The notes under the pieces: model-generated
Database searches by the model: none
Told to the model about the DNA's origin: nothing
What the model saw: the letters and a program-made list of their open reading frames with translations, nothing else
Source of the DNA: a bacterium
Lineage (GTDB): Bacteria; Patescibacteriota; Minisyncoccia; Phycocordibacterales; UBA5272
Reading direction: 5' to 3'
DNA length: 64,000 nt
Assembly: GCA_023267535.1 (NCBI GenBank)
Contig: JAHFNC010000003.1
Span: 75,653 to 139,652 of the forward strand
Program-made: the position numbers and the translations under genes
Shown here: one piece after another, positions 1 to 64,000 of the stretch
How positions within the stretch are numbered: position 1 is the stretch's first letter
How the letters are laid out: each line of letters opens with the position of its first letter

Positions 1-212
1 TGACTATCAGTGCACACTTCCACCTCTTTTGCTTCTTTACCAATTTCTCGCAAACCAAAAAGCGCCCCAGACATTTCCATTCTATTATTTGTCGTTAAAT
101 CTTCTCTACCACCAAGTTCAATCACTTCATCCGGTGTAATAATAATACTCCCCCATCCTCCAGGTCCCGGATTTCCTCTTGATGACCCATCTGTCCAAAT
201 TTCTATTTTCAT
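1..212 (-). CDS. rnhA: ribonuclease HI (partial, C-terminal part lies beyond window start)
   Basis: Minus-strand translation from the ATG at 210-212 gives MKIEIWTDGSSRGNPGPGGWGSIIITPDEV...NNRMEMSGALFGLREI. This carries the RNase H catalytic signature (TDGS..GNPGPGGWG, NNRMEL). It is absent from the ORF track because it is open at the window edge. Confidence 0.7.
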   Translation of the reverse strand, partial: MKIEIWTDGSSRGNPGPGGWGSIIITPDEVIELGGREDLTTNNRMEMSGALFGLREIGKEAKEVEVCTDS

Positions 213-227
213 AATTAAATTATAACA

Positions 228-1943
228 TTAAGCCACATCAACTATTCTCAATCTCAGCTCCCCCTTTCCTCTAAAATAACTTTTTTCAAAATGAGCGATT
301 AATTTATGTTCCTTTTTTAATTTCTCTTCTAGCTTCTCATCAGTAAAAAATTTAATAGCTTTAACTTGTCCTGAATTAGAATTATAAATAACTTCAATGT
401 GTTCACTTTGTTTTCCGAATCTCCTCACACTAAGTGGCTTTGTTTTTGGAAAAGAAAAAATTGGTTTAGGATTAGCCACTCCAAATGGAGAAAGTGCATT
501 TATCGCTTCATAAGTTGTATGATTAATATCATCAAAAGAAATATCTGAATCAATTTTTGTTTTTTCATTTTCAATTTCTCTCACTTCCATACCTTTAAAC
601 ACTTCATTTAACGCATCACTTAACTTGTCTTTGTTTTTTATATCCAAAGAAAATCCTCCCGCCTGTTCATGTCCACCCCAATGTGTAAAAATGTCATGTC
701 CAACTTTTTGCATTAAAGAAACTACATGAACATCTCCGCGTGACCGACAAGACCCTTTTAAAATTTTTTCATCCTCTCCTCTGCCCCACACAAAAGTTGG
801 CTTACCAGTCTCGTCAATAATCTTCTGAGCAATAAGTCCGAGTATACCTGGTGACCAATCAACATTTCCCACAACCACTACATCATTTTTATAAACATCG
901 TGATCAAATGAAATATCATCCACCACATCTTTGACACTCTGCTTTCGTAAATTATTTAAATCATCAATCTCATTCACATAAAATTGCGACAAGATCGGAT
1001 CTTTTTCATAAAGCATATTATGCGCTTGAATTGGATGACCCATTCTCCCTGCCGCATTTATTCTCGGAGCAATAGTAAAAGAAATATCATCTTCGTTTAT
1101 ATTTGAAATAGATACGCCAGATTTCAAAAAAATATTTTTCAATCCCTGTCTTTTACATTTTTGTAAAACTTTAATCCCAAAGTAAGCGAGCGCTCTATTT
1201 TCTTTTTGAAGTGGCACCATATCAGCCACAGTTGATATCGCCACCAGATCAAGCAACCACTTTTCATAACCGTCTGGTAAACTTTTTACTTTCTCATCAA
1301 TTTCTTTATTTATTTTTTCGTCTCTTAATTTACTTAAGAGCGCACAAACAAGTTTCCATGCAACAGCACAACCACAAAGCATATCATCATGATAATCACA
1401 TTTATCTTGTTTTGAATTTATCACAACGAAAGCTTTTGGAAGTATTTCTTTTCCATCTTCATAAATCGGCAAATGATGATCTGTGACAATGACATTAATA
1501 CCTAAATCTTCTGCATACTTAATTTCTTCAAGATTTGTAATCGCTAAATCAACTGTAATCATCAAACTAACTCCATCTTTTTTTAATTTATCAATCGCTT
1601 CTATATTAAGTCCATATCCTTCGTTGTGTCTGTGTGGAATATACACGCAAATATTTTCATAACCAATAGCATCAAAAAAATCACGAAGCAAAACTCCCCC
1701 TGGCACCCCATCACAATCATAATCACTATAAATTACAATTTTCTCCCCTGCTTTTATCGCTTTAATAATTCTCTTCACAGCTTTCTCCATCCCATAAATC
1801 AAAAATGGATCAGCAACATCTCTCTCATAAGACGGATTTAAAAACTTTTCAATATCTTCATCAGAAAAAAATCCCCTATTATTAAGAAGTTTTTTTGTTA
1901 AATCATTAATCTTCAAATTACTTTCAGTTTTAGTTTCTTTCAA
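228..1943 (-). CDS. recJ: single-stranded-DNA-specific exonuclease RecJ (DHH phosphoesterase)
   Basis: 571 aa protein with DHH-family motifs (IYSDYDCDGV, VIVTDHHLP) and a DHHA1-type C-terminal region, matching the RecJ architecture. Confidence 0.85.
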   Translation of the reverse strand: MKETKTESNLKINDLTKKLLNNRGFFSDEDIEKFLNPSYERDVADPFLIYGMEKAVKRIIKAIKAGEKIVIYSDYDCDGVPGGVLLRDFFDAIGYENICVYIPHRHNEGYGLNIEAIDKLKKDGVSLMITVDLAITNLEEIKYAEDLGINVIVTDHHLPIYEDGKEILPKAFVVINSKQDKCDYHDDMLCGCAVAWKLVCALLSKLRDEKINKEIDEKVKSLPDGYEKWLLDLVAISTVADMVPLQKENRALAYFGIKVLQKCKRQGLKNIFLKSGVSISNINEDDISFTIAPRINAAGRMGHPIQAHNMLYEKDPILSQFYVNEIDDLNNLRKQSVKDVVDDISFDHDVYKNDVVVVGNVDWSPGILGLIAQKIIDETGKPTFVWGRGEDEKILKGSCRSRGDVHVVSLMQKVGHDIFTHWGGHEQAGGFSLDIKNKDKLSDALNEVFKGMEVREIENEKTKIDSDISFDDINHTTYEAINALSPFGVANPKPIFSFPKTKPLSVRRFGKQSEHIEVIYNSNSGQVKAIKFFTDEKLEEKLKKEHKLIAHFEKSYFRGKGELRLRIVDVA

Positions 1944-2034
1944 TTGAATTAAAGTATACCTCGAAACCTAAAAGTTGACTTAACTAAAAAATCGTGTTAG
2001 AAAGAAACAAGCTCACAATCAAAAAGGTAATCCT

Positions 2035-2229
2035 ATGGAATCACAAATTCCAGACGACCTGACCGAAGTACAAAAGACGGCTCTAAAAAAATATATCAAA
2101 TGGAAAAAATCTAGCCCCTACAGTGGACTAGATATAAAATATGCAATTGAAATTTTCCAAGGAGCCAACAAAGGGCTAAAAGATTACGCGGAAGCCGCGG
2201 AACACATCATGTCTGCCCTTAACCCTTAA
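2035..2229 (+). CDS. hypothetical small protein
   Basis: 64 aa ORF in the recJ-downstream spacer. No recognisable motif. Confidence 0.3.
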   Translation: MESQIPDDLTEVQKTALKKYIKWKKSSPYSGLDIKYAIEIFQGANKGLKDYAEAAEHIMSALNP

Positions 2230-3148
2230 CCCCAACATCGGTTTTGATAGTTGGGGTTTTCTTATAGGCATCAATAAAGTCAACAATTGCCTGATAAGAA
2301 TCTTTTAATGCTTTTCTTTTTTGATTTGTTTTTAAATCTCCTTTAGTCACCACCAACTCTGAAATATTTTTTAACACATTTTGTCTAATTGATTCAAGAA
2401 ACTTAGAAAAATATTCCCGATATACTTCATCAAACTTTTTATCATTAGTAACAACAAACTGTTCTCCCCTCTTTACTACATATTTAGAAAAATCTTGAGA
2501 AACTCCAAGTAATAATTCTCTGTCTTCAAGGACAACAACTTTAGGCGCATCAATTCCCAAAACTCCGTATTCGTTTTGATAACATAAAACATTCGCCATT
2601 TCGCCAGTATCTAAATTAAATTTTCTAAGAATATCTTCTTTCATACCTTCTTTATCTTTATTGGTCGTCACATCAACGCATAGAGCTACATGTGGATGAA
2701 CATTTGGAAAGTTTTCATTTCCTTTAACAAAATTATTTGTCATCTCAACCACCAAATCAACAAAACTATTTCCTTCGTCGTCCATCTTTGCTGTCTTTGT
2801 AACTTTTACATCAAAATATTCTCCAAGTCTCCCCTCTTTATTTGCAAGAAGAGGTAACATCTCAGAAAACCTAGCAAGAGAGCTGTGTTCCTTATTATCT
2901 ACAAAATCTTTTTCTATTTGACCTTTGTGTCTTGTGGTTGGTAATCCAGCAAATAAAACATTCAAATCTTTTCCTTTGTTTTTATATTCTTGAGATATAA
3001 GAAAAGGATTAACTTTTCCCGTCTTTATACTTTCATCAGCATCTAAAAATTCCACATTATCATCAAGCGAAGACCAGACCTCGGATCTGACCTGTTCCAT
3101 CTCATCAGGTGTCCACTGTTTCAACTCTGGATGATTTTTGTGTTCCAT
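2219..3148 (-). CDS. hypothetical protein
   Basis: 309 aa ORF with coding-like composition. No motif I can assign. Confidence 0.5.
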   Translation of the reverse strand: MEHKNHPELKQWTPDEMEQVRSEVWSSLDDNVEFLDADESIKTGKVNPFLISQEYKNKGKDLNVLFAGLPTTRHKGQIEKDFVDNKEHSSLARFSEMLPLLANKEGRLGEYFDVKVTKTAKMDDEGNSFVDLVVEMTNNFVKGNENFPNVHPHVALCVDVTTNKDKEGMKEDILRKFNLDTGEMANVLCYQNEYGVLGIDAPKVVVLEDRELLLGVSQDFSKYVVKRGEQFVVTNDKKFDEVYREYFSKFLESIRQNVLKNISELVVTKGDLKTNQKRKALKDSYQAIVDFIDAYKKTPTIKTDVGVKG

Positions 3149-3165
3149 AAAATTATTTTAACATA

Positions 3166-3549
3166 TTAATCTTTCACTATGTCTTCAAAAATTTTAACTT
3201 TCCCTCCCCTTTTCTCTAAATCTATATAAACGCAAACAAGGTCAATAATTGATTTTTGGTTGTTATTTTTTATTAGATTATGAAATTCAGCTGTCTTTAC
3301 AAACTTTCTCCATTTACTATGAGTCAAATTATCTTCTGGGCTGAAACTGTTTAGGTTCAAATTACTCAAATCTCTGACTTTTATACTTTTAACTTCTACA
3401 AAATGAACAATTCTGTCTTTTTCAGCGATTATGTCTATTTCTCCAAATTTAGTTCTAAAATTTGTATCTAGAATTAAAAATCCGTGTTTCATAAGAAACT
3501 CTCTCGCTATTTTCTCACCTATTTTACCAATTTCATTATGTTCTGACAT
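3166..3549 (-). CDS. yraN: YraN family (UPF0102) predicted endonuclease
   Basis: 127 aa. GEKIAREFLMKHGFLILDTNFRTKFGEIDIIAEKDRIVHFVEVK matches the YraN/UPF0102 core (GE.A..yL...Gy.IL.rN.r...GEIDII....d..vFVEVK). Confidence 0.75.
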   Translation of the reverse strand: MSEHNEIGKIGEKIAREFLMKHGFLILDTNFRTKFGEIDIIAEKDRIVHFVEVKSIKVRDLSNLNLNSFSPEDNLTHSKWRKFVKTAEFHNLIKNNNQKSIIDLVCVYIDLEKRGGKVKIFEDIVKD

Positions 3550-3806
3550 ATTTTGTTTCTTTCACATGAAACGTTTTGTCTATTACTATTTTTAGATAAA
3601 ACGACAATGACTTTTTAAAAAAGTCTTATAACATAAGCATATTATGTAATAAAGTTCACATAATTCATAATATGCCCTATAGGTACTTTACTGTCTTTTA
3701 TACACAGATACCACAGGTTTATCCACAGTTTATGAATGTCTTATTTAATAGCAATGGGTTTTTAATTTAAGAGAATTATGATAATATTTACTTGTAAATA
3801 AACGAT

Positions 3807-3880
3807 GCGGGTATGGTTTAGTGGTAGAATGCGTCCTTGCCAAGGACGAGACAGGAGTTCGATTCTCCTTACCCGCACCA
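3807..3880 (+). tRNA. tRNA-Gly (anticodon GCC), CCA encoded
   Basis: Cloverleaf GCGGGTATGG..TTTAGTGGTAGAA..CCTTGCCAAGG..GGAGTTCGATTCTCC..CCCGCACCA. Anticodon loop is TTGCCAA. Confidence 0.85.
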
Positions 3881-3918
3881 AATTAGTGCTTATTTTATAA
3901 AGGTTTTTTGAAAAATTG

Positions 3919-3990
3919 TGCTTCCGCTAGGATTCGAACCCAGAATAACGGTTCCGAAGACCGTTGTGATATCCATTTCACCACGGAAGC
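3919..3990 (-). tRNA. tRNA-Arg (anticodon TCG), no encoded CCA
   Basis: Reverse complement reads GCTTCCGTGGTGAAATGGATATCAC..ACGGTCTTCGGAACCGT..GGGTTCGAATCCTAGCGGAAGCA. Anticodon loop is CTTCGGA. Confidence 0.8.
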
Positions 3991-4019
3991 TCTATATTAA
4001 AGAAAATATAACATATATT

Positions 4020-5516
4020 ATGGAACTTATAAAAGAACAAATTCCTAAAGAAGTCATTATGGTTGTTGCTGTTCTTCAAAATGCTCAGTTTGAGGCGTTT
4101 TTGGTAGGAGGTTGTGTTAGGGATTTAATATTAGGTATTAAACCAAAGGATTACGACGTAACAACAAATGCAACTCCAGAACAAATAATATCCTTGTTTC
4201 CAAAGACTTTTTACGAAAATGATTATGGGACAGTAGGGGTTGTTACTTGCGGAGAAGAGCTAGGAATAGAATGTGTTGATGAAACTACAAAAATAATAGA
4301 AGTAACTCCTTATCGAATAGAGTCAACATACTCAGACAATAGACATCCGGACGAAATTAAATGGGGAAATAAAGTGGAAGATGATTTAATGCGCAGAGAT
4401 TTCACCGTTAACGCAATTGCTTATAATCCAATCACTCAAGAAGTAATTGACCCTCATAAAGGTCAAAATGATATAAGGGACAAAGTTATAAGATCAGTAG
4501 GGGATCCAGACAGAAGATTTAACGAAGATGCTCTGAGATTAATGAGAGCTATTCGCTTTATTTGCCAGCTAGATTTTGATTTAGATCCCGTTACACATGA
4601 AAGTGTAGAGAAAAACGCCCATTTATTAAAGAATATTTCACATGAAAGATTAAGAGATGAATTTATAAAAATATTATTAACTGATTTTCCAATGAGAGGA
4701 CTAATAATTTCACATGAAATAGGAATATTGCAGTATTTTTTACCAGAATTGGAAAAGGGGATTGGGGTTATGCAAAACCAAGCTCATAAATTTAGCGTTT
4801 GGGAGCATAATTTAAAGACAATGCAGCATGCGGTTGATAAAAAATGGTCTTTAGACTTAAGACTTTCAGGACTTTTACACGATATTTCTAAGCCAGAGAC
4901 TAGAAGATTCTCAAAAGAGAAGAATGATTACACCTTTTATGGACATGATGTCGTTGGAGCTCGTGTTACACATGAAATTATGAATAGGTTAAAGTTTCCA
5001 AAAGACATTTCGGAAAAGGTAGTGACTTTGGTTAGATGGCATATGTTTTTTAGCGATACCGAGAAAATAACCATCTCAGCTGTGAGACGTCTAATATCTA
5101 ATGTTGGTAAAGAAAATATTTGGGATTTAATAAATCTGCGTATATGTGACAGAGTAGGCACTGGAAGGCCAAAAGAGGAGCCTTACAGGTTTAGAATGTA
5201 TCAGTCTATGGTTGAACAGGCCTTGCAAGATCCAATCTCTCTTAAGATGCTTAAAACTAACGGGGAGAAAATTATGAGTGTTACACAAGAAACACCTGGA
5301 CCAAAGATTGGTTTTATCTTGCACGCCTTGTTTGAAGAAGTTTTAGAAGATCCGACAAGGAATACTGAAGAATACTTAGATCAGAGAACACTGGAATTAA
5401 TAAAACTTGATTTGCTTGAGTTAAAGAAACTGGCAGAGAAGGGGAGAATTGAAATGGAAAGCAAAAATGAAGAGCAAGTTAAAAATATAAGAAAGCAATT
5501 TGGTGTAAAATATTAA
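4020..5516 (+). CDS. cca: CCA-adding tRNA nucleotidyltransferase with C-terminal HD domain
   Basis: Pol-beta nucleotidyltransferase head (GGCVRDLILGIKPKDYDVTT), HD domain and tRNA-binding body. I place the start at ATG 4020 (MELIKEQIPKEV). The ORF-track start at 3918 would run through tRNA-Arg. Confidence 0.85.
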   Translation: MELIKEQIPKEVIMVVAVLQNAQFEAFLVGGCVRDLILGIKPKDYDVTTNATPEQIISLFPKTFYENDYGTVGVVTCGEELGIECVDETTKIIEVTPYRIESTYSDNRHPDEIKWGNKVEDDLMRRDFTVNAIAYNPITQEVIDPHKGQNDIRDKVIRSVGDPDRRFNEDALRLMRAIRFICQLDFDLDPVTHESVEKNAHLLKNISHERLRDEFIKILLTDFPMRGLIISHEIGILQYFLPELEKGIGVMQNQAHKFSVWEHNLKTMQHAVDKKWSLDLRLSGLLHDISKPETRRFSKEKNDYTFYGHDVVGARVTHEIMNRLKFPKDISEKVVTLVRWHMFFSDTEKITISAVRRLISNVGKENIWDLINLRICDRVGTGRPKEEPYRFRMYQSMVEQALQDPISLKMLKTNGEKIMSVTQETPGPKIGFILHALFEEVLEDPTRNTEEYLDQRTLELIKLDLLELKKLAEKGRIEMESKNEEQVKNIRKQFGVKY

Positions 5517-5570
5517 TTTTATTTTATCTACACAGATTAAAAATATGTGCTAAAATAATCAAATTAATTT

Positions 5571-5646
5571 CGGAATGTGGTGTAACGGCTAACATCCCTG
5601 GTTTGGGACCAGGTGACTCCGGGTTCGAATCCCGGCATTCCGACCA
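5571..5646 (+). tRNA. tRNA-Pro (anticodon TGG), CCA encoded
   Basis: CGGAATGTGGTGTAACGG...CCTGGTTTGGGACCAGG...CCGGGTTCGAATCCCGGCATTCCGACCA. Confidence 0.85.
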
Positions 5647-5696
5647 ATACAAAAAAGAACAGGCTAACCCTGTTCTTTTTTGTATTGGTCGGAATG
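5633..5696. repeat. 28-bp perfect inverted repeat (hairpin) built on the tRNA-Pro 3' end. Probable terminator or processing structure
   Basis: GCATTCCGACCAATACAAAAAAGAACAGG-CTAA-CCTGTTCTTTTTTGTATTGGTCGGAATGC. The downstream arm is the exact complement of the last 13 nt of the tRNA plus 15 nt of spacer. Confidence 0.5.
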
Positions 5697-5928
5697 CAAC
5701 AAGTGAACAGCTTCACTTGTGTCGGGATTCGAAAGTCGCAGTCATGTATTTGAAAAGTTGTTTCCCAGACTTTTCAAATACGGACGAGACGGGGTCGCAA
5801 GTACTTGCGACGGAAACATACGAAGTATGTTGAGGAAGTTAGTAACTTGTGACCGAATCCATTATAAATAAAGGGCGCACACATACCCTAGAAATTATTT
5901 ATGAAATATAGTAGTATGTTATCTACAA

Positions 5929-6001
5929 GCGGTGTTGGTTTAGTGGTAGAATGCCTGCCTTCCAAGCAGGAGACAAGAGTTCGATTCTCTTACGCCGCAC
6001 A
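5929..6001 (+). tRNA. tRNA-Gly (anticodon TCC), no encoded CCA
   Basis: GCGGTGTTGGTTTAGTGGTAGAATGCCTGCCTTCCAAGCAGGAGACAAGAGTTCGATTCTCTTACGCCGCACA. Anticodon loop is CTTCCAA. Confidence 0.85.
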
Positions 6002-6102
6002 AATTTAAACGAAGTGCAAAATTTTGCAAGTAAAGCAATGATGTCTAAACATCATTGTGTGAGAATAGAACGAAAAGCCGGTACACAAGATGAGCGGAAC
6101 GA

Positions 6103-6591
6103 ATGCTTGTCGGATTTTCCTTAGGTCAAAACTTTGAGTGTTTTATAAATCCGCCCGTGGTGGATGAAATAAAATACCAAAGTAATGACCGATTCTCTTA
6201 CGCCGCACAGAAATGTTACAATGTTGGTATGGAAGAATTTAAACAAAAACAATCAATAGAGGAAGCGGAGAAAAAAGATTTAGTTAGTTTAGAGGAACAT
6301 TATAAAACATTAACAGTAAAAGAACTAGAGTCGGAAAAAGCAGTCTTGTTAGATAAAATAAAAACACTTACAAACCATATAGATGGTGGCATAGATGCGG
6401 GATTCCCAAGATGGAAAGCTGAAATGGGACTTGCCCTTGCTAAGAAAAATTTAGAAACATTGGATATGGTAATGTCGGGAGAAACACAAGAAGATAAAGA
6501 TAGGGAAGCTTTTGATAGAGCAACGGCAGGGGACGCTAAGATGGTTGAGAAAGTGTCAAAGTACGGAGACTTGAATCAAAATCTGCACTAG
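6103..6591 (+). CDS. hypothetical protein (start uncertain; an internal ATG near 6226 is an alternative)
   Basis: 162 aa ORF ending at a strong terminator. The N-terminal part overlaps a 20-nt duplicate of the tRNA-Gly(TCC) 3' end, so the true start may lie further downstream. No SD-like sequence at either start. Confidence 0.35.
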   Translation: MLVGFSLGQNFECFINPPVVDEIKYQSNDRFSYAAQKCYNVGMEEFKQKQSIEEAEKKDLVSLEEHYKTLTVKELESEKAVLLDKIKTLTNHIDGGIDAGFPRWKAEMGLALAKKNLETLDMVMSGETQEDKDREAFDRATAGDAKMVEKVSKYGDLNQNLH

Positions 6592-6603
6592 AAAATATGA
6601 AAA

Positions 6604-6634
6604 CAAAAAACCGCATATCTGTGCGGTTTTTTGT
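6604..6634. terminator. bidirectional rho-independent terminator
   Basis: AAAAAACCGCATATCTGTGCGGTTTTTTG sits between convergent genes (6103-6591 on +, hup on -). Confidence 0.7.
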
Positions 6635-6649
6635 TAAAGGAATTTAATA

Positions 6650-6922
6650 TTACTTTACAGCTTCTTTCAAAGCCTTTGCTGCTGAGAACTTTGGAACCTT
6701 TGTTGCAGGAACCTTTACTGTCTCACCAGTCTTTGGGTTACGAGCATCGCGAGCCTTTCGGTGCTTTACTACGAACTTTCCTAGACCTGCGATTGAGACT
6801 TCGTCTCCTTTCTCTAATGTTTTAACAATTGTATCAAAAACAGTATCTACTACTGCTTCTGCTTGAACTTTTGTTGTACCCAATTGTGCATTTACTGCAT
6901 CAACAAGACCTGCTTTATTCAT
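6650..6922 (-). CDS. hup: DNA-binding protein HU
   Basis: 90 aa. MNKAGLVDAVNAQLG..KGDEVSIAGLGKFVVKHRKARDARNPKTGETVKVPATKVPKFSAAKALKEAV is the classic HU/IHF fold sequence. Confidence 0.9.
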   Translation of the reverse strand: MNKAGLVDAVNAQLGTTKVQAEAVVDTVFDTIVKTLEKGDEVSIAGLGKFVVKHRKARDARNPKTGETVKVPATKVPKFSAAKALKEAVK

Positions 6923-7114
6923 ATGATTTATTATTTGTGGTATTCAGGTTTCCTAGGACCAAAACACCAATGAAAGATAATTTATAATTTCATCGCAGAA
7001 ACGATTCAAGCGATGGATATAAACAGTATATAAATTCGGCGATTTTTAGCAAGTCACAAGACAATAGTATTTTTTTATGTCAAATTGTATATTTTTACAT
7101 AAAAAATTTAGTGG

Positions 7115-7357
7115 CTACTTTTTACTATATAAAATAACTATATATGTTCCCAAAAAAGAACCAATTACAAGAGGAATTAAGTATAAATAATTCTTTGTAT
7201 ACGAAATTACTGTGAACGCTGTAAGAATATGAATGAGTGCACCAAATGTTGCTGATTGAAATGCTTTTTTCTCTGTTACACGCAATGTATACAATGCATA
7301 TAATCCATCAATACATAATGTTGCAATAAAAACCGAAATAAAAATAAGGGGTGACAT
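7115..7357 (-). CDS. small hypothetical membrane protein
   Basis: 80 aa, two hydrophobic helices. No other support. Confidence 0.4.
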   Translation of the reverse strand: MSPLIFISVFIATLCIDGLYALYTLRVTEKKAFQSATFGALIHILTAFTVISYTKNYLYLIPLVIGSFLGTYIVILYSKK

Positions 7358-7418
7358 ATAAAAATATTATACATTACCACCGCCACTCGTTAGCAAAAAA
7401 ATGTTTTCATAACGATTA

Positions 7419-7543
7419 TCGTTAGTTTAAAATTGTTTTAGAGGCGCGAAGCAAAAGTTGTTGTGCGACAGAGCAATACAATAGTATTGTGACGAGCCAA
7501 TAACTTGAAGCGACAAAGCCTATAAAGCAATTTTAAACTAACG
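7419..7543. repeat. structured palindromic element, family A copy 1 (second copy at 25888-26012)
   Basis: The outer arms TCGTTAGTTTAAAATTG ... CAATTTTAAACTAACG are near-perfect complements. Internal motifs GCGCGAAGC and GAAGCGACAAAGCC are shared with the copy at 25888-26012. It overlaps the last codons of rny. Confidence 0.5.
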
Positions 7544-9046
7544 AGCGAATTCAATGGTACGAGATTCCCGTATAACATTAATCTTTATCTCTCCTGGATA
7601 ATGCAATTCCTGTTCTATTCTGATTGCAATATTTCTTGCTAGATCACGAGCTTCTAAATCAGAAACTAGTGATGGGGTAACAAACACTCTGACTTCTCTT
7701 CCGGCTTGTAGTGCGTAAACTTTTTCAATACCAGAAAATCCAAGAGCTATTGCTTCTAAATCTTCAAGCCTTTTAATATATCTCTCCACCGTATCTCTTC
7801 TCGCACCAGGGCGTCCTCCGCTTATAGCATCTGCTATTTGAACAATAACTGATTCAATACTTTCATATGGATATTCTTCATGATGTGATTGCATGGCTTT
7901 TATTATTCTTTCATCAATACCATACTTCATTAAAATCTTTCTACCAATCTCAACATGAGTCCCTTGTATCTCGTGATCTACTGCTTTGCCAATATCATGA
8001 AGAAGGGCAGCTGTTTTTGCAATTTGAACATCAACACCCAATTCATAAGCAAGCATGCCAGCAATATGTGTCATCTCTACTGAATGTTCCAAAACATTTT
8101 GCCCATAACTTGTTCTAAAATAAAGTCTTCCAATTAAAGGCATAATTGTTTCTGGAATTGAAAGAAGTCCACATTCTAAAACAGCTTCTTCTCCTTTCTT
8201 TTTCATAAAGGTGCCAATCTCTTTCTTTGCTTTCTCTAGCGATTCCTCAATCTTTATTGGTTGAATACGTCCATCTTTTATTAAAGCCTCAAGAGCATTA
8301 GTGGCGATAGCGCGACGAACAGGATCAAAACAAGAAACGACAATTGTGTTTGGCGCTTCATCAACCAAAACTTCAACTCCAGAAATTTTTTCAAAAGCTT
8401 TTATATTTCTTCCTTCTTTGCCAATTATCTTTCCTTTGATTTCTTCGTTTTCGATTTCAATAGTGCTAGTGGTAAAAGAAGTGATGTCGCCGTTAGCGAT
8501 ACGATAAATAGAATTAACTAAAATGTCTTTAGCTTTTTCTTCTAGGCGCTTTTCGCCGTCACGAGAAAGTTTAAGAGAAAGAGAATTCAAATCTTCTTCC
8601 TGCTCGCGTGAAATTTTGCGAAGCAAAATTTCACGCGCTTCTTCTTTATCAAGTATTGCTACTTTTTCTAACTCTTTTTCTATGCTTTTTTCTTTTTCTT
8701 CAATCTTATCTTTTACTGTCTGTAAATCTTTTACTTTAGTTCGAAGTATTTCTGTTTCTTTATTAAGAGAATCTTCTTTTTTCAGAATATCTCCTTCTCG
8801 ACGATCTAGTCTTTCCTCTTGCTTAGCTACTCGTTCTTCAGCTTTCTCCATTTCTGTTCTAATTTCTTTAGCGCGAGACAGTGCCTCATCCTCAATCGCC
8901 AAAGCTTTTCTTTTAGCTTCAACAATTTTCTCTTCCATCTCTTGCTCTATAGTTCCACGACGATATCTAGCGACAAAATGACGAATGACATATCCTAAGG
9001 CAACACCAACAACCCCAATAACAATATCTAATAATAAATAATTCAT
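7538..9046 (-). CDS. rny: ribonuclease Y
   Basis: N-terminal TM helix, long K/E coiled coil, KH domain (IIGKEGRNIKAFEKISGVEV) and HD domain (LLHDIGKAVDHE) give the RNase Y architecture. Confidence 0.85.
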   Translation of the reverse strand: MNYLLLDIVIGVVGVALGYVIRHFVARYRRGTIEQEMEEKIVEAKRKALAIEDEALSRAKEIRTEMEKAEERVAKQEERLDRREGDILKKEDSLNKETEILRTKVKDLQTVKDKIEEKEKSIEKELEKVAILDKEEAREILLRKISREQEEDLNSLSLKLSRDGEKRLEEKAKDILVNSIYRIANGDITSFTTSTIEIENEEIKGKIIGKEGRNIKAFEKISGVEVLVDEAPNTIVVSCFDPVRRAIATNALEALIKDGRIQPIKIEESLEKAKKEIGTFMKKKGEEAVLECGLLSIPETIMPLIGRLYFRTSYGQNVLEHSVEMTHIAGMLAYELGVDVQIAKTAALLHDIGKAVDHEIQGTHVEIGRKILMKYGIDERIIKAMQSHHEEYPYESIESVIVQIADAISGGRPGARRDTVERYIKRLEDLEAIALGFSGIEKVYALQAGREVRVFVTPSLVSDLEARDLARNIAIRIEQELHYPGEIKINVIRESRTIEFAR

Positions 9047-9092
9047 AATTTATTTGTAACAAAATTTAATTTTCTGTGTTAAACAGAAAAAA

Positions 9093-9680
9093 TTATTTGT
9101 TACTCTTTGGTTTTAAAATTTGATCGACAATTCCGTATTTCTTGGCTTCATCAGCACTCATCCAATAATCTCTATCTCCATCTTTTTCAAGTTGAGTTTT
9201 TGTTTTACCAGTTGCTTCAGCTAACATTCCATAAAGCACATCTTTTAGTTTAAGAATATGTTTAGAAGTAATTTCAATATCAGAAGCTTGTCCCTCAACA
9301 CCAGTTAGGGGTTGGTGAATCATGACTTCACTGTGTGGAAGAACAAATCTTTTACCTTTTTTACCTTGTGAAAGAATGATAGCCCCCATAGACGCTGCCA
9401 TACCGACACAAACAGTAGCCACATCTGGCTTAATGTGATGCATGGCATCAACAATAGCTAATCCTGATTGAATTTGTCCGCCAGGGGAGTTTATATAAAG
9501 AGTAATGTCTTTCTTGGAATCTTCTGACTCAAGAAAAAGAAGTTGAGCAATGACAATATTAGCCACATTGTCATCAATAGGACCGGCTAAAAAGATGATT
9601 CTTTCACGAAGAAGTCGTGAATAAATATCATAAGCTCTTTCGCCAAATTGGCTTTTTTCAATAACGGTAGGAATAAGCAT
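9093..9680 (-). CDS. clpP: ATP-dependent Clp protease proteolytic subunit
   Basis: 195 aa. [24 protein letters not shown]...[16 protein letters not shown]...VMIHQP shows the catalytic Ser and His contexts typical of ClpP. Confidence 0.9.
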
Positions 9681-9865
9681 ATATAAAAAGTTATTAGTTA
9701 TTTAGAACGAAAGGTTTAATTTCAAAGAGTTTAAAAACTCAAACTATTCCAGACATTCAGGTTTATAATTCAAAAACAAATAAAATCAGTAGACTCGGCA
9801 ATATTTTCGTCTCTTTAAGCTCGGTAATAACTGCAATATACCATTATTTTTTAAGAATGGCAGTA

Positions 9866-9894
9866 TTGACATTTTGTCATTTTTATGCTATATT
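9866..9894 (+). promoter_or_regulatory. sigma-70-like promoter (TTGACA-17-TATATT) for the 9954 gene
   Basis: TTGACATTTTGTCATTTTTATGCTATATT lies 60 bp upstream of a GGAGG SD and the ATG at 9954. Confidence 0.45.
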
Positions 9895-9953
9895 GTCACT
9901 AGCTGGTTTGAAATTACAAACCAAACACTCTTTTACAAATTTGGAGGTTTAAA

Positions 9954-10592
9954 ATGAACATTTATCACTCTTTCATGAAGTGGTTTCTCGTCTCCTTTGT
10001 TCCGTTTGTAAAAAGGAAATGGGCAGAGTTTCGAGTTTGGTTTCGAAATCTACGAAGAAGGCATTGGATTCTAATTAAACAAGCCTTCAGAGAAATTGCC
10101 GAGGATCTAAAAAAGGGCTGGAGAGATCATGTTTTTCCTTGGGTTAAGAAAAATCCATTCCTTTTTCTTGGAATATTTAGTGCTATCATGGCACTTCTTA
10201 CCTTAGCCATCGGTAAGGGAAGCATATTCTGGATAGGGATGTCGACCGGATTTCTCATCACCCACTTCAGAAAATGGGGGATTCTAGGCAAATGGCTTAT
10301 GAATAAAGCCTTGCCAGTAATATGGTGCGCAACTCGAAGAACCTTAGTTTTTCTGGCAAAGTACGTCGCCAAGCCAATTTTGATGTTTTTCGGAAGAATC
10401 CTTGGCGGGAAATATAGTTTGGGGTTGGCGTTATTGTTTTGGGGAATAATTTTTTTCCCATCAGCCCTTTATTTTCCGAGTCTCATGTGGCTTTCCATGC
10501 TAGGAATGTTCATGGTTTGTGCCTCTCTTTTCATCGGATTCAATCATTTGAAGAAGATGCACTGCAAGAATCCACAAACAAGCTCAAGTTAA
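9954..10592 (+). CDS. hypothetical polytopic membrane protein
   Basis: 212 aa with several hydrophobic helices. Strong SD (TTGGAGGTTTAAAATG). Followed by a clean terminator. Confidence 0.5.
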   Translation: MNIYHSFMKWFLVSFVPFVKRKWAEFRVWFRNLRRRHWILIKQAFREIAEDLKKGWRDHVFPWVKKNPFLFLGIFSAIMALLTLAIGKGSIFWIGMSTGFLITHFRKWGILGKWLMNKALPVIWCATRRTLVFLAKYVAKPILMFFGRILGGKYSLGLALLFWGIIFFPSALYFPSLMWLSMLGMFMVCASLFIGFNHLKKMHCKNPQTSSS

Positions 10593-10607
10593 TGTTACAC
10601 AAACAGG

Positions 10608-10647
10608 CAAAAAGGCGAATCGCAAGCGATTCGCCTTATTTTTTTGT
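10608..10647 (+). terminator. rho-independent terminator
   Basis: AGGCGAATCGCAAGCGATTCGCCTTATTTTTTTGTT. Confidence 0.75.
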
Positions 10648-10927
10648 TAAAAGACAAAAAAACGCCCTGCTTTGTGCTTACGATCGGTGATCATAGACAC
10701 AATGCAAGGCGTTTCTCAAAAATTTTTACATAAGTTTTAAGCTATAGGTTTCACAACCTAAAGAAAATTATGTTAAGAGTTGATAAAGAGCTTATTATTT
10801 AGAGAGTGCGGTCCTTATATTTAAGGTTTACGAACCGCTTATTTGAAAGAACACTTCTTGATAGAAACTTCGTGCGAAACTAATTGTCCCGTTAAGCACG
10901 GGTGAGCGTTTTCTGCCTCCGTTCCTA

Positions 10928-11040
10928 TCCTGTCTCTTATTGTATTTTATATGTCGTTTATATGCAAACATTTCCCTGTGGATAACTGTCTCTTATTTTT
11001 ATAAGACAAAACGTTTATATAATTATTGGCTTTTTGTTAT
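10928..11040 (+). promoter_or_regulatory. two tandem ~56-bp direct repeats (CTGTCTCTTATT..CGTTTATAT) containing a consensus DnaA box TGTGGATAA (10977-10985), upstream of rsmE
   Basis: CTGTCTCTTAT occurs at 10930-10940 and 10986-10996. CGTTTATAT follows each copy. A perfect 9-mer DnaA box lies between them. Confidence 0.4.
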
Positions 11041-11078
11041 CTTGCAATGTCTCTTTAATGTTTATAGAGTAAGAATTA

Positions 11079-11780
11079 ATGCGATTACATCGCTTTTATA
11101 TAGAACAATCCCTTGGTGAAGATATTGTCACAGATAATAAAAAATTATTGCATCAGTGGTTCTCGGTCTTTCGTTATAAGAATAACAATGAAGTAATTTT
11201 GTTTTCCGGCGACGGGTATGATTACACATATAGAATAGCTAACTCTGATAAAAAAGAGGCGAATCTTTCTTTTGTTTCTAGAAGAAGCAATATCTTACCT
11301 AGTAAAAATATAAAACTTTATATATCTATAATTAAAAATAGTAATTTTGAAGATATTGTAAAATCTTGTACAGAAATTGGAATAAATCTAATAATACCTA
11401 TTGTTACGGAAAGATCAGAAAAGAAAAATATAAACAAAGAAAGATTAGAAACCATAACAACAGAGGCTAGTGAGCAGTGCGGGCGAGGGAATTTACCTAT
11501 AATTAATGAAGTTATCTCATTTAAAGAAGCTATTAATTTGTTAAAGAAGGAGGATATAAATATTGCGGGCAGTTTAAATGGTGAAAATTTTTCTAGCGAA
11601 AGTAAAAAATGGCTAAATGATAAAGAAATATCATTATTTGTTGGACCAGAGGGAGGGTGGACTCCTTCTGAAGAAGAAAGTTTAAAAGAAAAAGAAGTAA
11701 CGTTTGTAAAATTAACAGAAACCACATTGCGCGCAGAAACAGCAGCTCCACTTTTATGTGGACTTATAATGATTGTTTAA
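11079..11780 (+). CDS. rsmE: 16S rRNA (uracil1498-N3)-methyltransferase RsmE
   Basis: 233 aa. MRLHRFYIEQ N-terminus (PUA-like) and C-terminal SPOUT motif FVGPEGGWTPSEEE...TLRAETAA. Confidence 0.8.
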   Translation: MRLHRFYIEQSLGEDIVTDNKKLLHQWFSVFRYKNNNEVILFSGDGYDYTYRIANSDKKEANLSFVSRRSNILPSKNIKLYISIIKNSNFEDIVKSCTEIGINLIIPIVTERSEKKNINKERLETITTEASEQCGRGNLPIINEVISFKEAINLLKKEDINIAGSLNGENFSSESKKWLNDKEISLFVGPEGGWTPSEEESLKEKEVTFVKLTETTLRAETAAPLLCGLIMIV

Positions 11781-11830
11781 ATTTGATATAATGTTAGCGT
11801 CCTTATAAGTTAATTAACTTAAAAAAATAT

Positions 11831-12211
11831 ATGAAATATCTTGGAGTAATATCACGCGTACTAATAGCTTTACTGTTTGTGGTCGCGGGAATACTAAAAT
11901 TAATGGATTTTAGCGGAACAGTCGGCTATCTTTCGTCGCTTGGTGTACCCCAAGCAGAAATTATGACTGTCGTTGTAATTTTGATTGAGATTGTGGTGGC
12001 TGGGCTTTTTGCAATTGGATACAAGAAATGTGCAACTGGTGGAATTATAATTCTTTTTATAATAGTAGCCACATTGCTAACCAACAGAGATTGGTCTAAC
12101 GCAGTAAACATGATTCAATCATTAAAGAACATTGCTATCATTGGTGGTGTCTTAGCAGTTATAAGTAATTGTGATTGTGGAAAGTGTCCGATGAGCACAA
12201 AATCGGCTTAA
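11831..12211 (+). CDS. DoxX family membrane protein
   Basis: 126 aa with four hydrophobic segments. The LIALLFVVAGILKL N-terminus is typical of DoxX. Confidence 0.6.
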   Translation: MKYLGVISRVLIALLFVVAGILKLMDFSGTVGYLSSLGVPQAEIMTVVVILIEIVVAGLFAIGYKKCATGGIIILFIIVATLLTNRDWSNAVNMIQSLKNIAIIGGVLAVISNCDCGKCPMSTKSA

Positions 12212-12235
12212 GTGAAATAATATAAGTTACTAAAC

Positions 12236-12273
12236 AAATAAGCGCGACCGAAGGTCGCGCTTATTTGTTTTTA
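12236..12273. terminator. rho-independent terminator
   Basis: AAATAAGCGCGACCGAAGGTCGCGCTTATTTGTTTTT. Confidence 0.75.
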
Positions 12274-12450
12274 TATTTATGTCCGTATCCAGAAGGTAGA
12301 AATTATTTTGGGTAACGAATTAAATTTTCTTAGTAGTGAAGAAAATAAAGAATTTGCTTTAGATGCGAGGCGAAAGGAATTTTTATGAGGAGATGTACAA
12401 ATCGTACATTGACGAATAAAAATTCCTTTCAACAAAGCAGATGAAGTAAA

Positions 12451-13497
12451 TTAGTTGTTTTCTTCCAAAAAGGTAAGAACTTTTTCGTTAGATAGAGCTT
12501 GGTATAGATATGCCTTGGCTCTCTCTTCGTCAACGTCTTGCATTGTTGCAAGTAAACGAACTAGTTCTGTTTCTACTTCTACGTCAGTCGGTTTTATTTT
12601 TTCAAGAAGAGAAATCTCTGCTAGCACTAACTGACTCATAGTTCTCTTCACCGCATCCTTTCTCCAATCTTCTTTAATATTTTCTTCGGTCTTATTTGAG
12701 TGCTTCAAATATTCTTCCCATGTTCCACCAAATCTAGTGATATCATGTTTCATTTGTGCGAACATTCTTTCCAATTCTTGCTCTACCATTTCATCTGGCA
12801 AATCAGTTTTTGTTTCTCCGATGATTCCTTCAAGAATTGCAGTGCGGCTTTTCTCGTGATGCTTTTGTTCTTTTTCTAATTTCAAATTTTCACGAACTTT
12901 ATTTTTCAAATCATCAACTGATTTAAAATTTTCTCCGAATGATTGTGCGAACTCGTCATTTAATTCTGGAATAGTTGATTCATCAATTTTATGTTCATGC
13001 TCCACATCAGTGTGTTCGTGCTCTTGATACTTAGCACGACCCTTACGAAGTTCTTCAATAACGTCTTCTATTTCTTTATCGGTAACTTCTTCGATAACTC
13101 CTGCTTCTTTTATTTTTTCTTGAGCTAACTTTTTGTAATTAGGAAGTTTTACCTCTGGCATAACAGAAACGATAATTGTAAATTCTAATGGATTACCTTT
13201 TGCGATTTTTGTAATATTTATTTTTGGATCAGCAACTGGAATAATTTTATTATCATCAATTGCTTTTATGTAAGCATCGCGAATACACATATTGGCCATC
13301 TCTTCTAAAATCGCCATCTCTCCGTATTTGCCAACAATAATATTTTCAGGAACATTTCCTTTTCTAAAACCATCAGCCTCAACCAACTCTTGAACTTTTT
13401 TAAGACCTCTGTCGTGATAAGCAGAAAAATCTTTTTCTGGAACGACAACTGTTATTTCTACTTTTGATTTTTCTAATTTCTTAATTTCTATTTTCAT
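12451..13497 (-). CDS. tig: trigger factor (short form, apparently lacking the central PPIase domain)
   Basis: N-terminal ribosome-binding domain with the GFRKGNVP signature, joined directly to a trigger-factor-like C-terminal arm. 348 aa instead of ~430. Confidence 0.7.
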   Translation of the reverse strand: MKIEIKKLEKSKVEITVVVPEKDFSAYHDRGLKKVQELVEADGFRKGNVPENIIVGKYGEMAILEEMANMCIRDAYIKAIDDNKIIPVADPKINITKIAKGNPLEFTIIVSVMPEVKLPNYKKLAQEKIKEAGVIEEVTDKEIEDVIEELRKGRAKYQEHEHTDVEHEHKIDESTIPELNDEFAQSFGENFKSVDDLKNKVRENLKLEKEQKHHEKSRTAILEGIIGETKTDLPDEMVEQELERMFAQMKHDITRFGGTWEEYLKHSNKTEENIKEDWRKDAVKRTMSQLVLAEISLLEKIKPTDVEVETELVRLLATMQDVDEERAKAYLYQALSNEKVLTFLEENN

Positions 13498-13521
13498 AAT
13501 TTATATTCGTATCATCAATAA

Positions 13522-14832
13522 TTATTTTGATTCTTCTGATGAAACAGGGGATGCTTCTTCTGACTTAACTTCGTTTTCTATTTCAGCATTCTTTATAGAA
13601 TCATTTTCAACAATATTCATCGCCTCAATTATTTCCCCCACTTCTTCGTCTATGGTTTCATCGTTTAGGACTCCAGCATCAGTTAGTTTGCCGTCTTCGC
13701 TAGCTTCAGCAATCATTTCACCACCGGAAATAATATCTATTTTCCAAGAAGTTAATTTTGCAGCCAAGCGAACATTTTGTCCTCCTTTACCAATGGCTAG
13801 AGATTGTTCCTCTGGAGCAACGGTAACTATTGCTTTCTTTTCTGCTTCGTTAATCTCAATTGAAATAACTTTTGCAGGAGAAAGAGCGGTAGCAATAAAT
13901 TTCTTTATATCTTCACTCCATTCAATAACATCAATTTTCTCACCAGATAATTCTTGTGTAATGGCAGAGACTCTGACACCACGTTGTCCAACACAAGCTC
14001 CGATAGGATCAATTTTTTCATCGTTTGATTTCACAGCAATTTTTGATCGGCTTCCTGGTTCACGAGCAACAGCAACAATCTCAACAATACCTTGTGCGAT
14101 TTCCGAGCTTTCATTTTTAAATAATTCAATTAAGAATTTTGGATGAGTACGAGATAGACGAATAGAAAGTCCACGAATTCCTTCTTCAATAGAAAATAGA
14201 TAAGTACGAATTCTCTCGCTAGGACGAAGTCTCTCTGATTGAATTTGTTCCTCAAATGGAAGTATGGCAGTTGTTCTACCTAAATCAATAAAGACTGTTC
14301 CTCTTTCAATTCTCTGAACAATACCAGAAACAATAGTTCCTTCTCGTGATGCAAACTCACTAACAATTGACTCTCTTTCAGCTTCACGAATTTTTTGAAC
14401 AATAACTTGCTTAGCAGTTTGGGCAGCGATACGACCGAAGTCATCTTGATTATCTAATGGGAAAATTATTTCCTCACCAAGAATAGAATTTTTCTTTAAG
14501 AGCTTAGCATCATTTAATAGAATGTGTCTCTCTTCATTAAATCTTGGAAGAAGATCTTCCTCGTTTGCATTTGTTGGAGTGAATGTTTCTTCTTCTCCTT
14601 CTACTGGCATTCTAACTGTTGTTTCATCAACAACAATTTTAACTTGTTCAAAATTTGTTTCGCCGGTGTCAAAATTAATTTGGCATCTAACTATCTGGCC
14701 ACGCTTACCGTATTCTTTTTGATAAGCAGCTGCGAGCGACTTCTCGACAGCGTCAACAATTTTTTCATAAGAAATTTTTTTCTCTTGCCCTAATTGTTCA
14801 AGAGCAATTTTCAAAGCTTTAATGTCTAACAT
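13522..14832 (-). CDS. nusA: transcription termination/antitermination factor NusA
   Basis: N-terminal domain, S1 domain and two KH domains (GACVGQRGVRVSAITQELSGEKIDVIEW) with an acidic C-terminal tail. Confidence 0.9.
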   Translation of the reverse strand: MLDIKALKIALEQLGQEKKISYEKIVDAVEKSLAAAYQKEYGKRGQIVRCQINFDTGETNFEQVKIVVDETTVRMPVEGEEETFTPTNANEEDLLPRFNEERHILLNDAKLLKKNSILGEEIIFPLDNQDDFGRIAAQTAKQVIVQKIREAERESIVSEFASREGTIVSGIVQRIERGTVFIDLGRTTAILPFEEQIQSERLRPSERIRTYLFSIEEGIRGLSIRLSRTHPKFLIELFKNESSEIAQGIVEIVAVAREPGSRSKIAVKSNDEKIDPIGACVGQRGVRVSAITQELSGEKIDVIEWSEDIKKFIATALSPAKVISIEINEAEKKAIVTVAPEEQSLAIGKGGQNVRLAAKLTSWKIDIISGGEMIAEASEDGKLTDAGVLNDETIDEEVGEIIEAMNIVENDSIKNAEIENEVKSEEASPVSSEESK

Positions 14833-15023
14833 ATATTTAATTTTATTTAATTTTTTTAATGAAATGCCTTCGCATTTCTCACAACATCATTCGGATTAAA
14901 TAAAAGATTACTTTTCTTTATCCTCCTTCGTTGTAATAAAAATGGCCGGCCATAGGCCGACTCACATCATCACTCATCCAAGTGATACAAATATCATATC
15001 ACATATTTTGGAAAAGGCAAATT

Positions 15024-15701
15024 TTAATTTACTATTTGTCCGTCAGATAATTTAATTATTCTGTCTGCCATTTTTCCATATTCTTCCTCGTGAGTAACCA
15101 TCACTATGGTTAGCCCATCCTCTTTATTTAATTTTTTAAAAATATCCATAATGTGTCTTGAAGAAAATGAATCGAGATTTGCTGTTGGCTCATCGGCAAA
15201 TAAAATTTTTGGTTTATGAGTAATGGCGCGCGCAATAGAAACTCTTTGTTGCTCTCCTCCACTTAGGGCTGAAGGTAAATTATTTCTTTTGTCTTCCATG
15301 TTAACACTTCTTAAAGAGTTCATTGCTTTTTCTTCGGCAACTGAAACAGAGTCTCCTTGCATAAGAAGAGGAACCATAATATTTTCGCAAGCAGAAAGTT
15401 CTGGAAGTAAAGAATAATCTTGGAAAACATACCCAAGATTTATTAAACGAAAATGAGTCTTCTCATCGTTTGTCATATGGTCGATTATTCTTCCACAAAC
15501 TTTAATAGATCCTGAGGTTGGAATATCCAGCAATGACATCTGATAAAGAAAAGTTGATTTACCAGCACCGGACCTTCCCATTATGGCCACGAACTCTCCC
15601 TCATCTACATCAAAATCAAAGCCCTTCAAAACACTTGTTTCAACTGGGCCATCAAAAAATGTTTTCACTATGTCTTTTACTTCAATTATTTTTTCTTTCA
15701 T
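15024..15701 (-). CDS. ABC transporter ATP-binding protein (MacB/LolD-like)
   Basis: Walker A GRSGAGKST, signature LSGGEQQRVSIARA, Walker B ILFADEPT. Confidence 0.9.
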   Translation of the reverse strand: MKEKIIEVKDIVKTFFDGPVETSVLKGFDFDVDEGEFVAIMGRSGAGKSTFLYQMSLLDIPTSGSIKVCGRIIDHMTNDEKTHFRLINLGYVFQDYSLLPELSACENIMVPLLMQGDSVSVAEEKAMNSLRSVNMEDKRNNLPSALSGGEQQRVSIARAITHKPKILFADEPTANLDSFSSRHIMDIFKKLNKEDGLTIVMVTHEEEYGKMADRIIKLSDGQIVN

Positions 15702-15705
15702 AAAT

Positions 15706-17031
15706 TTATTTATTTCTTCCTAGAATTGCATCTAAGGTATTCTTCTTTACGATTAATCTGGCTGGCAAGAATCCAGCAATAATGGAGACGAACAACACCA
15801 AAAAGAATTTGATTGCCACAGAGACCGGATCAGCCACCAAAACAATTGCCGCAAAAGGTGTATCTATTGGATGAGCATCAAGATACGGCTTTAATATTGC
15901 AAAAATTAATACCAGAGAAAAAAAAGATCCCAATAAAACATAAAATACTGCCTGACATATATAACTAAACTCTATAGCAAAAGGGGATACGCCAATAGCT
16001 TTCATAATTCCAATTTGCTTTCTTCTGGTTAATGCATTGATGTAGATAATTATAAAAATAGTAATGAGAGCAACCACAACTGAAACGCTTCCAAGTATGG
16101 TTCCAATAATACTAAAGAATAATTTTATATTAACAAGAAATGAAGGAGCTCCTTCTTCGGCAGTATTTATCATGGCGTAATTTGAAAAACCATTTTCAAT
16201 AAGTGGGGTCTTAACATAATAAGGGTCTACTCCTGGATTCATAACTATAGAGATTTCTGACATATCTAAATCACTTTTACCGAGCATTTTACGAAGTTCG
16301 CTATCTAGTATGTAGGCGCGATTTGAAACGAAGTCCACTTTTGATTTAATAATTCCACGAACAATAAAATCTTCAGTAATTGAACTATTCCCTCCGTTGT
16401 CAGTTTTTACAAGGGGATTATTTGCCAAATCTGAAAGAGCTCCTCCTTGAGCGGTCACTGTCACTCTTATGATTGATCCTGGATGAACGTCATGCAAGAG
16501 TGGAATCAAATCAGCCACCACGCTGTATTCCTTCAAAAAATTAGAACCAATAACAATACCGCGTGAATCATTCTCTGTTAGCCAGCTTCCTTCTGCAATA
16601 TAATTTGAAAGATGGGTTGTTGCTTCTTCTTTATTTGGATCAATACCAGCTATTTGATTGGAGACCGTATTAGCATCTTCTTCTTTTCTCTTTTCCCACC
16701 AATTAGCTTCGAACTTAGCGCCGGATATTAGACGAGGGGAGAAAGTTTTTATTTGAGGGAAAGAAGAAAGGGCAGACAAGATGTCTTGAGAGTGTTCAAT
16801 GTAAGGTTTCTCAGTTCTGTTGCTTATAAAAAGATCTCCTGTCCATTGCTCTTTAAATCCTCTTGATGACCCTTCGACAATACCGACGAGAAAACCGGAA
16901 GTTGCCACTAAATTAAAGAAAGTGAGGCCCATTATAAAAACAATAAGGAATGTAGCCCATCTACTGGAACGAAGAACTTGTCTGTAAGCTAGAAAAAAAC
17001 CAAGATGTAATGTGTTTAAAAAACGCTTCAT
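15706..17031 (-). CDS. ABC transporter permease, FtsX/MacB-like
   Basis: 441 aa with N-terminal TM, large extracytoplasmic domain and C-terminal FtsX-like 3-TM bundle (MKAIGVSPFAIEFSY). Its start coincides with the stop of the upstream MFP gene (17031/17032). Confidence 0.8.
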   Translation of the reverse strand: MKRFLNTLHLGFFLAYRQVLRSSRWATFLIVFIMGLTFFNLVATSGFLVGIVEGSSRGFKEQWTGDLFISNRTEKPYIEHSQDILSALSSFPQIKTFSPRLISGAKFEANWWEKRKEEDANTVSNQIAGIDPNKEEATTHLSNYIAEGSWLTENDSRGIVIGSNFLKEYSVVADLIPLLHDVHPGSIIRVTVTAQGGALSDLANNPLVKTDNGGNSSITEDFIVRGIIKSKVDFVSNRAYILDSELRKMLGKSDLDMSEISIVMNPGVDPYYVKTPLIENGFSNYAMINTAEEGAPSFLVNIKLFFSIIGTILGSVSVVVALITIFIIIYINALTRRKQIGIMKAIGVSPFAIEFSYICQAVFYVLLGSFFSLVLIFAILKPYLDAHPIDTPFAAIVLVADPVSVAIKFFLVLFVSIIAGFLPARLIVKKNTLDAILGRNK

Positions 17032-18651
17032 TTATTTGGTTTGCTTTTGGGCTGATCTATCGCCTGGCTGAATGGCTACTACTTCATCATTTTCTGTAAG
17101 CCCCCCAGTTATTTCAACTAATCCCGTTTCTCCGATAATTCCAATGGATACTTCTTTGGTTTCATCTCCTTTGCTTGTCTTAAGAGTGACTGTTCCTCCA
17201 TTTTCTTTATCTATTTTTATAAACCTTATCGGAAGACTGAGAGCGTTCTCTTTTTTTTCAGTAATTATTGTTACGTTAGAAGTCATTCCAACTCTTATTC
17301 TGGTGTCATTACTATCAAAACTAATAGTAACTTTATACATTGGCACATTACCTTCAAGTGTAGCTGTTGGGTCTATTCTAGAAATGGTTCCTTCGAATAT
17401 TACGTTCGCTCCATAAGTGTCTAGTGTTACATTAACTGGGTCGCCAACTGTAACTTTGGCAATATCAATTTCTGGAACCTTGGCTTCAACTTCAAAATTA
17501 TTTGAGGATATTAATTTTATAACAGTGTTATTAGCAATAGCTGTTTCTCCTTCAACTACATCTACCTCGGTGACTGTTCCGTCAAATGGGGCATAGATTA
17601 TTGTCTTGTCTAAATCTGATTGAGCAAAAGAAAGTTTAGCTTCTGCTTCGGAAACAGAAGCTTCTTGTGCCAAAATTTTATTTTGATCAGTTCCTGCTTT
17701 TATTAAATCTAAATCTTTTTGAGCACTTAAGAAAGTATTTTTTGCAGAAACGAGAGTAGTTCTTTTTGAAGTTATATCTGAAAACAAAGAAATAATAGCA
17801 GGTCTAGTTAAAGCAAGGTTAGTGCGATAGGAATCAAGAGAAGTATTTTGAGCGCTACAAGATGACAATAATAATGAAGAAATACTTGAGATTAAATCGT
17901 TTACTCTTCCCGTTAATAGATATCCTTTATTAAAAGTAGAATCTATATCTTCTTTGCTTGAGATAACAGAAATCAAAGATGCGCTTTTTTCGAAATCAAG
18001 CAAAGAACTATCAATAGAGGTTCTGTTTGATTCAACCGCTGATTGAGCTTTTTGGTCACAAGAAGAAAAAGATAAATAATATGATCCTCCAGAATAACTG
18101 AAAAAATTAGCTAACTTACCTTTGACAATATCCGCAGTTGTTTGATCGACATTATGAATGGAGTCCGGCAAAGAAGAATAAATAGCGTCTAAATTAGACT
18201 GTGCATTATTAAGTGTCTGTTCTTTAATAGCAATTTCTTCGGGTCGCGCTCCTTGTTTTAGCTGATTTAAATTAGCTTCTACATTTAGTAGAGAAGCTCT
18301 AGCTTGTAAAAAGTTTGCATTTTCATCTCCAGATGAAATACGAGCAATAATAGCTCCTCTTCTAACAACTTCTCCAACACGAACTCCAAGATATGTTATT
18401 GGGCCAGACTTTTGAAAGGCCATAGAGGCTTCACTTGAGGCTTTAACTTTTCCACTTATCTTAACAGTTTGGATTATTTCTCCTTTTGTTGGTTTTATTG
18501 TCTCTTCGGCACTACTGTTGCCTGATTTGAAAAAAAAGAAGAAAAATACGAATAAGACAAGTAATCCAATACTAAAAACTCCTGGTCTCTTTTTAAAATT
18601 AGTTATAAAGTGGTGGTAATATCTCATCAAAAATGTTTTCTCTCTTTCCAT
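17032..18651 (-). CDS. efflux transporter periplasmic adaptor (HlyD/MacA-family membrane fusion protein)
   Basis: N-terminal TM, lipoyl/beta-barrel motifs (VRVGEVVRRGAIIARI) and a long coiled-coil hairpin. First gene of a three-gene efflux operon. Confidence 0.75.
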   Translation of the reverse strand: MEREKTFLMRYYHHFITNFKKRPGVFSIGLLVLFVFFFFFFKSGNSSAEETIKPTKGEIIQTVKISGKVKASSEASMAFQKSGPITYLGVRVGEVVRRGAIIARISSGDENANFLQARASLLNVEANLNQLKQGARPEEIAIKEQTLNNAQSNLDAIYSSLPDSIHNVDQTTADIVKGKLANFFSYSGGSYYLSFSSCDQKAQSAVESNRTSIDSSLLDFEKSASLISVISSKEDIDSTFNKGYLLTGRVNDLISSISSLLLSSCSAQNTSLDSYRTNLALTRPAIISLFSDITSKRTTLVSAKNTFLSAQKDLDLIKAGTDQNKILAQEASVSEAEAKLSFAQSDLDKTIIYAPFDGTVTEVDVVEGETAIANNTVIKLISSNNFEVEAKVPEIDIAKVTVGDPVNVTLDTYGANVIFEGTISRIDPTATLEGNVPMYKVTISFDSNDTRIRVGMTSNVTIITEKKENALSLPIRFIKIDKENGGTVTLKTSKGDETKEVSIGIIGETGLVEITGGLTENDEVVAIQPGDRSAQKQTK

Positions 18652-18729
18652 ATTGTCTTAATAATATCATAAGTAGCTATTAAATCTGATTTGACTTTTT
18701 CATCTTTGACTCGTGATATAATTTAAATT

Positions 18730-19491
18730 ATGAAAAAATTCAACAAACCGATTATTGTTGGTAATTGGAAAGCAGACATAGAGACAATTAAACAAGCACT
18801 TTCGACAATAAAAAACATAGACAAAATATTAACTTCTAAAAAATTAAAAAAAGTTAGTTATTGCTTGGCTGTGCCTGAAGTTTTTATATCTTCTCTAACA
18901 AAAATCTCTAAATATGGATTAATCGGCGCTCAAAATATAACAGGAACAGAATCTGGACAACAGACAGGACAAACCACACCATCAATGCTTCTGTCATCTG
19001 GTGCAAATTTTACAATTATCGGCCATAGTGAAGTAAGAAAAGTAGGCGAAACAGATGAAATCATTTCAAAAAAGGTAATCTCAGCTCTTGAAAAAAAACT
19101 ACCTGTCATTTTATGTATCGGTGAAGAAAAAAGAGACAATGAGGGTAAATACATTTCCCATTTAGAAGGACAACTAAAAAAAGACTTACATTTAGTAAAA
19201 AGAGAAATGTTAACAAATTTAATAATTGCTTACGAACCAATTTGGGCGATAGGTGCAAGAAATAGCGCTACTGTCCACGAGTGTTTTGAAACTGTTATCG
19301 CTATCAGAAGATCACTGTCGTCTATGTTTGGTATCGATTATGCAAAAAAAGTTTCCATCCTTTACGGTGGAGCAGTTGATGAAAAAAATTCAAAGAATTT
19401 TATGAATGATGGGGGAATTGACGGACTACTGGTGGGAAGGGCTTCACAAGAGGCAAAAAAATTCTCTTCAATATTAATTTCTTTAAAATAA
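18730..19491 (+). CDS. tpiA: triose-phosphate isomerase
   Basis: IIVGNWKAD start, IGHSEVR, AYEPIWAIGARN and the GGAVDEKN loop are TIM-barrel catalytic motifs. Confidence 0.8.
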   Translation: MKKFNKPIIVGNWKADIETIKQALSTIKNIDKILTSKKLKKVSYCLAVPEVFISSLTKISKYGLIGAQNITGTESGQQTGQTTPSMLLSSGANFTIIGHSEVRKVGETDEIISKKVISALEKKLPVILCIGEEKRDNEGKYISHLEGQLKKDLHLVKREMLTNLIIAYEPIWAIGARNSATVHECFETVIAIRRSLSSMFGIDYAKKVSILYGGAVDEKNSKNFMNDGGIDGLLVGRASQEAKKFSSILISLK

Positions 19492-20643
19492 ATGGCAGAA
19501 AATTCTTGGGAAAATTTTGTAATTAAAGATTTAGAAAAATTAAGACAGAAAAAAGTTCTGATTCGTGTTGATTTTAATCTGCCAACCAAAGACGGTGTAG
19601 TACTAGACACTTATCGTCTTGATTCAGTTGTCAGTTTTTTGAAAGACTTATATCTTGTTGGTGCAAAAATAATTTTACTTTCGCATTTCGGAGAAAAGGG
19701 TGAGAGTATAAAACCAGTAGCTGATATTTTTATTAAAAAACTTCCATTTACTAAATTTTTACAGACAACAAACTTTGAAGAAATTAAAAAAGCGGTTGAC
19801 GAAATGAATGCTGGAGAAACAATTTTACTTGAAAATACAAGAATGTTTAAAGGTGAAGAAGAAAATGTTCCGTCCCTTGCAAGAAATTTTGCCGAACTTG
19901 GAGATGTTTTTATAAACGACGCCTTTTCAGTGTCCCACAGGGAACACGCTAGTATTGTTGGGATTCCAAAAAGTAGGCTTTCGTATTTTGGACCAACCTT
20001 TGAGAGAGAATTAACTAACTTAAGTAAATTATTAAACCCAAAAACCCCAGCTTTACTTATATTAGGTGGTGCTAAGTTTGGAACTAAATTAAATTTAATC
20101 AGAAAATATGTAAATCAAGGAGTTGATTTATATGTAGGAGGCGCCTTAGCTCACGCTTTTATGAAAGGGCGCGGAAAAAATATTGGTAAGAGTTTTTATG
20201 ATGACAAAGTAGCTCTAACTGATGATCTTATTTTTCACGCTAATATAGATATACCAAATGATGTCACTACAAAAAGTGGAGACAATTTAAAACTAGAAGA
20301 GATGACTGATAACGACATAATTGTTGATATAGGAAAAGAAAGTATTTTAGAACTTGATAAACTAATTGATAAATCAGAGACAATAATTATGAACGGGCCG
20401 CTTGGTCTATACGAAGATGGCTTTAGATTTGGAACTGAAAAAATTCTAACAAAATTATCATTATTACCAAAAGAAAAAAGTGTAACTATTGGTGGGGGGG
20501 ACACTGTAGCTTGTGCCAATACCCTTGGTGTTATTAAAGATATTGGATATGTCTCATTAGGTGGAGGAGCTATGCTTGAATATTTAGCCAACGGAACCCT
20601 TCCTGGTATTACAGCTATCTCTAGTAGTGGACTAAAAATCTAG
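19492..20643 (+). CDS. pgk: phosphoglycerate kinase
   Basis: VLIRVDFNLP, IILLSHFGEKGE, DAFSVSHREHASIVG and the C-terminal GGGDT/GGGAMLEYL motifs. Confidence 0.9.
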   Translation: MAENSWENFVIKDLEKLRQKKVLIRVDFNLPTKDGVVLDTYRLDSVVSFLKDLYLVGAKIILLSHFGEKGESIKPVADIFIKKLPFTKFLQTTNFEEIKKAVDEMNAGETILLENTRMFKGEEENVPSLARNFAELGDVFINDAFSVSHREHASIVGIPKSRLSYFGPTFERELTNLSKLLNPKTPALLILGGAKFGTKLNLIRKYVNQGVDLYVGGALAHAFMKGRGKNIGKSFYDDKVALTDDLIFHANIDIPNDVTTKSGDNLKLEEMTDNDIIVDIGKESILELDKLIDKSETIIMNGPLGLYEDGFRFGTEKILTKLSLLPKEKSVTIGGGDTVACANTLGVIKDIGYVSLGGGAMLEYLANGTLPGITAISSSGLKI

Positions 20644-21399
20644 TTCTAATTCTGTCGGACAGTGGTCACTTCCAAAAATATCGTTTAGTATTTCTGCTTT
20701 TTTTATTTTGTTTTTTAAATTTTTACTTACGAAAAAGTAATCTATTCTCCAGCCGATGTCTCTATCTCTTGATCTTGTTTTCATATCCCACCAACTATAC
20801 TTCACTTCATTTGGATGTTCATTTCTAAAGGTGTCTATAAAATTTTCTTCAAGTAATTTATCTACGAACTTTCTTTCAATAAGTAAAAATCCAATATGAT
20901 TTTCGTTTTCTTTTGGTCTAGCGATATCTATTTCATTATGAGCCACATTTAAATCTCCACAGAAAATAATATTTTTATTTTCTTTTTCTAATTTTTTAAC
21001 TTTCTTTAAGAACTCATGATAATAAGATAATTTAAATTTAAAATGTTCTGTATCTCTTCCTCCATTTGGAAAATAACAAGTAACAAAAATAAAATTTTTA
21101 AAGTGAAGAGTTAGCATTCTTCCTTCATGGTCCATTTCTTTTATTCCCAAGCCACACTCAACCTTGATTGGTTTTTCTTTACAATAAACTGCCACCCCAG
21201 AATATCCTTTTCTTTCTTTAGAGCTATCAAAAAAATAATTGTAACCTTCGGGAGCAAAAGCTCCGTCTGGTAACTGGTCAACTTTGCATTTAGTTTCTTG
21301 GACAGCAAAAATGTCTGGAGACATATCAAAAATTTGTTTCAATTGTCCTTTCTTTTCTACCGCTCTTAATCCGTTTACATTCCAAGATATGAATTTCAT
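20632..21399 (-). CDS. xth: exodeoxyribonuclease III (AP endonuclease)
   Basis: MKFISWNVNGLRA start, QETK, CGDLNVAHNEIDI and a C-terminal SDHCP motif of the Exo III/EEP family. Confidence 0.85.
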   Translation of the reverse strand: MKFISWNVNGLRAVEKKGQLKQIFDMSPDIFAVQETKCKVDQLPDGAFAPEGYNYFFDSSKERKGYSGVAVYCKEKPIKVECGLGIKEMDHEGRMLTLHFKNFIFVTCYFPNGGRDTEHFKFKLSYYHEFLKKVKKLEKENKNIIFCGDLNVAHNEIDIARPKENENHIGFLLIERKFVDKLLEENFIDTFRNEHPNEVKYSWWDMKTRSRDRDIGWRIDYFFVSKNLKNKIKKAEILNDIFGSDHCPTELELDF

Positions 21400-21498
21400 A
21401 CTTTAATTATAACAAAAAGATAAACCCGGCAAATTGCCCGATTTTCAAAGGATTATTCACTAGCCTCTAGTCGGTGGTATCTTTTGTGGAAACAAAAA

Positions 21499-22500
21499 TT
21501 AATCTTTACCTTTTCTCTTGGAATGAAACTTCTCGTACTGGTCACGTAAGAATTTATTAGTAACATTAGTATAAATCTGAGTGGTGGAAATGGAAGCGTG
21601 TCCAAGCATCATCTGCACAGTACGTAAATCAGCTCCATTATATAAAAGATCAGTGGCAAAGGAGTGACGAATAACATGCGGAGTACATTTTTTTGCAATA
21701 CCAGATAGAACAGCGTATTTTTCAAGAGTCCTTTCAACACTTCTCGGCGTTAGTCTAACTGATTCCTCTTTTTTCATTCTTGATAACGCTCGCGGGGAGT
21801 GATCAATAAACATCGCTTCATCAATATCCACTCTTTCGTTTAAATATTTTTTAACAGCGTCACGAGCGTCGTCAGAAATAAAGACCACTCTAATCTTTCC
21901 ACCTTTCCCACGAACTGAGATTTCACCAGTTCTAAAATCTGTATCTCTATCTAATGAACATAATTCTGACACACGAAGTCCGGTTGAAAATAAAAGCTCA
22001 AGAATAGCCTTATCTCGAAGTCCTGTCTTGGTACCTACATCTGGGGCATTTAATAAATTGTTTAAATCTTTTTCAGATATCAAATCCAACTCTCTTTGAC
22101 TAGTCTTAGCTAACTCAATTCTTTCTGGATCATAACTCTGAACACCTCTTTTACGAATATATTTTAGAAAGGCACGAAGAGCAATCAAATGATAGTTTTG
22201 GGTTTTTTTGTCCAACGTGTCTGCCGGTTGTCCTTTTTTTGCCTTTCTTGCAGGTTGTCTATTAAGCCAAACTCGATATTCACGCATAATACTTTCAGAA
22301 ACTGAGGAAGGGGAGTCGGTATTAGCAAATTTAAGAAATCTGTTCAAATAATGATCATAATTACGAACAGTTAGGGCGCTTCGACCTTTTTCAATCTCTA
22401 TATATTGCAAAAAGTCATACTTTAGGTCGTTTAAGGAATGCATACGTATATTATAGCTTAATGTCGCACAATTCCTGTTGGATAACCCCAAATACCTCAA
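21499..22500 (-). CDS. xerC: tyrosine recombinase XerC/XerD-like (start possibly at an internal Met near 22443)
   Basis: Core-binding domain plus catalytic domain with R..HxxR..Y context (RHSFATDLLYNGADLRTVQMMLGHASISTTQIYTNV). Confidence 0.8.
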   Translation of the reverse strand: MRYLGLSNRNCATLSYNIRMHSLNDLKYDFLQYIEIEKGRSALTVRNYDHYLNRFLKFANTDSPSSVSESIMREYRVWLNRQPARKAKKGQPADTLDKKTQNYHLIALRAFLKYIRKRGVQSYDPERIELAKTSQRELDLISEKDLNNLLNAPDVGTKTGLRDKAILELLFSTGLRVSELCSLDRDTDFRTGEISVRGKGGKIRVVFISDDARDAVKKYLNERVDIDEAMFIDHSPRALSRMKKEESVRLTPRSVERTLEKYAVLSGIAKKCTPHVIRHSFATDLLYNGADLRTVQMMLGHASISTTQIYTNVTNKFLRDQYEKFHSKRKGKD

Positions 22501-22590
22501 AAATGAAGGAAAATAAGCCTGAAATTGAAGCCTCCCAGCTATTGCATTTTTTAAAAATATGTGATACTATATGGACATAGTTAGAAAGAT

Positions 22591-22854
22591 ATGCTTACAG
22601 CTAAGAAAAAAACAAAGGTAATAAAGGATTCCCAAATTCACGCTAAAGACACAGGTTCTCCTGAGGTCCAAGTGGCGATTTTGACTAAAAAAATAACAGA
22701 ATTAACTGGGCATCTTAAGACACACAAGAAAGATAATCATTCTCGTCGTGGATTAATCCAAATGGTGGCGGATCGCCGTTCTCATTTGAAATATTTAGAA
22801 GTTTCAAACAAAAAGCGTTACAACGCTATAGTAAAAAAACTAGAACTTAAATAA
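22591..22854 (+). CDS. rpsO: 30S ribosomal protein S15
   Basis: 87 aa. GSPEVQVAILTKKITELTGHLKTHKKDNHSRRGLIQMVADRRSHLKYL. Confidence 0.9.
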   Translation: MLTAKKKTKVIKDSQIHAKDTGSPEVQVAILTKKITELTGHLKTHKKDNHSRRGLIQMVADRRSHLKYLEVSNKKRYNAIVKKLELK

Positions 22855-22857
22855 ATT

Positions 22858-22882
22858 AAAGCGCCATAGACTGGCGTTTTAA
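22858..22882 (+). terminator. rho-independent terminator after rpsO
   Basis: AAGCGCCATAGACTGGCGTTTTAATTT. Confidence 0.5.
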
Positions 22883-23005
22883 TTTCTTATCTCTTTTTAA
22901 CTATAATTTTAATAATATAATCAGCTACTTATTTTTAGTAATAAAAACAAATTTTGTTTAATAATATAAACAAAAAACTGAAAACTGGTAACTACAACTA
23001 TTTAT

Positions 23006-23632
23006 ATGTCAGTAATAAAACATAATGATCAGCGTGTGGCTGTTTTTATAGACACACAAAACTTATATCACAGTGCAAAAAACTTATACAACACAAAAGT
23101 AAACTTCGGAGCAATAATGAAGGAGGTAATCGGAAAAAGAAAACTTATACGTGCTATCGCCTATGTTATAACCACCGAAGCTGGAGATGAAACACAATTC
23201 TTTGAAGCTTTAACAAAACTTGGGATTGAAACCAAGACAAAAGATTTACAAGTCTTTTATGGTGGATCAAAGAAAGCCGACTGGGATGTTGGTATGGCAG
23301 TTGATGCTATACGCCTTGCTCCAAAAGTAGACACCATCGTCTTAGCAACGGGGGACGGGGACTTCGTACCACTTGTTACTTTCTTAAAAGAACATTTTGG
23401 GGTTCAGGTTGAAGTCATTTCATTTGGTAGATCATCATCATCAAAACTTCGCGAAGCTTGTGAAGATTTTATTGATATGTGTGAAAAACCAGGAGACTTC
23501 TTAATAGGACATGGGAATGCAAAGAGAAAAAGTTCTCCGAACCCTTCTTCAAATTCAAACTCTTCAAAGAAAAGAGTTCCAAAACAAAAAGAGGTGAAAG
23601 AATTCTCAGATGAAGCATTAGGAATATTCTAG
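23006..23632 (+). CDS. NYN domain (LabA-like) protein
   Basis: VAVFIDTQNLYHSAKNL...AIAYVI...DWDVGMAVDAI...IVLATGDGDFVPLV match the NYN/LabA nuclease-fold acidic motifs. Low-complexity S/N-rich C-terminal tail. Confidence 0.75.
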   Translation: MSVIKHNDQRVAVFIDTQNLYHSAKNLYNTKVNFGAIMKEVIGKRKLIRAIAYVITTEAGDETQFFEALTKLGIETKTKDLQVFYGGSKKADWDVGMAVDAIRLAPKVDTIVLATGDGDFVPLVTFLKEHFGVQVEVISFGRSSSSKLREACEDFIDMCEKPGDFLIGHGNAKRKSSPNPSSNSNSSKKRVPKQKEVKEFSDEALGIF

Positions 23633-23644
23633 TGATTTAAAAAA

Positions 23645-23680
23645 TAAAGGGCGCGACCTACGGTCGCGCCCTTTTGTGTT
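23645..23680 (+). terminator. rho-independent terminator
   Basis: AAAGGGCGCGACCTACGGTCGCGCCCTTTTGTGTT. Confidence 0.75.
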
Positions 23681-23691
23681 ACAATTTACAC

Positions 23692-24324
23692 ATGTCTGTG
23701 CCAAACATAGAAACATTTGAATACGATATTTCTAACGAAATAAAAACTACTGATGCAACCATTTCAAATATTGCATCAGCTTCTGGAACTATAGAAAATA
23801 AAGAAATCAGCTCAACTAAAGATAGAAATTTTTTTCTTTTAATAATTTTTTCTATTATTTTGATTGTGATAAGTGTGGTCTCTATTCTGGGTTATAATTT
23901 TTATTTAAACACAACAACCAACACTCAAAATGCAATTGCGACGACGACAATAAACGGAACAGCGGGTGTATTAACCAAGGACTTCCCAATATTTGATACC
24001 AACGTTGGAAGATTTGTTTCAAGCACCAAGAAAACAAATTTGGGTTATGATATGACACTTAATGATTACTCCAACGTCTTTGCTTATATTTTAAGAAATG
24101 AAGGAACTTTTCTAAATGAAGCCGTTGCCTCACTAAAAATAAAAATAACTAATGCGACAGATACTCCGCAAATAATAAATATAACCGAGTCAAATCAAAA
24201 TATGAGGGCTTTAGTTTACGGTAGTACAACTTATATGGTTTATGCCTTTGTAAACAATAATCACTTAGTGGTATCACCAGCTGTGGAGGGAATTATTTTT
24301 ATGAGAAATGATATTATGAAGTAA
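23692..24324 (+). CDS. hypothetical membrane-anchored protein
   Basis: Start at ATG 23692 (MSVPNIETF) preferred over the TTG at 23674, which sits inside the terminator. One TM helix (FFLLIIFSIILIVISVVSILGY). The stop overlaps the comM start (TAATG). Confidence 0.45.
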   Translation: MSVPNIETFEYDISNEIKTTDATISNIASASGTIENKEISSTKDRNFFLLIIFSIILIVISVVSILGYNFYLNTTTNTQNAIATTTINGTAGVLTKDFPIFDTNVGRFVSSTKKTNLGYDMTLNDYSNVFAYILRNEGTFLNEAVASLKIKITNATDTPQIINITESNQNMRALVYGSTTYMVYAFVNNNHLVVSPAVEGIIFMRNDIMK

Positions 24325-25874
24325 TGAGCGTCGCTAATGTAAAAAGTTCTTACATTTTTGGTCTTGAAGCTACACCTGTTTCTGTTGAGGTTGATGTGTC
24401 GTCTGGTATTTATTCGTTTTCAATTGTCGGACTTCCTGACAAAGCAATAGACGAAAGTAAAGATCGAGTAATTTCAGCAATAAAAAATACCGGACTACTT
24501 AATCCTAAAAAAGAAGGCCAGAAAATAATTGTTTCTCTTTCTCCTGCGCATATTAAAAAAGAGGGAACACATTTTGATTTACCAATTGCCATTTCATATC
24601 TACTAGCATCAAAACAGATATCATTTGATTCAAAAGATAAATGGTTCGTGGGTGAACTCTCTTTAAATGGTGACTTACAACCGATGCAAGGAGTGTTATC
24701 CATCGCCGAATGCGCTAAGAAAAATAATATTAAAGAATTATTTGTTCCAGAAAAAAATAAACTGGAAGCATCTTTAGTTCCTGGAATAAAAGTTTTTGGT
24801 TGTTCTTCCTTGAAAGAAGTTGTTAAACATTTTGGTGGGCTTGTGGACGCCGAAGAAATAGACGTTTTTAAAATAAAAGAAACAGACACTACAGAAATAA
24901 TTTATAAACGCCCAGATTTTTATCTTGATTTCAAAGATGTCAGGGGGCAAGAGTTAGCTAAAAAAGCTCTTGAGATTGCTGCTAGTGGCGGACACAACAT
25001 TGCGCTTTATGGACCACCAGGAACAGGAAAAACAATGTTAGCTAGAGCTTTTTCTGGAATACTTCCACCCTTACTTAAAGATGAAATCTTTGAAGTAAAC
25101 AGAATCCACTCAATAGCTAGTAGAGCAAGTGATTTGATAACTAGCCCGCCTTTCCGATCGCCTCATCATACTTCATCTTATATATCTTTGGTTGGTGGTG
25201 GGGCAAATCCACGCCCTGGGGAAGTAACTTTAGCTCATCGTGGAGTTCTCTTCTTAGATGAATTTCCAGAATTTGATAAAAGAGTAATTGAAAGTTTAAG
25301 ACAGCCCCTCGAAGAAGGGAATATAACCGTAGCTAGAGCTAAGGGGAGTTTTGTTTTTCCAGCATCTTGTATTGTTATTATTGCTATGAATCCGTGTCCT
25401 TGCGGATATATGGGAAGTAAAATTAAAAGATGCATTTGTCGCCAATCTGATATTGAAAAATATGCTAGAAAATTATCTGGCCCAATTATGGACAGAATTG
25501 ATATGTGGGTGCCGGTACAGCATATTGATTACAATACATTATCAGATAATAAAATCGGTGAGGGAAGTTTGGAAATTGGAAAAAGAGTAAATAACGCAAG
25601 AGAGTTTGCGGTTGAGAGATTTAATAAAATAGGAAAGAATATAAAATCAAATAAAGAGATTAGTGCTAAAGATATTAATTCTTACATTTCACTTTCGGAA
25701 AATGCTAAAGATTTAATAAAAAAGTTAGCAATTAAATACGCATTATCACCGAGAGCTTATCACAGGATGTTACGTGTCGCCAGAACCATTGCTGATTTAG
25801 ACAAAAAAGAAAATATAAACGAGGAACATATACTTGAAGCTTTTCAGTATAGGCCGAAGATGTATGAGAATTAA
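24324..25874 (+). CDS. comM: YifB/ComM family Mg-chelatase-like AAA+ ATPase
   Basis: N-terminal Lon-protease-like domain, Walker A GPPGTGKTMLA, Walker B VLFLDEF and a C-terminal ChlI-like domain. Confidence 0.85.
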   Translation: MSVANVKSSYIFGLEATPVSVEVDVSSGIYSFSIVGLPDKAIDESKDRVISAIKNTGLLNPKKEGQKIIVSLSPAHIKKEGTHFDLPIAISYLLASKQISFDSKDKWFVGELSLNGDLQPMQGVLSIAECAKKNNIKELFVPEKNKLEASLVPGIKVFGCSSLKEVVKHFGGLVDAEEIDVFKIKETDTTEIIYKRPDFYLDFKDVRGQELAKKALEIAASGGHNIALYGPPGTGKTMLARAFSGILPPLLKDEIFEVNRIHSIASRASDLITSPPFRSPHHTSSYISLVGGGANPRPGEVTLAHRGVLFLDEFPEFDKRVIESLRQPLEEGNITVARAKGSFVFPASCIVIIAMNPCPCGYMGSKIKRCICRQSDIEKYARKLSGPIMDRIDMWVPVQHIDYNTLSDNKIGEGSLEIGKRVNNAREFAVERFNKIGKNIKSNKEISAKDINSYISLSENAKDLIKKLAIKYALSPRAYHRMLRVARTIADLDKKENINEEHILEAFQYRPKMYEN

Positions 25875-25887
25875 ACTCTCAGCCATC

Positions 25888-26012
25888 TTTTTGTTTTAAA
25901 ATTACTTTAGCTACGCGAAGCCTAGAGATTTTTCAAGGAAGGCGTACATCCAGTACGACGACTGAGAAAAATCTCGTAGCGACAAAGTAGATAAAGTGAT
26001 TTTAAAACAAAA
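25888..26012. repeat. structured palindromic element, family A copy 2
   Basis: Outer arms TTGTTTTAAAAT / ATTTTAAAACAA are perfect complements. Internal CTACGCGAAGC and CGTAGCGACAAAG motifs match copy 1. A nested 10-bp IR GAGATTTTTC/GAAAAATCTC is also present. The element lies between convergent gene ends. Confidence 0.5.
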
Positions 26013-26013
26013 A

Positions 26014-27039
26014 CTAAAATGGGTTTCTGGCTCCACGCACTTCAAAATGAAGGTGAGGTCCGGTTGAGTGTCCAGTATTACCGAGTGCTCCAATTACTTC
26101 TCCCTGAGATACTTGTTGACCCGCTGATACATAAATATTACTTAAGTGGGCGTAAACAGTCTGGATATTTCCTTCATGCATGATGATAATCATATTTCCA
26201 TAACCACCATTATATCCACCCATCTTAGCTAGAATCACACGACCGTCACCGGAGGCCATAACTGGTGTTCCAAGTGGCGCAGCCAAATCAACTCCGTTGT
26301 GGCCATGAAGCCCTTGAGTCTTTCTTCCTCCGGTAATTGGGCGAATCAAAAATCCGCTAGGAGCTGAAGTTGTGTACTTATCAAGCAACTTTGAAGTTGT
26401 CTTTGGTTTACCGGTGCCCGTTGTTGAAACAACAGTTATTTCACCAGCCGGAACTAAAATAGTATCTCCTACTGCCAGCTTAGAATCTTTAACTATTCCG
26501 TTGAATTTTGCGATATCATCAGCATCAGCTTTATATTTTTTAGCAATAGAAGAAACAGTATCTCCTTTCTTAACAACATGCTTGATTCCAGTTATTGGAA
26601 GAATAACCAATGTGTCTCCTGGGGTTAAGGTATTTGATTTCAAATCGTTTGCCCAAATAATCGTATTCTTAGAAACACCGAAGAGTTTAGCTACGGTAGA
26701 TAACGTGTCTCCTTTCTTAACTTCATAAACATTAATCTGGTCGTTAGTCGGAATATCAAGATCTTCAGTTGAAATACGAAGAGATCCGTTAACAGCAGAC
26801 AAACTATCTGTCGTAGAAGAAATTTCTTCTTCTACCGCACCGTTTATATCAGAACTATCAACAACTGTTGGCTTCAAAACATCCATAGTTTGAGATGATT
26901 TGGTCGCCTCTTGGTCAACATTGTCACTTTTTGTAATGAAAGATTTTACTTTGTCAGTAATGTCTGAGAAGATAGAAGCCTTAGAATGATTCGGCCACAT
27001 CAAAAAAATAAAAAGCAGGGAGAGAGTTATGTTTCGCAT
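26014..27039 (-). CDS. LysM-domain peptidoglycan-binding M23 family metallopeptidase
   Basis: Signal peptide, three LysM repeats (VKKGDTLSTVAKLFGVSKNTIIWAN etc.) and a C-terminal M23 domain (HNGVDLAAPLGTPV ... GHSTGPHLHFEV). Confidence 0.85.
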   Translation of the reverse strand: MRNITLSLLFIFLMWPNHSKASIFSDITDKVKSFITKSDNVDQEATKSSQTMDVLKPTVVDSSDINGAVEEEISSTTDSLSAVNGSLRISTEDLDIPTNDQINVYEVKKGDTLSTVAKLFGVSKNTIIWANDLKSNTLTPGDTLVILPITGIKHVVKKGDTVSSIAKKYKADADDIAKFNGIVKDSKLAVGDTILVPAGEITVVSTTGTGKPKTTSKLLDKYTTSAPSGFLIRPITGGRKTQGLHGHNGVDLAAPLGTPVMASGDGRVILAKMGGYNGGYGNMIIIMHEGNIQTVYAHLSNIYVSAGQQVSQGEVIGALGNTGHSTGPHLHFEVRGARNPF

Positions 27040-27250
27040 ATGATTGCGTTTTTTATTGTCTACTAAAATGGGTTTAAATTAAAAATCGTTTGTTACAACG
27101 ATTAAGGATTTTGTAAAGGTTATTTAGATAACTCTCCTAATATATTTATCCTAGCAAAAAATAAACCTCAAAACAATAACCTAAGTCACATTTTGTGGAA
27201 AATTGATAATTATTCCTTTAAAATAAGGTATACTTTAATATATAGAGTTT

Positions 27251-28246
27251 ATGTCTACTATCTCAGATAATATACAAAATGTTTCTACTGGCAGAGATTT
27301 GGGAACTTTTTCTGCGCCACCAAAAAACCACAATGAGGGTCTGGTTTCTCCTTACGGAAGACTGCTTGGTCAAAATAAAAATCACTTGCATCATGGAAGG
27401 CCCGAAATAAGACAGGGGAAGATTCGTCCAGGTGGAGAAATTCGCTCACTTAGAGAAAAATATCAAGTGCGAGCAACCGAACTACCACAACAAATAAAAA
27501 ATGAAGTTGAAAAACTAGAAGCTAAAATTATTTTGCCAAACAAAGAGGTCTTAAGACATGCTCCGGTTATAACTCATAGATTAAGAAGCGTAGATAAGCA
27601 AGAACCCGTGGAGGAAATTATGGAAGAAGTAATGGAAGCGGAAACTAATTTAAATGAATCAGAAAAAAAAGTAAGCGGGGAGTTATATAGAGAGGTAACT
27701 AGTATGACCGATCAAATAGCCTCTGGTATTTTGGAAAAACATAGAGATAGCGAAAACAGAACTGCTACTTTAATGATAGAAAGTCCTACGCCTCATGGTG
27801 TTAATCTTTTAGAAAAGCAAAGAGAAATAATGACAATTGAAAATACTGAGCGATTTATTGAATTAAGAGAAGATGAGAAAAGAATTGTTTTATCAATAGT
27901 AAGAGATGACCCAAAAGATTTGATTGCAAAATATTTTGAAAACACAGAATTATATGACTTGATAAATTCTGATAAAGAAAAAGTTAAGGGAGCAAGAAAG
28001 ACAAGTCCTTGGAATATTTTCTGCAACACTGACAGCGAAGCAATTATGGAAAATAATTTAGGAACACTTCACGACATAAGATCATCGGCTTCAAAATTAA
28101 TAAAAGATTTACTCTTCGTCTCTTTGGTTGTTGGAGTAGAAACAAATATTGATAATTTGAGTAAAGAAGAATCTCTAAATGATTTTTACTTAAACCAAAG
28201 AAACCAAATCTTCAAAAAACTTTCATCGCTTGGAATAAAATTTTAA
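27251..28246 (+). CDS. hypothetical protein
   Basis: 331 aa, charged and coiled-coil-like. No motif recognised. Confidence 0.5.
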   Translation: MSTISDNIQNVSTGRDLGTFSAPPKNHNEGLVSPYGRLLGQNKNHLHHGRPEIRQGKIRPGGEIRSLREKYQVRATELPQQIKNEVEKLEAKIILPNKEVLRHAPVITHRLRSVDKQEPVEEIMEEVMEAETNLNESEKKVSGELYREVTSMTDQIASGILEKHRDSENRTATLMIESPTPHGVNLLEKQREIMTIENTERFIELREDEKRIVLSIVRDDPKDLIAKYFENTELYDLINSDKEKVKGARKTSPWNIFCNTDSEAIMENNLGTLHDIRSSASKLIKDLLFVSLVVGVETNIDNLSKEESLNDFYLNQRNQIFKKLSSLGIKF

Positions 28247-28247
28247 T

Positions 28248-28550
28248 ATGGATTACGAAAAAACATACAAACAACTAATAGAAGATTTTGAGTTAAGTCA
28301 TTTGAAAGAAGATGAGAAAAGGGAAATACTTTTATCTCTAGCTAAGACAATACAAAAACAATTTTTACTCGATGTTCGTGAAAAATTAGATGACCAAAAG
28401 TGGTCAGCATTAAAGACATCGCTTTCTATGGGAAATGAGTTTTATGAGACAACGCTAAAGCATTTACTTCCAGATTACAATGAAGTTTTCAAAGACTCTC
28501 GCCAAAAAATAATTTCAAAATTCAAAGAAGATTCTCCTGTGCTACAATAG
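28248..28550 (+). CDS. hypothetical protein
   Basis: 100 aa ORF tightly packed between neighbours. Confidence 0.45.
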   Translation: MDYEKTYKQLIEDFELSHLKEDEKREILLSLAKTIQKQFLLDVREKLDDQKWSALKTSLSMGNEFYETTLKHLLPDYNEVFKDSRQKIISKFKEDSPVLQ

Positions 28551-28557
28551 TTCTTCT

Positions 28558-30489
28558 ATGGTCGTCTCTTTAAACGAAAAACAATTGGAAGCCGTGCTTC
28601 ACACTGAAGGTCCACTTCTAATTTTGGCAGGTGCTGGTGCTGGAAAAACAAAAACGATAACTGAAAGAATAGTTCAGATAGTAAAAAATGGAACCGAGCC
28701 AAAAAATATTTTAGCCGTAACCTTTACTAACAAAGCCGGAAAGGAAATGCGCGAAAGAATATTAAGCAGACTGGAAGAAGAAAAAATTATAGAAAGAAGT
28801 AATCCTTATTTTTCAAAGCCAATAATAAAAACCTTTCACGGCTTGGGGCTTATGATTTTATCTGAATATGGAAAATTCGCGGGATTACTTAAAAATCCAA
28901 CTATACTTGATTCTCAAGATTCCCTTTCTATTATCAAAGGCGCACTGGAAAAATTAAATATAGACCCAAAGGTCCACGACCCATCAAAAATCCGTTCAAT
29001 AATTTCTAAAGAGAAAGGAAATTTTACTAGTTTATCTGATTATCAGAAAAAAATAGTAAGCACTAAAATGGAAATTATTTTTTCTATTTGGAGGATTTAT
29101 GAAAATGAATTAAAAGAACAAAAGGCAGTTGATTTTGATGATTTAATTGTTAAAGCTGTCAGACTTCTGGAAGAAAATAAAGAGGTTAGAGATTTTTATC
29201 AGAACAGATTTAAATATATTCATGTTGATGAGTATCAAGATACTAATCAGGCCCAATACGAGTTTATTAAATTATTAATAAACAAAGACAAAAATAATAT
29301 TTGTGTGGTTGGTGACACCGATCAAAATATTTATTCTTGGCGCGGGGCGAATTTAAAAAACATAATGGGTTTTGAAAAAGATTTTGAGGGCACACATATT
29401 GTCGTGCTTGAAGAAAATTATCGCTCAACAGGAAATATTTTATCACTAGCCAATAATGCTATTAAGAAAAATAGCGTTAGAAAAGAAAAAGTGCTATTCA
29501 CTAAAAAAGAAGGCGGTGAAAAAATAGAAATACTTCCGGCTTTTGACGAACAAGGAGAGGGGGAGTTGATTGCTAGAAAATCTAAAGAATTAATTGAAAC
29601 CGGAGTAAGCCCGAAAGATATTGCGGTATTGTATCGAGCTAATTTTCAATCCAGAGTCTTAGAAGAATCATTTTTAAGAGAAGGGGTTCCGTATAATTTA
29701 CTTGGAACAAAATTCTTTGAAAGAAAAGAAGTGAAAGATGTTTTAGCATATTTAAGAGTTTCTATGAACCGTGCTTCACAAGTTGATTTGAAAAGAGTTT
29801 TTGAAACACCAAAAAAAGGGATTGGTAAGGCAACTATAGCCAAAATTTTTGCTGGGGCTCTGGTTAATACTTCAACTGATTTAAAAATAAAAAAAGTTTA
29901 TGAATTTTTAGATAAAGTAGAAGAAAAATTACAAAACGAAAATCTTTCTTTTGTCCTACAAATGATAATTGTAGAATCTGGAATTGAAAAAGAGTTAATA
30001 GAGGGAGGAGATGACGGAATAGAAAGACTAGAAAACGTAAGGGAACTTGTTTCGATCACTTCAAAGTATGACGGGGAGGTGGCCATAAATGTCATTGAAC
30101 AATTTTTAGAAGAATCATCTCTGCAATCAGACCAAGATGAAGATAAGGAAGAAAAAGAAGGCGTTAGACTTATGACCATACATTCAAGTAAGGGACTTGA
30201 GTTTGATTATGTGTTTATCTGTGGACTAGAACATGATTTGTTTCCACATAAAAATATAGGAAATAAAAAAGAGACGAAAGAGGAAGAAGAGGAGGAGCGA
30301 AGACTTTTCTACGTGGCAGTCACCAGAGCTAGAAAAAAATTATTCCTATGCTATGCCGAAATCCGAACCATCTTTGGACAAAGACAAATAAATGCGCCGA
30401 GTGAATTTTTGGAAGATGTGGAAGAAGAAATCGGAGAATTTAACGAGACCTATTATAAAGAGGGCGCGGGGAAGATATTTTATATTTAA
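28558..30489 (+). CDS. pcrA: ATP-dependent DNA helicase PcrA/UvrD (superfamily 1)
   Basis: LNEKQLEAVLHTEGPLLILAGAGAGKTKTI (motif I), VDEYQDTNQAQY (motif II), ENYRST and the C-terminal VAVTRARKKLFL. Confidence 0.85.
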   Translation: MVVSLNEKQLEAVLHTEGPLLILAGAGAGKTKTITERIVQIVKNGTEPKNILAVTFTNKAGKEMRERILSRLEEEKIIERSNPYFSKPIIKTFHGLGLMILSEYGKFAGLLKNPTILDSQDSLSIIKGALEKLNIDPKVHDPSKIRSIISKEKGNFTSLSDYQKKIVSTKMEIIFSIWRIYENELKEQKAVDFDDLIVKAVRLLEENKEVRDFYQNRFKYIHVDEYQDTNQAQYEFIKLLINKDKNNICVVGDTDQNIYSWRGANLKNIMGFEKDFEGTHIVVLEENYRSTGNILSLANNAIKKNSVRKEKVLFTKKEGGEKIEILPAFDEQGEGELIARKSKELIETGVSPKDIAVLYRANFQSRVLEESFLREGVPYNLLGTKFFERKEVKDVLAYLRVSMNRASQVDLKRVFETPKKGIGKATIAKIFAGALVNTSTDLKIKKVYEFLDKVEEKLQNENLSFVLQMIIVESGIEKELIEGGDDGIERLENVRELVSITSKYDGEVAINVIEQFLEESSLQSDQDEDKEEKEGVRLMTIHSSKGLEFDYVFICGLEHDLFPHKNIGNKKETKEEEEEERRLFYVAVTRARKKLFLCYAEIRTIFGQRQINAPSEFLEDVEEEIGEFNETYYKEGAGKIFYI

Positions 30490-30525
30490 TTAGCTTTGTA
30501 GTTTTTTATAGTTTAATATGTAGAA

Positions 30526-31299
30526 ATGAAACCTAAAAAATCTCTCGGGCAAAATTTCTTAACTTCTATTCCGGCACGAAATGCCATTGTAAAAGCAGGT
30601 AATATTGTAAAAGATGACACAATATTAGAAATTGGACCTGGAAAGGGAATGCTTACTGAAAAATTGCTGGAATCAGAAGCAAAAGTAATTGCTGTAGAAA
30701 AAGACACAAATCTTATAACATATTTATCGGAAAAATTTGCCGATAAAATAAAAAATAAACAATTTATTTTAATTAATGAAGATATTTTAAAATATAGCGC
30801 CGATAAAATAAAAGGAGAATATAAAATAGTGGCAAATATTCCATACAATATAACTGGGGCTATTATGGAAAAGTTTTTGTCGGACAAAAAACAACCTAGC
30901 GAAATGGTTTTGCTTGTTCAAAAAGAGGTGGCTGAAAGAATTGTAGCCAGAGACGAAAAAGAATCCATTCTCTCGTTGTCTATAAAAGTATATGGCGAGC
31001 CGAAAATAGTCTACAGAGTAAACAAGGGAAGTTTTTTTCCTATTCCAAAAGTGGACAGTGCGGTAATTCATATAAAAAATATATCAAAGAGTAATTTTAA
31101 AAGTAAAAAACACGAAGAAAGATTTTTTGAAATTGTTAAGGTTGGATTTTCCCATAAAAGAAAGGTTTTAATATCAAATTTGAAAGGAAAGTTTGAAAAA
31201 GTGGATTGGAAAGATGTTTTTCTGAATAATAATTTAGATGAAAAAACAAGGGCAGAGGACGTAAACCTAAAAGACTGGCTAAATATTTCTAATTTTTAA
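30526..31299 (+). CDS. rsmA: 16S rRNA (adenine1518/1519-N6)-dimethyltransferase
   Basis: KKSLGQNFL start, SAM-binding ILEIGPGKGMLTEKL and the NIPYNIT motif. Confidence 0.85.
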   Translation: MKPKKSLGQNFLTSIPARNAIVKAGNIVKDDTILEIGPGKGMLTEKLLESEAKVIAVEKDTNLITYLSEKFADKIKNKQFILINEDILKYSADKIKGEYKIVANIPYNITGAIMEKFLSDKKQPSEMVLLVQKEVAERIVARDEKESILSLSIKVYGEPKIVYRVNKGSFFPIPKVDSAVIHIKNISKSNFKSKKHEERFFEIVKVGFSHKRKVLISNLKGKFEKVDWKDVFLNNNLDEKTRAEDVNLKDWLNISNF

Positions 31300-31359
31300 A
31301 ACACTACCGTGGGGAAAAGTTTATTATAAGGAAGACTTTGGTGTTAAAATTACATTAAT

Positions 31360-32253
31360 ATGGACGAAACAACTATTTCTTTAAAAAAGAAGGATTTATT
31401 AATTTTATTAGTGGCCATTGTTATTATCGTTTTGCTTTCTTTAATGCCTGCGAAGTGGTTAGGTCTTGGAAGTAATAAATTAACACAAAATGTGCCAGGG
31501 GATTTAACTGTTATCAGTACTAAAATAAAAAATGGCGAAAATCCAATAGCCCCATACATCAAAAGTTTTAGTGATAATGGACAAGCCACAGATGTGAGCA
31601 CAGTTGACCCAGTGGTTAATGATGATAATAATATCACCACTCAATTTTCAAAAAATTCTTTCTCAATAGCGGCCGCTTTAAATAATCAGGGGGTAACGGA
31701 TACCAACACCGTAAATAAAGTCGGTGCAAATTTAGGAAATATCACTCAGTCGGATTTGTTTAAACCGAAATTTACAATTAACGATGTTAAGATTTCACAA
31801 AATAATGATGTTAAAACATTAAAAGATTATGGCAATAAGATTGTTGGAGAAACGGCAATAATCTTAGTAAGCTTGGTCGGCAATAAAGATACGGAAGATG
31901 TATCTAATTACATGAATGACAAGAACATCAGCGACCTTAAAAATTATGATGTCAAAATAACTTATACTCAAAAAGTAATAAATGATTTCAAACAACTCTC
32001 GGTCCCGCCATCTTTCGCTAATGCTCACTTAAATATGTTAAATAATTTAAACTCTTATTTGGTTATGTTAAAAGGATTTAGAGGAACTGACACTGATCCA
32101 CTATATTCATATATAGCGCTTAATAATTACGGAAATATTTCTAATTCATTTATAAATTCAATAAGAGAATATAAAACAATATTTGATAACAACTCAATTG
32201 TTTTTGGACCAAATGACCCAGGATATTTATTTAATAATCTAAATTATAAATAA
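31360..32253 (+). CDS. hypothetical membrane-anchored extracytoplasmic protein (first gene of T4SS-like locus)
   Basis: 297 aa. Single N-terminal TM (LLILLVAIVIIVLLSLM), Asn/Thr-rich ectodomain. Stop is 1 nt from the next start. Confidence 0.5.
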   Translation: MDETTISLKKKDLLILLVAIVIIVLLSLMPAKWLGLGSNKLTQNVPGDLTVISTKIKNGENPIAPYIKSFSDNGQATDVSTVDPVVNDDNNITTQFSKNSFSIAAALNNQGVTDTNTVNKVGANLGNITQSDLFKPKFTINDVKISQNNDVKTLKDYGNKIVGETAIILVSLVGNKDTEDVSNYMNDKNISDLKNYDVKITYTQKVINDFKQLSVPPSFANAHLNMLNNLNSYLVMLKGFRGTDTDPLYSYIALNNYGNISNSFINSIREYKTIFDNNSIVFGPNDPGYLFNNLNYK

Positions 32254-32254
32254 C

Positions 32255-34000
32255 ATGAAAAAAATAATTATTTTGTTTGCGGTAATAGTGTTGGTAACAG
32301 GAAAGTACAAAGCTGAAGCCCAATTAGCTGTTGCTTGCGTCAATTGTTCAACTTGGATGTCCCAGGTGGGCATCCAAATTCCTAAAGAAATAATTACCGC
32401 CGTTGAAACAGGATATACAGCTGTTTCAACTGGACTGTCCGCAACAAAAGGAACAATTTTAGACCCAATAGCTAATATGCTGAAAAATACTGTTCTTAAC
32501 CAAATAACTAACACAACTTTAAATTGGGTAAGAAGTGGTGGAAAAACCAGTCTAAGTGGATCTTTATTTATAAATAATCCAGATAGATTTTTACAAAATG
32601 TAACCAACAATGCCACTCGTATTGCTATCAATCAAATGCAAGGACAAAACGGGGGAGACATGTTTACCAATAGCGTTATTGGCGCCGTTACAGCAAATGT
32701 ACGAAATGGGCAACTATCCATAAACGCCCAAGTGCCGTACACCCTAGCAACAACGATACAAAACGGTGCCTGCACTGATGCTAATTTATCTCAAATGGCA
32801 CTTAATGCTATCGGTGGAGGAGATTTAACTGACCCTGCAACCAGAGTCGCCTACAATCAGAAAAAATCAGATTTATATAATTCGTTATGTAAGACATCTG
32901 CTTCAGGAAGTTCTGGATCATCAGCGAACGGAAATAATCAGGCACAGAATCAACAGAAAGTAACAAATTGCTTTTTAGGGGATTTCAATTGTGGTGGGTG
33001 GAATGCTTTTCTTGATATGACAAATACCAATACTAATCCATATGCAGTACAAGCCCAGAGACAAGCCCTAGCCGTACAGCAAGCGGCAGACGCCAAAGCA
33101 AAAGCACAACTTGATATGCAAAATGGTAAGGGGGCAATAAGTCAAACAACTTGTGATAAAACACAAATAGACCCAAACAGTGGAAAGTCCATGTGTATAG
33201 GACAAACCATTGTCACTCCATCCTCTGTTGTCTCAGATACTATGAACAAATCGGCCTCACGTGGAGTAGATACTTTGATGAATTCACAAAACGATATATT
33301 CACAACATTTGCTAACGCTGCCATGACTGCGCTTATGAATGGAGTGTTCTCGTTATCATATAATAGTAGCGGTTCTGGTGGTGGGTCAATCACTTACAAT
33401 CCTACAACACCTATAAATACCGTTGTAGCAAGTTCAACCAATCAAAATGATTTATCGGTAGCAAACAAAACTACACTAGCAGCTCCTTTACTTGATAAAT
33501 TAAATGGCGAATTAGTGGAAATTGATACTATCAAAACAGGGGATGGCAATATTATTGCCATGCTAAACAGTTACGAGTCACAAGTTAACGGACTAACAGA
33601 TTGCTACGGTAGATTAATTGCCTTAAATCAGACCATGGCCAGTGATACTAGAGTTTTAGCAGGAAACACATTAGTAGACGCTAGAAAGTTACGAATAAGA
33701 AATGAAAGAAATTCTCTCCAAGCAGAAATAAATTCTTCGGCATCAACAACAGTTGCTATTAACGGTGTGAAAACTACAATCAGCAACACTTTCAGCACAA
33801 CAGTACTTGGACAAATAGCTGATTCAATTTCAACAGCCATAACAAACGGAACACTGCCAGCTCCCGGAACAGGTGCACAAAAAGAGGCAACCCTAATAAC
33901 CGAAAGACAAACAAATGATGATGATATAAAAAACAATATAGCTCCTAAAATCAATGAGTGTGAACAAATAATAGTTTCAATGAACAATATATCTCAGTAG
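32255..34000 (+). CDS. hypothetical secreted protein (T4SS-like locus). Cys-containing, Thr/Ser/Asn/Gln-rich
   Basis: 581 aa, signal peptide (MKKIIILFAVIVLVTGKYKAEA), several Cys pairs. Possibly a surface or pilus-associated component. Confidence 0.5.
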   Translation: MKKIIILFAVIVLVTGKYKAEAQLAVACVNCSTWMSQVGIQIPKEIITAVETGYTAVSTGLSATKGTILDPIANMLKNTVLNQITNTTLNWVRSGGKTSLSGSLFINNPDRFLQNVTNNATRIAINQMQGQNGGDMFTNSVIGAVTANVRNGQLSINAQVPYTLATTIQNGACTDANLSQMALNAIGGGDLTDPATRVAYNQKKSDLYNSLCKTSASGSSGSSANGNNQAQNQQKVTNCFLGDFNCGGWNAFLDMTNTNTNPYAVQAQRQALAVQQAADAKAKAQLDMQNGKGAISQTTCDKTQIDPNSGKSMCIGQTIVTPSSVVSDTMNKSASRGVDTLMNSQNDIFTTFANAAMTALMNGVFSLSYNSSGSGGGSITYNPTTPINTVVASSTNQNDLSVANKTTLAAPLLDKLNGELVEIDTIKTGDGNIIAMLNSYESQVNGLTDCYGRLIALNQTMASDTRVLAGNTLVDARKLRIRNERNSLQAEINSSASTTVAINGVKTTISNTFSTTVLGQIADSISTAITNGTLPAPGTGAQKEATLITERQTNDDDIKNNIAPKINECEQIIVSMNNISQ

Positions 34001-34037
34001 GTTATTCCCTAATAAACGTAACCAAATAAAAGCCTGT

Positions 34038-36671
34038 TTGCAGTTAAAAAACAGGCTTTTATTATGCTACAATAACACTATGAAAAAGTTGATAGGACTT
34101 TTTGTTTTTGTAATAGCTTTTAGTGTGTTTTTGTTGCCAAAAACAACAATCGCTCAAGTGGTAACGGATAAAACTTACGCTGGGTACTCGGCTTTTTTTG
34201 ATACAGCTGTAAGCCAAGTAAACAATGCTAACGGTATAAATAGTAATGATAAACCTAAAGTGGTGAGTGTGGTTACTTCCGCTAAATATTGGTACGACAA
34301 CACATACAGAAACTCTACCGCCACAACTGAAGGGGCAAAATTATCTGAAGCTTTACAGAAAGCATATGATTCTGTAATAAGTGATACCGATAGCACTTTT
34401 TATCTTTCATTACAAGCTGGTAGCAGAACCCCTGCGGAAAGTTTCTTGTCCTCTTTTGGTGGACAGCTAAGGGTATACGCCAATGAGGCTGGTATAGTGC
34501 AGCAATTGGCTACAACAAATGGAACCACTACTCAAGCAGCTCAATCTCAACTAAATTCTCAAACAGCTAATCTGGCTGGCACGCAAGCCACAGCTTTAAA
34601 CGAACAACCTCAAAAATGTTCTTTCGGTCCTTCTTTTAGTATGTCGGCTTGTATTAATGATTTCGTTACTTGGCTTATAAAAGTAACTCTCTTAAACATT
34701 GCTTCTGTTTTACTTTGGGCGGCATCTTCTGTTCTTAATATGTCTATGCAATACGGAGTATTTCAGTTTGCATCATGGGCACCAGCAAGTTTATATCCAC
34801 TATGGCAAATAGTCAGGCAAGTAATGTCGCTATGTATAATTTTCGCCGGATTGTATGTTGGTTTTATGTATATAATAAATCAGCAAGATATTTTTATAAA
34901 AAGATTTATTCCGTGGCTTGTTGTTTTTGCTTTCTTTGTTAACTTTTCATACCCAATATCAAGAGCGCTTATAGATATATCAAATGTAACTTCACTAAAT
35001 ATATACTCTCAGGCTACTGGTAATGCAAATTTATTAGACAAAGACTACAATGGACCAAAAACAATGGGCTCAGAAATAATGACAAAGCTTGGATTACAAG
35101 ATTTAATTTTTACAGTAAACAATCCATCTAACACTTCTCTTTTGGGAAATTTAAATAGTCCAGGAATAGCATTAGTTGCCGTAGCGTATGTGTTATATGC
35201 CGCCTATGTTTTATTTATGTGTGCACTCTTAATAATGACTAGAACATTTGTTTTGATATTTACAATAATTGGATCTCCGATTCTTTTGATTGATTCGGTT
35301 ATACCAAAATTAGGAGAGTACGGTAAAAAGTTGCGCTCTTTATTTTTTGGGCAACTAGCTGTCTCTATTATTTTTACAATTATGTTTTATTTTGTAATAA
35401 AAGTTATGGAAATATTGGGTACAGCTTTGCCTGCCAAAATAAGTAATCTAAATGGAAGCCCTACTTCTGCTGATATTGCTGGTATGTTTTTTGGAATACT
35501 GATGATGCTTATACTGCTTCACATTATGCTTAAGGTAACCAAGAGCTTGAGTGGAGCAATTGGAGAAGTTGTTACAAAATACGGAAATGCCGCTTTGGGT
35601 GCGACGCTTGGCTTGGCAGCTGGAGGAGCTGGTTTAGCAGGAAGGGCTGTCATAGGACGTGGAGCAGCTGGGCTTGCTGAAAGTCAGTGGATGCAAAAAG
35701 CGCAAGGAAGTGCACTTGGTCGTATGGCATACAATGCCACCAACTCTGTGGGGAACAGTTCTTTTGATTTAAGAAATTCTGGTATCGCTCAGAGAGCGGG
35801 TGGTGCTTTTGCTAGCACCTTAGGAATAAAAGATGTAGGTCTCGGAAAAGGAAGTCAGACATCTTATAACAAAAACCTAGCAGAAAGAACGACTAGTTTT
35901 AAAAAGAAATACGGGGAAATTAAAGATGATAAAGCCAGACAAGAATATGCTAGGAATGTAAGCAACTCGGGAATCTTTGGTGAAGGTAAAAAAATAACAA
36001 AAGAAGTATTTTCAAAAGAAGAGGAAGAGGCTAGACGAGAAAACAAAGGAATTGATGCTCTCACAAATAAATATAGAAACTCAACAGGAGAAGACAGGCA
36101 AAACCTTTTCAAAAACTCCTCTTCTGATGCAAAACAGGCGATGAAAGGTACAGACGAAGCTGCGGGACGTAATGATGAATCTATCGCTAATCTCATGACA
36201 GAGGCTAAGGAAATAGATAAAACAGTAAAGAGCTATAATGAGTCTTCTTCTCCAGATAAAGAGCTCATTCTTAATATGCAAGAACAAAGTGTTAAAGATA
36301 TGCTAGTTGGGTCAGATAAAACAAAAGCTCAAAAGGTGAACAACTATGGCTCAGTTTCTGGAAACACAAAACAACAATATTTTGAGAAACAAAATGATGA
36401 TACAAAAGAAGCTATGTTGGAAAAAGATAAAGCAGAAGCCGAAAAAGAAAACATGGAAAGAGATAAACAAGAAGCCACAAAAACCGATAAAGTTGTAAAT
36501 GCTTACAATAATAAATCTGATGATACTAAACGAAAAATTTTTGATAATCAAAAAGATGACATTAAAAAAATCTTAATGGAACAAGATAGATCAAAAGCAG
36601 AACAAGAAAATAAAAACAGGGGAGAATCTACTCCTAACACCCAAATAAATCCAGTCCGTTTAGCAGCTTAA
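34038..36671 (+). CDS. VirB6/TrbL-like polytopic membrane protein with N-terminal periplasmic domain and K/E-rich cytoplasmic tail
   Basis: 877 aa. Signal peptide, ~190 aa soluble domain, then about eight TM helices in the VirB6/TrbL arrangement, then a Gly/Ala-rich linker and a long charged tail. Confidence 0.45.
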   Translation: MQLKNRLLLCYNNTMKKLIGLFVFVIAFSVFLLPKTTIAQVVTDKTYAGYSAFFDTAVSQVNNANGINSNDKPKVVSVVTSAKYWYDNTYRNSTATTEGAKLSEALQKAYDSVISDTDSTFYLSLQAGSRTPAESFLSSFGGQLRVYANEAGIVQQLATTNGTTTQAAQSQLNSQTANLAGTQATALNEQPQKCSFGPSFSMSACINDFVTWLIKVTLLNIASVLLWAASSVLNMSMQYGVFQFASWAPASLYPLWQIVRQVMSLCIIFAGLYVGFMYIINQQDIFIKRFIPWLVVFAFFVNFSYPISRALIDISNVTSLNIYSQATGNANLLDKDYNGPKTMGSEIMTKLGLQDLIFTVNNPSNTSLLGNLNSPGIALVAVAYVLYAAYVLFMCALLIMTRTFVLIFTIIGSPILLIDSVIPKLGEYGKKLRSLFFGQLAVSIIFTIMFYFVIKVMEILGTALPAKISNLNGSPTSADIAGMFFGILMMLILLHIMLKVTKSLSGAIGEVVTKYGNAALGATLGLAAGGAGLAGRAVIGRGAAGLAESQWMQKAQGSALGRMAYNATNSVGNSSFDLRNSGIAQRAGGAFASTLGIKDVGLGKGSQTSYNKNLAERTTSFKKKYGEIKDDKARQEYARNVSNSGIFGEGKKITKEVFSKEEEEARRENKGIDALTNKYRNSTGEDRQNLFKNSSSDAKQAMKGTDEAAGRNDESIANLMTEAKEIDKTVKSYNESSSPDKELILNMQEQSVKDMLVGSDKTKAQKVNNYGSVSGNTKQQYFEKQNDDTKEAMLEKDKAEAEKENMERDKQEATKTDKVVNAYNNKSDDTKRKIFDNQKDDIKKILMEQDRSKAEQENKNRGESTPNTQINPVRLAA

Positions 36672-36718
36672 TGACAAAAAGACTTTGATTTCGTCTGTTT
36701 AAGAAGTAAACTAAAACA

Positions 36719-37417
36719 ATGAACGTCAGCGAACTACAAGATTATTTTGCCAATGCCGAACCAGAAATAAAAGTATTTTTGGCGTCTGACGAGCTGGAAA
36801 AATCTGTGGCGGTTTTAGGCGAATCTCATGGCCTACAAATTTCTAAATATCTAGCTCTTCAAAATGTTGTCACTCTTTTACTTATTGGAGCTCTCAAACC
36901 AGAAGGTGCAGTTGATTCATTGAAAGAACATCTAGAAATTACTGATAGCGCTGCTTATTTACTTGCTAAAGATATTGATGCTAGTATCTTGCAAAAAGTT
37001 AGGATGTCTATCTTTGGAAAAACGGAAGGCGAAATAAAAGAAATAAAATTAGGAAACCCTGATGAAAAAAGAGAATCACTTAGAGCTCAGATTGCTCAGG
37101 AAATAAATAAAAATCCTACCCCTCCAGAAAAAGATGACAGCAGAAAAGTCCCTACCATGTCCAGAAATGATTTAATGGAACAGCTTGGCTTACTTGAAAA
37201 AATACCAAACGATGAAGACGTAGAGAAAAGAATGGCTATTATAAAAGACCAATTAGAAAAAATAAAAAAAGAAGAGGAAGTGCAAGAAAAAGAGCAAGAA
37301 AAAGAAATTCTTTTAAAACCAAAAGAAATAGTGGTAACCGCAGAACCAAAAATGGCGCCTTACAGCGAAGCTCCAACGCATTATAATGTTGACCCTTATA
37401 AAGAAACCGTCGAGTAA
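36719..37417 (+). CDS. hypothetical acidic cytoplasmic protein (T4SS-like locus)
   Basis: 232 aa, E/K-rich C-terminal half. Confidence 0.45.
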   Translation: MNVSELQDYFANAEPEIKVFLASDELEKSVAVLGESHGLQISKYLALQNVVTLLLIGALKPEGAVDSLKEHLEITDSAAYLLAKDIDASILQKVRMSIFGKTEGEIKEIKLGNPDEKRESLRAQIAQEINKNPTPPEKDDSRKVPTMSRNDLMEQLGLLEKIPNDEDVEKRMAIIKDQLEKIKKEEEVQEKEQEKEILLKPKEIVVTAEPKMAPYSEAPTHYNVDPYKETVE

Positions 37418-37456
37418 GTAATTGGTTAATTAAACTTTTGAGATTATAATATAGCT

Positions 37457-37891
37457 ATGCAATTTAGAGTCCCACAATTTATTGATATTGAAGATAAAAT
37501 ATTTGGGCCTTTCACCTTGAAGCAATTTGCTTACATCATCGGAGCTCTTGGATTTTCTTTTATAATTTGGACATTCATCAGTAATAGACTAATAGCTTTT
37601 ATTCTTATACTTCCAGTGGCCGGACTATTCGTGGCTTTAGCTTTTGTTAAAGTAAATGAACGTCCGTTTGTTGATATGTTAGAAAGTGCATTTAAATATA
37701 TAACTAGCTCAAAAATATATACATGGAAACAACCAACGGTAGCCGAGGGGACTGAAAACAAAAAACCAAACCAAATTGTAACCGAAGCCACCAAGTCAGC
37801 GGTCATAGAAAATGTTAAAGCAAATAGATTACATGAAATTTCTGTCGGGCTTGATATTTTGGATCGTAACGATATCGGAGAAAATAGTTAA
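37457..37891 (+). CDS. PrgI/VirB3-like small two-TM protein
   Basis: 144 aa. N-terminus MQFRVPQFIDIEDKIFGPFTLKQFAYIIGALGFSFIIW followed by a second helix. Similar size and topology to PrgI/TcpE/VirB3 proteins that precede VirB4 in Gram-positive-type T4SS. Confidence 0.45.
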   Translation: MQFRVPQFIDIEDKIFGPFTLKQFAYIIGALGFSFIIWTFISNRLIAFILILPVAGLFVALAFVKVNERPFVDMLESAFKYITSSKIYTWKQPTVAEGTENKKPNQIVTEATKSAVIENVKANRLHEISVGLDILDRNDIGENS

Positions 37892-37954
37892 TTATACTGT
37901 TTTTCTTATCACTATTAACTAGTAACTACAAGCTAGCTTTGTTATACTTTTACT

Positions 37955-38611
37955 ATGGCTATTTCTACTGCTACACAGCAGTTTGTTCCAATAGATAAAA
38001 TAAGAGATGGAGTTATCGTATTAAAAAATGGAGAGTTAAGAGCAATCCTAATGACGAGCTCTCTTAATCTGTCTCTAAAAAGTACCGATGAGCAACAAGG
38101 AATAATTCTTCAGTTCCAAAATATGCTAAATTCCCTTGATTTTCCAATACAATTTTTTATACAATCACGTAGATTAGATATAAAACCCTATCTTGATTTA
38201 TTAGGGGAAAGAAGGACGGAAGTGAAAGAAGATTTATTAAAATTACAGATAAACGAGTACATCGGCTTTATAAAAAAATTTACTGATGAGGTAAATATTA
38301 TGACCAAACATTTTTTTATTGTCATTCCTTATATGCCTCCAGTTATATCACAAAAAAATGCTGGCATTTCTTCATTGCTTTCAATGGGAGCAACGAAAAC
38401 AACCAAAGAAGAAATAAGTTCTTTTGAAGAGAATCGTATGCAGTTGGAACAAAGAACAGCAACAGTAATGCAAGGAATTACTAGATTTGGAATAAGAGCT
38501 CAGAAATTAAAGACTGAGGAAATTGTGGAATTGTTTTATAAAATATTTAATCCTGGCGAGCAAGATCATTCCGTTCACTCCATAGCAACTAATTTAGGAA
38601 ACAAACAATAA
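37955..38611 (+). CDS. VirB4-family ATPase, N-terminal segment (separated from the downstream ORF by a frame change; possible pseudogene, split gene or sequencing frameshift)
   Basis: VPIDKIRDGVIVLKNGELRAILMTSSLNLSLKSTDEQQGIILQFQNMLNSLDFPIQF resembles the extreme N-terminus of conjugative-transposon VirB4/TrsE ATPases, from memory. The downstream reading frame is open from 38598, so the two ORFs overlap by about 14 nt in an A-rich stretch (GGAAACAAACAATAA). Confidence 0.45.
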   Translation: MAISTATQQFVPIDKIRDGVIVLKNGELRAILMTSSLNLSLKSTDEQQGIILQFQNMLNSLDFPIQFFIQSRRLDIKPYLDLLGERRTEVKEDLLKLQINEYIGFIKKFTDEVNIMTKHFFIVIPYMPPVISQKNAGISSLLSMGATKTTKEEISSFEENRMQLEQRTATVMQGITRFGIRAQKLKTEEIVELFYKIFNPGEQDHSVHSIATNLGNKQ

Positions 38612-38612
38612 T

Positions 38613-40427
38613 ATGGGAGCATTCGATTTTTTAAATTCAAAAAAAGATTCACCGATACAGCCAGTTTTACCTGAGCAAGTTTATCAAGTGGCAGAAATGC
38701 AACTGAAAGACATCATCGCGCCATCAGCACTCGGCATTCAACCAAAGATGCTGTCACTCGGGACAAGCGTTCTTCGTTCATACTTTGTAATTTCCTATCC
38801 AAGATTTTTAAATGATGGGTGGCTTAGTCCAATAATAAACTTAGATAAAGTTTTTGATATTTCTTTACAAGTTATTCCTCTTGATACTTCAAAGGTAATG
38901 AAGGATTTTCAAAGAAAGGTGGCTGAGGTAGAAAGTCAAATAATGAATCGTGAAGAGAAGGGGATGGTTCGTGACCCATCACTTGATGTGGCTTACAAAG
39001 ATTTGGAAGATTTGCGTGATGGACTAATACAAGCTCAAGAAAAAATGTTTGATGTTTCTTTATACTTTTCTATTTACGGAGAAAATGAGGACGAAATAAA
39101 TAAAGCAGAAAATGAAATCAGAACAATATTAGAAAGTAGAATGGTTTATGTAAAGCCAGCACTCTTCCAACAAGATGACGCTTTCTTAAGTATTATTCCT
39201 CTACAAACAGATGTTCTTCAAATAAAAAATAAAATGAATACTTCTCCTTTGTCTTCATTTTTTCCATTCGTATCTTTTGATCTATCAAGTGATAGAGGGA
39301 TTCTTTATGGAATAAATCGCCACAATGGAAGTTTGGTTTTGTTTGATAGATTTTCTCTTGAAAACTACAATTCTATAATTTTTGCCAAATCTGGATCTGG
39401 AAAAAGTTATGCTACTAAGCTTGAAATACTAAGGACACTGATGTTTGATACCGAAGTTATTATCATTGACCCAGAAAAAGAATATGAATATCTAGCTGAA
39501 TCCGTAGGTGGAAGGTATTTTGATATTTCTTTAACTAGCGAACACCATATAAATCCTTTCGACCTTCCACATCCAACCGAAGAAGAATCACCGTCTGAAA
39601 TTTTGCGTTCAAATATTGTAAATTTAGTGGGACTATTCCGTGTAATGCTTGGAGGCCTCACTCCAGAAGAAGATGCCATCATTGATCAAGCGTTATCTGA
39701 AACTTACGCCCTAAAAGATATCTCAGGCGACACTGATTTTACAAATATGGAACCACCGCTATTATCAGATTTTGAAACAGTGCTAGCTGGAATTGATGGC
39801 TCAGAAGATTTGCAACAAAAACTTTCAAAATATACCAAAGGAACTTGGGCTGGATTCATTAATCAACCTTCAAATGTTGATATCAACAAAAAATTAGTTT
39901 GTTTTTCTATTCGTGATATGGAAGATGAGCTAAAAGCAGTAGCAATGTATATCATTACTCACTATATATGGAATGCTATTAGAAAAAATATTAAGAGAAG
40001 ATTACTCGTAGTGGATGAGGCCTGGATTATGATGAAAAATGACGACACGGCCTCATTCTTATTTGGTTTAGCAAAAAGAGGACGAAAATATTATTTGGGA
40101 TTGGCAACTATTACTCAAGATGTGGGAGACTTCCTCAAATCTCCATACGGATTACCGATTATTACTAACTCTTCTATTCAAGTGTTACTTAAACAGTCGC
40201 CATCGTCCATTGACCAAATACAGCAAATATTTAGTTTAACCGATGAAGAAAAATTTTTACTGTTGGAATCAAATGTTGGGGAGGGTATATTCTTTGCTGG
40301 ATTAAAACACGTAGCCATAAAAATAGTGGCCTCTTACACGGAGGACCAAATCATCACCAGTGACCCATCTCAATTACTTAAGATAAAAGAGATGAAGGAA
40401 GAAATAAAAGAGGCAAAAACCGTATGA
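38613..40427 (+). CDS. VirB4/TrbE/TraC-family type IV secretion ATPase (CagE_TrbE_VirB plus ATPase domains)
   Basis: 604 aa. N-terminal region YFVISYPRFLNDGWLSPIIN, Walker A IFAKSGSGKSYATK, Walker B LLVVDEAWIMM and the C-terminal GLATITQD motif. Confidence 0.75.
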   Translation: MGAFDFLNSKKDSPIQPVLPEQVYQVAEMQLKDIIAPSALGIQPKMLSLGTSVLRSYFVISYPRFLNDGWLSPIINLDKVFDISLQVIPLDTSKVMKDFQRKVAEVESQIMNREEKGMVRDPSLDVAYKDLEDLRDGLIQAQEKMFDVSLYFSIYGENEDEINKAENEIRTILESRMVYVKPALFQQDDAFLSIIPLQTDVLQIKNKMNTSPLSSFFPFVSFDLSSDRGILYGINRHNGSLVLFDRFSLENYNSIIFAKSGSGKSYATKLEILRTLMFDTEVIIIDPEKEYEYLAESVGGRYFDISLTSEHHINPFDLPHPTEEESPSEILRSNIVNLVGLFRVMLGGLTPEEDAIIDQALSETYALKDISGDTDFTNMEPPLLSDFETVLAGIDGSEDLQQKLSKYTKGTWAGFINQPSNVDINKKLVCFSIRDMEDELKAVAMYIITHYIWNAIRKNIKRRLLVVDEAWIMMKNDDTASFLFGLAKRGRKYYLGLATITQDVGDFLKSPYGLPIITNSSIQVLLKQSPSSIDQIQQIFSLTDEEKFLLLESNVGEGIFFAGLKHVAIKIVASYTEDQIITSDPSQLLKIKEMKEEIKEAKTV

Positions 40428-41638
40428 TGAAGAAAATTCTTAATTTTTTTATTAACGACGTAGAGCGAGAGCAGTGGAAAAGTAATCTTTTTATCTTCCG
40501 AGTCGAGGTGAGAAGCGACCAAAGAAGCTTCGCAAGATTCGGAGGCAGGCGTGCCGAGAATGGGGTCGGCAAAAATTTTTTGCTAAAAATTATTTGTGAC
40601 TTAAAAAGAATTGCAATACCGCGGAGTCTGCTCTCTATTTGTACAAGCAAATCGAGTTCTATTAAACACCTCGTCAACTTGCTGCGAATATCCTTTATTT
40701 TATTTATTATTTTAACTCCTGTAACTCACGCCGAATTTACAGGCACTATTAATATAGATCCACCAAACCCAAGCACTTATCAAGCGGTAACTGCTACTCT
40801 ACAAAGTTTTAGTTTTAATGTTGATAATTCTCTTATTACTTGGTATCTAGATAATAAACTTATTGTTTCAGAAATTGGTAAAAAACAAATTTCTTTGACA
40901 ACAAAAGGAATAGGGCAAACAACCACAATAAAAGTACAAGCTAAAATGGCAGATGGAAATGTTTTTGAAGCCTCAATGACACTTGCTCCTCAGTCAGTTG
41001 ATTTATCTTGGGAGGCTACCGAAGGATATGTTCCACCTTTTTATGAAGGTAAGGCTATGCCGGGGGAATCATCTCAGATAAAGGTGGTGGCTGTTCCCTC
41101 TTTTTCTTCAAGTGGAAAACCGATAGCTCCGGAGAATCTTTCTTATGAGTGGTTTGTAGATGATGGAAAATTAGAAGATCAGTCAGGGCGCGGGAAAAAC
41201 GTAGCTTTTTTAAATCTTGATTACTTATCAAATGATAATGTCATCAGAGTTGATGTAACCTCTGACGATGGTTCAACTGCTGAAAACACAGTGACGATAT
41301 CTCCTTATAAACTTGATCCAATATTTTATTTTAATGACCCAATACTTGGTCCCGACTTTAGTAAAGCCATTGAAGACAGATTTGAAACCACAAAAGAGTT
41401 TTCACTGGCTCTTGTTCCTTATGGTTTGTCATCCTCTAATAACATTAAAGATTACTCTTCTTTTTCTTGGTCGCTGGATGGATTACCTATTGATACTCCA
41501 GCTGATAATGTTTTATCATTAAGACCAACAGATAATAGCTATGGATCGAAATCATTATCGGTTAATATAGAAAACACAAAAAGAATGTTACAGAAGGGAG
41601 TTGCATCTTTGCAAATAGTGTTTGATACTAGAAACTAA
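40424..41638 (+). CDS. hypothetical secreted/anchored beta-rich protein (start uncertain; alternative TTG near 40679 gives a clean signal peptide)
   Basis: The ATGA overlap with the virB4 stop suggests translational coupling. The first ~85 codons overlie repeat family B. The hydrophobic segment LLRISFILFIILTPVTHA is followed by a ~300 aa soluble domain. Confidence 0.45.
   Translation: MMKKILNFFINDVEREQWKSNLFIFRVEVRSDQRSFARFGGRRAENGVGKNFLLKIICDLKRIAIPRSLLSICTSKSSSIKHLVNLLRISFILFIILTPVTHAEFTGTINIDPPNPSTYQAVTATLQSFSFNVDNSLITWYLDNKLIVSEIGKKQISLTTKGIGQTTTIKVQAKMADGNVFEASMTLAPQSVDLSWEATEGYVPPFYEGKAMPGESSQIKVVAVPSFSSSGKPIAPENLSYEWFVDDGKLEDQSGRGKNVAFLNLDYLSNDNVIRVDVTSDDGSTAENTVTISPYKLDPIFYFNDPILGPDFSKAIEDRFETTKEFSLALVPYGLSSSNNIKDYSSFSWSLDGLPIDTPADNVLSLRPTDNSYGSKSLSVNIENTKRMLQKGVASLQIVFDTRN
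40449..40696. repeat. repeat family B, long copy (short copy at 48238-48303), carrying a ~190-nt insert that includes family-A-like words (GAAGCGACCAAAG, GCTTCGC)
   Basis: TTATTAACGACGTAGAGCGAGAGCAG ... CTCGTCAACTTGCTGCGA matches TTATTAACGATGTAAAGCGAGAGAAG ... CTCGTCAGCTTGCTGTGA at 48238. Confidence 0.45.
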
Positions 41639-42566
41639 TATGGCTACATACCAATTACTTGAACCATCATTACCAGCAACCGTTGGAACTGGCGCCAACC
41701 TATCTTTTAACACAGCGGGTGTTAATTCTGTCTCTGGTGCTTTTTCATTATTATTCAGTATTGGAATTATTGCTTGCTTAATAGCTTCAGGTGGAGTTTT
41801 TTTATTTTCCGGATTTCTTAGACTAACAGCTACGGGGCCGGGGGATGTTGGTAAATCAAACGAAGGATTAAAGAGGGCGTCATATGGACTAATTGGAGTT
41901 CTATTAATGTATTTAATATTAAATGAAATAAATCCAAATTTATTAAAAGACGGAATAGTGTTGCCAGCAATAACTGGCTTCGGTGGAACAGTTCAAACAA
42001 ATCCGGCAAATACAAATAGTGGTGGTGTTAGTGCTAAAAATCTCCAACTATATCAAGAAATGGCAATTACTGAGAATGGCGTCCGAAATGCATTAAGTGG
42101 TGTTGGCATTCAAATTAATAGACCAAATGCCTGTGTGACAAATGGAACTAATGGTCCTCAAACAGTTGCTTCCGGTTGCACTAGTGTCGGAGGAATGAGT
42201 GGTAGTATGGTAAATGACTTAATTTTGTTAAATGCTCAGTGTAAGACCTTTATGAAAACAGATTGTCATATAGTAATAACAGGGGGGACAGAGTGGTGGT
42301 TACATGGTGGAGGAGTGGTTGATGTTGATACAAATAAATCATTACATAAACCTGCCTCTGCTGGAGGACATGCGGTAGATTTTAGTATGGGAGCCAATAA
42401 AACTACTGACCCTTTATATTTATTTGTAACTACAAATAGAGCAAACTTTACACCCCTTCCTTCAGACAACTGTTGTTCTTCTAAATATCAGTACGGACGT
42501 GGTTATATTTTTTGTGATGAACTCCCAAGCTGTGGTGGCACTGGCGCACACTGGCATGTTCAGTAA
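41622..42566 (+). CDS. membrane protein with pilin-like double-TM N-terminus and C-terminal putative Zn-peptidase-like (M23/LytM-like) domain. Candidate T4SS cell-wall hydrolase
   Basis: The N-terminus has two hydrophobic helices (LLFSIGIIACLIASGGVFLF; YGLIGVLLMYLILN) like VirB2/TrbC pilins. The C-terminus has GGHAVDF and the terminal CGGTGAHWHV, which resembles the M23 GxTGxHLHFE motif seen in the LysM-M23 gene of this window. Confidence 0.35.
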   Translation: MILETNMATYQLLEPSLPATVGTGANLSFNTAGVNSVSGAFSLLFSIGIIACLIASGGVFLFSGFLRLTATGPGDVGKSNEGLKRASYGLIGVLLMYLILNEINPNLLKDGIVLPAITGFGGTVQTNPANTNSGGVSAKNLQLYQEMAITENGVRNALSGVGIQINRPNACVTNGTNGPQTVASGCTSVGGMSGSMVNDLILLNAQCKTFMKTDCHIVITGGTEWWLHGGGVVDVDTNKSLHKPASAGGHAVDFSMGANKTTDPLYLFVTTNRANFTPLPSDNCCSSKYQYGRGYIFCDELPSCGGTGAHWHVQ

Positions 42567-42598
42567 ATATTAATATTGTATTGTATAATTAATTAATA

Positions 42599-43900
42599 AT
42601 GAATCGTCGGCTTTTTATAATTTTATTTGCGGTTGCCTCTATAATAGGAGTATCTATTATAGTTTGGTACTTCTTTTTCAAGACAAATACCGGTAGCTTA
42701 CTTTTTGGAACACCAACCAATCCGTTTGGTAAAACTCCACCATCACTTCGTGGTTCAGAATTTGTTAATGGAAATAACGGTTACGGTACAAGCTCTCAAA
42801 CAGAAAGAACTCTCGGCGCTGACAGAACGTTAGTAAAAGTTTGGGATAGACCCACTGCTGGATTTTCTTTTATAGAAAAAGAATTTATAACAACTTCTAC
42901 AACAACTGATAAACAAGGGAAGGTGATAACTGTTCAGAAAAAAGCGACTTCAACGGAAATGCTTTTCGCCGACAGAACTACTGGTTATATTTATGACTAC
43001 GATATAAAAAATCAGAATATATATCAAATAACTAATACTCTAACTGCCGGAATATATGATATTTATTTTTTCAATAATGGAAAGTCAGCCATTATCCGCT
43101 ATTTAAGCGATGATAAAAAAACAATCATCTCTAATCTAGTTCAAATACCAACAGTCTCAGCAAGCAGTTCTCCACAAGAAATAAAAACAAATGTTTATTT
43201 ACCAAATAATATTATTTCTATCACTCCAAATTATAATTCCACTGAACTTTCTTATTTAGTAAAAACAAGTAGTGGTAGTAATTTATATACCCTAACAACT
43301 AAAGGTTCTAAACTAATAAAATCTTTTCAGTTATCAGAATTAAATGTTCTGTATGATAAAAATAATTTGTATGTTTATAACAAGCCTTCAATTTATGCTC
43401 TCGGATTTTTGTATGATGTTAAAAATAATGAAAATATATTAAGTAAAACTGTGGCCTTATCTCCGCTTGTCTCGCACAACGGTCAAAATGTTATGGGAAG
43501 TTTTTGGTCAGAGTCTAGTTCTAATAATTTTATGTTTAATAAAAGTACCGCTTCAATGAGAAGTCTCTCTATTTACACCCCAGAGGAAAAATGTGTCTGG
43601 AATAACAAAGATACTTTTGTATTATGTGGAGTAACTCCGGTTATTTTCAACAAAAAAGAAGGACTTCCTGATGATTGGTATAAGGGGCGAGTTTCTTTTG
43701 ATGATAGTATTTATATGATTGATAATGTTGGCAAAAGAGAATACGACTTCTTTGATTTTACAGCTGAGACAAGTGACAAAATAGATTTAACTAAACCAAA
43801 GATATCAAACAATGATGAACTTCTGGGATTTATAAATAAGAAGGATGGTTCGTTCTGGATGTTTAAAGTGAAGAAAACTTTAGATAATGTTTACGATTAA
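42599..43900 (+). CDS. hypothetical membrane-anchored extracytoplasmic protein (last gene of T4SS-like locus)
   Basis: 433 aa. N-terminal TM (LFIILFAVASIIGVSIIVWYFFF), beta-rich ectodomain. Confidence 0.5.
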   Translation: MNRRLFIILFAVASIIGVSIIVWYFFFKTNTGSLLFGTPTNPFGKTPPSLRGSEFVNGNNGYGTSSQTERTLGADRTLVKVWDRPTAGFSFIEKEFITTSTTTDKQGKVITVQKKATSTEMLFADRTTGYIYDYDIKNQNIYQITNTLTAGIYDIYFFNNGKSAIIRYLSDDKKTIISNLVQIPTVSASSSPQEIKTNVYLPNNIISITPNYNSTELSYLVKTSSGSNLYTLTTKGSKLIKSFQLSELNVLYDKNNLYVYNKPSIYALGFLYDVKNNENILSKTVALSPLVSHNGQNVMGSFWSESSSNNFMFNKSTASMRSLSIYTPEEKCVWNNKDTFVLCGVTPVIFNKKEGLPDDWYKGRVSFDDSIYMIDNVGKREYDFFDFTAETSDKIDLTKPKISNNDELLGFINKKDGSFWMFKVKKTLDNVYD

Positions 43901-44617
43901 TTAAGCTCTGTTTAAATTTTTAATATGACTCTTAATATAAACATCTTGTAAGAAAGTAATAATATTATTTGTTACCCAATAAAGTCCTAAAGCAGCTGGA
44001 AGTGCTGTCGCTGATAATCCAACAACTACAGGTAACACATAAAGTAATTGTATTCTCATTGATTTCATAAAATGATCTTGGAAGGATTCATCTCCTCCCT
44101 TCTTGGCGCTCATTGATTGAGTTTGTCTTCTAGCTAAGAAAAAAGATGAGAGTCCAGTTATAATTCCAATGACTAGACTTCTTTTAGTAACATCCAGTAG
44201 ACCAAAAGCCTCCGTGTGTAATACGGCAGGAAAGGTTACAAAATTATAAATTGAGTTAGGGTCATTAAACATTCCTTTAGAAAAAACGAAGTACAGAGCA
44301 AAAAATATTGGGATTTGAATAATCATTACAAATAATGATGATAATGGATTAATTTTTTCTCTCTTGTAAACTTCCATTATTTTAAGGGACAATTCTTGTT
44401 GATTGTGTTTATGATTTTCCTTTAGAACTTTTATTTCTTCATCTAATGCCTTCATTAAATACTGGCTCTTTGTTGCTCTTAGGTTTAAAGGAAGTAGTAC
44501 GAGCTTCACAACCACTGTAACCATAATAATAGAGGCCCCAATGTCGTGCAGGGGAATTATATTTAAAAATATAACTAGCAGATTATATATTGGTTTGTAG
44601 AAAATAAGATGAAACAT
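43901..44617 (-). CDS. yidC: membrane protein insertase YidC (short Oxa1-like form)
   Basis: 238 aa, five TM segments and a charged C-terminal tail. Sits in the conserved rpmH-rnpA-yidC arrangement. Confidence 0.8.
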   Translation of the reverse strand: MFHLIFYKPIYNLLVIFLNIIPLHDIGASIIMVTVVVKLVLLPLNLRATKSQYLMKALDEEIKVLKENHKHNQQELSLKIMEVYKREKINPLSSLFVMIIQIPIFFALYFVFSKGMFNDPNSIYNFVTFPAVLHTEAFGLLDVTKRSLVIGIITGLSSFFLARRQTQSMSAKKGGDESFQDHFMKSMRIQLLYVLPVVVGLSATALPAALGLYWVTNNIITFLQDVYIKSHIKNLNRA

Positions 44618-44618
44618 A

Positions 44619-44933
44619 TTATAAAATATTTTTTAACTCACTATTCAGATTATCATATTTGGTGTATAAAACCTCTCTTTTTGGATAAATTATATAGAAA
44701 TTCGGTTTAAGTTCATTTTTATGTTCCATAAACAAATTATAGATTTTCCTCTTCATTTTATTTCTGTCTACCGCTCTTTTAGCCGTTTTTTTGGAAACCA
44801 CACAAGAAACCTTAAAAGAAGGTAACCCTTCTTTTTCAATAATAGAAATATCAAAAAAAGACCCTCTTATAATCTTTTTTTTAGATATTAAAGAGAAATC
44901 CTTCTTAGAAAGCCGATTTTTCTTTGGTGGCAT
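44619..44933 (-). CDS. rnpA: ribonuclease P protein component
   Basis: 104 aa. Basic N-terminus MPPKKNRLSKKDF and the RNR-like motif (AKRAVDRNKMKRKI). Confidence 0.8.
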   Translation of the reverse strand: MPPKKNRLSKKDFSLISKKKIIRGSFFDISIIEKEGLPSFKVSCVVSKKTAKRAVDRNKMKRKIYNLFMEHKNELKPNFYIIYPKREVLYTKYDNLNSELKNIL

Positions 44934-44936
44934 AGA

Positions 44937-45071
44937 TTATACCGATAATTTCTTTCTTCCTCTACTTCTTCTATTAGCAATTATCTTTTTTCCAGATTTA
45001 GTTGACATACGAACTAAAAATCCGTGTGTTGTTCCTCTCTTTTTTCTTTTAGGTTGATATGTTTGTGACAT
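44937..45071 (-). CDS. rpmH: 50S ribosomal protein L34
   Basis: Minus-strand translation gives MSQTYQPKRKKRGTTHGFLVRMSTKSGKKIIANRRSRGRKKLSV (44 aa). Not in the ORF track because it is under 60 aa. The plus-strand ORF 44791-45057 is its antisense. Confidence 0.85.
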   Translation of the reverse strand: MSQTYQPKRKKRGTTHGFLVRMSTKSGKKIIANRRSRGRKKLSV

Positions 45072-45201
45072 AAACGATATTCTATATCATAAAGACATAT
45101 AAATCAACTTCTGTTTTTTATGTGTCTTTAAGTAATTTAACCCTATTACTACTTAAATGTCTCATGTCTAGTTGAAGAGTTTTGGGGGAGGAGTATACTA
45201 G

Positions 45202-46545
45202 ATGACTATGGATTACCAACAACTTTGGAGTACAGCTTTATCTCAGATAGAAATTGAATTATCTAGGGTCAATTTTAATACTTGGTTCAAAAATACAAAA
45301 ATAATTGACTATAAAGAGGGAGAGGTGGTGATTGGCGTTCCGAATGAATTTGTTAAAGATTGGTTAAATCAAAAATATCATAAATTTATTTTAAGAATAC
45401 TTAGAACAGTTTATGACGGCGTCCGATCAATAAGCTTTTCTGTTGTTAAATTAGAAACACTTAATAAAAAAGTTCAGAACATCACTATCCCCGGACAAAC
45501 TCTTCCACTTAATGATTTATATATTAATAAAGACGACGGATTAAATCCAAGATACACCTTTGATAATTTTATTGTTGGATCTTTCAACGATGTAGCGTTT
45601 GCCGCTTCACAAGCAATAATAAATAATTTAGGCATTCTTTATAATCCATTATTTATTTATGGAAACACTGGGCTTGGAAAAACTCACTTGATACAAGCGG
45701 TTGGAAATACTGTTAAGAAAAAATATCCAGATAGAAAAATTTTTTATACATCTCTTGAAAAGTTTTATATGGATTATGTTAATGCTACTAATTTAAATAA
45801 AATAAATAGTTTCAAAGAAAAGTATAGAAAATATGATGTTTTTATAATGGATGACATACAATTCATAAATGGAAAAGAGAGAACTCAAGATGAATTATTC
45901 CATTTATTTAATTCATTATATGAGATGAATAAACAAATAATCTTTTCGTCAGATAAACATCCTAATTTTATTATTGGTTTGGAAGATAGATTAAGATCTC
46001 GTTTTAATCAAGGAATGATAATTGATGTTAATATTCCTTCTTTTGAATCTCGTTTTGCTATTTTAAAATCAAAAACAAAAGATTTCTCAGATAAGATTAC
46101 AGATGAGGTTTTGGAATATGTTGCTGAAAATGTTCAAGGAAATATTCGTGAGCTTGAGGGTGTTACAAATTCTTTAATTGCTAGTATTCAATTAAAACAA
46201 CAAGTTTTGTCATTACAAGAAATAAAAACTCTTCTAAAGAATAATATTAAAATAAAGAAAAATGTTTCTGTTCCTGAGATAGTTAAAATAATTTCTGATT
46301 ATTATAATATTCCCGATTCTTATGTTTATAATAAAACTAGAAGAAAAGATGTTGTTAAGCCTCGTCAAATAGTAATGTATATCTTGCGAGAAGATTTTGA
46401 TATTTCTTATCCAGTAATTGGAGATAGATTAGGGGGGAGAGATCACACCACCGTTATTCACTCTTATGAAAAAATAAAAGAATGTCTTAAAAAAGACCCT
46501 CATCTAAATAAGGAGATTGAGGATATTAGAGCAATTCTTTCATAA
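45202..46545 (+). CDS. dnaA: chromosomal replication initiator protein DnaA
   Basis: Walker A GNTGLGKTHL, sensor motifs and the C-terminal DNA-binding signature VIGDRLGGRDHTTVIHSYEKI. Confidence 0.92.
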   Translation: MTMDYQQLWSTALSQIEIELSRVNFNTWFKNTKIIDYKEGEVVIGVPNEFVKDWLNQKYHKFILRILRTVYDGVRSISFSVVKLETLNKKVQNITIPGQTLPLNDLYINKDDGLNPRYTFDNFIVGSFNDVAFAASQAIINNLGILYNPLFIYGNTGLGKTHLIQAVGNTVKKKYPDRKIFYTSLEKFYMDYVNATNLNKINSFKEKYRKYDVFIMDDIQFINGKERTQDELFHLFNSLYEMNKQIIFSSDKHPNFIIGLEDRLRSRFNQGMIIDVNIPSFESRFAILKSKTKDFSDKITDEVLEYVAENVQGNIRELEGVTNSLIASIQLKQQVLSLQEIKTLLKNNIKIKKNVSVPEIVKIISDYYNIPDSYVYNKTRRKDVVKPRQIVMYILREDFDISYPVIGDRLGGRDHTTVIHSYEKIKECLKKDPHLNKEIEDIRAILS

Positions 46546-46869
46546 TTAAAAGCACTAAAAATAAAATTTAGTGCTTTTAATTTGTTTTACATATGTGAAT
46601 TACTTGTTAAGAACTATGTTGATAAGTTTAAATATAGCTGTTAATAATCCTAGATTAGTTTAGTGGTAATTTTTAAAGTCTGTATTTTTGTACACAAACC
46701 TAATTAAACTTTTAGTTATTAAATAAAATGGTTTCTAAATAAAACCTTATATAGTAAAGACTTTTTAGCTATCAACACTATTAACACTCTTATCATTATT
46801 ATCATATTTTATATATAGTAATAAGAGAAAAATGTGAGGATAAAAGATTTGTAGTATAATTTATGAACT
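46546..46869. other. candidate oriC (AT-rich dnaA-dnaN spacer with degenerate DnaA-box-like 9-mers)
   Basis: 324 bp, AT-rich by eye. TGTGAATTA (46594), TTATCAACA on the complement (46617-46626), TATCAACAC (46770) and TGTGAGGATAA (46833). An AT-run (TCATATTTTATATATAGTAATAAG) could act as the unwinding element. Sits in the conserved rpmH-dnaA-dnaN context. Confidence 0.5.
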
Positions 46870-47961
46870 ATGAGATTTGAATGTAAGGGAGAAAACTTTT
46901 CTAATGTAATCCAGCAAGTGTCAAGAGCTAGAAGTAAAACCCAATCCCAAAACTACCTACAAGATGTGTTTCTAAATTTAGAAGATCACATCTTAACCTT
47001 GAGAGCTACTAATTTAGAAATTACCTGCGAAAAAAGTTTTTCCGTCAAAGGTATACAAAACGGTAGTTGTATTTTAAAAGGAGACACTTTGGTAAAAATA
47101 ATTCCATTACTTAAGAGGGAGAACACTGTTTTCTTTTGTGAATTAATCGATGGGGTTTTTTCTATTAAAACCGAAAAAGATATTGTTGAAATAAAAACAA
47201 CACCTTATGAAGACTTCCCAACATTACCACCACAAGGGGAATTAATTGGGAGTATTTCAATATTATCTTTATCAACTCTTTTAAGAGAAGTTTCTTTTTG
47301 TTCAGCTACTACAGAAATTAAACCAGAGATATCATCAATCTTTATATATTCAAAAGAAAAAGATTTGATTTCAGTAGCAACCGACTCATATAGATTGGCG
47401 GAAAAGGTTGTTAATAATGAAAATAATTTAAATATTTCGGTTTTAATACCACAGAAATACGTAGTTGATATTTTAAGTATTCTAAATGATGAAGAAGGTG
47501 AGATTTCTATATACAAAAAAGATGGGTTATTAACATTATCAAACAGTAATTTAAATCTTTGTATTCATATAATTACAGGAAACTTTCCAGATTACAGACA
47601 ATTATTTCCAAAAGAATTTTCAACAACTTGTTTGATTGATAAAGAAGAGTTACAGAAATCATTAACATTAACAACTTATTTCACAGAACAATATTCTCAA
47701 GTCAAATGTATTGTGAATGACAACAACGTTACCTTAAGTAGTAAAAATGAAAATATTGGTCAGGTTATTAATACAATCAAAACTGAAAAAGAGGGTGCTG
47801 ATATAGAAGTTAATTATAATAATAAATATTTCCTAGATGTCTTTTCTCATATAAACGGAAATAAAATAAAATTATCTTTTACTACAGCTAATAAACCAGT
47901 ATTTATGGAAGGCAATAATGATATTAGTTTTACATATCTTTTAATGCCCCTTAACAGATAA
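46870..47961 (+). CDS. dnaN: DNA polymerase III beta sliding clamp
   Basis: 363 aa, three-domain length. MRFECKGENFSNVIQQV start and its position right after dnaA. Confidence 0.85.
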   Translation: MRFECKGENFSNVIQQVSRARSKTQSQNYLQDVFLNLEDHILTLRATNLEITCEKSFSVKGIQNGSCILKGDTLVKIIPLLKRENTVFFCELIDGVFSIKTEKDIVEIKTTPYEDFPTLPPQGELIGSISILSLSTLLREVSFCSATTEIKPEISSIFIYSKEKDLISVATDSYRLAEKVVNNENNLNISVLIPQKYVVDILSILNDEEGEISIYKKDGLLTLSNSNLNLCIHIITGNFPDYRQLFPKEFSTTCLIDKEELQKSLTLTTYFTEQYSQVKCIVNDNNVTLSSKNENIGQVINTIKTEKEGADIEVNYNNKYFLDVFSHINGNKIKLSFTTANKPVFMEGNNDISFTYLLMPLNR

Positions 47962-47988
47962 ATAACACATCTAGTAGGTTAATATTTT

Positions 47989-48243
47989 TTGCTGTATTAT
48001 TTAGATATGGATGATTCTTTATTTTCTAAATATAAGAAAAAAATAGACGAATACAGTAATTTAAAGAGGTTTTTAATTGAGACTGTTGAAACTGAGACTG
48101 GTTTAAAATTAGAAGAAGATGAAATAAATATTTTAGATAAAGATATAAGGTTAAATATATCCTCCACTAAGAGGGCATTTATTTTTAAATCTAAACTAAG
48201 AGACGCTTTAAAAGAGAAAGGGTTTAATCTATTGAGTTATTAA
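47989..48243 (+). CDS. hypothetical small protein (post-dnaN position; possibly DUF721/S4-like)
   Basis: 84 aa ORF with plausible spacing. No motif assigned. Confidence 0.4.
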   Translation: MLYYLDMDDSLFSKYKKKIDEYSNLKRFLIETVETETGLKLEEDEINILDKDIRLNISSTKRAFIFKSKLRDALKEKGFNLLSY

Positions 48244-48303
48244 CGATGTAAAGCGAGAGAAGAGAAAAAGGTTTAATATCTCGTCAGCTTGCTGTGAGGA
48301 ACC
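48238..48303. repeat. repeat family B, short copy
   Basis: TTATTAACGATGTAAAGCGAGAGAAG-N16-CTCGTCAGCTTGCTGTGAGG lies between convergent gene ends and overlaps the C-terminal codons of the PBP gene. Confidence 0.45.
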
Positions 48304-48307
48304 TTTA

Positions 48308-50467
48308 CTAATTCGTAGTGGTAGCTGTTATAGGGGTTATTAATTGAGGTTGTTGATTGGCGCAATTTATACCATTCTTTTTTATCCAATTTTGTATTCC
48401 TGTCTCCCAAAGATTATATTGAGGGTCAGATTCTGGATTATTTGGGATAGGACCGTCCGGATTATTCTTATCTACATATTTTAGTATTGTGTGTATGCCG
48501 TCCCCATTGCAATACATTCCCCGTAAAATAGGCTTCTGTGATGTGTTTGGGTCAGGATCAGGAAAATACTCAACTGGCTTATCTTGTAGCGCTGTGGCCA
48601 TTGCTTTGTGCCAAACTGGAGCCAAGACAAAACCAGCCACCTTTTTATCAATTGGGGTATTGTCATTATTTCCTCCCCACATTCCAATAACAATAGATGG
48701 GGTATAACCCATAACCCAAACATCGCGATAATCATTTGTGGTTCCTGTTTTAACAGCTACAGGTATATCTTTAAAATACAAGGCTGAGTTTGCTCCATAT
48801 GAAGGTATTCTAGCGTTATCGTCAGACAAAACACTTGAAATAAGAGATGTAACATTTGGAGATAAAACATCGGTTTGATTTTGACTAAACTTTTCTAATA
48901 AATTATTATCGCCATCTCTAACTTCCAAAATCCCAACCGGCTTATTATAAGAACCATTATTTGCAAAAACTCCGTAAGCATTTGTTAATTCAAGTAAGGT
49001 TACTTCACCTCCACCTAAAACAAGAGATAGTCCATAACGAGATGGATCGTTAATCGTTGATAATCCCATTTTTTGGGCTAAATCAATAGCATTATTTATA
49101 CCAACAAGATAAAGAAGTTTAACGGATGGAACGTTTAAAGATTGGGCAAGGGCTTCACGCAGAGATACCGGTCCTCTAAATTTACCATCATAATTATCTG
49201 GCATATAACAATCATCAGTTTTTGCACCGGCAAGGGGAGTGCCGTATGCGTCACATCTAGAACTAAACTGTGTCTGAGAATCAAACAAAACAGTCTCAGG
49301 TGTATAACCCAATTCAAAAGCCTTGGAATAAACTATTGGCTTAAAGGATGATCCTGGTTGGCGGTCAGCGGTTGCAATATTATATTGTCCTGGAATTTCG
49401 GTATCAAAAAAATCACGCGACCCGACCATGGAAAGAATTTGTCCATTGTGAGGGTCTATTGCGACTAAAGCCATGTTCTTGGCATTGAATTTTTTCTCAT
49501 TTTCCAAGGCTCCAGTTTTTACTATGTCTTCTAATTTACTTTGCATATCATAGTCCAATGTAGATATAACTTTAAGTCCACCATTTAGAACTACATCTTT
49601 ACCATATTTTTCTTCTAAATATTCTCTTAAGTACATAACAAAATGAAGAGCCTTTCCGTGACCACTGTTGTCTTCTGAGAAAGCTACCACCTCTTTCTGA
49701 GCTTGTTCTTTTTCTGTCGCTGTTATATAACCTTGCTCGAACATTTTTTGTAATACTAAATTCTTTCTTTGATCAAGAGCAGTTCTGTGTTTTCCGTAAG
49801 GGGAATAATAAGTAGGGGATTGTGGAAGGGAGGCGAGATAAGCGGCTTCGGCAATATCTACATCTTTAGCATGCTTTCCGAAATAGGTTAGAGCTGCCTC
49901 CTCAACACCGTAAACAGTTCCACCATAAGGACTTTCATTTAAATAAATTTGAAGAATTGTATTCTTATCAACCTGAGAATCTAATTTTATTGATAGTAGT
50001 ATTTCTTTTAATTTTCTGGTGACGGTTTTTTCTCTAGACAGAAGGGCGTTTTTTACAACTTGTTGATCAATAGTTGATCCACCTTGGGAATAGCCACCAG
50101 AAGTTAGGTTCGCAATCACCGCCCTTATGAAAGAAGTTGGTCTAAATCCATGATGTTCATAAAAATGAATATCTTCTATAGAAATTGTGGCTTGTCTTAT
50201 GTAAGGGCTAATTTCATCAAAAGGTATTTCTGTTCTTTTTATATTGTCATGAATATTATATAGGACTATTTTTCCAGTTCTATCATAGATTTTTGTTGAG
50301 TTTGAAATCGATCTATTTTCGAAGTTATTAAAATCTGGCAACTGTAATGTTGATGCCCAAATTACTAAAACGGCAGCCATAAGAACACCTAATGAGAATA
50401 GGACTAAAAATATTTCTTTAAAGATTTTTCTTTTAATGTGATGTTTTCGGCTAGAGACATTTGTCAT
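48308..50467 (-). CDS. class A penicillin-binding protein (PBP1A; glycosyltransferase plus transpeptidase)
   Basis: N-terminal TM, GT51 motifs (EDIHFYEHHGF, RQATISIED), transpeptidase SSFKP (SxxK) and KTGTT. Confidence 0.85.
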   Translation of the reverse strand: MTNVSSRKHHIKRKIFKEIFLVLFSLGVLMAAVLVIWASTLQLPDFNNFENRSISNSTKIYDRTGKIVLYNIHDNIKRTEIPFDEISPYIRQATISIEDIHFYEHHGFRPTSFIRAVIANLTSGGYSQGGSTIDQQVVKNALLSREKTVTRKLKEILLSIKLDSQVDKNTILQIYLNESPYGGTVYGVEEAALTYFGKHAKDVDIAEAAYLASLPQSPTYYSPYGKHRTALDQRKNLVLQKMFEQGYITATEKEQAQKEVVAFSEDNSGHGKALHFVMYLREYLEEKYGKDVVLNGGLKVISTLDYDMQSKLEDIVKTGALENEKKFNAKNMALVAIDPHNGQILSMVGSRDFFDTEIPGQYNIATADRQPGSSFKPIVYSKAFELGYTPETVLFDSQTQFSSRCDAYGTPLAGAKTDDCYMPDNYDGKFRGPVSLREALAQSLNVPSVKLLYLVGINNAIDLAQKMGLSTINDPSRYGLSLVLGGGEVTLLELTNAYGVFANNGSYNKPVGILEVRDGDNNLLEKFSQNQTDVLSPNVTSLISSVLSDDNARIPSYGANSALYFKDIPVAVKTGTTNDYRDVWVMGYTPSIVIGMWGGNNDNTPIDKKVAGFVLAPVWHKAMATALQDKPVEYFPDPDPNTSQKPILRGMYCNGDGIHTILKYVDKNNPDGPIPNNPESDPQYNLWETGIQNWIKKNGINCANQQPQLITPITATTTN

Positions 50468-50552
50468 TGTTAAATAATAACAAAATCGCCTGACGGTTAC
50501 TAGTTAACAGTCAAGCTAGCAACCAATAATTCAGTGTGTTAGTATATTATTT

Positions 50553-51746
50553 ATGGGAAAAGTTATTACTGATGAAGAAAAAATAGATGAAATTTTATCT
50601 CGTGGAGTTGAGGATGTTATTGTCCGTGAAGAATTAAAAAAAGAATTAATGTCTGGTCGTGTTCTGAGAATTAAACTCGGAATTGACCCAACTTCTGGAA
50701 AGATACATATTGGACGAGCTGTCCCGCTTCGCAAATTAAGAGAGTTTCAACTACTTGGACATCAAATTGTTTTGATTATTGGGGATTTTACTGCTCAAGT
50801 CGGAGATGCTTCTGATAAAAGTGAAAAACGCCCAATGCTTACTCGCGCAGAGATTGATGAAAATCTAAAAGATTATAAGAGTCAGATTTCAAAAATTATT
50901 GATATATCTAAAACAGAATTTGTATACAACAGTGATTGGCTGTCAAAGCTTACTTTCGGAGAGCTTGTGATATTAGCAGAATGTTTTTCGGTTCAACAGA
51001 TGCTGGCTCGTAGAAATTTTAAAGAGAGGTATGACAATGGAAAAGAAATTTCTCTTCGTGAATTTTTGTATCCAATTATGCAAGGATATGATTCTGTTGC
51101 AGTTAAGTCAGATGTTGAAATTGGCGGATTTGACCAACTTTTTAATTTAAAAGCTGGAAGAATAATCCAAGAACACTACGGAATGCCAAAACAAAACATT
51201 ATTACGTTTTCTATGTTGGAGGGCACAGACGGCAGGAAAATGTCTTCTTCTTGGGGCAACATTATTTCTATAGTAGATGACCCTCGTGACATGTTTGGAA
51301 AAGTTATGGCCGTACACGACGATTTAATTATCAAATACTTCACTCTGTGCACCGATGTGTCATTAAAAGAAATAAAAAGTATTCAGAAAGAATTGAAAAG
51401 CGGAGCAAATCCACGAGACGTCAAAATGAGATTGGGTGTTGAGCTTGTCACTCTCTATCATTCCGAAAAAGACGCAGCTCTCGCTAAAAATTCTTGGGTA
51501 GAGACTTTTTCTAAAGGAGGTGTGCCAGATAATTTATTAGAAATTAAAGCAAGCGACACGGTAGAAATAGCAGATGTTCTTATTGAGAATAAAATTGTAG
51601 CATCAAAAACGGAATGGCGACGTTTGGTTAGTGACAAAGCCATCACAGACATTGATGGAAATATTATTTCTGATCCAAAAGAGAAAGCTAGAAATGTCAC
51701 ATTAAAAATTGGAAAGAAAAGATTTGCAAAGATATTGGTTGATTAA
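50553..51746 (+). CDS. tyrS: tyrosine--tRNA ligase
   Basis: Class I HIGH motif (GIDPTSGKIHIGRAV), KMSSS (KMSKS), C-terminal S4-like domain. Confidence 0.9.
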   Translation: MGKVITDEEKIDEILSRGVEDVIVREELKKELMSGRVLRIKLGIDPTSGKIHIGRAVPLRKLREFQLLGHQIVLIIGDFTAQVGDASDKSEKRPMLTRAEIDENLKDYKSQISKIIDISKTEFVYNSDWLSKLTFGELVILAECFSVQQMLARRNFKERYDNGKEISLREFLYPIMQGYDSVAVKSDVEIGGFDQLFNLKAGRIIQEHYGMPKQNIITFSMLEGTDGRKMSSSWGNIISIVDDPRDMFGKVMAVHDDLIIKYFTLCTDVSLKEIKSIQKELKSGANPRDVKMRLGVELVTLYHSEKDAALAKNSWVETFSKGGVPDNLLEIKASDTVEIADVLIENKIVASKTEWRRLVSDKAITDIDGNIISDPKEKARNVTLKIGKKRFAKILVD

Positions 51747-51750
51747 AATT

Positions 51751-51780
51751 AAAACCGCACGATGTGCGGTTTTAATTTTT
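51751..51780. terminator. bidirectional rho-independent terminator
   Basis: AAAACCGCACGATGTGCGGTTTTAATTTTT. Confidence 0.75.
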
Positions 51781-51964
51781 ACCAGTAATCCTCGTCATCT
51801 GCTTTGAAAGCGATATCCACTTCGTCATCCTCTTCATCATCTAAATCTTTAGGTACCAACTCCTCCTCATCTTCGGTGATTATTATCTCCTCAGCAAAAA
51901 CAGCCTCCAAAGTATCTGGACTTATCTCGTCTACGCTCTTCTTTTTTAATTCATCTTCCTCCAT
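51779..51964 (-). CDS. hypothetical very acidic small protein (61 aa, ending in DEDYW)
   Basis: ORF co-oriented with ruvC and just downstream of it. Protein is about 45 percent Asp/Glu. No SD, so coding status is uncertain. Confidence 0.3.
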   Translation of the reverse strand: MEEDELKKKSVDEISPDTLEAVFAEEIIITEDEEELVPKDLDDEEDDEVDIAFKADDEDYW

Positions 51965-52041
51965 ATTTTGTTAAAAACCAAGATAACATCTAATCAAAAT
52001 AGATGCAAGTTTTTGTGTGAATAAGTTTTCTTTTTCTTTAT

Positions 52042-52542
52042 TTAAATTCTTTTAACAATAGCGCTGTGAGTTAGTCCAATAGCGATGGCGTCAATCTCAT
52101 CATCTAAAAATTTCTTTTCGTTATCCATTTTGATTATCTTAAAAACCATCATAGAAACATCATCTTTGGAAGCTCGTCCGTAACCAGTTATAGCCACTTT
52201 AATCTCCGGTGGAGAGTATTCAAAGACGGACAATTTATATTTTTTTGCCATATAAAGACAGACTCCTCGAACTTCAGCCACAGTCATTACTGTTTTTTGA
52301 TTGGTAGTGAAAAAAAGTTTTTCTATAGCAAACTCAGAGGGCTTATGTTTCTTAATTATTTTTTCTATTTGTTCCCCGATAAAAAAAATTCTTTCTGATA
52401 AAGATTCAGCTCTTGAACTAATTATGCAATCTGAAAAAATAAGAGTTTCTTTTTGTCCTTCTTTATCTAAAATAGCCACACCTAATCTATCAAACCCAGG
52501 ATCTATGGCAATTATTCTTCTGAAGCTACTATTTATTTTCAT
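52042..52542 (-). CDS. ruvC: crossover junction endodeoxyribonuclease RuvC
   Basis: [18 protein letters not shown]-terminus (catalytic Asp) with the RNase H-like fold signature. Confidence 0.85.
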
Positions 52543-53578
52543 TTTTCAAATATTCTTTGGCTTTCTCAGTTACTTTTCTTCCGCGAGGAGTTCTTTCTAG
52601 CATTCCAATTTGAATTAAATATGGCTCGATAACATCTTCAATGGTGGCTTCTTCTTCACCAATAGATGCGGCGATAGTGTTTAGTCCAACAGGTCCACCA
52701 CCAAAGTTTTTAATTATAGAATTAAGAACCATTCTCTCTGACATTCCCATGCCGTAATCATCAATTTCAAGTAAGTTAAGGGAAATGTCTACTATATCTT
52801 TATCTATGTTGGCTTTGTGGACTTGAGCGTAGTCTCTGGCTCTTTTTAAATAGTAGTTTGCAATTCTTGGAGTAAAGCGAGATCTTTTAGCAATTTCCAT
52901 TGCAGCAGCCTCACTTAATTCTGCTCCTAAAATTTTAGAACTTCTTTTTACAATTTCGGTGATTTCTTCATCTTTATAATATTGCAATCTGTAAACTCCT
53001 CCTGAGAATCTAGAACGAAGAGGGGAAGATAAAAGAGAGATGCGAGTAGTAGCACCAATTAATGTAAATGGAGGAAGATCAAGTTGTAGAGTTCTGGCTG
53101 ACGGCCCTTTACCAATCACAATGTCTAGCTTTCCTGATTCCATGGCTGGATATAAAACTTCTTCAATTAATTTATTTAATCGGTGTATTTCATCAATAAA
53201 CAAAACATCTCCCGGAGTGAGATTGGTTAATATGGCGGCCAAGTCTCCAACTTTCATAATGGCTGGACCACTAGATAGTTTTAAATTAGCGCCAAGCTCT
53301 TTAGTTATGAGGTGAGCTAGTGTTGTTTTTCCAAGTCCGGGAGGACCATATAAAAGAATGTGTTCAGGAGGGGAATTTCTTTCTTTGGCAGCAGTTAAAA
53401 GTATGTGTAAATTCTTTTTTATGGTCTCTTGTCCAATATAATCAGCAAAATTAGAGGGTCGCAGGGTAATATCTAAATGTTTTACATCCTCGCCATCTTC
53501 TCTTTTATCAGTATTTTTCATATTTTTATGGTTTGACAAAACTTTTTTATGTGTTAAAATCTCGTCAGAGCTTCTCAT
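52529..53578 (-). CDS. ruvB: Holliday junction branch migration helicase RuvB
   Basis: Walker [12 protein letters not shown], Walker [11 protein letters not shown], sensor and arginine-finger regions. Overlaps ruvC by 14 nt. Confidence 0.9.
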
Positions 53579-53598
53579 TTAGAAGTTTCTTTTTGTCA

Positions 53599-53747
53599 GA
53601 ACCCATACATCTCTAAACAATCGGGTGCTTTGCACCCACACATCTATTTCAAAGGACGGTCTGGTTTTTAGATTTATCTAAAGACTGTATCTATCCTTAT
53701 GAAGGATTGTTCTTCACCAAGGGGTTGCTTAGAGGTGTATGGGTTTT
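53599..53747. repeat. 19-bp imperfect inverted repeat flanking a ~110-bp structured segment in the ruvB upstream region
   Basis: GAACCCATACATCTCTAAA (53599-53617) against TTAGAGGTGTATGGGTTTT (53729-53747), one mismatch. An internal hairpin GGGTGCTTTGCACCC is present. Confidence 0.4.
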
Positions 53748-53801
53748 AACTTTAATTTTATTTTTTAAAATAAAAGGTTAAAATTTCTTGTTTTATTCCG
53801 G

Positions 53802-55499
53802 TTATTCTTCTAAAAGATCAACTACTCGACTTATTTCGTCATATGTTGTAATACCTGCGAGTACCTTAATTATAGCATCTTCACGAAGAGTGGGGACTCC
53901 TTCTTTTGATATGGAATCCTTTATTTCTCTTTCGCTCGGATTTGTTACTAGAAGTCTTTCTATGTCCGGTGTCATAAATACGGCTTCAAAAATACCAGTT
54001 CGTCCGTTATATCCGCCAGAGCATTTTTCACAACCGACAGCCTTAAATATTTTATATTCAGTGCTTGGTATAAAACCACCCATTGATTCTTCTTTATGAT
54101 TTAATTTCATAGAGCCTAAAACATTTGTAATTATTCTCACTTCTTTTTCCGGAGCCACATATTCTTGTTTACAGTTTGGACATAAAGTTCTGATTAATCT
54201 TTGAGCTAAAGCAAGTGATAGAGCTGAGGCGATAACTTTTGGATTAACTTTTAAATCAATCAGACGGGGAATAGTTCCAGCGGCATTATTGGTGTGAAGT
54301 GTTGAAAAAACCAAGTGACCAGTTAGGGCGGCGTTTATAGCAACTTTTGCTGTATCTTCATCACGAATTTCACCAACCATAATTACATCGGGGTCTTGTC
54401 TAAGTGCTGCACGCAGACCTGAGAGGAAAGTGTAATTTTTTTCTTCCTCAACTTGAGTTTGAGTTATTCCTTCCAAGTGATATTCTACTGGGTCTTCAAT
54501 GGTGATGATTTTTATTTCAGTGGTATAAACTTTTCTTAAGAAAGCGTAAAGGGTAGTTGTCTTTCCAGAACCAGTAGGACCGGTTGTGAGTATCACTCCA
54601 TTTGGTCGAGCGAGCGCTCTTTCAATGAGTTGTTTTATTTTCGGACCAAAGGCAATGTTATCTAGATTAGACATTGAGTGTCTGGAGTCGAGCAATCTCA
54701 TCACAAAACTCTCACCATAATTCCCAGGGATAACTGACATACGAACTTCCACCTGAGCGTCTCCTAAGTCCATACTAAATCTTCCATCTTGAGCATTGGC
54801 TACGGTGGATAATTTTAGCTCGGCTAGAAGTTTTAATCTGTTGGTTATTTGTTTATTTAAATAAGTTGGTAGAAAAGTTATATCTTGAAGAACACCATTC
54901 ATACGATAACGAATTCTTAATTTATCTTTCTCAGGCTCAATATGAATATCAGAAGCATCAAATTTAAGAGCTCCAGCGAAAGTCAACTCTATTATCTTTG
55001 TTGTTTTATATAATTTTTCATTTTTTTCTATCGCCTGAAATAAAGCATCTAAATCTTTTGGTGTTTGAAATTGAGTCATCAAATCATCCATTTTCTTTTT
55101 TGTAAGTTGTATGACCCCGCTTTCCACTTTTGTGCTTTTCATTAAATCTATATAACGAGAATAAACATGTTCTAGCGAGGCATGAGAACAAAGAAAAAGA
55201 GCAGCTTCAAATCCTCTAGTCTCAAGAGGTTTCAAAATCTCTTCAAGTTTTGGATTATTTGGATTAACTGTTCCCACATATAATTTCTTGCCGACTATTT
55301 TAAAGGGAGCAAATTCTCCTTCTCTTGCATCTTCTTCTTTAACGACACGAAGAGCGTCTGGCTCAGGAGCAAGTCCGCGGAGATCAATATAGGGGAGTCC
55401 ATATTTGTCCGATAAGAGCTTTATTAAATCCTCCTCCTCGTCTTTACGTAATTCTTCAAGTTTATGATTTTGTATTGCGTCATCAAATACGATTGTCAT
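53802..55499 (-). CDS. pilB: type IV pilus assembly / type II secretion ATPase (PilB/GspE family)
   Basis: GspE N-terminal domain, Walker A TGPTGSGKTTTL, Asp box, Walker B IMVGEIRD, His box and the C-terminal tetracysteine CPNC...CEKC. Confidence 0.85.
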   Translation of the reverse strand: MTIVFDDAIQNHKLEELRKDEEEDLIKLLSDKYGLPYIDLRGLAPEPDALRVVKEEDAREGEFAPFKIVGKKLYVGTVNPNNPKLEEILKPLETRGFEAALFLCSHASLEHVYSRYIDLMKSTKVESGVIQLTKKKMDDLMTQFQTPKDLDALFQAIEKNEKLYKTTKIIELTFAGALKFDASDIHIEPEKDKLRIRYRMNGVLQDITFLPTYLNKQITNRLKLLAELKLSTVANAQDGRFSMDLGDAQVEVRMSVIPGNYGESFVMRLLDSRHSMSNLDNIAFGPKIKQLIERALARPNGVILTTGPTGSGKTTTLYAFLRKVYTTEIKIITIEDPVEYHLEGITQTQVEEEKNYTFLSGLRAALRQDPDVIMVGEIRDEDTAKVAINAALTGHLVFSTLHTNNAAGTIPRLIDLKVNPKVIASALSLALAQRLIRTLCPNCKQEYVAPEKEVRIITNVLGSMKLNHKEESMGGFIPSTEYKIFKAVGCEKCSGGYNGRTGIFEAVFMTPDIERLLVTNPSEREIKDSISKEGVPTLREDAIIKVLAGITTYDEISRVVDLLEE

Positions 55500-55637
55500 T
55501 TAATTATTATAACAGTTTAGATTGTGGAATATAGAAATAAAAAACAAAAATCGGGGAAAAGTAACTGGTTGACGAGTTCCGTATATTGTTGTATATTCCA
55601 CTTAGGAATGTTTTTTGATTTTTTGAAAGGAAGATAA

Positions 55638-56750
55638 ATGAAAAAAATGGCGTCGTTTACGTTTCTACTTTTTCTTTGGCCTCTTCTTGTAAGTGTGAAT
55701 GCTTATGGGGATGAGGGAATTCCAATCAGAACTCCTAGAGAGCTACCAAGTTCCTTGTCTAGTTATCAGACTTCAGGGACTTCCGGCTTTGACGGACTAT
55801 TTAGTAAGATTTTCGAGGCACGAAAGTTCCTCCTTAATTTTTCCAGAGAAAGAAGTTTTAGTGAGGAAAGATTGAATGTAGCGGTGTTAGATATCAATCA
55901 TCAAGACACCGCCAAAATATTAAGTATTAACCACTCTGGGAAAATAAGTTCCAAATACACCGAGTCTGGCACTTTTGTCGTTGATTGGGGAAATACCAAA
56001 TGCGGTGTTCCTCAAGTGATATCAAAACCTCCGGGATTCGTTGTTCTTGCTCTTCATCGCATGAGGTCAGATGGTTCAAGCACGACAGTTTACACTCCGT
56101 ACTCAAAATATATTGATACTCCGGAAATACGCAATGCTGGGTATCAGTATATAAGGCAAAACATTTTGTCGGCCGAACAAGAATTAAGAGATAGGGGTGT
56201 AGAGTCTCTTGCTTACCCAGGAAGATTAGTCGCAGACGTTGCACCACTTTCTCTTGCTTTACGACTTGCTTTGATTGAGCACATGGATCCGAACAGGTTT
56301 ACAAGAGAGTCAACTGAGAAATTGGTCAACGAAATCTTGGTTACCTCTGGCGTGAACATGTCTGACTCTTTCGGTTGTTCCGTTTCTTACGCTGGAGCTC
56401 GCGGACTGTTTCAGTTTATGGAGGGAACTTATTCAACAATTAGAAGGAAGTATGTTTCTGCTAATCTGATGCCTGACTTTCATGGTGGTATGAACAATCA
56501 CCACAATGCATCTAAGGCGGCGCTTTTGTTATTGGACACTGACTTAGCTTTCTTGCCTGAGGAAAAGAAAAGGTGGATGGTGAATAATCCAGAGCATCTT
56601 TTTGAATACTTGGCAGCGATGTATAACAGTGGAAGGCCGGCTAAACTCATATCTTTACATGGGGATAGTTGGCGAGAGCATCTTCCTGCCGAAACAAAAA
56701 AGTACCTTTTGGAATTAAGAGGAATAAACAGAGTTTTGTCCTCGATGTGA
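55638..56750 (+). CDS. secreted lytic-transglycosylase-like (SLT domain) protein
   Basis: Signal peptide (MKKMASFTFLLFLWPLLVSVNAYG). C-terminal RESTEK...YAGARGLFQFMEGTYSTI matches the SLT catalytic Glu and the GLMQ.M..T motif. Confidence 0.5.
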   Translation: MKKMASFTFLLFLWPLLVSVNAYGDEGIPIRTPRELPSSLSSYQTSGTSGFDGLFSKIFEARKFLLNFSRERSFSEERLNVAVLDINHQDTAKILSINHSGKISSKYTESGTFVVDWGNTKCGVPQVISKPPGFVVLALHRMRSDGSSTTVYTPYSKYIDTPEIRNAGYQYIRQNILSAEQELRDRGVESLAYPGRLVADVAPLSLALRLALIEHMDPNRFTRESTEKLVNEILVTSGVNMSDSFGCSVSYAGARGLFQFMEGTYSTIRRKYVSANLMPDFHGGMNNHHNASKAALLLLDTDLAFLPEEKKRWMVNNPEHLFEYLAAMYNSGRPAKLISLHGDSWREHLPAETKKYLLELRGINRVLSSM

Positions 56751-56756
56751 GTTTTA

Positions 56757-56787
56757 TACCCGTGATTTAGGTCACGGGTATTTTTAT
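56757..56787 (+). terminator. rho-independent terminator
   Basis: ACCCGTGATTTAGGTCACGGGTATTTTTAT. Confidence 0.7.
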
Positions 56788-56831
56788 AATTTAATGGGTA
56801 AAAAAGCCTTTAAAATAGGGCTTAATTTCCC

Positions 56832-56859
56832 TTGACTTTTCCTTAAAAATATGTATAAT
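56832..56859 (+). promoter_or_regulatory. sigma-70 consensus promoter TTGACT-16-TATAAT
   Basis: TTGACTTTTCCTTAAAAATATGTATAAT lies ~70 bp upstream of the GGAGG SD and the ATG at 56930. Confidence 0.5.
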
Positions 56860-56929
56860 ATTAAGTAGCTTTACAGGGTTGAATTTAGCTCTGTTTTCAC
56901 AGGTTCTTTCACAAATTGGAGGTTCTAAA

Positions 56930-57706
56930 ATGAATAAAATTTTCTATGGGATGTTGTTTTTCGTGGCGACGCTACTGACAGGTCTTCCGCAGGCGAACGC
57001 GCAATGTGTGCCGGCCCCGATAATAATGGGGCAGGGATATCAGGGCGGAAACCCGTGCTATGGTGGCCCGCCGGTCCAGACTTTTTCCATGCCATTCAAC
57101 TATGGCCAGAACGGAAACGGATTTGGCAATTTGCTGAACGGTATTCCACAGGGTCAGCCGTTTATGGTTAACACCGCAAACGGTGGCAAAGCCCGTTGTA
57201 CGTGGAAGGATGCGGCGGCAAGTGCGGCGAAGGACGGATTGGTTGGTGGTCTGATTGGTGCCGGTCTTGGAATTCTTCAAGGCAAGGGACACACCTCGCA
57301 GTATGCAAAAGGTGGAGCCCTCATCGGTGCTGCAGTTGGCGCCACGCTTGATTGTGACACCGACATTCTCGGCAACGGGGGTGTGAATCAAATCACGTCG
57401 GTGTCGGTCATCCCGCAACAACAAGCTTCACAGCAAGGTCGTTGTGGAGAGGGGAAGGTTTTCGCTACACTCAACTGGGAAGGTCATCCGCAGAACGGCA
57501 GAATGGTCTGCATGGCCAAGGACGACGTCCATATGCTCCCCATAGAGCAACAGCCGAAGGTGGCCAAGATGGTCTTCCGTTGCAAGGAAGGTCAGATTCG
57601 CGCCAAGTTGAACTGGGAAGGTCATCCGCAACACAACAAGGACGTTTGCATGTCACCGGACGATCCGCACCGTGGATACGAGGCTGCGTTTGTACCTCCA
57701 GCGTGA
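56930..57706 (+). CDS. secreted glycine-zipper protein with duplicated LNWEGHPQ..VCM..DD.H C-terminal module; GC-rich, foreign codon usage
   Basis: Start at ATG 56930 (MNKIFYGMLFFVATLLTGLPQANAQ signal peptide) with a GGAGG SD, preferred over the ORF-track start at 56879. Glycine-zipper segment GLVGGLIGAGLGILQG...GGALIGAAVGATLD. Third codon positions are dominated by G/C (AAG, CTG, CCG, GCG), unlike the rest of the window. Confidence 0.55.
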   Translation: MNKIFYGMLFFVATLLTGLPQANAQCVPAPIIMGQGYQGGNPCYGGPPVQTFSMPFNYGQNGNGFGNLLNGIPQGQPFMVNTANGGKARCTWKDAAASAAKDGLVGGLIGAGLGILQGKGHTSQYAKGGALIGAAVGATLDCDTDILGNGGVNQITSVSVIPQQQASQQGRCGEGKVFATLNWEGHPQNGRMVCMAKDDVHMLPIEQQPKVAKMVFRCKEGQIRAKLNWEGHPQHNKDVCMSPDDPHRGYEAAFVPPA

Positions 57707-57749
57707 ACAAGTAAACAACAAGAAGAAGTTTTTTACAATTTTTTTTTAC

Positions 57750-57790
57750 AAAAGCCCATACGAAAGTATGGGCTTGACTTTTTATATTTC
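57750..57790 (+). terminator. rho-independent terminator
   Basis: AAAAGCCCATACGAAAGTATGGGCTTGACTTTTTAT. Confidence 0.65.
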
Positions 57791-57882
57791 AGTGATAGTA
57801 TCACGGTTAGGCGATATTTGAGATTTTAATTAGTCATTAATTTCAAATGTCATTCTGAACTTTTACAAAAGGAGAAAAAATT

Positions 57883-58716
57883 ATGCCATCCAGCATACCC
57901 GAAAATAAGAGAAGTGTGAATGCTTTGTTCGTTGCCATCGTTGCTGTCATTCTTGCCTTACTTGCTTTGTTTTTCTTGTACAACATAAACGGCAAGGTCG
58001 GCACGGCAAACGATGACCATGTTGTCTTGGAGCAAATGAAAAAAGAAAACTTGGAGATGAAAGCCTCCTTGGTTGCTATCGATGGAAGAATCAAAACTTC
58101 CGACGCCGGCATGTTGACCAAGGTTACCGCACTCGAAAAGATGTTTACCGACTTCAGGTCCTCAACCATGACGGCTCTCGTCAAGTACGAGGAGAGAATC
58201 CTCAAGCTTGAAAAGAACGTCGGTAGCCTCCAGTCAAGGGTTCGTGCTCTGGAACATCAGTTGAGCGAACTTCAGAATCAGAGGCAACAACAGGTAATTG
58301 TGTCGCCACCGCAACAGCCGAGGCAACAGCAGTACGCACCTGCGCCGATTTATCAACAAGCTCCGACGCCGGCACCGACACCAGGACCGTACGCACCACA
58401 AGTAATTCAGCAGCAAACACAGCCGGCTCCGTCACAGGGTGGTTCAGCCTACTTGTGGCATCCGCGTGACGCCACTCCGCATAGTCCTAAGCCGTGTATC
58501 ATTTCAGGTGGCGACGGACAAGGCCTTCCGCCTTATTGTTCAGGAGCATCCGTGCAACCCGCTCTACAAGGAGAACCGAAAGGTGCGTGGATGATACGAG
58601 TTGGTGGTGGTGGAAGATTCCAAGATACCGGCGTCTATCACAAGGACAACTCTCAGACACCGCAAGGTCCACAACCTCAGGAAGAAAAGAAGGGCTGGTG
58701 GCCGTTTAGCAAGTAA
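57883..58716 (+). CDS. membrane-anchored coiled-coil protein with Pro/Gln-rich linker; GC-rich, foreign codon usage
   Basis: SD AAAGGAGAAAAAATTATG. N-terminal TM (VNALFVAIVAVILALLALFFLY), coiled coil, PQQPRQQQYAPAPIYQQAPTPAPTPGPYAPQ linker and a C-terminal Cys-containing domain ending GWWPFSK. G/C-rich third positions. Confidence 0.55.
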   Translation: MPSSIPENKRSVNALFVAIVAVILALLALFFLYNINGKVGTANDDHVVLEQMKKENLEMKASLVAIDGRIKTSDAGMLTKVTALEKMFTDFRSSTMTALVKYEERILKLEKNVGSLQSRVRALEHQLSELQNQRQQQVIVSPPQQPRQQQYAPAPIYQQAPTPAPTPGPYAPQVIQQQTQPAPSQGGSAYLWHPRDATPHSPKPCIISGGDGQGLPPYCSGASVQPALQGEPKGAWMIRVGGGGRFQDTGVYHKDNSQTPQGPQPQEEKKGWWPFSK

Positions 58717-58770
58717 TTTCCTTTGAACTTTTGACTCTTGTCAGCGATGGCAGGGGTCTTTTTTTTGACC

Positions 58771-58799
58771 TTGACATAATCAAGATTATAAGATACAAT
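58771..58799 (+). promoter_or_regulatory. sigma-70-like promoter TTGACA-17-TACAAT for the repeat-protein gene
   Basis: TTGACATAATCAAGATTATAAGATACAAT lies 48 bp upstream of the ATG at 58847. Confidence 0.45.
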
Positions 58800-58846
58800 G
58801 GTGAAAACGTTTTTGTATCGTTTTTTTATCACCTTAATATAAAAAC

Positions 58847-61246
58847 ATGAAAAATTTAATAAAAAACTCAGTAATATTGGTTTCGGTAGTAATTGCAACC
58901 GCTAATTGTGGGCTTGTTTTTGCGCAGTACGATTATGGTTACGATACTGGAACTAGTTACAGTACATATGACACTGGTTCTACTTACGGTAACTATAATA
59001 CTGGTACTACATACGGAACATACGATACAGGAACTACTTATAATACTTACAACACAGGTACAACATATCCAACATACGACACTGGTTCCACCTATGGAAC
59101 ATATAATTATAATACCGGCACCACATACCCAACCTACGATACAGGGACCACTTACTCTACTTACCAAACTGGAACAACATATCCAACATATGATACTGGC
59201 ACCACATACGGAACATATGACACTGGTACAACTTATCCAACCTACAATACAGGAACTACATACTCTTCATACGACACAGGCACAACATACCCAACCTATG
59301 ACACTGGTACTACATACGGAACATATGATACGGGAACAACTTACCCAACTTACGATACAGGAACAACATACTCTTCATACGACACAGGCACTACCTACCC
59401 AACATATGATACAGGTACTACTTACTCTAATTATGATACGGGAACTACCTATCCTACATACGACACAGGAACAGCTTACCCAATTTATGATACAGGGGTT
59501 TATCCTATATACGACACAGGCTATACACCTTACTCTACTCCGTATTCACCAGTAACTTACGGAAACAATTCTACTTATAATCCTTTTAATTATAATAATT
59601 CAAACAATGGTTATTCTAATTACAACGGTTCTTCTAATTATGGTTATGTAAACTATATTAACGTTAATGATGGACATATAAGTTGTTCTGTTGGTACAGC
59701 CCTTGTGAGTGGTTCATGTGTCATAATTCCGACCACGTGTCCAGCTGGAACAACCATGATTAATGGAACATGTCAGATTAATAATATCGTCTGTCCAACC
59801 GGAACCAATCTAGTTAATGGTTCTTGCCAACCGATAGTTATAAATACATGTCCAACTGGAACTACCATGGTAAATGGAGTTTGTCAGCCAATCGTTGTGA
59901 ATAATTGTCCTACTGGAACCACATTAGTAAACGGAGTTTGCCAACCGATAGTTATAAATACATGTCCAACTGGAACTACCATGGTAAATGGAGTTTGTCA
60001 GCCAATCGTTATAAACCATTGTCCTACAGGAACAGTTCTTATTGATGGTTCTTGTGTTCAAAATAATTACGGTTATTACACTCCATCAACTTATAATTAT
60101 CCATCGATATATACACCTCCTGTAATATCTAATTATCCAACCTACGGAAACAACTATTCAAGTCCAATGATGAATTACCAAACTTGTTTTGACGGTTCTA
60201 TTATTCCTCTTGGTCAGTCATGTTATTACGGAAATAATTTTGCACCTGTTCGTCCTCAAACTATTAAGTTTAATAACGTTGTTACCTCTATCGCTACACA
60301 AATAACAAATAACAGCGCTCGTTGTAATGGTATTGGATTAATTGCCAATGGGGTTAATTCAACTGGCTGGTTTGAATACGGAGAGACTCCAAAGCTTGGT
60401 CGCGAAACATCTCATTCTTCTATTGGAAACTATGCAACCTCACCTTTCTCTAACGTATTGTCTAATCTAAAGACTGGAAATACTTATTACTGTCGTGCGG
60501 TTATGAACAATCAATACGGAACATTCAAGGGAGAGATTGTTAGCTTCAAGGCAAAGGTAGCAAAGACTGTTTATGTTAAACCAGTGGCTACTGTAAAAAA
60601 GACTACTACAAAGAAAGTAAGTAATGTCATTACATGTTCAGATGGTTCTACTATAACCGTTAAAAGTGACAAGACAGCTACTGTTCTAAATGAAGGAGGA
60701 AAGTTAATTGCACTTACTGTTGAAAAAGAAGATGGAAACATTTCTCCAAACCAAGAGGTGAATTACAAGTTAAGCTATAAAAATAGTTCTGATACTAAGG
60801 TTTACGATGTTGCTGTAAACATTGCTGTTCCTCCTGAGTTTGAGATTCTAAGTGTCAGTGCTGGAACCTTTGATAACAATACTCACACTATTTCATTAAA
60901 CCAAGCTTCAATACCAGCTTCTTCCGAGAGTGCTATTACTTGGAGAGTAAAGGTAAGCAAGGACGCTATGATTGGAAAGTCTATTGTTACAACTGGATAC
61001 ATTGCTTACACAATCTCAGATGAAAATGGTAAGACTGTTCAAGATGAAGTAACCGCTTACTCAACAGCTTCAATCTCACCCGTATCAGACACTGCAAACT
61101 CTGATACTGGATCAAAGAATGTTGTTGGAGAAGGTTATGGATTCCTACCAAGTACTTTGGTTGAATGGTTCGCACTGGTGGCTATTATATGTATAATCTT
61201 TATTTTAGGTAGAAACATATATGTGTCATATAAGAATGAACAATAA
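58847..61246 (+). CDS. large cell-surface repeat protein (signal peptide, ~22 YDTGTTYxT nonapeptide repeats, ~6 Cys-containing 18-19 aa repeats, beta-rich region, C-terminal TM anchor)
   Basis: 799 aa ORF. MKNLIKNSVILVSVVIATANCG signal, [Y(D/N)TGTTY(P/G/S)T]n, [CPTGTTMVNGVCQPIVIN]n, C-terminal LVEWFALVAIICIIFILG anchor. Followed by a strong terminator. Confidence 0.7.
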   Translation: MKNLIKNSVILVSVVIATANCGLVFAQYDYGYDTGTSYSTYDTGSTYGNYNTGTTYGTYDTGTTYNTYNTGTTYPTYDTGSTYGTYNYNTGTTYPTYDTGTTYSTYQTGTTYPTYDTGTTYGTYDTGTTYPTYNTGTTYSSYDTGTTYPTYDTGTTYGTYDTGTTYPTYDTGTTYSSYDTGTTYPTYDTGTTYSNYDTGTTYPTYDTGTAYPIYDTGVYPIYDTGYTPYSTPYSPVTYGNNSTYNPFNYNNSNNGYSNYNGSSNYGYVNYINVNDGHISCSVGTALVSGSCVIIPTTCPAGTTMINGTCQINNIVCPTGTNLVNGSCQPIVINTCPTGTTMVNGVCQPIVVNNCPTGTTLVNGVCQPIVINTCPTGTTMVNGVCQPIVINHCPTGTVLIDGSCVQNNYGYYTPSTYNYPSIYTPPVISNYPTYGNNYSSPMMNYQTCFDGSIIPLGQSCYYGNNFAPVRPQTIKFNNVVTSIATQITNNSARCNGIGLIANGVNSTGWFEYGETPKLGRETSHSSIGNYATSPFSNVLSNLKTGNTYYCRAVMNNQYGTFKGEIVSFKAKVAKTVYVKPVATVKKTTTKKVSNVITCSDGSTITVKSDKTATVLNEGGKLIALTVEKEDGNISPNQEVNYKLSYKNSSDTKVYDVAVNIAVPPEFEILSVSAGTFDNNTHTISLNQASIPASSESAITWRVKVSKDAMIGKSIVTTGYIAYTISDENGKTVQDEVTAYSTASISPVSDTANSDTGSKNVVGEGYGFLPSTLVEWFALVAIICIIFILGRNIYVSYKNEQ
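58925..59545 (+). repeat. in-frame 27-bp tandem repeat array (~22 copies) inside the surface-protein gene
   Basis: Recurrent ACATACGACACTGGTACTACATACCCA-type units with synonymous and near-synonymous variation. Confidence 0.8.
59690..60060 (+). repeat. in-frame 54/57-bp tandem repeat array (~6 copies), including two identical ~70-bp stretches (59827-59896 and 59941-60010)
   Basis: CCAACCGATAGTTATAAATACATGTCCAACTGGAACTACCATGGTAAATGGAGTTTGTCAGCCAATCGTT occurs twice, verbatim, 114 bp apart. Confidence 0.8.
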
Positions 61247-61262
61247 TATACTGTTTTAATGG

Positions 61263-61298
61263 AAAAGGGCGTGCCGCAGGCACGCCCTTTTCGTTTGT
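61263..61298 (+). terminator. rho-independent terminator
   Basis: AAAAGGGCGTGCCGCAGGCACGCCCTTTTCGTTTG. Confidence 0.75.
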
Positions 61299-61312
61299 GA
61301 TATCATCTTTAT

Positions 61313-61762
61313 ATGGAAGAGAGGGTTATATCAAACGAAGAGGAAATAAAGGATTTTGCGCTCTATATTTGTGAAAAATTATCTAGTTTTAAGAAGAATA
61401 AAGCCAAAGTTCTTTTATTAGAGGGAGACTTAGGAGCTGGTAAAACTACTTTTACAAAAGAATTGGCCAAATGCTTTGGAGTTGAAGGGACGGTTAATAG
61501 TCCAACTTTTATTTTAAGAAAAGATTATGCTTCTAAGCACAGTCATATCAAAAAAATAATTCACGTCGATGCGTATCGATTTACCCATCCAAAAGAGTCA
61601 AGGGCTTTAAGGTTAGAAGAAGAACTCATTGATCCAAGTAATTTGATAATTGTTGAATGGCCATCAAAAATGAATTATTTAAAAAGCGATATAACTATTT
61701 TTATGGAAATTGTTGATGAAAATAAAAGATTTGTGCAAATAAAATATGACTTTGAAGAATAA
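61313..61762 (+). CDS. tsaE: tRNA threonylcarbamoyladenosine biosynthesis protein TsaE
   Basis: 149 aa. P-loop LEGDLGAGKTTFTKELAK followed by VNSPTFIL. Confidence 0.8.
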   Translation: MEERVISNEEEIKDFALYICEKLSSFKKNKAKVLLLEGDLGAGKTTFTKELAKCFGVEGTVNSPTFILRKDYASKHSHIKKIIHVDAYRFTHPKESRALRLEEELIDPSNLIIVEWPSKMNYLKSDITIFMEIVDENKRFVQIKYDFEE

Positions 61763-64000
61763 TAAAAAGAAAATAGTTTTACTTGATTCTCATGCGATTC
61801 TTCACCGAGCTTATCACGCCATGGGCGATTTTTCGACAAGGGATGGAAGACCAACTGGGGCGCTTTATGGATTGGTCACTTTTGTTTTGCGTGTTGCTAA
61901 AGAAATAAAACCAGATTACATTGTGGCTTGTTTTGATTTGCCAAAGCCGACATTTAGACATATTTCTTATGATGGATATAAGGCTGGAAGAAAAAAGACT
62001 GATGATTCTTTGGTAACTCAAATAAAAGAAAGCTATGGTGTTTGCGAAGCATTGGGTATTCCTATCTATAACAAAGAAGGTTTTGAGGCGGATGATATTT
62101 TAGGAACCATTGCTTCACATTTTGATAATAAAAAAGACTATCAAATAATAATAGCCAGCGGCGATATGGATACATTGCAACTTGTTATTGATGACGATGT
62201 CGTTGTTTATACATTGAAGAGAGGAAATGACGCTGTTACTTATAACGAAAAAGAAGTAAATAAAAGATTTGGTTTTGGTCCATTATTAATTCCCGATTAT
62301 AAAGGGTTGGCTGGGGACTCATCAGATAACATTGTTGGCATTTCTGGTATTGGAGAAAAGACAGCAACTGAACTTATTAAAAATTTTGGGACAATTGAAA
62401 ATATTTATAAAGAATTAAAGAAAGATAGAAATAAATTTTTGAAATTAGGATTTAAAGAAAGAATGGTAAAACTCTTAGAAGAAGGAGAAGAAGATGCTTT
62501 GTTTTCAAAAACATTAGCCACCATTAGAAAAGATGCGCCGATTAATTTTGAAGTACCAAAGAATGTCTGGAGCGAAGGAATTGATACTAAAAAATATGAA
62601 GCTATGTGTGATAATTACGAATTTAGATCATTGCGACACAAAATAAGAGAGGTTGTTTTAAAGGAGGAAAAAGAAGAAGTAAAAGAAGTCATTGAAGATG
62701 AAGGGCTTCTAGAGGAATGTAAAGTTATGCTTAACTTGCTTCATAGTGAATTAACCAATCAAACCGCTCAAGAAATAAAAGACTTTACTGGAAAAGATGA
62801 TTTAATTGGAGCTAAAGAAGAGCTGGTAGATTTACTTAAAAAGGAAGATTTGCTTAATCTTTATCACGAGATAGAGGAGCCCATAATTCCTATCGTTAGA
62901 GAAATGAAAGAAACTGGAATCAAAGTTGATGTCGAGAAATTAAAAAAATTAAGTGTGGATTTGCATAAAAAAGTTTCGCTTCTGGAAAAGGAGATTTATG
63001 AACTTGCAGGTGAAGAGTTTAATATTTCATCACCAAAACAATTAGGAGAGATTATTTATGAAAAACTAGGTCTTGGTGAAAAAATTAAAAAAACAAAGAC
63101 TGGAGCTAAGAGTACTGGAATTGGGGAATTGGAAAAAATAAAAGACGAACACCCAGTGATTGTAAAAATAATTGAATACAGAGAATTAACAAAACTTCTT
63201 TCCACTTATATAGATACATTGCCTAATTTTGTGAAAGAAGATGGAAGAATACACGCCCATTATATACAGTCTGGCACTGGAACGGGAAGATTTTCTTGTG
63301 AAGATCCAAATTTGCAAAACCTTCCAGTTAAAAGTGAGTTTGGAAAACAAATCAGAGAATCTTTTGTAGCTGATAATGGAAAAATTTTGTTGTCTTGTGA
63401 TTATTCGCAAATTGATCTTCGTTCGGCTGGAATTTTATCAGGCGACATGACACTTCTTGATATCTTTAATAAGAAAATTGATGTTCACACTGGAACAGCG
63501 ATGAAAATTTTTAACGTTTCAGAAAAAGATGTAACTCCTGATATGAGAAGAAAAGCTAAAGCAATTAATTTTGGAATTTTATATGGTATGGGGGTTACTT
63601 CTCTAAAAGAAGGAATGGGTGTTGAGAGAAAAGAAGCGCAAGAATTTTATGATCAATACAAAAAAACTTTTTCTAGAATGATGGAATATTTGGAAGAAGT
63701 AAAAGCGTATGCTTTTAAAAATGGATATACTAAAACTTTGTTTGGAAGAAGACGAGAAATACCACTCCTTAAGAGTCCATTGTCATTTTTACGAGCGCAA
63801 GGAGAGCGTATTGCAATTAATGCGCCAGTGCAGGGAACAAGTGCTGATATTTTGAAGCTAGCTATCTTAGACACAGACGACTATTTAGTAAAAAACAAGT
63901 TGAAAAATAAGGTTAAATTGTCACTCCAGATTCACGATGAATTGGTTTTTGAGATGGATAAAAATATTGATAAAAAGGTTATACAAGACATAGTTGATGC
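61746..64000 (+). CDS. polA: DNA polymerase I (partial, continues beyond window end)
   Basis: ATG at 61746 overlaps the tsaE end by 17 nt in another frame. 5'-3' exonuclease domain (KIVLLDSHAILHRAYHAM; GISGIGEKTA), then family A polymerase motifs (DYSQIDLR, RRKAKAINFGILYG, QIHDELVFE). The frame is open to the last base, so it is absent from the ORF track. Confidence 0.85.
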   Translation, partial: MTLKNNKKKIVLLDSHAILHRAYHAMGDFSTRDGRPTGALYGLVTFVLRVAKEIKPDYIVACFDLPKPTFRHISYDGYKAGRKKTDDSLVTQIKESYGVCEALGIPIYNKEGFEADDILGTIASHFDNKKDYQIIIASGDMDTLQLVIDDDVVVYTLKRGNDAVTYNEKEVNKRFGFGPLLIPDYKGLAGDSSDNIVGISGIGEKTATELIKNFGTIENIYKELKKDRNKFLKLGFKERMVKLLEEGEEDALFSKTLATIRKDAPINFEVPKNVWSEGIDTKKYEAMCDNYEFRSLRHKIREVVLKEEKEEVKEVIEDEGLLEECKVMLNLLHSELTNQTAQEIKDFTGKDDLIGAKEELVDLLKKEDLLNLYHEIEEPIIPIVREMKETGIKVDVEKLKKLSVDLHKKVSLLEKEIYELAGEEFNISSPKQLGEIIYEKLGLGEKIKKTKTGAKSTGIGELEKIKDEHPVIVKIIEYRELTKLLSTYIDTLPNFVKEDGRIHAHYIQSGTGTGRFSCEDPNLQNLPVKSEFGKQIRESFVADNGKILLSCDYSQIDLRSAGILSGDMTLLDIFNKKIDVHTGTAMKIFNVSEKDVTPDMRRKAKAINFGILYGMGVTSLKEGMGVERKEAQEFYDQYKKTFSRMMEYLEEVKAYAFKNGYTKTLFGRRREIPLLKSPLSFLRAQGERIAINAPVQGTSADILKLAILDTDDYLVKNKLKNKVKLSLQIHDELVFEMDKNIDKKVIQDIVD

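Follow-up and report, generated by a model that had tools for sequence, protein, structure and literature searches.

Layout of the block

Ten plus-strand open reading frames occupy positions 31360–43900 of the window, by which we mean the whole 64-kb stretch of DNA that was analysed. On one side the block is bordered by uvrD and rsmA (the latter with PF00398 on record); on the other, directly after the tenth gene, lies an origin-type block that is also found 3′ of this gene in relatives. The initial annotation had described ten co-directional genes between rsmA and yidC-rnpA-rpmH/dnaA, and the open reading frames and flanks bear this out; the gaps, which it gave as 0–40 nt, extend slightly wider, measured intergenic distances running from −17 to +63 nt. 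The features are as follows.

31360..32253 (+): g1, 297 aa, single N-terminal transmembrane (TM) anchor (ORF)
32255..34000 (+): g2, 581-aa secreted protein with conserved cysteines (ORF, predicted signal peptide)
34028..34060 (+): terminator-like hairpin AAAAGCCTGTTT / AAACAGGCTTTT between g2 and g3 (read from the sequence)
34080..36671 (+): g3, 863-aa polytopic membrane protein, candidate VirB6 type (TM scan, homolog matches, position)
36719..37417 (+): g4, 232-aa acidic cytoplasmic protein (pI 4.8, zero TM segments)
37457..37891 (+): g5, PrgI/VirB3-like two-TM protein (Pfam PrgI, TM scan)
37955..38611 (+): g6, VirB4 N-terminal domain as its own gene, TrsD/TraC-like (NCBIfam; PF26593 on record)
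38613..40427 (+): g7, VirB4 ATPase, C-terminal two-thirds (NCBIfam CD1110, Pfam P-loop_TraG, Walker motifs)
40424..41638 (+): g8, predicted exported Ig-like/PKD-like beta-sandwich repeat protein (homolog matches; conserved part from near 40679)
40428..40678 (+): extra segment of ~250 nt separating virB4 from the conserved signal peptide of g8, without stops in the g8 frame
41640..42566 (+): g9, VirB2-like T4SS pilin hairpin plus putative C-terminal divergent LAS-type zinc-peptidase domain (called start 41640, 308 aa)
42599..43900 (+): g10, N-terminal TM anchor, disordered linker and extracytoplasmic seven-bladed beta-propeller (model)
43901..47961 (mixed strands): origin-type block yidC(−), rnpA(−), rpmH(−), dnaA(+), dnaN(+), directly after g10 (ORFs)
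44937–45071 (−): rpmH, part of the origin-type block

DnaA boxes are not enriched within the 64-kb window and the GC-skew profile does not pinpoint an origin; it is accordingly the synteny with dnaA/dnaN that justifies the description "beside the origin". On that footing the origin-adjacent site claimed earlier stands: adjacency to dnaA is seen here and is syntenic in 80 relatives.

Components of the machine

The motor is the most securely identified component. The product of g7 matches NCBIfam CD1110 at 6.4e-110 (368.6 bits against a curated cutoff of 325) and Pfam P-loop_TraG at 7.7e-27, and carries a Walker A motif, AKSGSGKS, taken directly from the translation, and a Walker B motif, LLVVDE. 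It is thus a VirB4 by the CD1110 score and not a member of the FtsK/HerA families. The VirB4 assignment and the Walker motifs had been recognised at the outset; what did not hold was the reading of the ATPase as one gene, the protein being divided between g6 and g7, which lie 1 nt apart. Matches to NCBIfam profiles place g6 as the missing N-terminal domain (VirB4_plasma, 5.7e-12, profile positions 103–287; TrsD, 2.7e-6; CD1110, aligned to profile positions 1–117). A counterpart of g6 exists as a separate ORF of ~212 aa in all 79 of the loci that extend that far, and the division of VirB4 into two genes is kept in all 80 relatives examined (the best 80 of 362). Across the same best 80 of 362, each a different species, g7 identity is 68–86%; against plasmid VirB4 proteins it is 28–36%, the best at most 36%. 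The PrgI/VirB3 partner is present next to virB4 as g5, above the Pfam PrgI cutoff (3.8e-10, 40.6 bits; cutoff 27), with two TM segments, as proposed, and 38–64% identity over 78 loci.

Assignment of the membrane protein g3 is less direct. It has a signal peptide and ~6 TM segments followed by a 317-aa C-terminal tail rich in K, E, N and D, and lies directly upstream of the PrgI and VirB4 genes: both topology and position fit the VirB6 type. The window protein itself has no Pfam or NCBIfam match, its family profile gave chance-level matches only against PDB sequences, and an hhalign comparison with the candidate VirB6 analog of a Brevibacillus plasmid was negative. Among 54 homologs, four match the NCBIfam Mbov_0396 ICE TM protein (1e-7), two CD3337/EF1877 and two Pfam TrbL (0.0034). 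These matches, weak and confined to a minority of homologs, suggest a loose grouping of g3 with VirB6-type proteins known from ICEs of Gram-positive bacteria, and since they are to monoderm ICE TM proteins and TrbL, not permeases, they agree with the VirB6/TrbL-like reading first offered. Public gene calls start g3 at ATG 34080, giving 863 aa; the ORF itself begins at TTG 34038, inside the terminator-like hairpin at 34028..34060. This hairpin, which the terminator consensus scan did not call because its T-run is short, may set transcription of g1–g2 apart from that of g3–g7.

A VirB2-like pilin (PF18895) is present near virB4, as the N-terminal part of g9. The pilin-like N-terminus and putative Zn-peptidase originally described are supported as a reading of g9. 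LAS enzymes (M15/VanY) are marked by zinc ligands in the order His, Asp, His (H-x-D plus a C-terminal H-x-H) in a Hedgehog/DD-peptidase fold, and the g9 C-domain may be a divergent member of this type. Taken alone, the C-domains of the g9 family gave one marginal Pfam match (Peptidase_M15_4, E 0.16); the family profile found only chance-level PDB sequences, and a Foldseek search of PDB with the g9 model returned no match under E 0.7. A five-sequence profile of far-clade fusions led to VanY in PDB, where single far-clade fusion proteins gave no match by phmmer. Homologs of g9 were collected with an alignment query, a single-sequence query having found three proteins only.

Near virB4 the pilin module does not occur on its own: each pilin-module ORF found (62 loci) continues beyond it for 159 residues or more. 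What follows it varies. At the g9 position at least M15B, SLT and g9-type C-domains are verified; an amidase-like C-domain matches a phage endolysin, and NlpC/P60-like and YkuD-like C-domains were assigned from motifs, with no confirmation from the tools applied. Two relatives, L043 and L044, illustrate the exchange: their VirB4 proteins are 97% identical and the N-parts of their fusions 70% identical, and their C-domains are unrelated. Many relatives also carry a second pilin fusion, of SLT type, 3′ of g10; a search of the window for such a fusion showed that it has none.

Five proteins had been thought to be without homology. This holds for g1, g2 and g4 and fails for g8 and g10: g8 is, from the profile matches of its homologs, a protein of Ig-like repeats, and g10 is, as modelled, a membrane-anchored seven-bladed beta-propeller. 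Homologs of g8 are present in 76 loci, and of 77 homologous proteins 18 match BiPBP_C, 10 PKD_6 and 6 Ig_3. Against PDB sequences the g8 family profile found nothing above chance and that of g10 only chance-level matches. Neither g8 nor g10 is a VirB8-like part (TM anchor plus NTF2-like ectodomain), g10 reading as a propeller and g8 as Ig-like.

In relatives g8 starts at an ATGA overlapping the virB4 stop and carries a 22-aa signal peptide; the 404-aa ORF of the window has ~80 extra N-terminal residues that are missing in 76 relatives (~322 aa). The corresponding extra segment, 40428..40678, holds a terminator-like hairpin at 40552–40571, and both of its ends reappear at 48240–48297. Taken with the hairpin after g2, this one would suggest that the cluster is transcribed as three units. 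No Rfam match to the segment was found and its fold z-score (−1.86) is unremarkable.

The TM segment of g1 spans residues 13–31 (Kyte-Doolittle). Its homologs, 23–31% identical, come mainly from the closer clade (27 loci) with three far-clade loci, and the family matches nothing among Pfam or PDB sequences; judged from this distribution g1 is a lineage-specific protein. Homologs of g2 occur in the closer clade and at a few distant loci, with no credible Pfam or PDB match. For g4 no Pfam match was found; an alignment of 40 homologs reveals a near-invariant C-terminal motif, YS.APT.YNVDPYRE, within which D225, Y227 and E229 are invariant.

Conservation, descent and function

Searches of GTDB genomes found 362 VirB4 relatives, the best 80 of which – species-level and all Patescibacteria – were examined. 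Gene order and adjacency to dnaA are kept in these 80 Paceibacteria genomes (best 80 of 362), which answers the question of synteny: the locus sits beside dnaA in every one, and recurrence of the arrangement in 80 species-level genomes is far beyond chance. Median VirB4 identity is 83% in the close clade and 70% in the far clade, against 81% and 57% for DnaA. VirB4 is thus conserved as much as DnaA or more, which, at the level of sequence comparison, indicates core-gene constraint and vertical descent of the cluster.

Conjugation genes were sought in two ways. Pfam searches of window ORFs, covering the ten largest and those with precomputed annotations, revealed neither a relaxase (MOB) nor a VirD4/TcpA-type coupling protein (T4CP), and tblastn over the window and the flanks of the 80 loci detected no relaxase or T4CP. 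No oriT came to light in the checked ORFs or these flanks either. The claim that both are lacking is therefore upheld for the checked ORFs of the 64-kb window and, by tblastn, for the 80 flanks. Most Patescibacteria genomes surveyed carry VirD4-like genes at a great distance from virB4 (PMC12102498), and the genome beyond these 64 kb could hold a T4CP, as well as a relaxase or free pilins.

These data bear on the possibility that the cluster was left behind, or brought in as cargo, by an ICE or plasmid that landed near the origin by chance. Homology of its VirB4, PrgI and VirB6-type proteins to counterparts in ICEs and plasmids of Firmicutes is what such an event would leave, as is the PrgI-VirB4-hydrolase order shared with the Brevibacillus plasmid; but site and order are identical across 80 species, VirB4 divergence parallels or falls below that of DnaA, the block has the GC content of the surrounding genome and housekeeping neighbours, and no relaxase, T4CP, integrase or repeat boundaries lie beside it. 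We consider this explanation largely refuted and its truth highly improbable.

We are confident, instead, that this locus encodes the T4SS of the Patescibacteria clade in its Paceibacteria form, derived from monoderm MPF-FATA conjugation machinery, chromosomal beside dnaA and vertically inherited. That it is a non-conjugative machine serving as a contact-dependent conduit to the host cell in episymbiosis is a proposal on which we are evenly divided; identity and host-conduit function combined we regard as probable. The chromosomal, non-conjugative T4SS-type machine of the initial annotation finds support in the HMM matches, in synteny and in the lack of a relaxase or T4CP among the window ORFs checked.

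Component identities rest on HMMs and models, and the roles given here to the parts are taken from what known T4SS families do. The split VirB4 (g6 and g7), the sole motor found in locus and window, would dock on the membrane via PrgI/VirB3 (g5) and power a channel made of the VirB6-type g3. The VirB2-like hairpin of g9 would be inserted with both ends outside (N-out/C-out), such that the zinc peptidase is shown on the exterior and cuts peptidoglycan. An extracytoplasmic scaffold could be provided by g8, with its Ig repeats, together with g10, the propeller anchored in the membrane; g1 and g2 may be lineage-specific surface parts, and g4 a cytoplasmic accessory.

Helicobacter pylori ComB and archaeal Ced are DNA importers without T4CP or relaxase, in which a VirB4-type ATPase is the sole motor. 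By analogy with them the conduit might import host macromolecules (nucleic acids), a function to which we give slightly less than even weight; export of hydrolases or effectors seems to us rather unlikely, and adhesion or other roles make up the remainder. Were the machine mainly an exporter, it would put pilin-tethered cell-wall enzymes, perhaps effectors, onto or into the host to breach the wall and free nutrients. The swapping of the pilin-module enzyme between close relatives (L043/L044) in the manner of polymorphic "warheads" speaks for this, together with the occurrence at one position of at least M15B, SLT and g9 types and an amidase-like domain resembling that of a phage endolysin. Peptidoglycan cutting could equally remodel the cell's own wall for assembly – the VirB1 role – and no T4CP was found that might recruit cytoplasmic substrates; we doubt that export is the main activity. 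A surface appendage or adhesion organelle that transfers no substrate is a poorer candidate still, and one we judge improbable: adhesive and scaffold proteins typically contain pilin-type modules, Ig-like repeats or propellers, but near virB4 the pilin module always has further sequence attached (62 loci, at least 159 residues after it), type IV pilus genes (PilB) for adhesion are already in the same window, and the extreme conservation of the ATPase and the VirB6-type channel protein suggest translocation.

The exchangeable C-domains invite a further, speculative proposal: that the Paceibacteria VirB2-like hairpin is a conserved carrier of cell-wall-active "warheads" and not a free pilus subunit, its hydrolases being host-wall-specific and either displayed or delivered. 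The set would comprise three verified types of domain, g9 LAS-like, VanY/M15B and SLT/lysozyme, and three that were mostly assigned from motifs and resemble amidase, NlpC/P60 and YkuD. Close relatives differ in the enzyme carried, the remaining machine being near constant. The carrier reading is unlikely, as is its corollary that enzyme type tracks host wall chemistry. If enzyme type does so, it could help to predict the hosts of uncultured lineages.

Comparison with known systems

Conjugative MPF-FATA T4SSs of monoderms, exemplified by PrgH-I-J-K-L of pCF10, show the probable source of the machinery. A Brevibacillus plasmid (NZ_CP144923) shares with the window the order membrane protein, PrgI, VirB4, cell-wall hydrolase; unlike the window it encodes MobC, a relaxase, a VirD4-type T4CP and VirB4 as a single gene, its hydrolase is an NlpC/P60 enzyme without a pilin module, and it has no propeller or Ig proteins. 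TrsD and TrsE of pGO1/pSK41 parallel the window in having a small, separate VirB4-N-domain homolog ahead of the ATPase, whereas these are plasmid conjugation systems carrying a relaxase and T4CP. With ComB/Ced the VirB4-type ATPase as only motor is common, with a partial NCBIfam CedB match (1e-10), and homology is limited to VirB4.

The T4SS is held to be central to the life of the vast, mostly uncultured Patescibacteria on their host cells, and tubular structures at the parasite-host interface have been read in the literature as possible T4SS pili. In Ca. Southlakia epibionticum ML1, a member of the Saccharimonadia, the T4SS is encoded by SEML1_0004-0019 (Wang et al. 2023, Cell; PMC10633639). 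Nearly every gene of that cluster is essential for epibiotic growth (PMC10633639), essentiality being known from this one Saccharimonadia species only; it is the only T4SS known as essential to its own bearer. Both the Southlakia cluster and the window block adjoin dnaA-dnaN and share the order VirB6-like (a candidate in the window), PrgI, TrsD-like, VirB4 and a protein ending in a Hedgehog/DD-peptidase fold (putative in g9); in both, Ig-like proteins are exported and pilin modules of PF18895 occur, in a cluster without relaxase or T4CP. Southlakia alone has six free pilins (103–185 aa), two VirB6-like proteins, a 1113-aa peptidase protein, a separate lysozyme/cysteine-protease protein and an NTF2-like protein, a part not detected in the window, which has instead one pilin module fused straight to a peptidase, the TM-anchored propeller g10, and g1, g2 and g4.

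A survey of Patescibacteria T4SSs has documented their distribution, MPF-FATA ancestry, missing relaxase and, in Paceibacteria, proximity to the origin (Quinonero-Coronel et al. 2025, Microb Genom; PMC12102498). The surveyed systems agree with the window in VirB4, TrsD, PrgI/VirB3 and a VirB2-like pilin without relaxase, and in VirB6 as far as the candidate g3 goes, and those of Paceibacteria also in their site near dnaA, dnaN, rnpA, ksgA and rpmH; VirB1-like hydrolases accompany virB4 in Paceibacteria (PMC12102498). The survey contains no description of fusions between pilin and hydrolase, of the propeller, of the Ig-repeat protein or of g4. The interpretation of the locus as a whole, proximity to the origin included, is thus already published (Wang 2023; Quinonero-Coronel 2025), and what is new here is confined to details of the accessory proteins: the Ig-like repeats predicted for g8, the modelled propeller of g10, the pilin-peptidase fusion of g9 and the exchangeable enzyme domains. 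The block is no new kind of system; set beside its relatives it offers a clean reference anatomy for Paceibacteria, in which VirB4 is split, one fused protein joins pilin and peptidase, and an Ig-repeat protein is accompanied by an anchored propeller.

Composition of the T4SS-like block

The block assigned in the initial annotation to the interval between rsmA and yidC-rnpA-rpmH/dnaA is borne out, with ten ORFs in it, all co-directional. Tight packing also stands, while the gaps, put earlier at 0-40 nt, measure -17 to +63 nt.

Features of the locus and its surroundings
Upstream flank of g1: UvrD-type helicase and rsmA (RrnaAD)
31360-43900, plus strand: ten-gene block, g1 to g10
34028-34060: hairpin with a 12-bp stem flanked by an A tract and a T tract, directly past the g2 stop
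36719-37417, plus strand: g4, acidic cytoplasmic protein
38613-40427, plus strand: g7, VirB4 ATPase
40428-40690: extra segment ahead of the conserved start of g8
41640, plus strand: called start of g9 (308 aa)
Downstream flank of g10: yidC, rnpA and rpmH (minus strand; rpmH 44937-45071), then dnaA (45202-46545) and dnaN

The ORF start of g3 (TTG, 34038) falls within the hairpin past g2; public gene calls place it at ATG 34080, giving 863 aa. The hairpin suggests that g1-g2 and the genes from g3 onwards may be separate transcription units.

Assignment of the ATPase to the VirB4 family holds: g7 scores 368.6 bits (cutoff 325) against the NCBIfam model 'VirB4-like conjugal transfer ATPase, CD1110 family', also matches the Pfam profile P-loop_TraG, and carries Walker B together with a Walker A (AKSGSGKS) readable in translation. 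Its description as a single gene does not. Profile matches of g6, for which a TraC-like Pfam match is on record, are to the TrsD model and, among VirB4 models, to the N-terminal part alone; VirB4 is therefore encoded by two genes, 1 nt apart, a split universal in the relatives' loci. The PrgI/VirB3-like g5 scores above the Pfam PrgI cutoff, in agreement with its first description. The putative VirB6-type protein g3 – which combines a signal peptide and about six TM segments with a charged tail of 317 residues – has no profile match itself; among its 54 homologs, four match the Mbov_0396 ICE transmembrane family (1e-7), two CD3337/EF1877 and two TrbL/VirB6.

Five proteins had been thought to lack recognisable homology. 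This remains so for g1, g2 and g4, to which searches gave no assignment, and is overturned for g10, a TM-anchored seven-bladed beta-propeller, and for g8, a family in which 18 of the 77 members match BiPBP_C, 10 match PKD_6 and 6 match Ig_3, all of them domains of Ig-like or PKD-like type. A known domain was sought in g4 and none was found; its extreme C-terminus bears a near-invariant motif, YS.APT.YNVDPYRE, and the protein is enlarged in three distant relatives (L051, L056, L057).

The called g8 is 404 aa long, against about 322 aa in relatives, which have a plain signal peptide of 22 residues. Some 250 extra nt (40428-40690), open in the g8 frame and containing a terminator-like hairpin (40552-40571), separate the virB4 stop from the conserved signal peptide. 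The sequences at the two segment ends, TTAACGAYGTARAGCGAGAG and CTCGTCARCTTGCTGYGA, are found again at 48240-48297, between dnaN and a PBP gene, where a mere 20 nt or so separate them; the segment could represent a small repeat or insertion.

Elsewhere in the window (53802-61246), a PilB/T2SSE ATPase, the type IV pilus motor, on the minus strand is followed by four plus-strand ORFs without a Pfam match, to which public gene calling assigns lengths of 367, 251, 277 and 799 aa; GC in this stretch is 0.43-0.45 versus about 0.34 elsewhere.

Pilin-hydrolase fusions

The proposal that g9 joins a pilin to a Zn-peptidase receives moderate support. Its C-terminal domain, which has no match at the sequence level, retains E224, H228, H242, D253, H310 and H312. 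The support comes from distant relatives, where the same pilin module at the same gene position is followed by a canonical VanY/M15B peptidase (PDB 5hnm, E 2.5e-12), and from profile-profile comparison, which aligns the H..D motif of g9 with the M15B zinc motif (probability 67%, E 5e-5). An N-out/C-out topology would fit the uncharged N-tail and basic loop.

In 62 loci, ORFs with the pilin module were found no more than 10 kb from virB4; in each, the module is followed by at least 159 residues, so none of them encodes a free pilin. The only such ORF in the window is g9.

Domains attached to the pilin module across loci
g9 type
M15B
SLT/lysozyme: Pfam, 13 members
Amidase-like: match to a phage endolysin
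NlpC/P60-like and YkuD-like: motif only

The loci L043 and L044 have VirB4 proteins 97% identical and fusions with N-parts 70% identical and unrelated C-domains, a YkuD-like motif in one (L043:12889-14244) versus VanY/M15B in the other (L044:12870-14111), which suggests that domains were exchanged recently. Many close relatives (L001, L008, L011, L015, L018, L019, L021, L023, L026-L030, L034 and L037) carry, in the interval from g10 to yidC, a second fusion, which joins the pilin module to an SLT lytic transglycosylase; it is absent from the window, both after g10 and elsewhere in the 64 kb. Fusions of the g9 type are common in metagenomes (148 representatives at E <= 1e-30 after clustering at 50% identity), the majority covering both modules.

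Conservation and the absence of nearby conjugation genes

A scan with one genome per GTDB species identified 362 g7 relatives. The 80 best, with identities of 68-86%, come without exception from MAGs of Paceibacteria, Nomurabacteria or Parcubacteria, and their loci were compared. The locus is syntenic: the order rsmA, g1 to g10, yidC, rnpA, dnaA, dnaN is repeated throughout these 80, with g3, g5, g6, g7, g8 and g10 in essentially all loci extending that far, and g1, g2 and g4 chiefly in the closer clade. Across L001-L080, g7 has a median identity of 83% within the close clade and 70% within the far one, against 81% and 57% for DnaA and 61% and 32% for DnaN; the ATPase thus behaves as a core gene and changes at a lower rate than the replication initiator. 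YidC, at 36% between distant Paceibacteria, falls far below the VirB4 ATPase (70%). Even the best plasmid VirB4 proteins reach at most 36% identity to g7.

The possibility that the cluster is an ICE remnant is essentially excluded by this conserved synteny and core-like VirB4, and because neither a relaxase nor a coupling protein turned up in the window ORFs checked or in the 80 flanks, and the neighbouring genes are housekeeping genes. In line with the initial annotation, neither function was detected by Pfam among the ten largest other ORFs of the window and those with precomputed annotations, nor by tblastn of the window and the 80 flanks with a plasmid's relaxase and VirD4 as queries.

Mechanism and relation to known systems

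The component identities (split VirB4, PrgI, pilin module, Ig repeats, propeller) are established by these data, as are conservation, chromosomal fixation and the lack of conjugation genes nearby. The VirB4 and PrgI profiles, the synteny and the failure to find a relaxase or coupling protein support the original interpretation of a non-conjugative, chromosomal T4SS-type machine. Going by T4SS biology, PrgI would anchor VirB4, which would energise a VirB6-type channel, the pilin-tethered hydrolase would open the peptidoglycan, and g8 and g10 would scaffold the extracytoplasmic part.

As to the direction of transport, ComB and Ced are importers that operate without a coupling protein (T4CP); by analogy with these, and given a phylum without nucleotide synthesis, we lean toward import. 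A reading that competes seriously with this is that wall-degrading enzymes are exported or displayed, and the domain swapping would favour it if the targets were host walls. Southlakia genetics, taken with the way of life of the phylum, suggests that the machine serves host-dependent growth.

That the pilin module is never free near virB4 and carries differing domains is not mentioned in the surveyed literature on Patescibacteria T4SSs; together with the anatomy of the accessory proteins, the swappable fusions are of modest additional value. The system itself, although correctly recognised, is already known from two studies. A survey of 3,035 genomes (Quinonero-Coronel et al. 2025, PMC12102498) found the Patescibacteria VirB4 clade monophyletic and nested in MPF-FATA, with TrsD, PrgI/VirB3, VirB6 and VirB2-like pilins near virB4, relaxases almost never, and, in Paceibacteria, a location close to dnaA, dnaN, rnpA, ksgA and rpmH; the same account is given, with additions, in a 2025 review and a 2026 preprint. 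In Ca. Southlakia epibionticum, epibiotic growth requires an unusual T4SS of Gram-positive-like type that has pilins but neither relaxase nor coupling protein (Wang et al. 2023, PMC10633639). According to the tables of that paper, the cluster adjoins dnaA-dnaN and runs VirB6-like, PrgI, TrsD-like, VirB4. Behind virB4 comes a protein that ends in a domain of the Hedgehog/DD-peptidase fold and that g9 parallels; after it stand a lysozyme/cysteine-protease protein and exported proteins of Ig-like type.

Follow-up and report, generated by a model that had tools for sequence, protein, structure and literature searches.

Patescibacteria are already known to carry a two-gene form of VirB4, composed of TrsD and the ATPase, and this form has been published. 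TrsD, which is remotely homologous to the N-terminus of VirB4, is the most abundant T4SS component in these bacteria and usually adjoins virB4 (Quiñonero-Coronel et al., 2025, Microb Genom, PMC12102498). The number of TrsD homologues reported in Patescibacteria is 2,272, of which 1,664 are associated with virB4, and some of those in Gracilibacteria have no virB4 association (PMC12102498). In these chromosomal loci a PrgI/VirB3-like gene is followed by the TrsD-like gene and then by virB4, with pilin-like and membrane-protein genes nearby (PMC12102498). Passages in PMC12102498 and PMC12857230 report T4SS genes of Patescibacteria as essential for epibiotic growth, and the essentiality of TrsD in Ca. 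Southlakia epibionticum is stated in PMC12102498 with reference to Wang et al. (2023). In VirB4 proteins, the N-terminal domains link the protomers of each dimer and contact VirB3 and VirB8 (PMC12857230). The staphylococcal TrsD/TraD and TrsE proteins of pSK41/pGO1 (MPF-FATA, pGO1 subclass) show a comparable arrangement, with a soluble protein of ∼220 aa encoded directly upstream of a VirB4-type ATPase of ∼600–670 aa.

The window analysed here, a stretch of 64,000 nucleotides, carries such a gene pair on its forward (+) strand, which also carries all the other genes of the cluster described below. ORF1 (37955..38611; 218 aa) encodes a TrsD-like stand-alone protein whose counterpart in VirB4 is the initial stretch of ∼200 residues of the N-terminal domain, and ORF2 (38613..40427; 604 aa) encodes the VirB4-like ATPase proper, comprising the latter half of the N-terminal region of VirB4 and the RecA-like C-terminal ATPase domain. 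We consider the pair, with a probability of about 0.93, to be a natural, conserved two-gene VirB4 of a chromosomal T4SS in a Patescibacteria (CPR, Paceibacteria/Nomurabacteria-like) genome. The original prediction had placed both ORFs at exactly the positions and in the geometry that we re-read from the sequence, and had listed a frameshift pseudogene, a sequencing error, a natural split gene and programmed slippage as explanations without choosing among them; the natural split proved to be the correct one.

ORF1 ends with a TAA stop codon at 38609–38611, which is followed by a lone T at 38612 and by the ATG of ORF2 at 38613, so that the junction reads TAA-T-ATG (38609..38615) and ORF2 is shifted by +1 with respect to the ORF1 frame. 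Upstream of its ATG, the ORF2 frame remains open back to 38598, directly after a TAG at 38595–38597, and the two open frames therefore overlap by 14 nt, as had been noted originally. The junction had also been described as an A-rich tract, and A-rich it is, but the overlap (38598–38612) contains no homopolymer longer than AAA, and the longest run near the junction, T6 at 38627, is located within ORF2. An A-rich junction in a metagenome-type assembly could raise the suspicion of a homopolymer-type indel that produced an artificial frame change by sequencing or assembly error. Against this stand the absence of any run longer than three nucleotides within the overlap and the record of an identical protein pair on two contigs (142,539 bp and 5,162 bp), the junction on the retrieved one being identical to that of the window. 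Furthermore, the same architecture is present in 78 independent genomes and on finished plasmids of cultured Bacillota, and we regard an error of this kind as practically negligible. A search for Shine–Dalgarno motifs at the junction revealed AGGA 13 nt upstream of the ORF2 ATG. As such motifs are mostly absent, and indeed almost never present, in the genes of the T4SS cluster, this tetranucleotide is uninformative with regard to independent initiation, and for the same reason nothing specific marks the TAA-T-ATG junction. The Rfam scan detected four tRNAs only, with no match near the junction.

The assignment of the downstream gene is clear-cut. ORF2 matched positions 183–733 of the 752-position profile NF045971 (VirB4-like, CD1110 family) with 368.6 bits, above the cutoff of 325, and positions 285–893 of NF045975; it also matched Pfam P-loop_TraG (E 7.7e-27, 94.4 bits, cutoff 25.8). 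Residues 226–583 correspond to the C-terminal domain of VirB4 from T. pseudethanolicus (4ag5, E 2.1e-40), and similarity to TrwK was likewise found (E 1.9e-6). Both nucleotide-binding motifs are intact in the translation: the Walker A sequence AKSGSGKS occupies residues 258–265 (39384..39407, + strand) and the Walker B-like sequence LLVVDEAW residues 464–471 (40002..40025, + strand). The NF045971 score, the Walker motifs and the homology to 4ag5 together mark ORF2 as a predicted VirB4-type T4SS ATPase. The stop codon at 38609–38611, however, parts the N-terminal ∼200 residues from this ATPase domain, and since the separating stop is conserved among relatives, the locus represents the two-gene variant of VirB4 and not the single-chain form.

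ORF1 had been proposed to be the N-terminus of VirB4, and this was upheld by four independent VirB4-type NCBIfam models, all of which match it over their N-terminal parts. Among them, NF045975 is matched at positions 103–287 (E 5.7e-12), NF045971 at positions 1–117 (E 1.3e-6) and the TrbE model at positions 53–223 (E 4.5e-4). Alignment of both ORFs to full-length VirB4 had been suggested as a means to locate the junction; on the NF045975 model, the matches of ORF1 and ORF2 abut near positions 285–287. The ORF1 model could be aligned to TrwK over 146 residues. ORF1 spans positions 21–200 of the 201-position TrsD/TraD model NF041427, where it scored 27.3 bits (E 2.7e-6) against a curated cutoff of 200 bits, and its profile gave a weak hhalign match to TrsD of pSK41 (E 0.063). 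Because the NF041427 score is far below the cutoff and the hhalign match is weak, ORF1 is, as judged from its sequence, a remote and not a close relative of staphylococcal TrsD, outside the narrow NF041427 subfamily; the link between the two is suggested by the NCBIfam model match, a shared position of the split and the literature. ORF1 nevertheless has the features of a TrsD-like protein, namely homology to the VirB4 N-terminus and a stand-alone gene for ∼200 aa that adjoins virB4 on its upstream side. No transmembrane segment was found in ORF1, and the protein is predicted to be soluble. Some of its CPR homologues possess disordered tails of 130–230 aa.

ORF1 might instead be an unrelated small protein encoded upstream of a naturally short VirB4, its resemblance to VirB4 being spurious. 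Consistent with this reading, a search of PDB sequences with ORF1 gave no match, no Pfam match was obtained even at E 10 in an older release (model versions.6 vs.7), and the hhalign comparison with pSK41 TrsD was weak, as mentioned. On the other hand, the precomputed annotation, built on a more recent Pfam release, gives the identical protein and all 120 homologues listed the label PF26593 ‘TraC-like’, and the homology of TrsD to the VirB4 N-terminus is stated in PMC12102498. The N-terminal matches to four VirB4-type models, the best of which abuts that of ORF2, and a fused relative colinear with both ORFs also contradict a spurious resemblance, and we consider an unrelated ORF1 to be very unlikely. 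This relative (P0380), a single protein of 797 aa, aligns colinearly with ORF1 plus ORF2 at 46% identity with a gap of 24 residues in the linker, the linker of the window pair being about 24 residues longer. The combined length of ∼822 aa had been put forward as a normal size for VirB4, and rightly so.

Whether the division arose in this genome or is shared by its relatives was decided by comparison with homologous proteins and loci. The best 120 of 3514 matches to ORF1 are stand-alone proteins of 210–224 aa with 64–73% identity, and the best 120 homologues of ORF2 are likewise stand-alone, with 589–611 aa and 82–87% identity. A library clustered at the 50% identity level yielded 2165 clusters that match ORF1, and the top 150 of these comprise 149 short stand-alone proteins and only the one fused protein P0380. 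Encoding of the N-terminal ∼200 residues by a separate gene is thus routine, occurring in thousands of homologues, and it is this observation that the original prediction had named as the mark of a normal split. The orthologous region was compared in 78 resolvable species-representative loci from other species; related loci are labelled Paceibacterota, Nomurabacteria or Parcubacteria. The two-gene form was found in 78/78 of them: the first gene terminates throughout at a stop codon of its own (TAA in 70, TAG in six and TGA in two loci), and the second invariably has its own ATG and a conserved MG(L/I)FDF N-terminus, to which the MGAFDF of ORF2 conforms. Spacers range from −4 to +491 nt and lie between −4 and +14 nt in 71 of the 78 loci; they are long (35–491 nt) in a few relatives and mostly 1–8 nt among the short ones, so that TAA-T-ATG with its single nucleotide is one among many variants. 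All three relative frames occur (1/2/0 in 36/27/15 loci), and a stop codon intervenes even where the two genes are in frame. An apparent gene fusion in one locus (L027) was rejected, as a TAA at L027 4607–4609 had been read through by the tblastn alignment.

The idea that a single virB4 was broken by a recent indel, leaving a frameshift pseudogene and a decaying secretion system, draws on the adjacent frames of the two ORFs with their +1 offset and 14-nt open overlap, and on the existence of one fused relative of 797 aa. Yet a recent lesion does not agree with a division located at the same place in 78/78 related loci, with individual stops and starts and in three relative frames, nor with the finding that, for either half, the nearest 120 homologues are stand-alone proteins. 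Moreover, MGAFDF matches the conserved start of the second gene, the Walker motifs are intact, and so are the cluster genes, which are syntenic. A pseudogene is therefore given next to no weight, and the notion of a gene split by a frame change, which headed the original prediction, did not hold in view of the variable frames and spacers and of the separate stop and ATG in each relative.

Programmed +1 ribosomal frameshifting, or another type of recoding, would yield a fused VirB4 of 822 aa beside or instead of the separate products. The downstream gene does lie in the +1 frame here with 14 nt of open overlap, and a fused form is viable in at least one relative. However, the two genes stand in no constant relative frame (36/27/15) and both the junction sequence and the spacers vary, in-frame pairs are still parted by a stop, the downstream genes retain their ATG and conserved N-terminus, and the junction yielded no recoding signal in our analysis; we thus judge recoding as an explanation of the gene pair to be very improbable. 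The 1-nt junction with its 14-nt overlap might still permit occasional +1 recoding to a minor fused 822-aa VirB4 that tunes the stoichiometry of the motor, although no data specifically favour this. A more modest reading credits the TrsD-like protein with a separate function that goes further than replacing the missing N-terminal segment, as is hinted at by the disordered tails of some CPR homologues and by the Gracilibacteria TrsD proteins without virB4 (PMC12102498). Jointly, these two additions to the two-gene reading are accorded a slight chance.

The pair lies within a T4SS gene cluster. Directly upstream, prgI (37457..37891, +) encodes a small VirB3-like membrane protein that matched PrgI (PF12666, E 3.8e-10, 40.6 bits, cutoff 27) and in which hydrophobic windows overlap one another within residues 24–66; most of the related loci likewise have prgI ahead of the gene for the TrsD-like protein. 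Further upstream, a polytopic membrane protein of 877 aa with about seven hydrophobic segments (34038–36671, +) and a protein of 232 aa (36719–37417, +) are encoded, neither of which had a match in Pfam or NCBIfam, and most of the 78 loci show synteny of both genes with prgI-trsD-virB4. On the downstream side, the ORF list contains proteins of 404, 314 and 433 aa (40424..43900, +). The first of these genes shares 4 nt at its start with the virB4 stop, and each of the three products contains one transmembrane-like segment. The 314-aa protein showed a weak similarity to T4SS_pilin (PF18895, E 0.0056), below the cutoff. These downstream genes are syntenic in many related loci, and all genes of the cluster are intact. 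The locus is chromosomal and situated beside ksgA, rnpA, yidC, dnaA and dnaN, and the scan of ORFs between 23 and 62 kb revealed neither a relaxase nor a coupling protein. PrgI/VirB3-like and TrsD-like genes near dnaA, dnaN, rnpA and ksgA, with no relaxase seen between 23 and 62 kb, correspond to the chromosomal T4SS of Patescibacteria described in PMC12102498, from which the window locus shows no substantive difference and of which it is one more member.

The gene order prgI, trsD-like, virB4 mirrors the order of domains in single-chain VirB4 proteins, such as R388 TrwK (PDB 7o41/7o42) and the CD1110 and Mbov_0397 families, and in VirB3–VirB4 fusions. In contrast to single-chain VirB4, the polypeptide is divided between two genes in the window, or among three as compared with the VirB3–VirB4 fusions when PrgI/VirB3 is included. 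A membrane-anchored motor is probably formed by non-covalent assembly of the three products. By analogy with R388 TrwK, the TrsD-like protein would supply the N-terminal contacts, that is, the linkage of protomers within each dimer and the binding of VirB3 and VirB8. The TAA-T-ATG junction and the short spacers, considered for their spacing, would fit translational coupling, by which the two halves may be kept near equimolar. The window locus adds one further example to thousands, and its main value lies in guarding against mis-annotation: abutting VirB4 fragments in different frames may be misflagged as a pseudogene or as a decaying secretion system, whereas the two-gene VirB4 is the normal, conserved form of the T4SS in Patescibacteria.

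Outside Patescibacteria, the division falls at a corresponding place. On pSK41, trsD (227 aa) is followed by a 672-aa DUF87 ATPase in the TrsE position, and residue 6 of ORF2 aligns to residue 5 of this ATPase (24% identity), which indicates that the split point is common to the window and pSK41. The two differ in their setting: pSK41, a conjugative plasmid, also encodes a relaxase and a coupling protein, whereas the window locus sits on a chromosome, next to oriC. The succession of a small gene, an N-terminal protein and an ATPase was also found on Bacillota plasmids (Pontibacillus NZ_CP062975, Geobacillus pGspE55-1 and C. difficile BI1 NC_017177), where a ‘hypothetical protein’ of 274–322 aa precedes a VirB4-like ATPase of 621–640 aa. 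These hypothetical proteins share 24–34% identity with ORF1 over about 90% of its length. In contrast to the window locus, the N-terminal protein is 55–100 aa longer in these systems, which are plasmid-borne and distant in sequence. The small upstream gene is annotated as PrgI in both Geobacillus and C. difficile.

The layout predicted from the original reading of the sequence, a VirB4 ATPase divided between two ORFs, was borne out. ORF1, a TrsD-like gene of 218 aa (37955-38611, + strand), ends in a TAA stop codon (38609-38611), and ORF2, encoding a VirB4-like ATPase of 604 aa (38613-40427, + strand), opens with an ATG at 38613 after a spacer of one base (T at 38612) and in frame +1 relative to ORF1. 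A TAG (38595-38597) precedes the ORF2 frame, which is open from 38598, so that both frames are open over 14 nt; homopolymer runs in this overlap do not exceed AAA. Elsewhere in the cluster, a 1-nt spacer also separates the 297-aa and 581-aa ORFs (32253-32255), and virB4 and the 404-aa ORF overlap by 4 nt (ATGA, 40424-40427). Given this equally tight packing, the TAA-T-ATG junction is typical of the operon.

ORF2 scored 368.6 bits against the VirB4-like CD1110 family (curated cutoff 325) and contains a P-loop_TraG domain with intact Walker A (AKSGSGKS, residues 258-265) and Walker B (LLVVDEAW, residues 464-471) motifs; the solved VirB4 C-terminal domain (4ag5) matched residues 226-583 (E 2.1e-40). 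Its best 120 homologues were all 589-611 aa in length, with 82-87% identity. Among VirB4 models, ORF1 matched N-terminal parts only, namely positions 1-117 of NF045971, 53-223 of TrbE and 103-287 of NF045975 (E 5.7e-12); as ORF2 occupies positions 285-893 of the last model, both matches abut. ORF1 also covered nearly all of the 201-position stand-alone TrsD/TraD model, although far under the family cutoff (E 2.7e-6), and its product is soluble, with no transmembrane segment. A fused 797-aa relative (P0380) was colinear with ORF1 plus ORF2 at 46% identity, the sole notable gap at the junction being 24 residues in the linker. The best 120 of 3514 ORF1 homologues were all 210-224 aa (64-73% identity), and when a library clustered at 50% identity was searched, ORF1 matched 2165 clusters, with short stand-alone proteins making up 149 of the top 150. 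Four stand-alone TrsD-like proteins from other CPR genomes (P0255, P0303, P0328 and P0346) carry low-complexity, P/A/Q/T-rich C-terminal tails of 130-230 aa, which the 218-aa protein lacks.

Eighty related loci were fetched from species-representative genomes (Paceibacterota, Nomurabacteria, Parcubacteria, Zambryskibacteria, Kaiserbacteria and similar titles), and both genes could be resolved in 78. In all 78, the first gene has a stop codon of its own (TAA 70, TAG 6, TGA 2) and the second opens with its own ATG and a conserved MG(L/I)FDF-type N-terminus (MGAFDF in ORF2). The spacer ranged from -4 to +491 nt, with 71 loci falling between -4 and +14 nt, and the second gene stood in relative frame 1 in 36, frame 2 in 27 and frame 0 in 15. 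Gene breakage, an error in sequencing and programmed frameshifting, all raised in the original prediction, would each lead one to expect a fixed frame relation or a lineage-restricted lesion; under none of them would separate stops and starts be expected in all frame combinations over dozens of species. Moreover, the protein pair is recorded identically on two contigs, the retrieved one having the same junction. These three explanations are therefore not supported; the N-terminal part is routinely a stand-alone gene in homologues, and the split is real and natural, a two-gene VirB4, as the remaining option had proposed. L027, considered as a fused gene, was ruled out, since its TAA had been bridged by the tblastn alignment. 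Long spacers (32-491 nt) occur at L055, L050, L051, L066 and L077; that of L055 (~490 nt, 4640-5130) might hold an inserted element or small gene.

The split arrangement is not novel, having already been described for Patescibacteria and pGO1/pSK41-type systems. Plasmids from Pontibacillus, Geobacillus and C. difficile (cultured Bacillota) are annotated with the same gene order: a small gene (PrgI in the latter two), a 274-322 aa protein matching ORF1 and a VirB4-like ATPase of 621-640 aa. The staphylococcal conjugative plasmid pSK41 carries trsD (227 aa) ahead of a 672-aa DUF87 ATPase, whose residue 5 aligns to residue 6 of ORF2, and thus the split position is the same. Compared directly, the ORF1 family profile matched pSK41 TrsD weakly (E 0.063), and their kinship is remote. 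Quiñonero-Coronel et al. reported TrsD, distantly homologous to the VirB4 N-terminus, as the commonest T4SS component of Patescibacteria, with 1,664 of 2,272 homologues associated with virB4, citing the essentiality of a TrsD homologue in Ca. S. epibionticum (PMC12102498). The ORF1/ORF2 pair is a warning against pseudogene annotation.

In single-chain VirB4, the N-terminal domains link the protomers of each dimer and touch VirB3 and VirB8 (PMC12857230). ORF1, whose product corresponds to the first ~200 residues of this region, lies between the genes for VirB3-like PrgI and the ATPase. In the most likely working model, PrgI, the TrsD-like protein and the ATPase would assemble non-covalently into a single-chain-like architecture; judging from the spacing, the tight junction may allow translational coupling and so keep the halves equimolar.

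Chromosomal in location, the T4SS cluster (31360-43900, + strand) directly adjoins replication-origin genes, within a region at 30526-47961. A UvrD-like helicase gene and ksgA (30526-31299) lie upstream, and yidC (43901-44617, - strand), rnpA (44619-44933, - strand), dnaA (45202-46545) and dnaN (46870-47961) downstream, the same context as the placement of virB4 regions often seen in Paceibacteria near dnaA, dnaN, rnpA and ksgA (PMC12102498). The order o877, o232, prgI, trsD, virB4, o404, o314 (numbered genes being named by product length in aa) is conserved in related loci. The region at 44-48 kb is AT-rich (GC 0.27-0.29). Among gene starts from 28558 to 46870, Shine-Dalgarno-like motifs were missing upstream of almost all cluster genes examined, and a clear GGAGG was found before dnaA only; with such near-absence, translation initiation in this organism seems largely SD-independent.

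Elsewhere in the window, two ORFs at 56879-58716, with a GC of 0.51-0.54 against ~0.33 for the genome, encode G/A/Q/P-rich products with an N-terminal hydrophobic segment and no Pfam match; they are a compositional outlier or else an insertion of foreign origin. At 58847-61246, a secreted protein of 799 aa is predicted; it also lacks a Pfam match and consists mostly of ~8-residue 'YDTGTTYxT' repeats (Thr 17.5%, Tyr 10.5%), and a PilB-like T2SSE ATPase gene (53802-55499, - strand) lies a few kb away. Four tRNA genes (Rfam), three on the + and one on the - strand, lie within 3807-5999.

Follow-up and report, generated by a model that had tools for sequence, protein, structure and literature searches.

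The window (the whole 64-kb stretch of Patescibacteria DNA analysed here) contains a complete open reading frame for a putative repeat-built surface protein, whose features are listed in Table 1. The encoded protein exactly matches P0001 in NCBI and ENA, and no paralogue of it was found within the 64-kb window. The terminator of the upstream gene, at 58733–58758, places the two genes in separate transcription units.

Table 1. Coordinates of the surface-protein gene, its transcription signals and the segments of its product
Feature	Positions	Strand	Remarks
Putative sigma-70-type promoter, near-consensus	58771–58799	+	TTGACA, 17 nt, TACAAT; 11/12 matches; 48 bp 5' of ATG
Surface-protein open reading frame	58847–61246	+	799 aa plus stop; ATG start; complete
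Sec signal peptide, aa 1–26	58847–58924	+	K-rich n-region, hydrophobic core, predicted cleavage VFA/Q
Tier 1, 22 nonapeptide units of 27 bp	58940–59536	+	In-frame parsing; 597 bp
Tyr/Asn/Gly/Ser-rich low-complexity linker	59537–59683	+	pLDDT <50
Tier 2, seven Cys-x10-Cys modules of 54/57 bp	59684–60055	+	CPxGTxxxNGxC plus 6–7 aa linker
Identical tract, copy 1	59824–59896	+	73 bp; spans the unit 3/unit 4 junction
Identical tract, copy 2	59938–60010	+	73 bp; spans the unit 5/unit 6 junction; 114-bp offset
Tyr/Pro-rich linker and eighth Cys hairpin	60056–60223	+	Hairpin CFDGSIIPLGQSC at 60185–60223; model strands 444–454
Fn3-like β-sandwich	60263–60556	+	WFEYGET motif; conserved Cys pair C493, C549; pLDDT ~90
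Lys/Thr-rich flexible linker	60557–60625	+	pLDDT <50 at residues 574–588
CLIPPER/DUF11-type Ig-like β-sandwich, membrane-proximal stalk	60626–61081	+	
Anchor cassette	61142–61243	+	FLPSTLVEW 61142–61168; transmembrane helix 61157–61210; 11-aa basic cytoplasmic tail 61211–61243
Intrinsic terminator	61262–61292	+	14-bp stem, 9 GC pairs

Sequence and structural models together support a protein that is exported, built of repeats and anchored at its C-terminus. The signal peptide and the C-terminal membrane anchor, already proposed in the preliminary description of this DNA, are both visible in the sequence and are modeled by AlphaFold2 as helices at residues 2–18 and 771–797, respectively. A26 is conserved at a level of at least 90% in the family alignment, while the C-terminus, LVEWFALVAIICIIFILG followed by RNIYVSYKNEQ, combines a hydrophobic segment with a basic tail. 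The topology would be that of a type I protein: the N-terminus faces outwards, and the chain crosses the membrane once, in a helix at the C-terminus.

The distal segment of about 250 residues is rich in Thr (31%), Tyr (23%) and Gly (13%), contains no Lys or Arg, and is uncharged to acidic; no Pfam or NCBIfam domain was found in residues 27–279, a low-complexity region. Most of this segment is tier 1, with the unit consensus Y[D/N/Q]TG[T/S]TY[P/G/S/N]T, in which Tandem Repeats Finder detects periodicities of 27, 54, 81 and 108 bp across 58943–59520. The preliminary description is thus right about the array of YDTGTTY[P/G/S]T units, whereas its extent falls short of the "about 620 bp" given there. 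The units have diverged considerably at the DNA level: their identity is 66–78%, no two are identical, the best pair agrees at 25 of 27 positions, and exact repeats reach 26 bp at most. Synonymous codons are shared between neighboring units at a frequency of 0.36, compared with a random expectation of 0.40 ± 0.04, and the residual periodicity consists only of a lag-4 signal (108 bp, i.e., a higher-order period of 4 units). Avoidance of shared codons between adjacent units, as selection against slippage, was also considered and dropped (P ~0.2 for the window gene); the orthologue P0003 shows a strong effect of this kind, but one confounded by duplication of a 5-unit block. Tier 1 of the window genome looks old, its peptide having been kept by purifying selection. 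AlphaFold2 predicts the tier to be disordered (pLDDT ~35); the alignment is weak in this part of the protein, and an ordered repeat fold may exist instead.

Tier 2 agrees with the roughly 370 bp of Cys-containing 54/57-bp repeats reported previously: it consists of seven units of 18–19 residues with two Cys each, 372 bp in all. The structure prediction of repeat units that had been suggested as a check resolves the two tiers into a disordered segment and, in tier 2, a row of seven β-hairpins, predicted with pLDDT 70–86 in both the full-length and the Cys-region models; the pTM of these models is 0.24–0.40, and the rod is flexible. An eighth hairpin follows beyond the array; its Cys columns are conserved to 90% or more across the aligned family. 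Disulfide bonding is plausible, and an MdbA-like oxidoreductase and VKOR are enriched in genomes of Patescibacteria (the candidate phyla radiation; PMC6744442). A Foldseek search of the Cys rod against the PDB gave no significant match, the best being reovirus sigma1 and TNFR cysteine-rich domains at E ≥ 0.057. The CPxGxxxxxGxC hairpin motif of tier 2 is also found in EB (PF01683) and CC (PF04942), Cys-rich modules described from nematodes. EB is, however, a module of 52 residues with eight conserved Cys, whereas the tier-2 units are regular, short, two-Cys and bacterial. Both Pfam models exceed their thresholds in orthologues and stay below them in the window protein, which scores 13.7 bits against a cut-off of 24.3 for EB and 20.4 bits against 20.6 for CC, no stretch passing alone. 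The EB cut-off is exceeded by the orthologues P0013, P0005 and P0004 (28.6–42.6 bits), which have more Cys units, and one homologue carries the NCBI label "EB domain-containing protein".

The nucleotide-identical 70-bp copies noted earlier at 59827–59896 and 59941–60010 are real, and extend by 3 bp on the left to give the 73-bp tract. The two-unit blocks of 114 bp that contain the copies are identical at 100 of 114 positions, with all 14 differences lying outside the tract. A clean run of at least 73 bp would arise by chance with P ~5e-6, and the identity of the tract is therefore not a chance effect. Because the flanks within the 114-bp blocks have diverged, the tract looks like the product of a single recent gene-conversion-like event in tier 2.

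Two β-sandwich domains separate the hairpins from the membrane. The Fn3-like domain, which includes invariant columns of the family alignment, is tandemly repeated in relatives, where it matches the Pfam families fn3 and Pur_ac_phosph_N. The membrane-proximal domain has a CnaA-like Ig-type β-sandwich fold, and its nearest structural relatives are LPXTG pilins. PF01345 does not match the window protein at E ≤ 0.1; among orthologues, its gathering score of 24.6 bits is passed by P0013 and P0003, at 38.0 and 32.5 bits respectively, with P0004, P0005 and P0138 slightly under the threshold, and the CLIPPER domains of orthologues are 45–55% identical to that of the window protein. It should be noted that the DUF11/CLIPPER, EB and CC assignments are drawn from orthologues and fold comparison, the window protein itself being sub-threshold for each. 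NCBIfam searches with the whole protein and four sub-regions gave only a sub-threshold TIGR01451 match in the Cys region and chance matches. In the PDB, sequence searches with the family profile and with the CLIPPER-like domain found no match, and Foldseek with the full model retrieved only generic tandem Ig/Fn3 pairs (transglutaminase, integrin calf domains, RbmA). CLIPPER, formerly DUF11, is known as a stalk domain of fibrillar adhesins (bioRxiv 10.1101/2025.04.25.650565). [quoted passage not shown] Three residues of the window protein, K619, N646 and E734, are invariant in the 84 sequences of the family alignment and are candidates only for such a role, which canonically falls to a Lys/Asp/Asn triad. 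Compared with the CLIPPER isopeptide stalk domain (PF01345, PDB 9IFR), the domain in the window protein is present in a single copy and scores below threshold.

The window gene is a positional orthologue within an uncharacterized surface-protein family of Paceibacteria-type Patescibacteria; we found no paper in the literature describing this family. Of the 62 related loci with at least one neighbor-gene match, 59 have tsaE-polA directly downstream; PilB is found upstream in 39 loci, wherever the locus extends far enough. More than 100 homologues have the same domain order, and the C-terminal cassette is matched by 235 cluster representatives at E < 1e-30. The N-terminal repeats of orthologues differ (period 5–39) while their composition is alike (T 21, Y 15, S 12, G 11, K+R 0.3%), and the number of Cys units ranges from 1 to 19. 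The closest orthologue, at 56% identity, has the same nonapeptide in 18 units, 7 Cys units and an exact repeat of 167 bp. Exact intragenic repeats of at least 40 bp occur in 27 of 54 scanned orthologous genes (in 4 of the 27, these are runs of N); with N runs set aside, repeats of at least 70 bp occur in 11 of the 54.

Conservation within the family is strongest in the anchor cassette. The motif F[LM]PxxL[VI]EW is present in 109 of 120 matches, and the transmembrane helix is highly conserved, with E773 and W774 among the invariant residues; such conservation of a helix suggests an interaction or processing step beyond plain anchoring. Among 132 distant representatives with other N-terminal architectures, 62 have the related form F[LF]Px[TS]L[LIV][GE]W. 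The cassette is thus common to this family and to many architecturally different surface proteins of Patescibacteria. When 5.8 billion proteins were searched with a profile of the C-terminal tail, only five short fragments were retrieved, a result that is uninformative about other substrate families.

In our opinion, the window protein is probably a Sec-exported type I protein resembling fibrillar adhesins or transmembrane mucins, in which repeat length has changed evolutionarily, between lineages. From the membrane outwards, it would consist of the basic tail, the transmembrane helix with FLPxxLVEW, the CLIPPER/DUF11 domain, the Lys/Thr linker, the Fn3-like domain, eight hairpins and the Thr/Tyr segment. 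The anchor and the sandwich domains would span the wall, and the hairpin rod would serve as a spacer of adjustable length that sets the reach of the molecule. The Thr/Tyr brush may then make multivalent contact with the surface of a host cell or particle, or may form an outer coat. We infer from the architecture that a fibrillar adhesin or a mucin-like coat protein is the most likely function. As for the surface adhesin proposed in the preliminary description, an exported, anchored repeat protein is indeed encoded, but one without a recognized adhesive domain: Pfam and NCBIfam searches found neither an adhesive nor a ligand-binding domain.

The window protein has the stalk and anchor of fibrillar adhesins as defined by Monzon et al. 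(PMC8286594), in the form of the Fn3-like and CLIPPER-like domains, hairpin rod and transmembrane helix, but it lacks their recognized distal adhesive domain. Unlike Gram-positive LPXTG proteins and pilins (BcpA, RrgB, EbpB, PrgB), it has LPSTL with an invariant L, and its host is a Patescibacterium; unlike LPXTG pilins and fibrillar adhesins, it has a low-complexity Thr/Tyr array as its tip and a stalk made mostly of Cys hairpins rather than Ig repeats. Mucins of the MUC1/MUC17 type are likewise type I proteins with Thr-rich repeats of variable number, Cys modules and a short cytoplasmic tail. The analogy is functional only: the sequences are unrelated, the window array is Tyr-rich, and its glycosylation is putative. 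Blastomyces BAD-1, a surface adhesin, similarly has tandem loops of ~17–19 residues bracketed by two Cys in variable copy number, but is fungal, contains a WxxWxxW motif and is not homologous (PMC3708853). Pam pili of Saccharimonadia and Microgenomatia (bioRxiv 10.64898/2026.03.03.709456), weighed for their Ig-like folds, are a different system from other classes.

Orthologues differ widely in unit type and copy number, and recent exact duplications among them are common, as the copy-number comparison suggested in the preliminary description brought out; this indicates evolutionary turnover between lineages, and the arrays of the window genome look old and stable. The arrays lengthen and shorten by intragenic recombination of multi-unit blocks, which measure 108 bp for tier 1 and 114 bp for tier 2. 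Of the recent duplication or recombination postulated earlier, the part concerning tier 2 stands with the 73-bp tract, whereas tier 1 has no such sign. Ongoing slipped-strand length variation, the other process postulated, is not supported. Tier 1 is not slippage-prone, because it has no identical units, no long exact repeat and randomized codons; moreover, the gene is base-identical in three assemblies, namely the window and two separately assembled ENA contigs (from analysis records ERZ27279942 and ERZ27279977), within 12–15 kb at 100% identity. For the same reasons, we consider it highly unlikely that the gene is a contingency locus, in which slipped-strand mispairing or frequent recombination produces antigenic or length variants within the population. 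The perfect direct repeat in tier 2 and the exact repeats of 83–308 bp in several orthologues would agree with such a locus. The repeat units (27, 54 and 57 bp) are, however, all multiples of 3 bp, so that ON/OFF switching of the frame is impossible, and no short-unit tract that would alter frame or expression is present: the locus has no simple-sequence tract, homopolymer or invertible promoter, the promoter lacking flanking inverted repeats. The closest orthologue, at 56% identity, is similar in its number of units (18 and 7, versus 22 and 7). A diversity-generating retroelement or an invertible promoter was rejected as a source of variation, the window having no reverse transcriptase and its only integrase lying 36 kb away. 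Finally, it is extremely improbable that the arrays are collapsed or chimeric and the gene as given is an assembly artefact. Repeats are a generic assembly risk and all the data are short-read metagenome assemblies, but the "assembly-collapse hotspot" proposed previously is a weak claim here, because the MEGAHIT-style contig names imply k = 141, a length that no exact repeat in the gene reaches (73 bp at most). The agreement of the two ENA contigs also argues against an artefact, as do the frame, intact through both arrays, and the architecture, which matches that of more than 100 homologues.

Haloarchaeal S-layer glycoproteins with PGF-CTERM resemble the window protein in combining a region rich in Thr and a short conserved motif with a C-terminal transmembrane helix and a basic tail. 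The window protein differs from them in motif and fold, and we know of no counterpart of archaeosortase processing for it. By analogy, it could be an abundant, non-adhesive, C-terminally tethered envelope protein with a Thr/Tyr region glycosylated as in these glycoproteins. Several features are consistent with such a coat: the gene belongs to the core set of the clade and keeps the same chromosomal position there, it forms a transcription unit by itself, between a near-consensus promoter and a strong terminator, its product combines a helical anchor with a Thr-rich region, and how the envelope of Patescibacteria is built is acknowledged to be unknown (PMC5220378). An S-layer-like nature is possible, but Pfam and NCBIfam searches found neither SLH nor any other known domain of S-layers or lattices. 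Unlike a lattice-forming protein, the window protein has a flexible rod (pTM 0.24–0.40) and predicted disorder over one third of its length, and orthologues vary strongly in length and repeat type; we consider the coat reading unlikely. Processing by a sortase- or transpeptidase-type enzyme, with FLPx(T/S)L, helix and basic tail acting as a signal, the helix being cleaved and the protein linked covalently to peptidoglycan or polymerized, seems to us quite unlikely. The tripartite order of LPSTL, 17 hydrophobic residues and R resembles such a signal, the motif is kept both across the family and in the distant representatives of different architecture, the adjacent domain is structurally closest to LPXTG pilins, and a sortase gene is present in over half of the genomes of Patescibacteria (candidate phyla radiation; PMC6744442). 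Yet the invariant L replaces the G of LPXTG, no LPXTG/CTERM model of NCBIfam matches the C-terminal 53 residues even at E ≤ 10, and conservation of the entire helix would be unexpected if the signal were discarded. Furthermore, the 64-kb window has no sortase Pfam match or TLxTC motif, the motif occurs in no other open reading frame across ~1 Mb of examined loci, and outside Microgenomates the distribution of sortase is patchy (PMC6744442). A bolder combination, in which the cassette is an undescribed, lineage-wide sorting or anchoring signal and YDTGTTYPT is a specific ligand-binding repeat rather than filler, is also doubtful. The cassette might then be recognized by a dedicated partner in the membrane or by an enzyme of sortase type, with a possible link to the neighboring type IV pilus genes; the ligand-binding part draws on the observation that the array is peptide-perfect over long divergence with codons fully scrambled.

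A peptide-perfect array can be very stable as DNA because its codons are scrambled; thus, repeats in a protein do not by themselves imply hypervariability. In other respects, the window protein falls into the common class of repetitive bacterial surface proteins. The ultra-small Patescibacteria are believed to spend their lives attached to other cells, although little is known of the molecules of their envelope and attachment (PMC5220378, PMC6744442). Its fixed syntenic position, its own strong promoter- and terminator-like signals and the clearly modular ectodomain of its product make this gene a good candidate for a component, conserved in Paceibacteria-type lineages, of the envelope or of attachment, and a target for proteomics, cryo-ET labeling or heterologous expression.

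The surface protein is encoded by an ATG-started ORF of 799 aa, confirmed at 58847-61246 (+). Both tiers of in-frame repeats claimed in the preliminary description are present, as found by Tandem Repeats Finder and in-frame parsing. Two ORFs in other frames overlapping the array, 58893-59555 (+; 220 aa) and 58868-59167 (-; 99 aa), are by-products of periodic sequence, not genes.

Features of the surface-protein gene, its predicted product and the type IV secretion-like cluster (nucleotide positions in the window, residues in the protein)
Feature	Position	Basis or remark
Terminator of the upstream gene	58733-58758	
Own promoter, near-consensus TTGACA-17-TACAAT	58771-58799	
Tier 1, 22 nonapeptide units Y(D/N/Q)TG(T/S)TY(P/G/S/N)T	58940-59536	In-frame parsing
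Tier 2, seven Cys-x10-Cys units of 18-19 aa	59684-60055	In-frame parsing
Own terminator, 14-bp stem	61262-61292	
Helix (signal peptide)	residues 2-18	AlphaFold2, pLDDT 73-74
No structure	residues 22-277	AlphaFold2, pLDDT about 35
Seven beta-hairpins, one per Cys unit	residues 284-405	AlphaFold2, pLDDT about 70
Eighth small hairpin	residues 444-454	AlphaFold2, pLDDT 71-79
Beta-sandwich	residues 477-568	AlphaFold2, pLDDT about 90
Lys/Thr linker	residues 574-588	AlphaFold2, pLDDT low
Second beta-sandwich	residues 594-742	AlphaFold2, pLDDT about 96
Helix (TM)	residues 771-797	AlphaFold2, pLDDT 80-84
PrgI-family protein	37457-37891	Type IV secretion-like cluster
VirB4/CD1110-family ATPase	38613-40427	Type IV secretion-like cluster
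Large ORFs without family match	32255-34000, 34038-36671, 40424-43900	Type IV secretion-like cluster

In tier 1, overlapping arrays with periods of 27, 54, 81 and 108 bp cover 58943-59520, and the peptide is kept but the DNA is not. No two units are identical (best pair 25/27), the mean DNA identity between units is 65-75%, varying with lag, and the longest exact repeat is 26 bp, at an offset of 108 bp. The same amino acid is encoded by the same codon across units in only 41% of cases overall. Codon sharing between neighbouring units (36%) does not differ significantly from that expected under synonymous-codon shuffling (40 +/- 4%); at lag 4 it reaches 54% versus 42.5% expected (P = 0.002). 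Successive 108-bp blocks show 12-17 synonymous versus only 3-5 non-synonymous codon differences. Thus, given the lag-4 signal, the scrambled codons and the synonymous excess, tier 1 arose long ago through four-unit block duplication; since then, purifying selection has held the peptide and synonymous sites have reached saturation.

Tier 2 has periods of 57 and 114 bp over 59792-60033. The identity of the two 70-bp copies reported earlier (59827-59896 and 59941-60010) is real and extends to 73 bp (59824-59896 = 59938-60010). The 114-bp block of units 3-4 agrees with that of units 5-6 at 100 of 114 positions, and all 14 differences are confined to the first 32 and last 9 positions; the chance probability of such a clean 73-bp run is about 5e-6. 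A fresh tandem duplication would leave all 114 bases identical; a perfect 73-bp tract within diverged flanks is the pattern that gene conversion leaves when it acts between older paralogous units.

The window comes from a Patescibacteria chromosome, is low in GC (about 34%) and includes dnaA, dnaN, PBP1A, tyrS, ruvCB, pilB, tsaE and polA. A neighbour-gene search of 66 loci from GTDB species representatives gave at least one match in 62. In 59 of these 62, tsaE and polA lie directly downstream, and a divergently oriented pilB lies 2-3 kb upstream in all 39 loci that reach far enough; therefore, the gene is a single-copy positional orthologue rather than an antigen gene that is mobile or present in several copies. 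The 64-kb window contains no paralogue. In one MAG contig, CAZNZQ010000005.1, the gene and its neighbours appear twice (loci L033 and L051) in opposite orientation, about 21 kb apart and with identical match statistics; the contig was probably mis-assembled as a palindrome.

More than 100 homologues were retrieved from 5.8 billion proteins; their MAGs carry the labels Paceibacterota, Parcubacteria or Nomurabacteria, and identity across the C-terminal two thirds is 40-56%. All share one order of parts: signal peptide, Tyr/Thr/Ser/Gly low-complexity repeats, 1-19 CPxGxxxxNGxC units, a domain with invariant WFEYG, a DUF11-type domain, invariant F[LM]PxxL[VI]EW, a hydrophobic helix and a basic tail. 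Databases label them as hypothetical, "EB domain-containing" or "fibronectin type" proteins, and a literature search found no paper describing the family. When residues 472-799 were run with HMMER against all 1.84 billion cluster representatives, 235 matched at E<1e-30 and 1338 at E<1e-10; some giant proteins repeat the Fn3-like WFEYG domain in tandem, up to 41 times. The domain matches 12 to 41 separate stretches in P0126, P0127, P0141, P0160 and P0208 (1608-4389 aa). The stretches of P0126 carry WFEYG and are recognised by two Pfam models, fn3 and Pur_ac_phosph_N; the other four giants have no literal WFEYG and end in GCGC...RRRR, MYXO-CTERM-like tails.

Copy number differs among orthologues in the Cys units, and the N-terminal repeat period ranges from 5 to 39 residues across 92 family members at constant composition (T 21, Y 15, S 12, G 11, N 8.5, P 7.7%, K+R 0.3%). 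Among 54 orthologous genes scanned, 27 carry an exact repeat of at least 40 bp (4 of these 27 being runs of N); with N runs set aside, 11 genes have one of at least 70 bp, the maximum being 308 bp. Since exact repeats are common and N-terminal periods varied, repeat birth and death via intragenic recombination recurs across the family over evolutionary time. The closest orthologue, P0003 (56% identical), has the very same nonapeptide, again with scrambled codons. Its gene (locus L069, 4001-6424) encodes 18 units of peptide-perfect Y(D/S)TGTTYPT, and 167 bp of it recur exactly at an offset of 135 bp; the 17% of synonymous codons common to neighbouring units is striking but confounded by five-unit block duplication.

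Of the recent duplication or ongoing length variation proposed earlier, such evolutionary turnover stands; tier 1 is old, and machinery for phase or programmed variation is seen neither in the gene and promoter nor in the window. It is very unlikely that the gene is a contingency locus: every unit length in both tiers is divisible by three, no simple-sequence tract occurs in the promoter or 5' end, no inverted repeats bracket the promoter, the 64-kb window has no reverse transcriptase, and separate assemblies share one copy number. The exact protein occurs on two more ENA contigs (analysis records ERZ27279942 and ERZ27279977), which share 15.2 and 12.1 kb with the window at 100% identity, gene included; having zero SNPs, all three represent the same population and are uninformative on between-strain differences. 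These contigs bear MEGAHIT-style "k141" names, and every exact repeat in the gene is far below 141 bp; de Bruijn collapse is therefore not to be expected. The earlier suspicion of an assembly-collapse hotspot is weak for this sequence, and an assembly artefact is scarcely credible.

The signal peptide and C-terminal TM anchor noted earlier appear as helices in a full-length AlphaFold2 model built from an 84-sequence family alignment, giving an exported protein of type I topology. A separate model of residues 276-468 again yields a hairpin chain (pLDDT 75-86, pTM 0.24) and fits an extended, flexible rod. Foldseek matched the full model only to generic tandem Ig/Fn3 pairs and found no significant PDB counterpart of the rod, whose weak best matches are elongated hairpin or Cys-rich modules (reovirus sigma1 body, TNFR cysteine-rich domains, EGF arrays). 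The protein falls below the Pfam thresholds for DUF11, EB and CC, and several orthologues exceed them. In the CLIPPER-like (formerly DUF11) domain, K619, N646 and E734 (60701-61048), invariant in 84 family members, are candidates for an intramolecular isopeptide triad.

The C-terminal cassette (61142-61243) recalls a sortase signal in its LPx(T/S)L, helix and basic tail layout, and the neighbouring domain is pilin-like. However, an invariant L replaces the G of LPXTG, the entire helix is conserved, the 64-kb window lacks a sortase, and further substrates were not found, with no second ORF bearing the motif in about 1 Mb of locus sequence; a sortase-like signal is unlikely. The HMMER scan newly returned 132 distant representatives (P0126-P0257); in 62 of them the C-terminus is a generalised F[LF]Px[T/S]L[LIV][G/E]W followed by helix and basic tail, an ending that matches no LPXTG or CTERM model of NCBIfam. 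Within P0128-P0255 this tail sits on other N-terminal architectures; other relatives instead have "xNWLF" or GCGC...RRRR (MYXO-CTERM-like) tails. One joint proposal, of a hitherto undescribed lineage-wide signal for sorting or anchoring in the cassette and a specific ligand-binding repeat in YDTGTTYPT, seems unlikely.

Just upstream, at 56879-58716 (GC 43-45% versus about 34% elsewhere), are two small genes with positional counterparts in orthologous loci L010, L022, L026 and L035. One encodes a secreted Cys-containing glycine-zipper protein; the product of the other combines an N-terminal TM helix, a coiled coil, a Pro/Gln-rich region and a terminal conserved W.P...P.C...G..PP[YF]CS motif. 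With the surface-protein gene, the two may make up a conserved group of envelope genes next to pilB. Between pilB and these genes, 55638-56750 encodes a secreted 370-aa protein with a lytic-transglycosylase-like "GLFQF...Y" motif and no Pfam match. Elsewhere in the window, 31360-43900 holds a Gram-positive-type type IV secretion-like cluster. The region 43901-47961, with yidC (minus strand), an AT-rich gap (GC 27-29%, around 44-48 kb), dnaA (45202) and dnaN (46870), is probably the region of the chromosomal replication origin. A CCA-adding or poly(A) polymerase-family ORF (3918-5516, GTG start at 3918) overlaps an opposite-strand tRNA (3919-3990), and its true start probably lies further downstream.

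Most likely, the two sandwich domains and linker take the chain from the membrane through the wall, and the hairpin rod would be a spacer that lengthens or shortens with the number of units. The rod is probably disulfide-stabilised, because genomes of Patescibacteria (candidate phyla radiation) show an enrichment of MdbA-like oxidoreductase and VKOR (PMC6744442). The distal region, about 250 aa with T 31%, Y 23%, G 13%, D 7.5% and zero Lys/Arg, would serve as an extended multivalent contact surface or hydrated coat. The same logic holds for fibrillar adhesins (PMC8286594) and, by analogy, for transmembrane mucins. Thus, of the adhesin or S-layer-like protein first suggested, the adhesin-like part would be retained; a role as structural coat or S-layer-like protein agrees with the gene's core status and its strong expression signals but is rather unlikely, given a flexible model and no lattice domain. 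In our opinion, surface proteins that are repetitive, anchored at the C-terminus and equipped with Ig-like stalk domains are familiar; what is distinctive here is the joint presence of a Thr/Tyr nonapeptide brush, a rod of two-Cys hairpins and CLIPPER with a non-LPXTG anchor cassette, the fixed gene position beside pilB and tsaE-polA, and the confinement of the family to Paceibacteria-type lineages.
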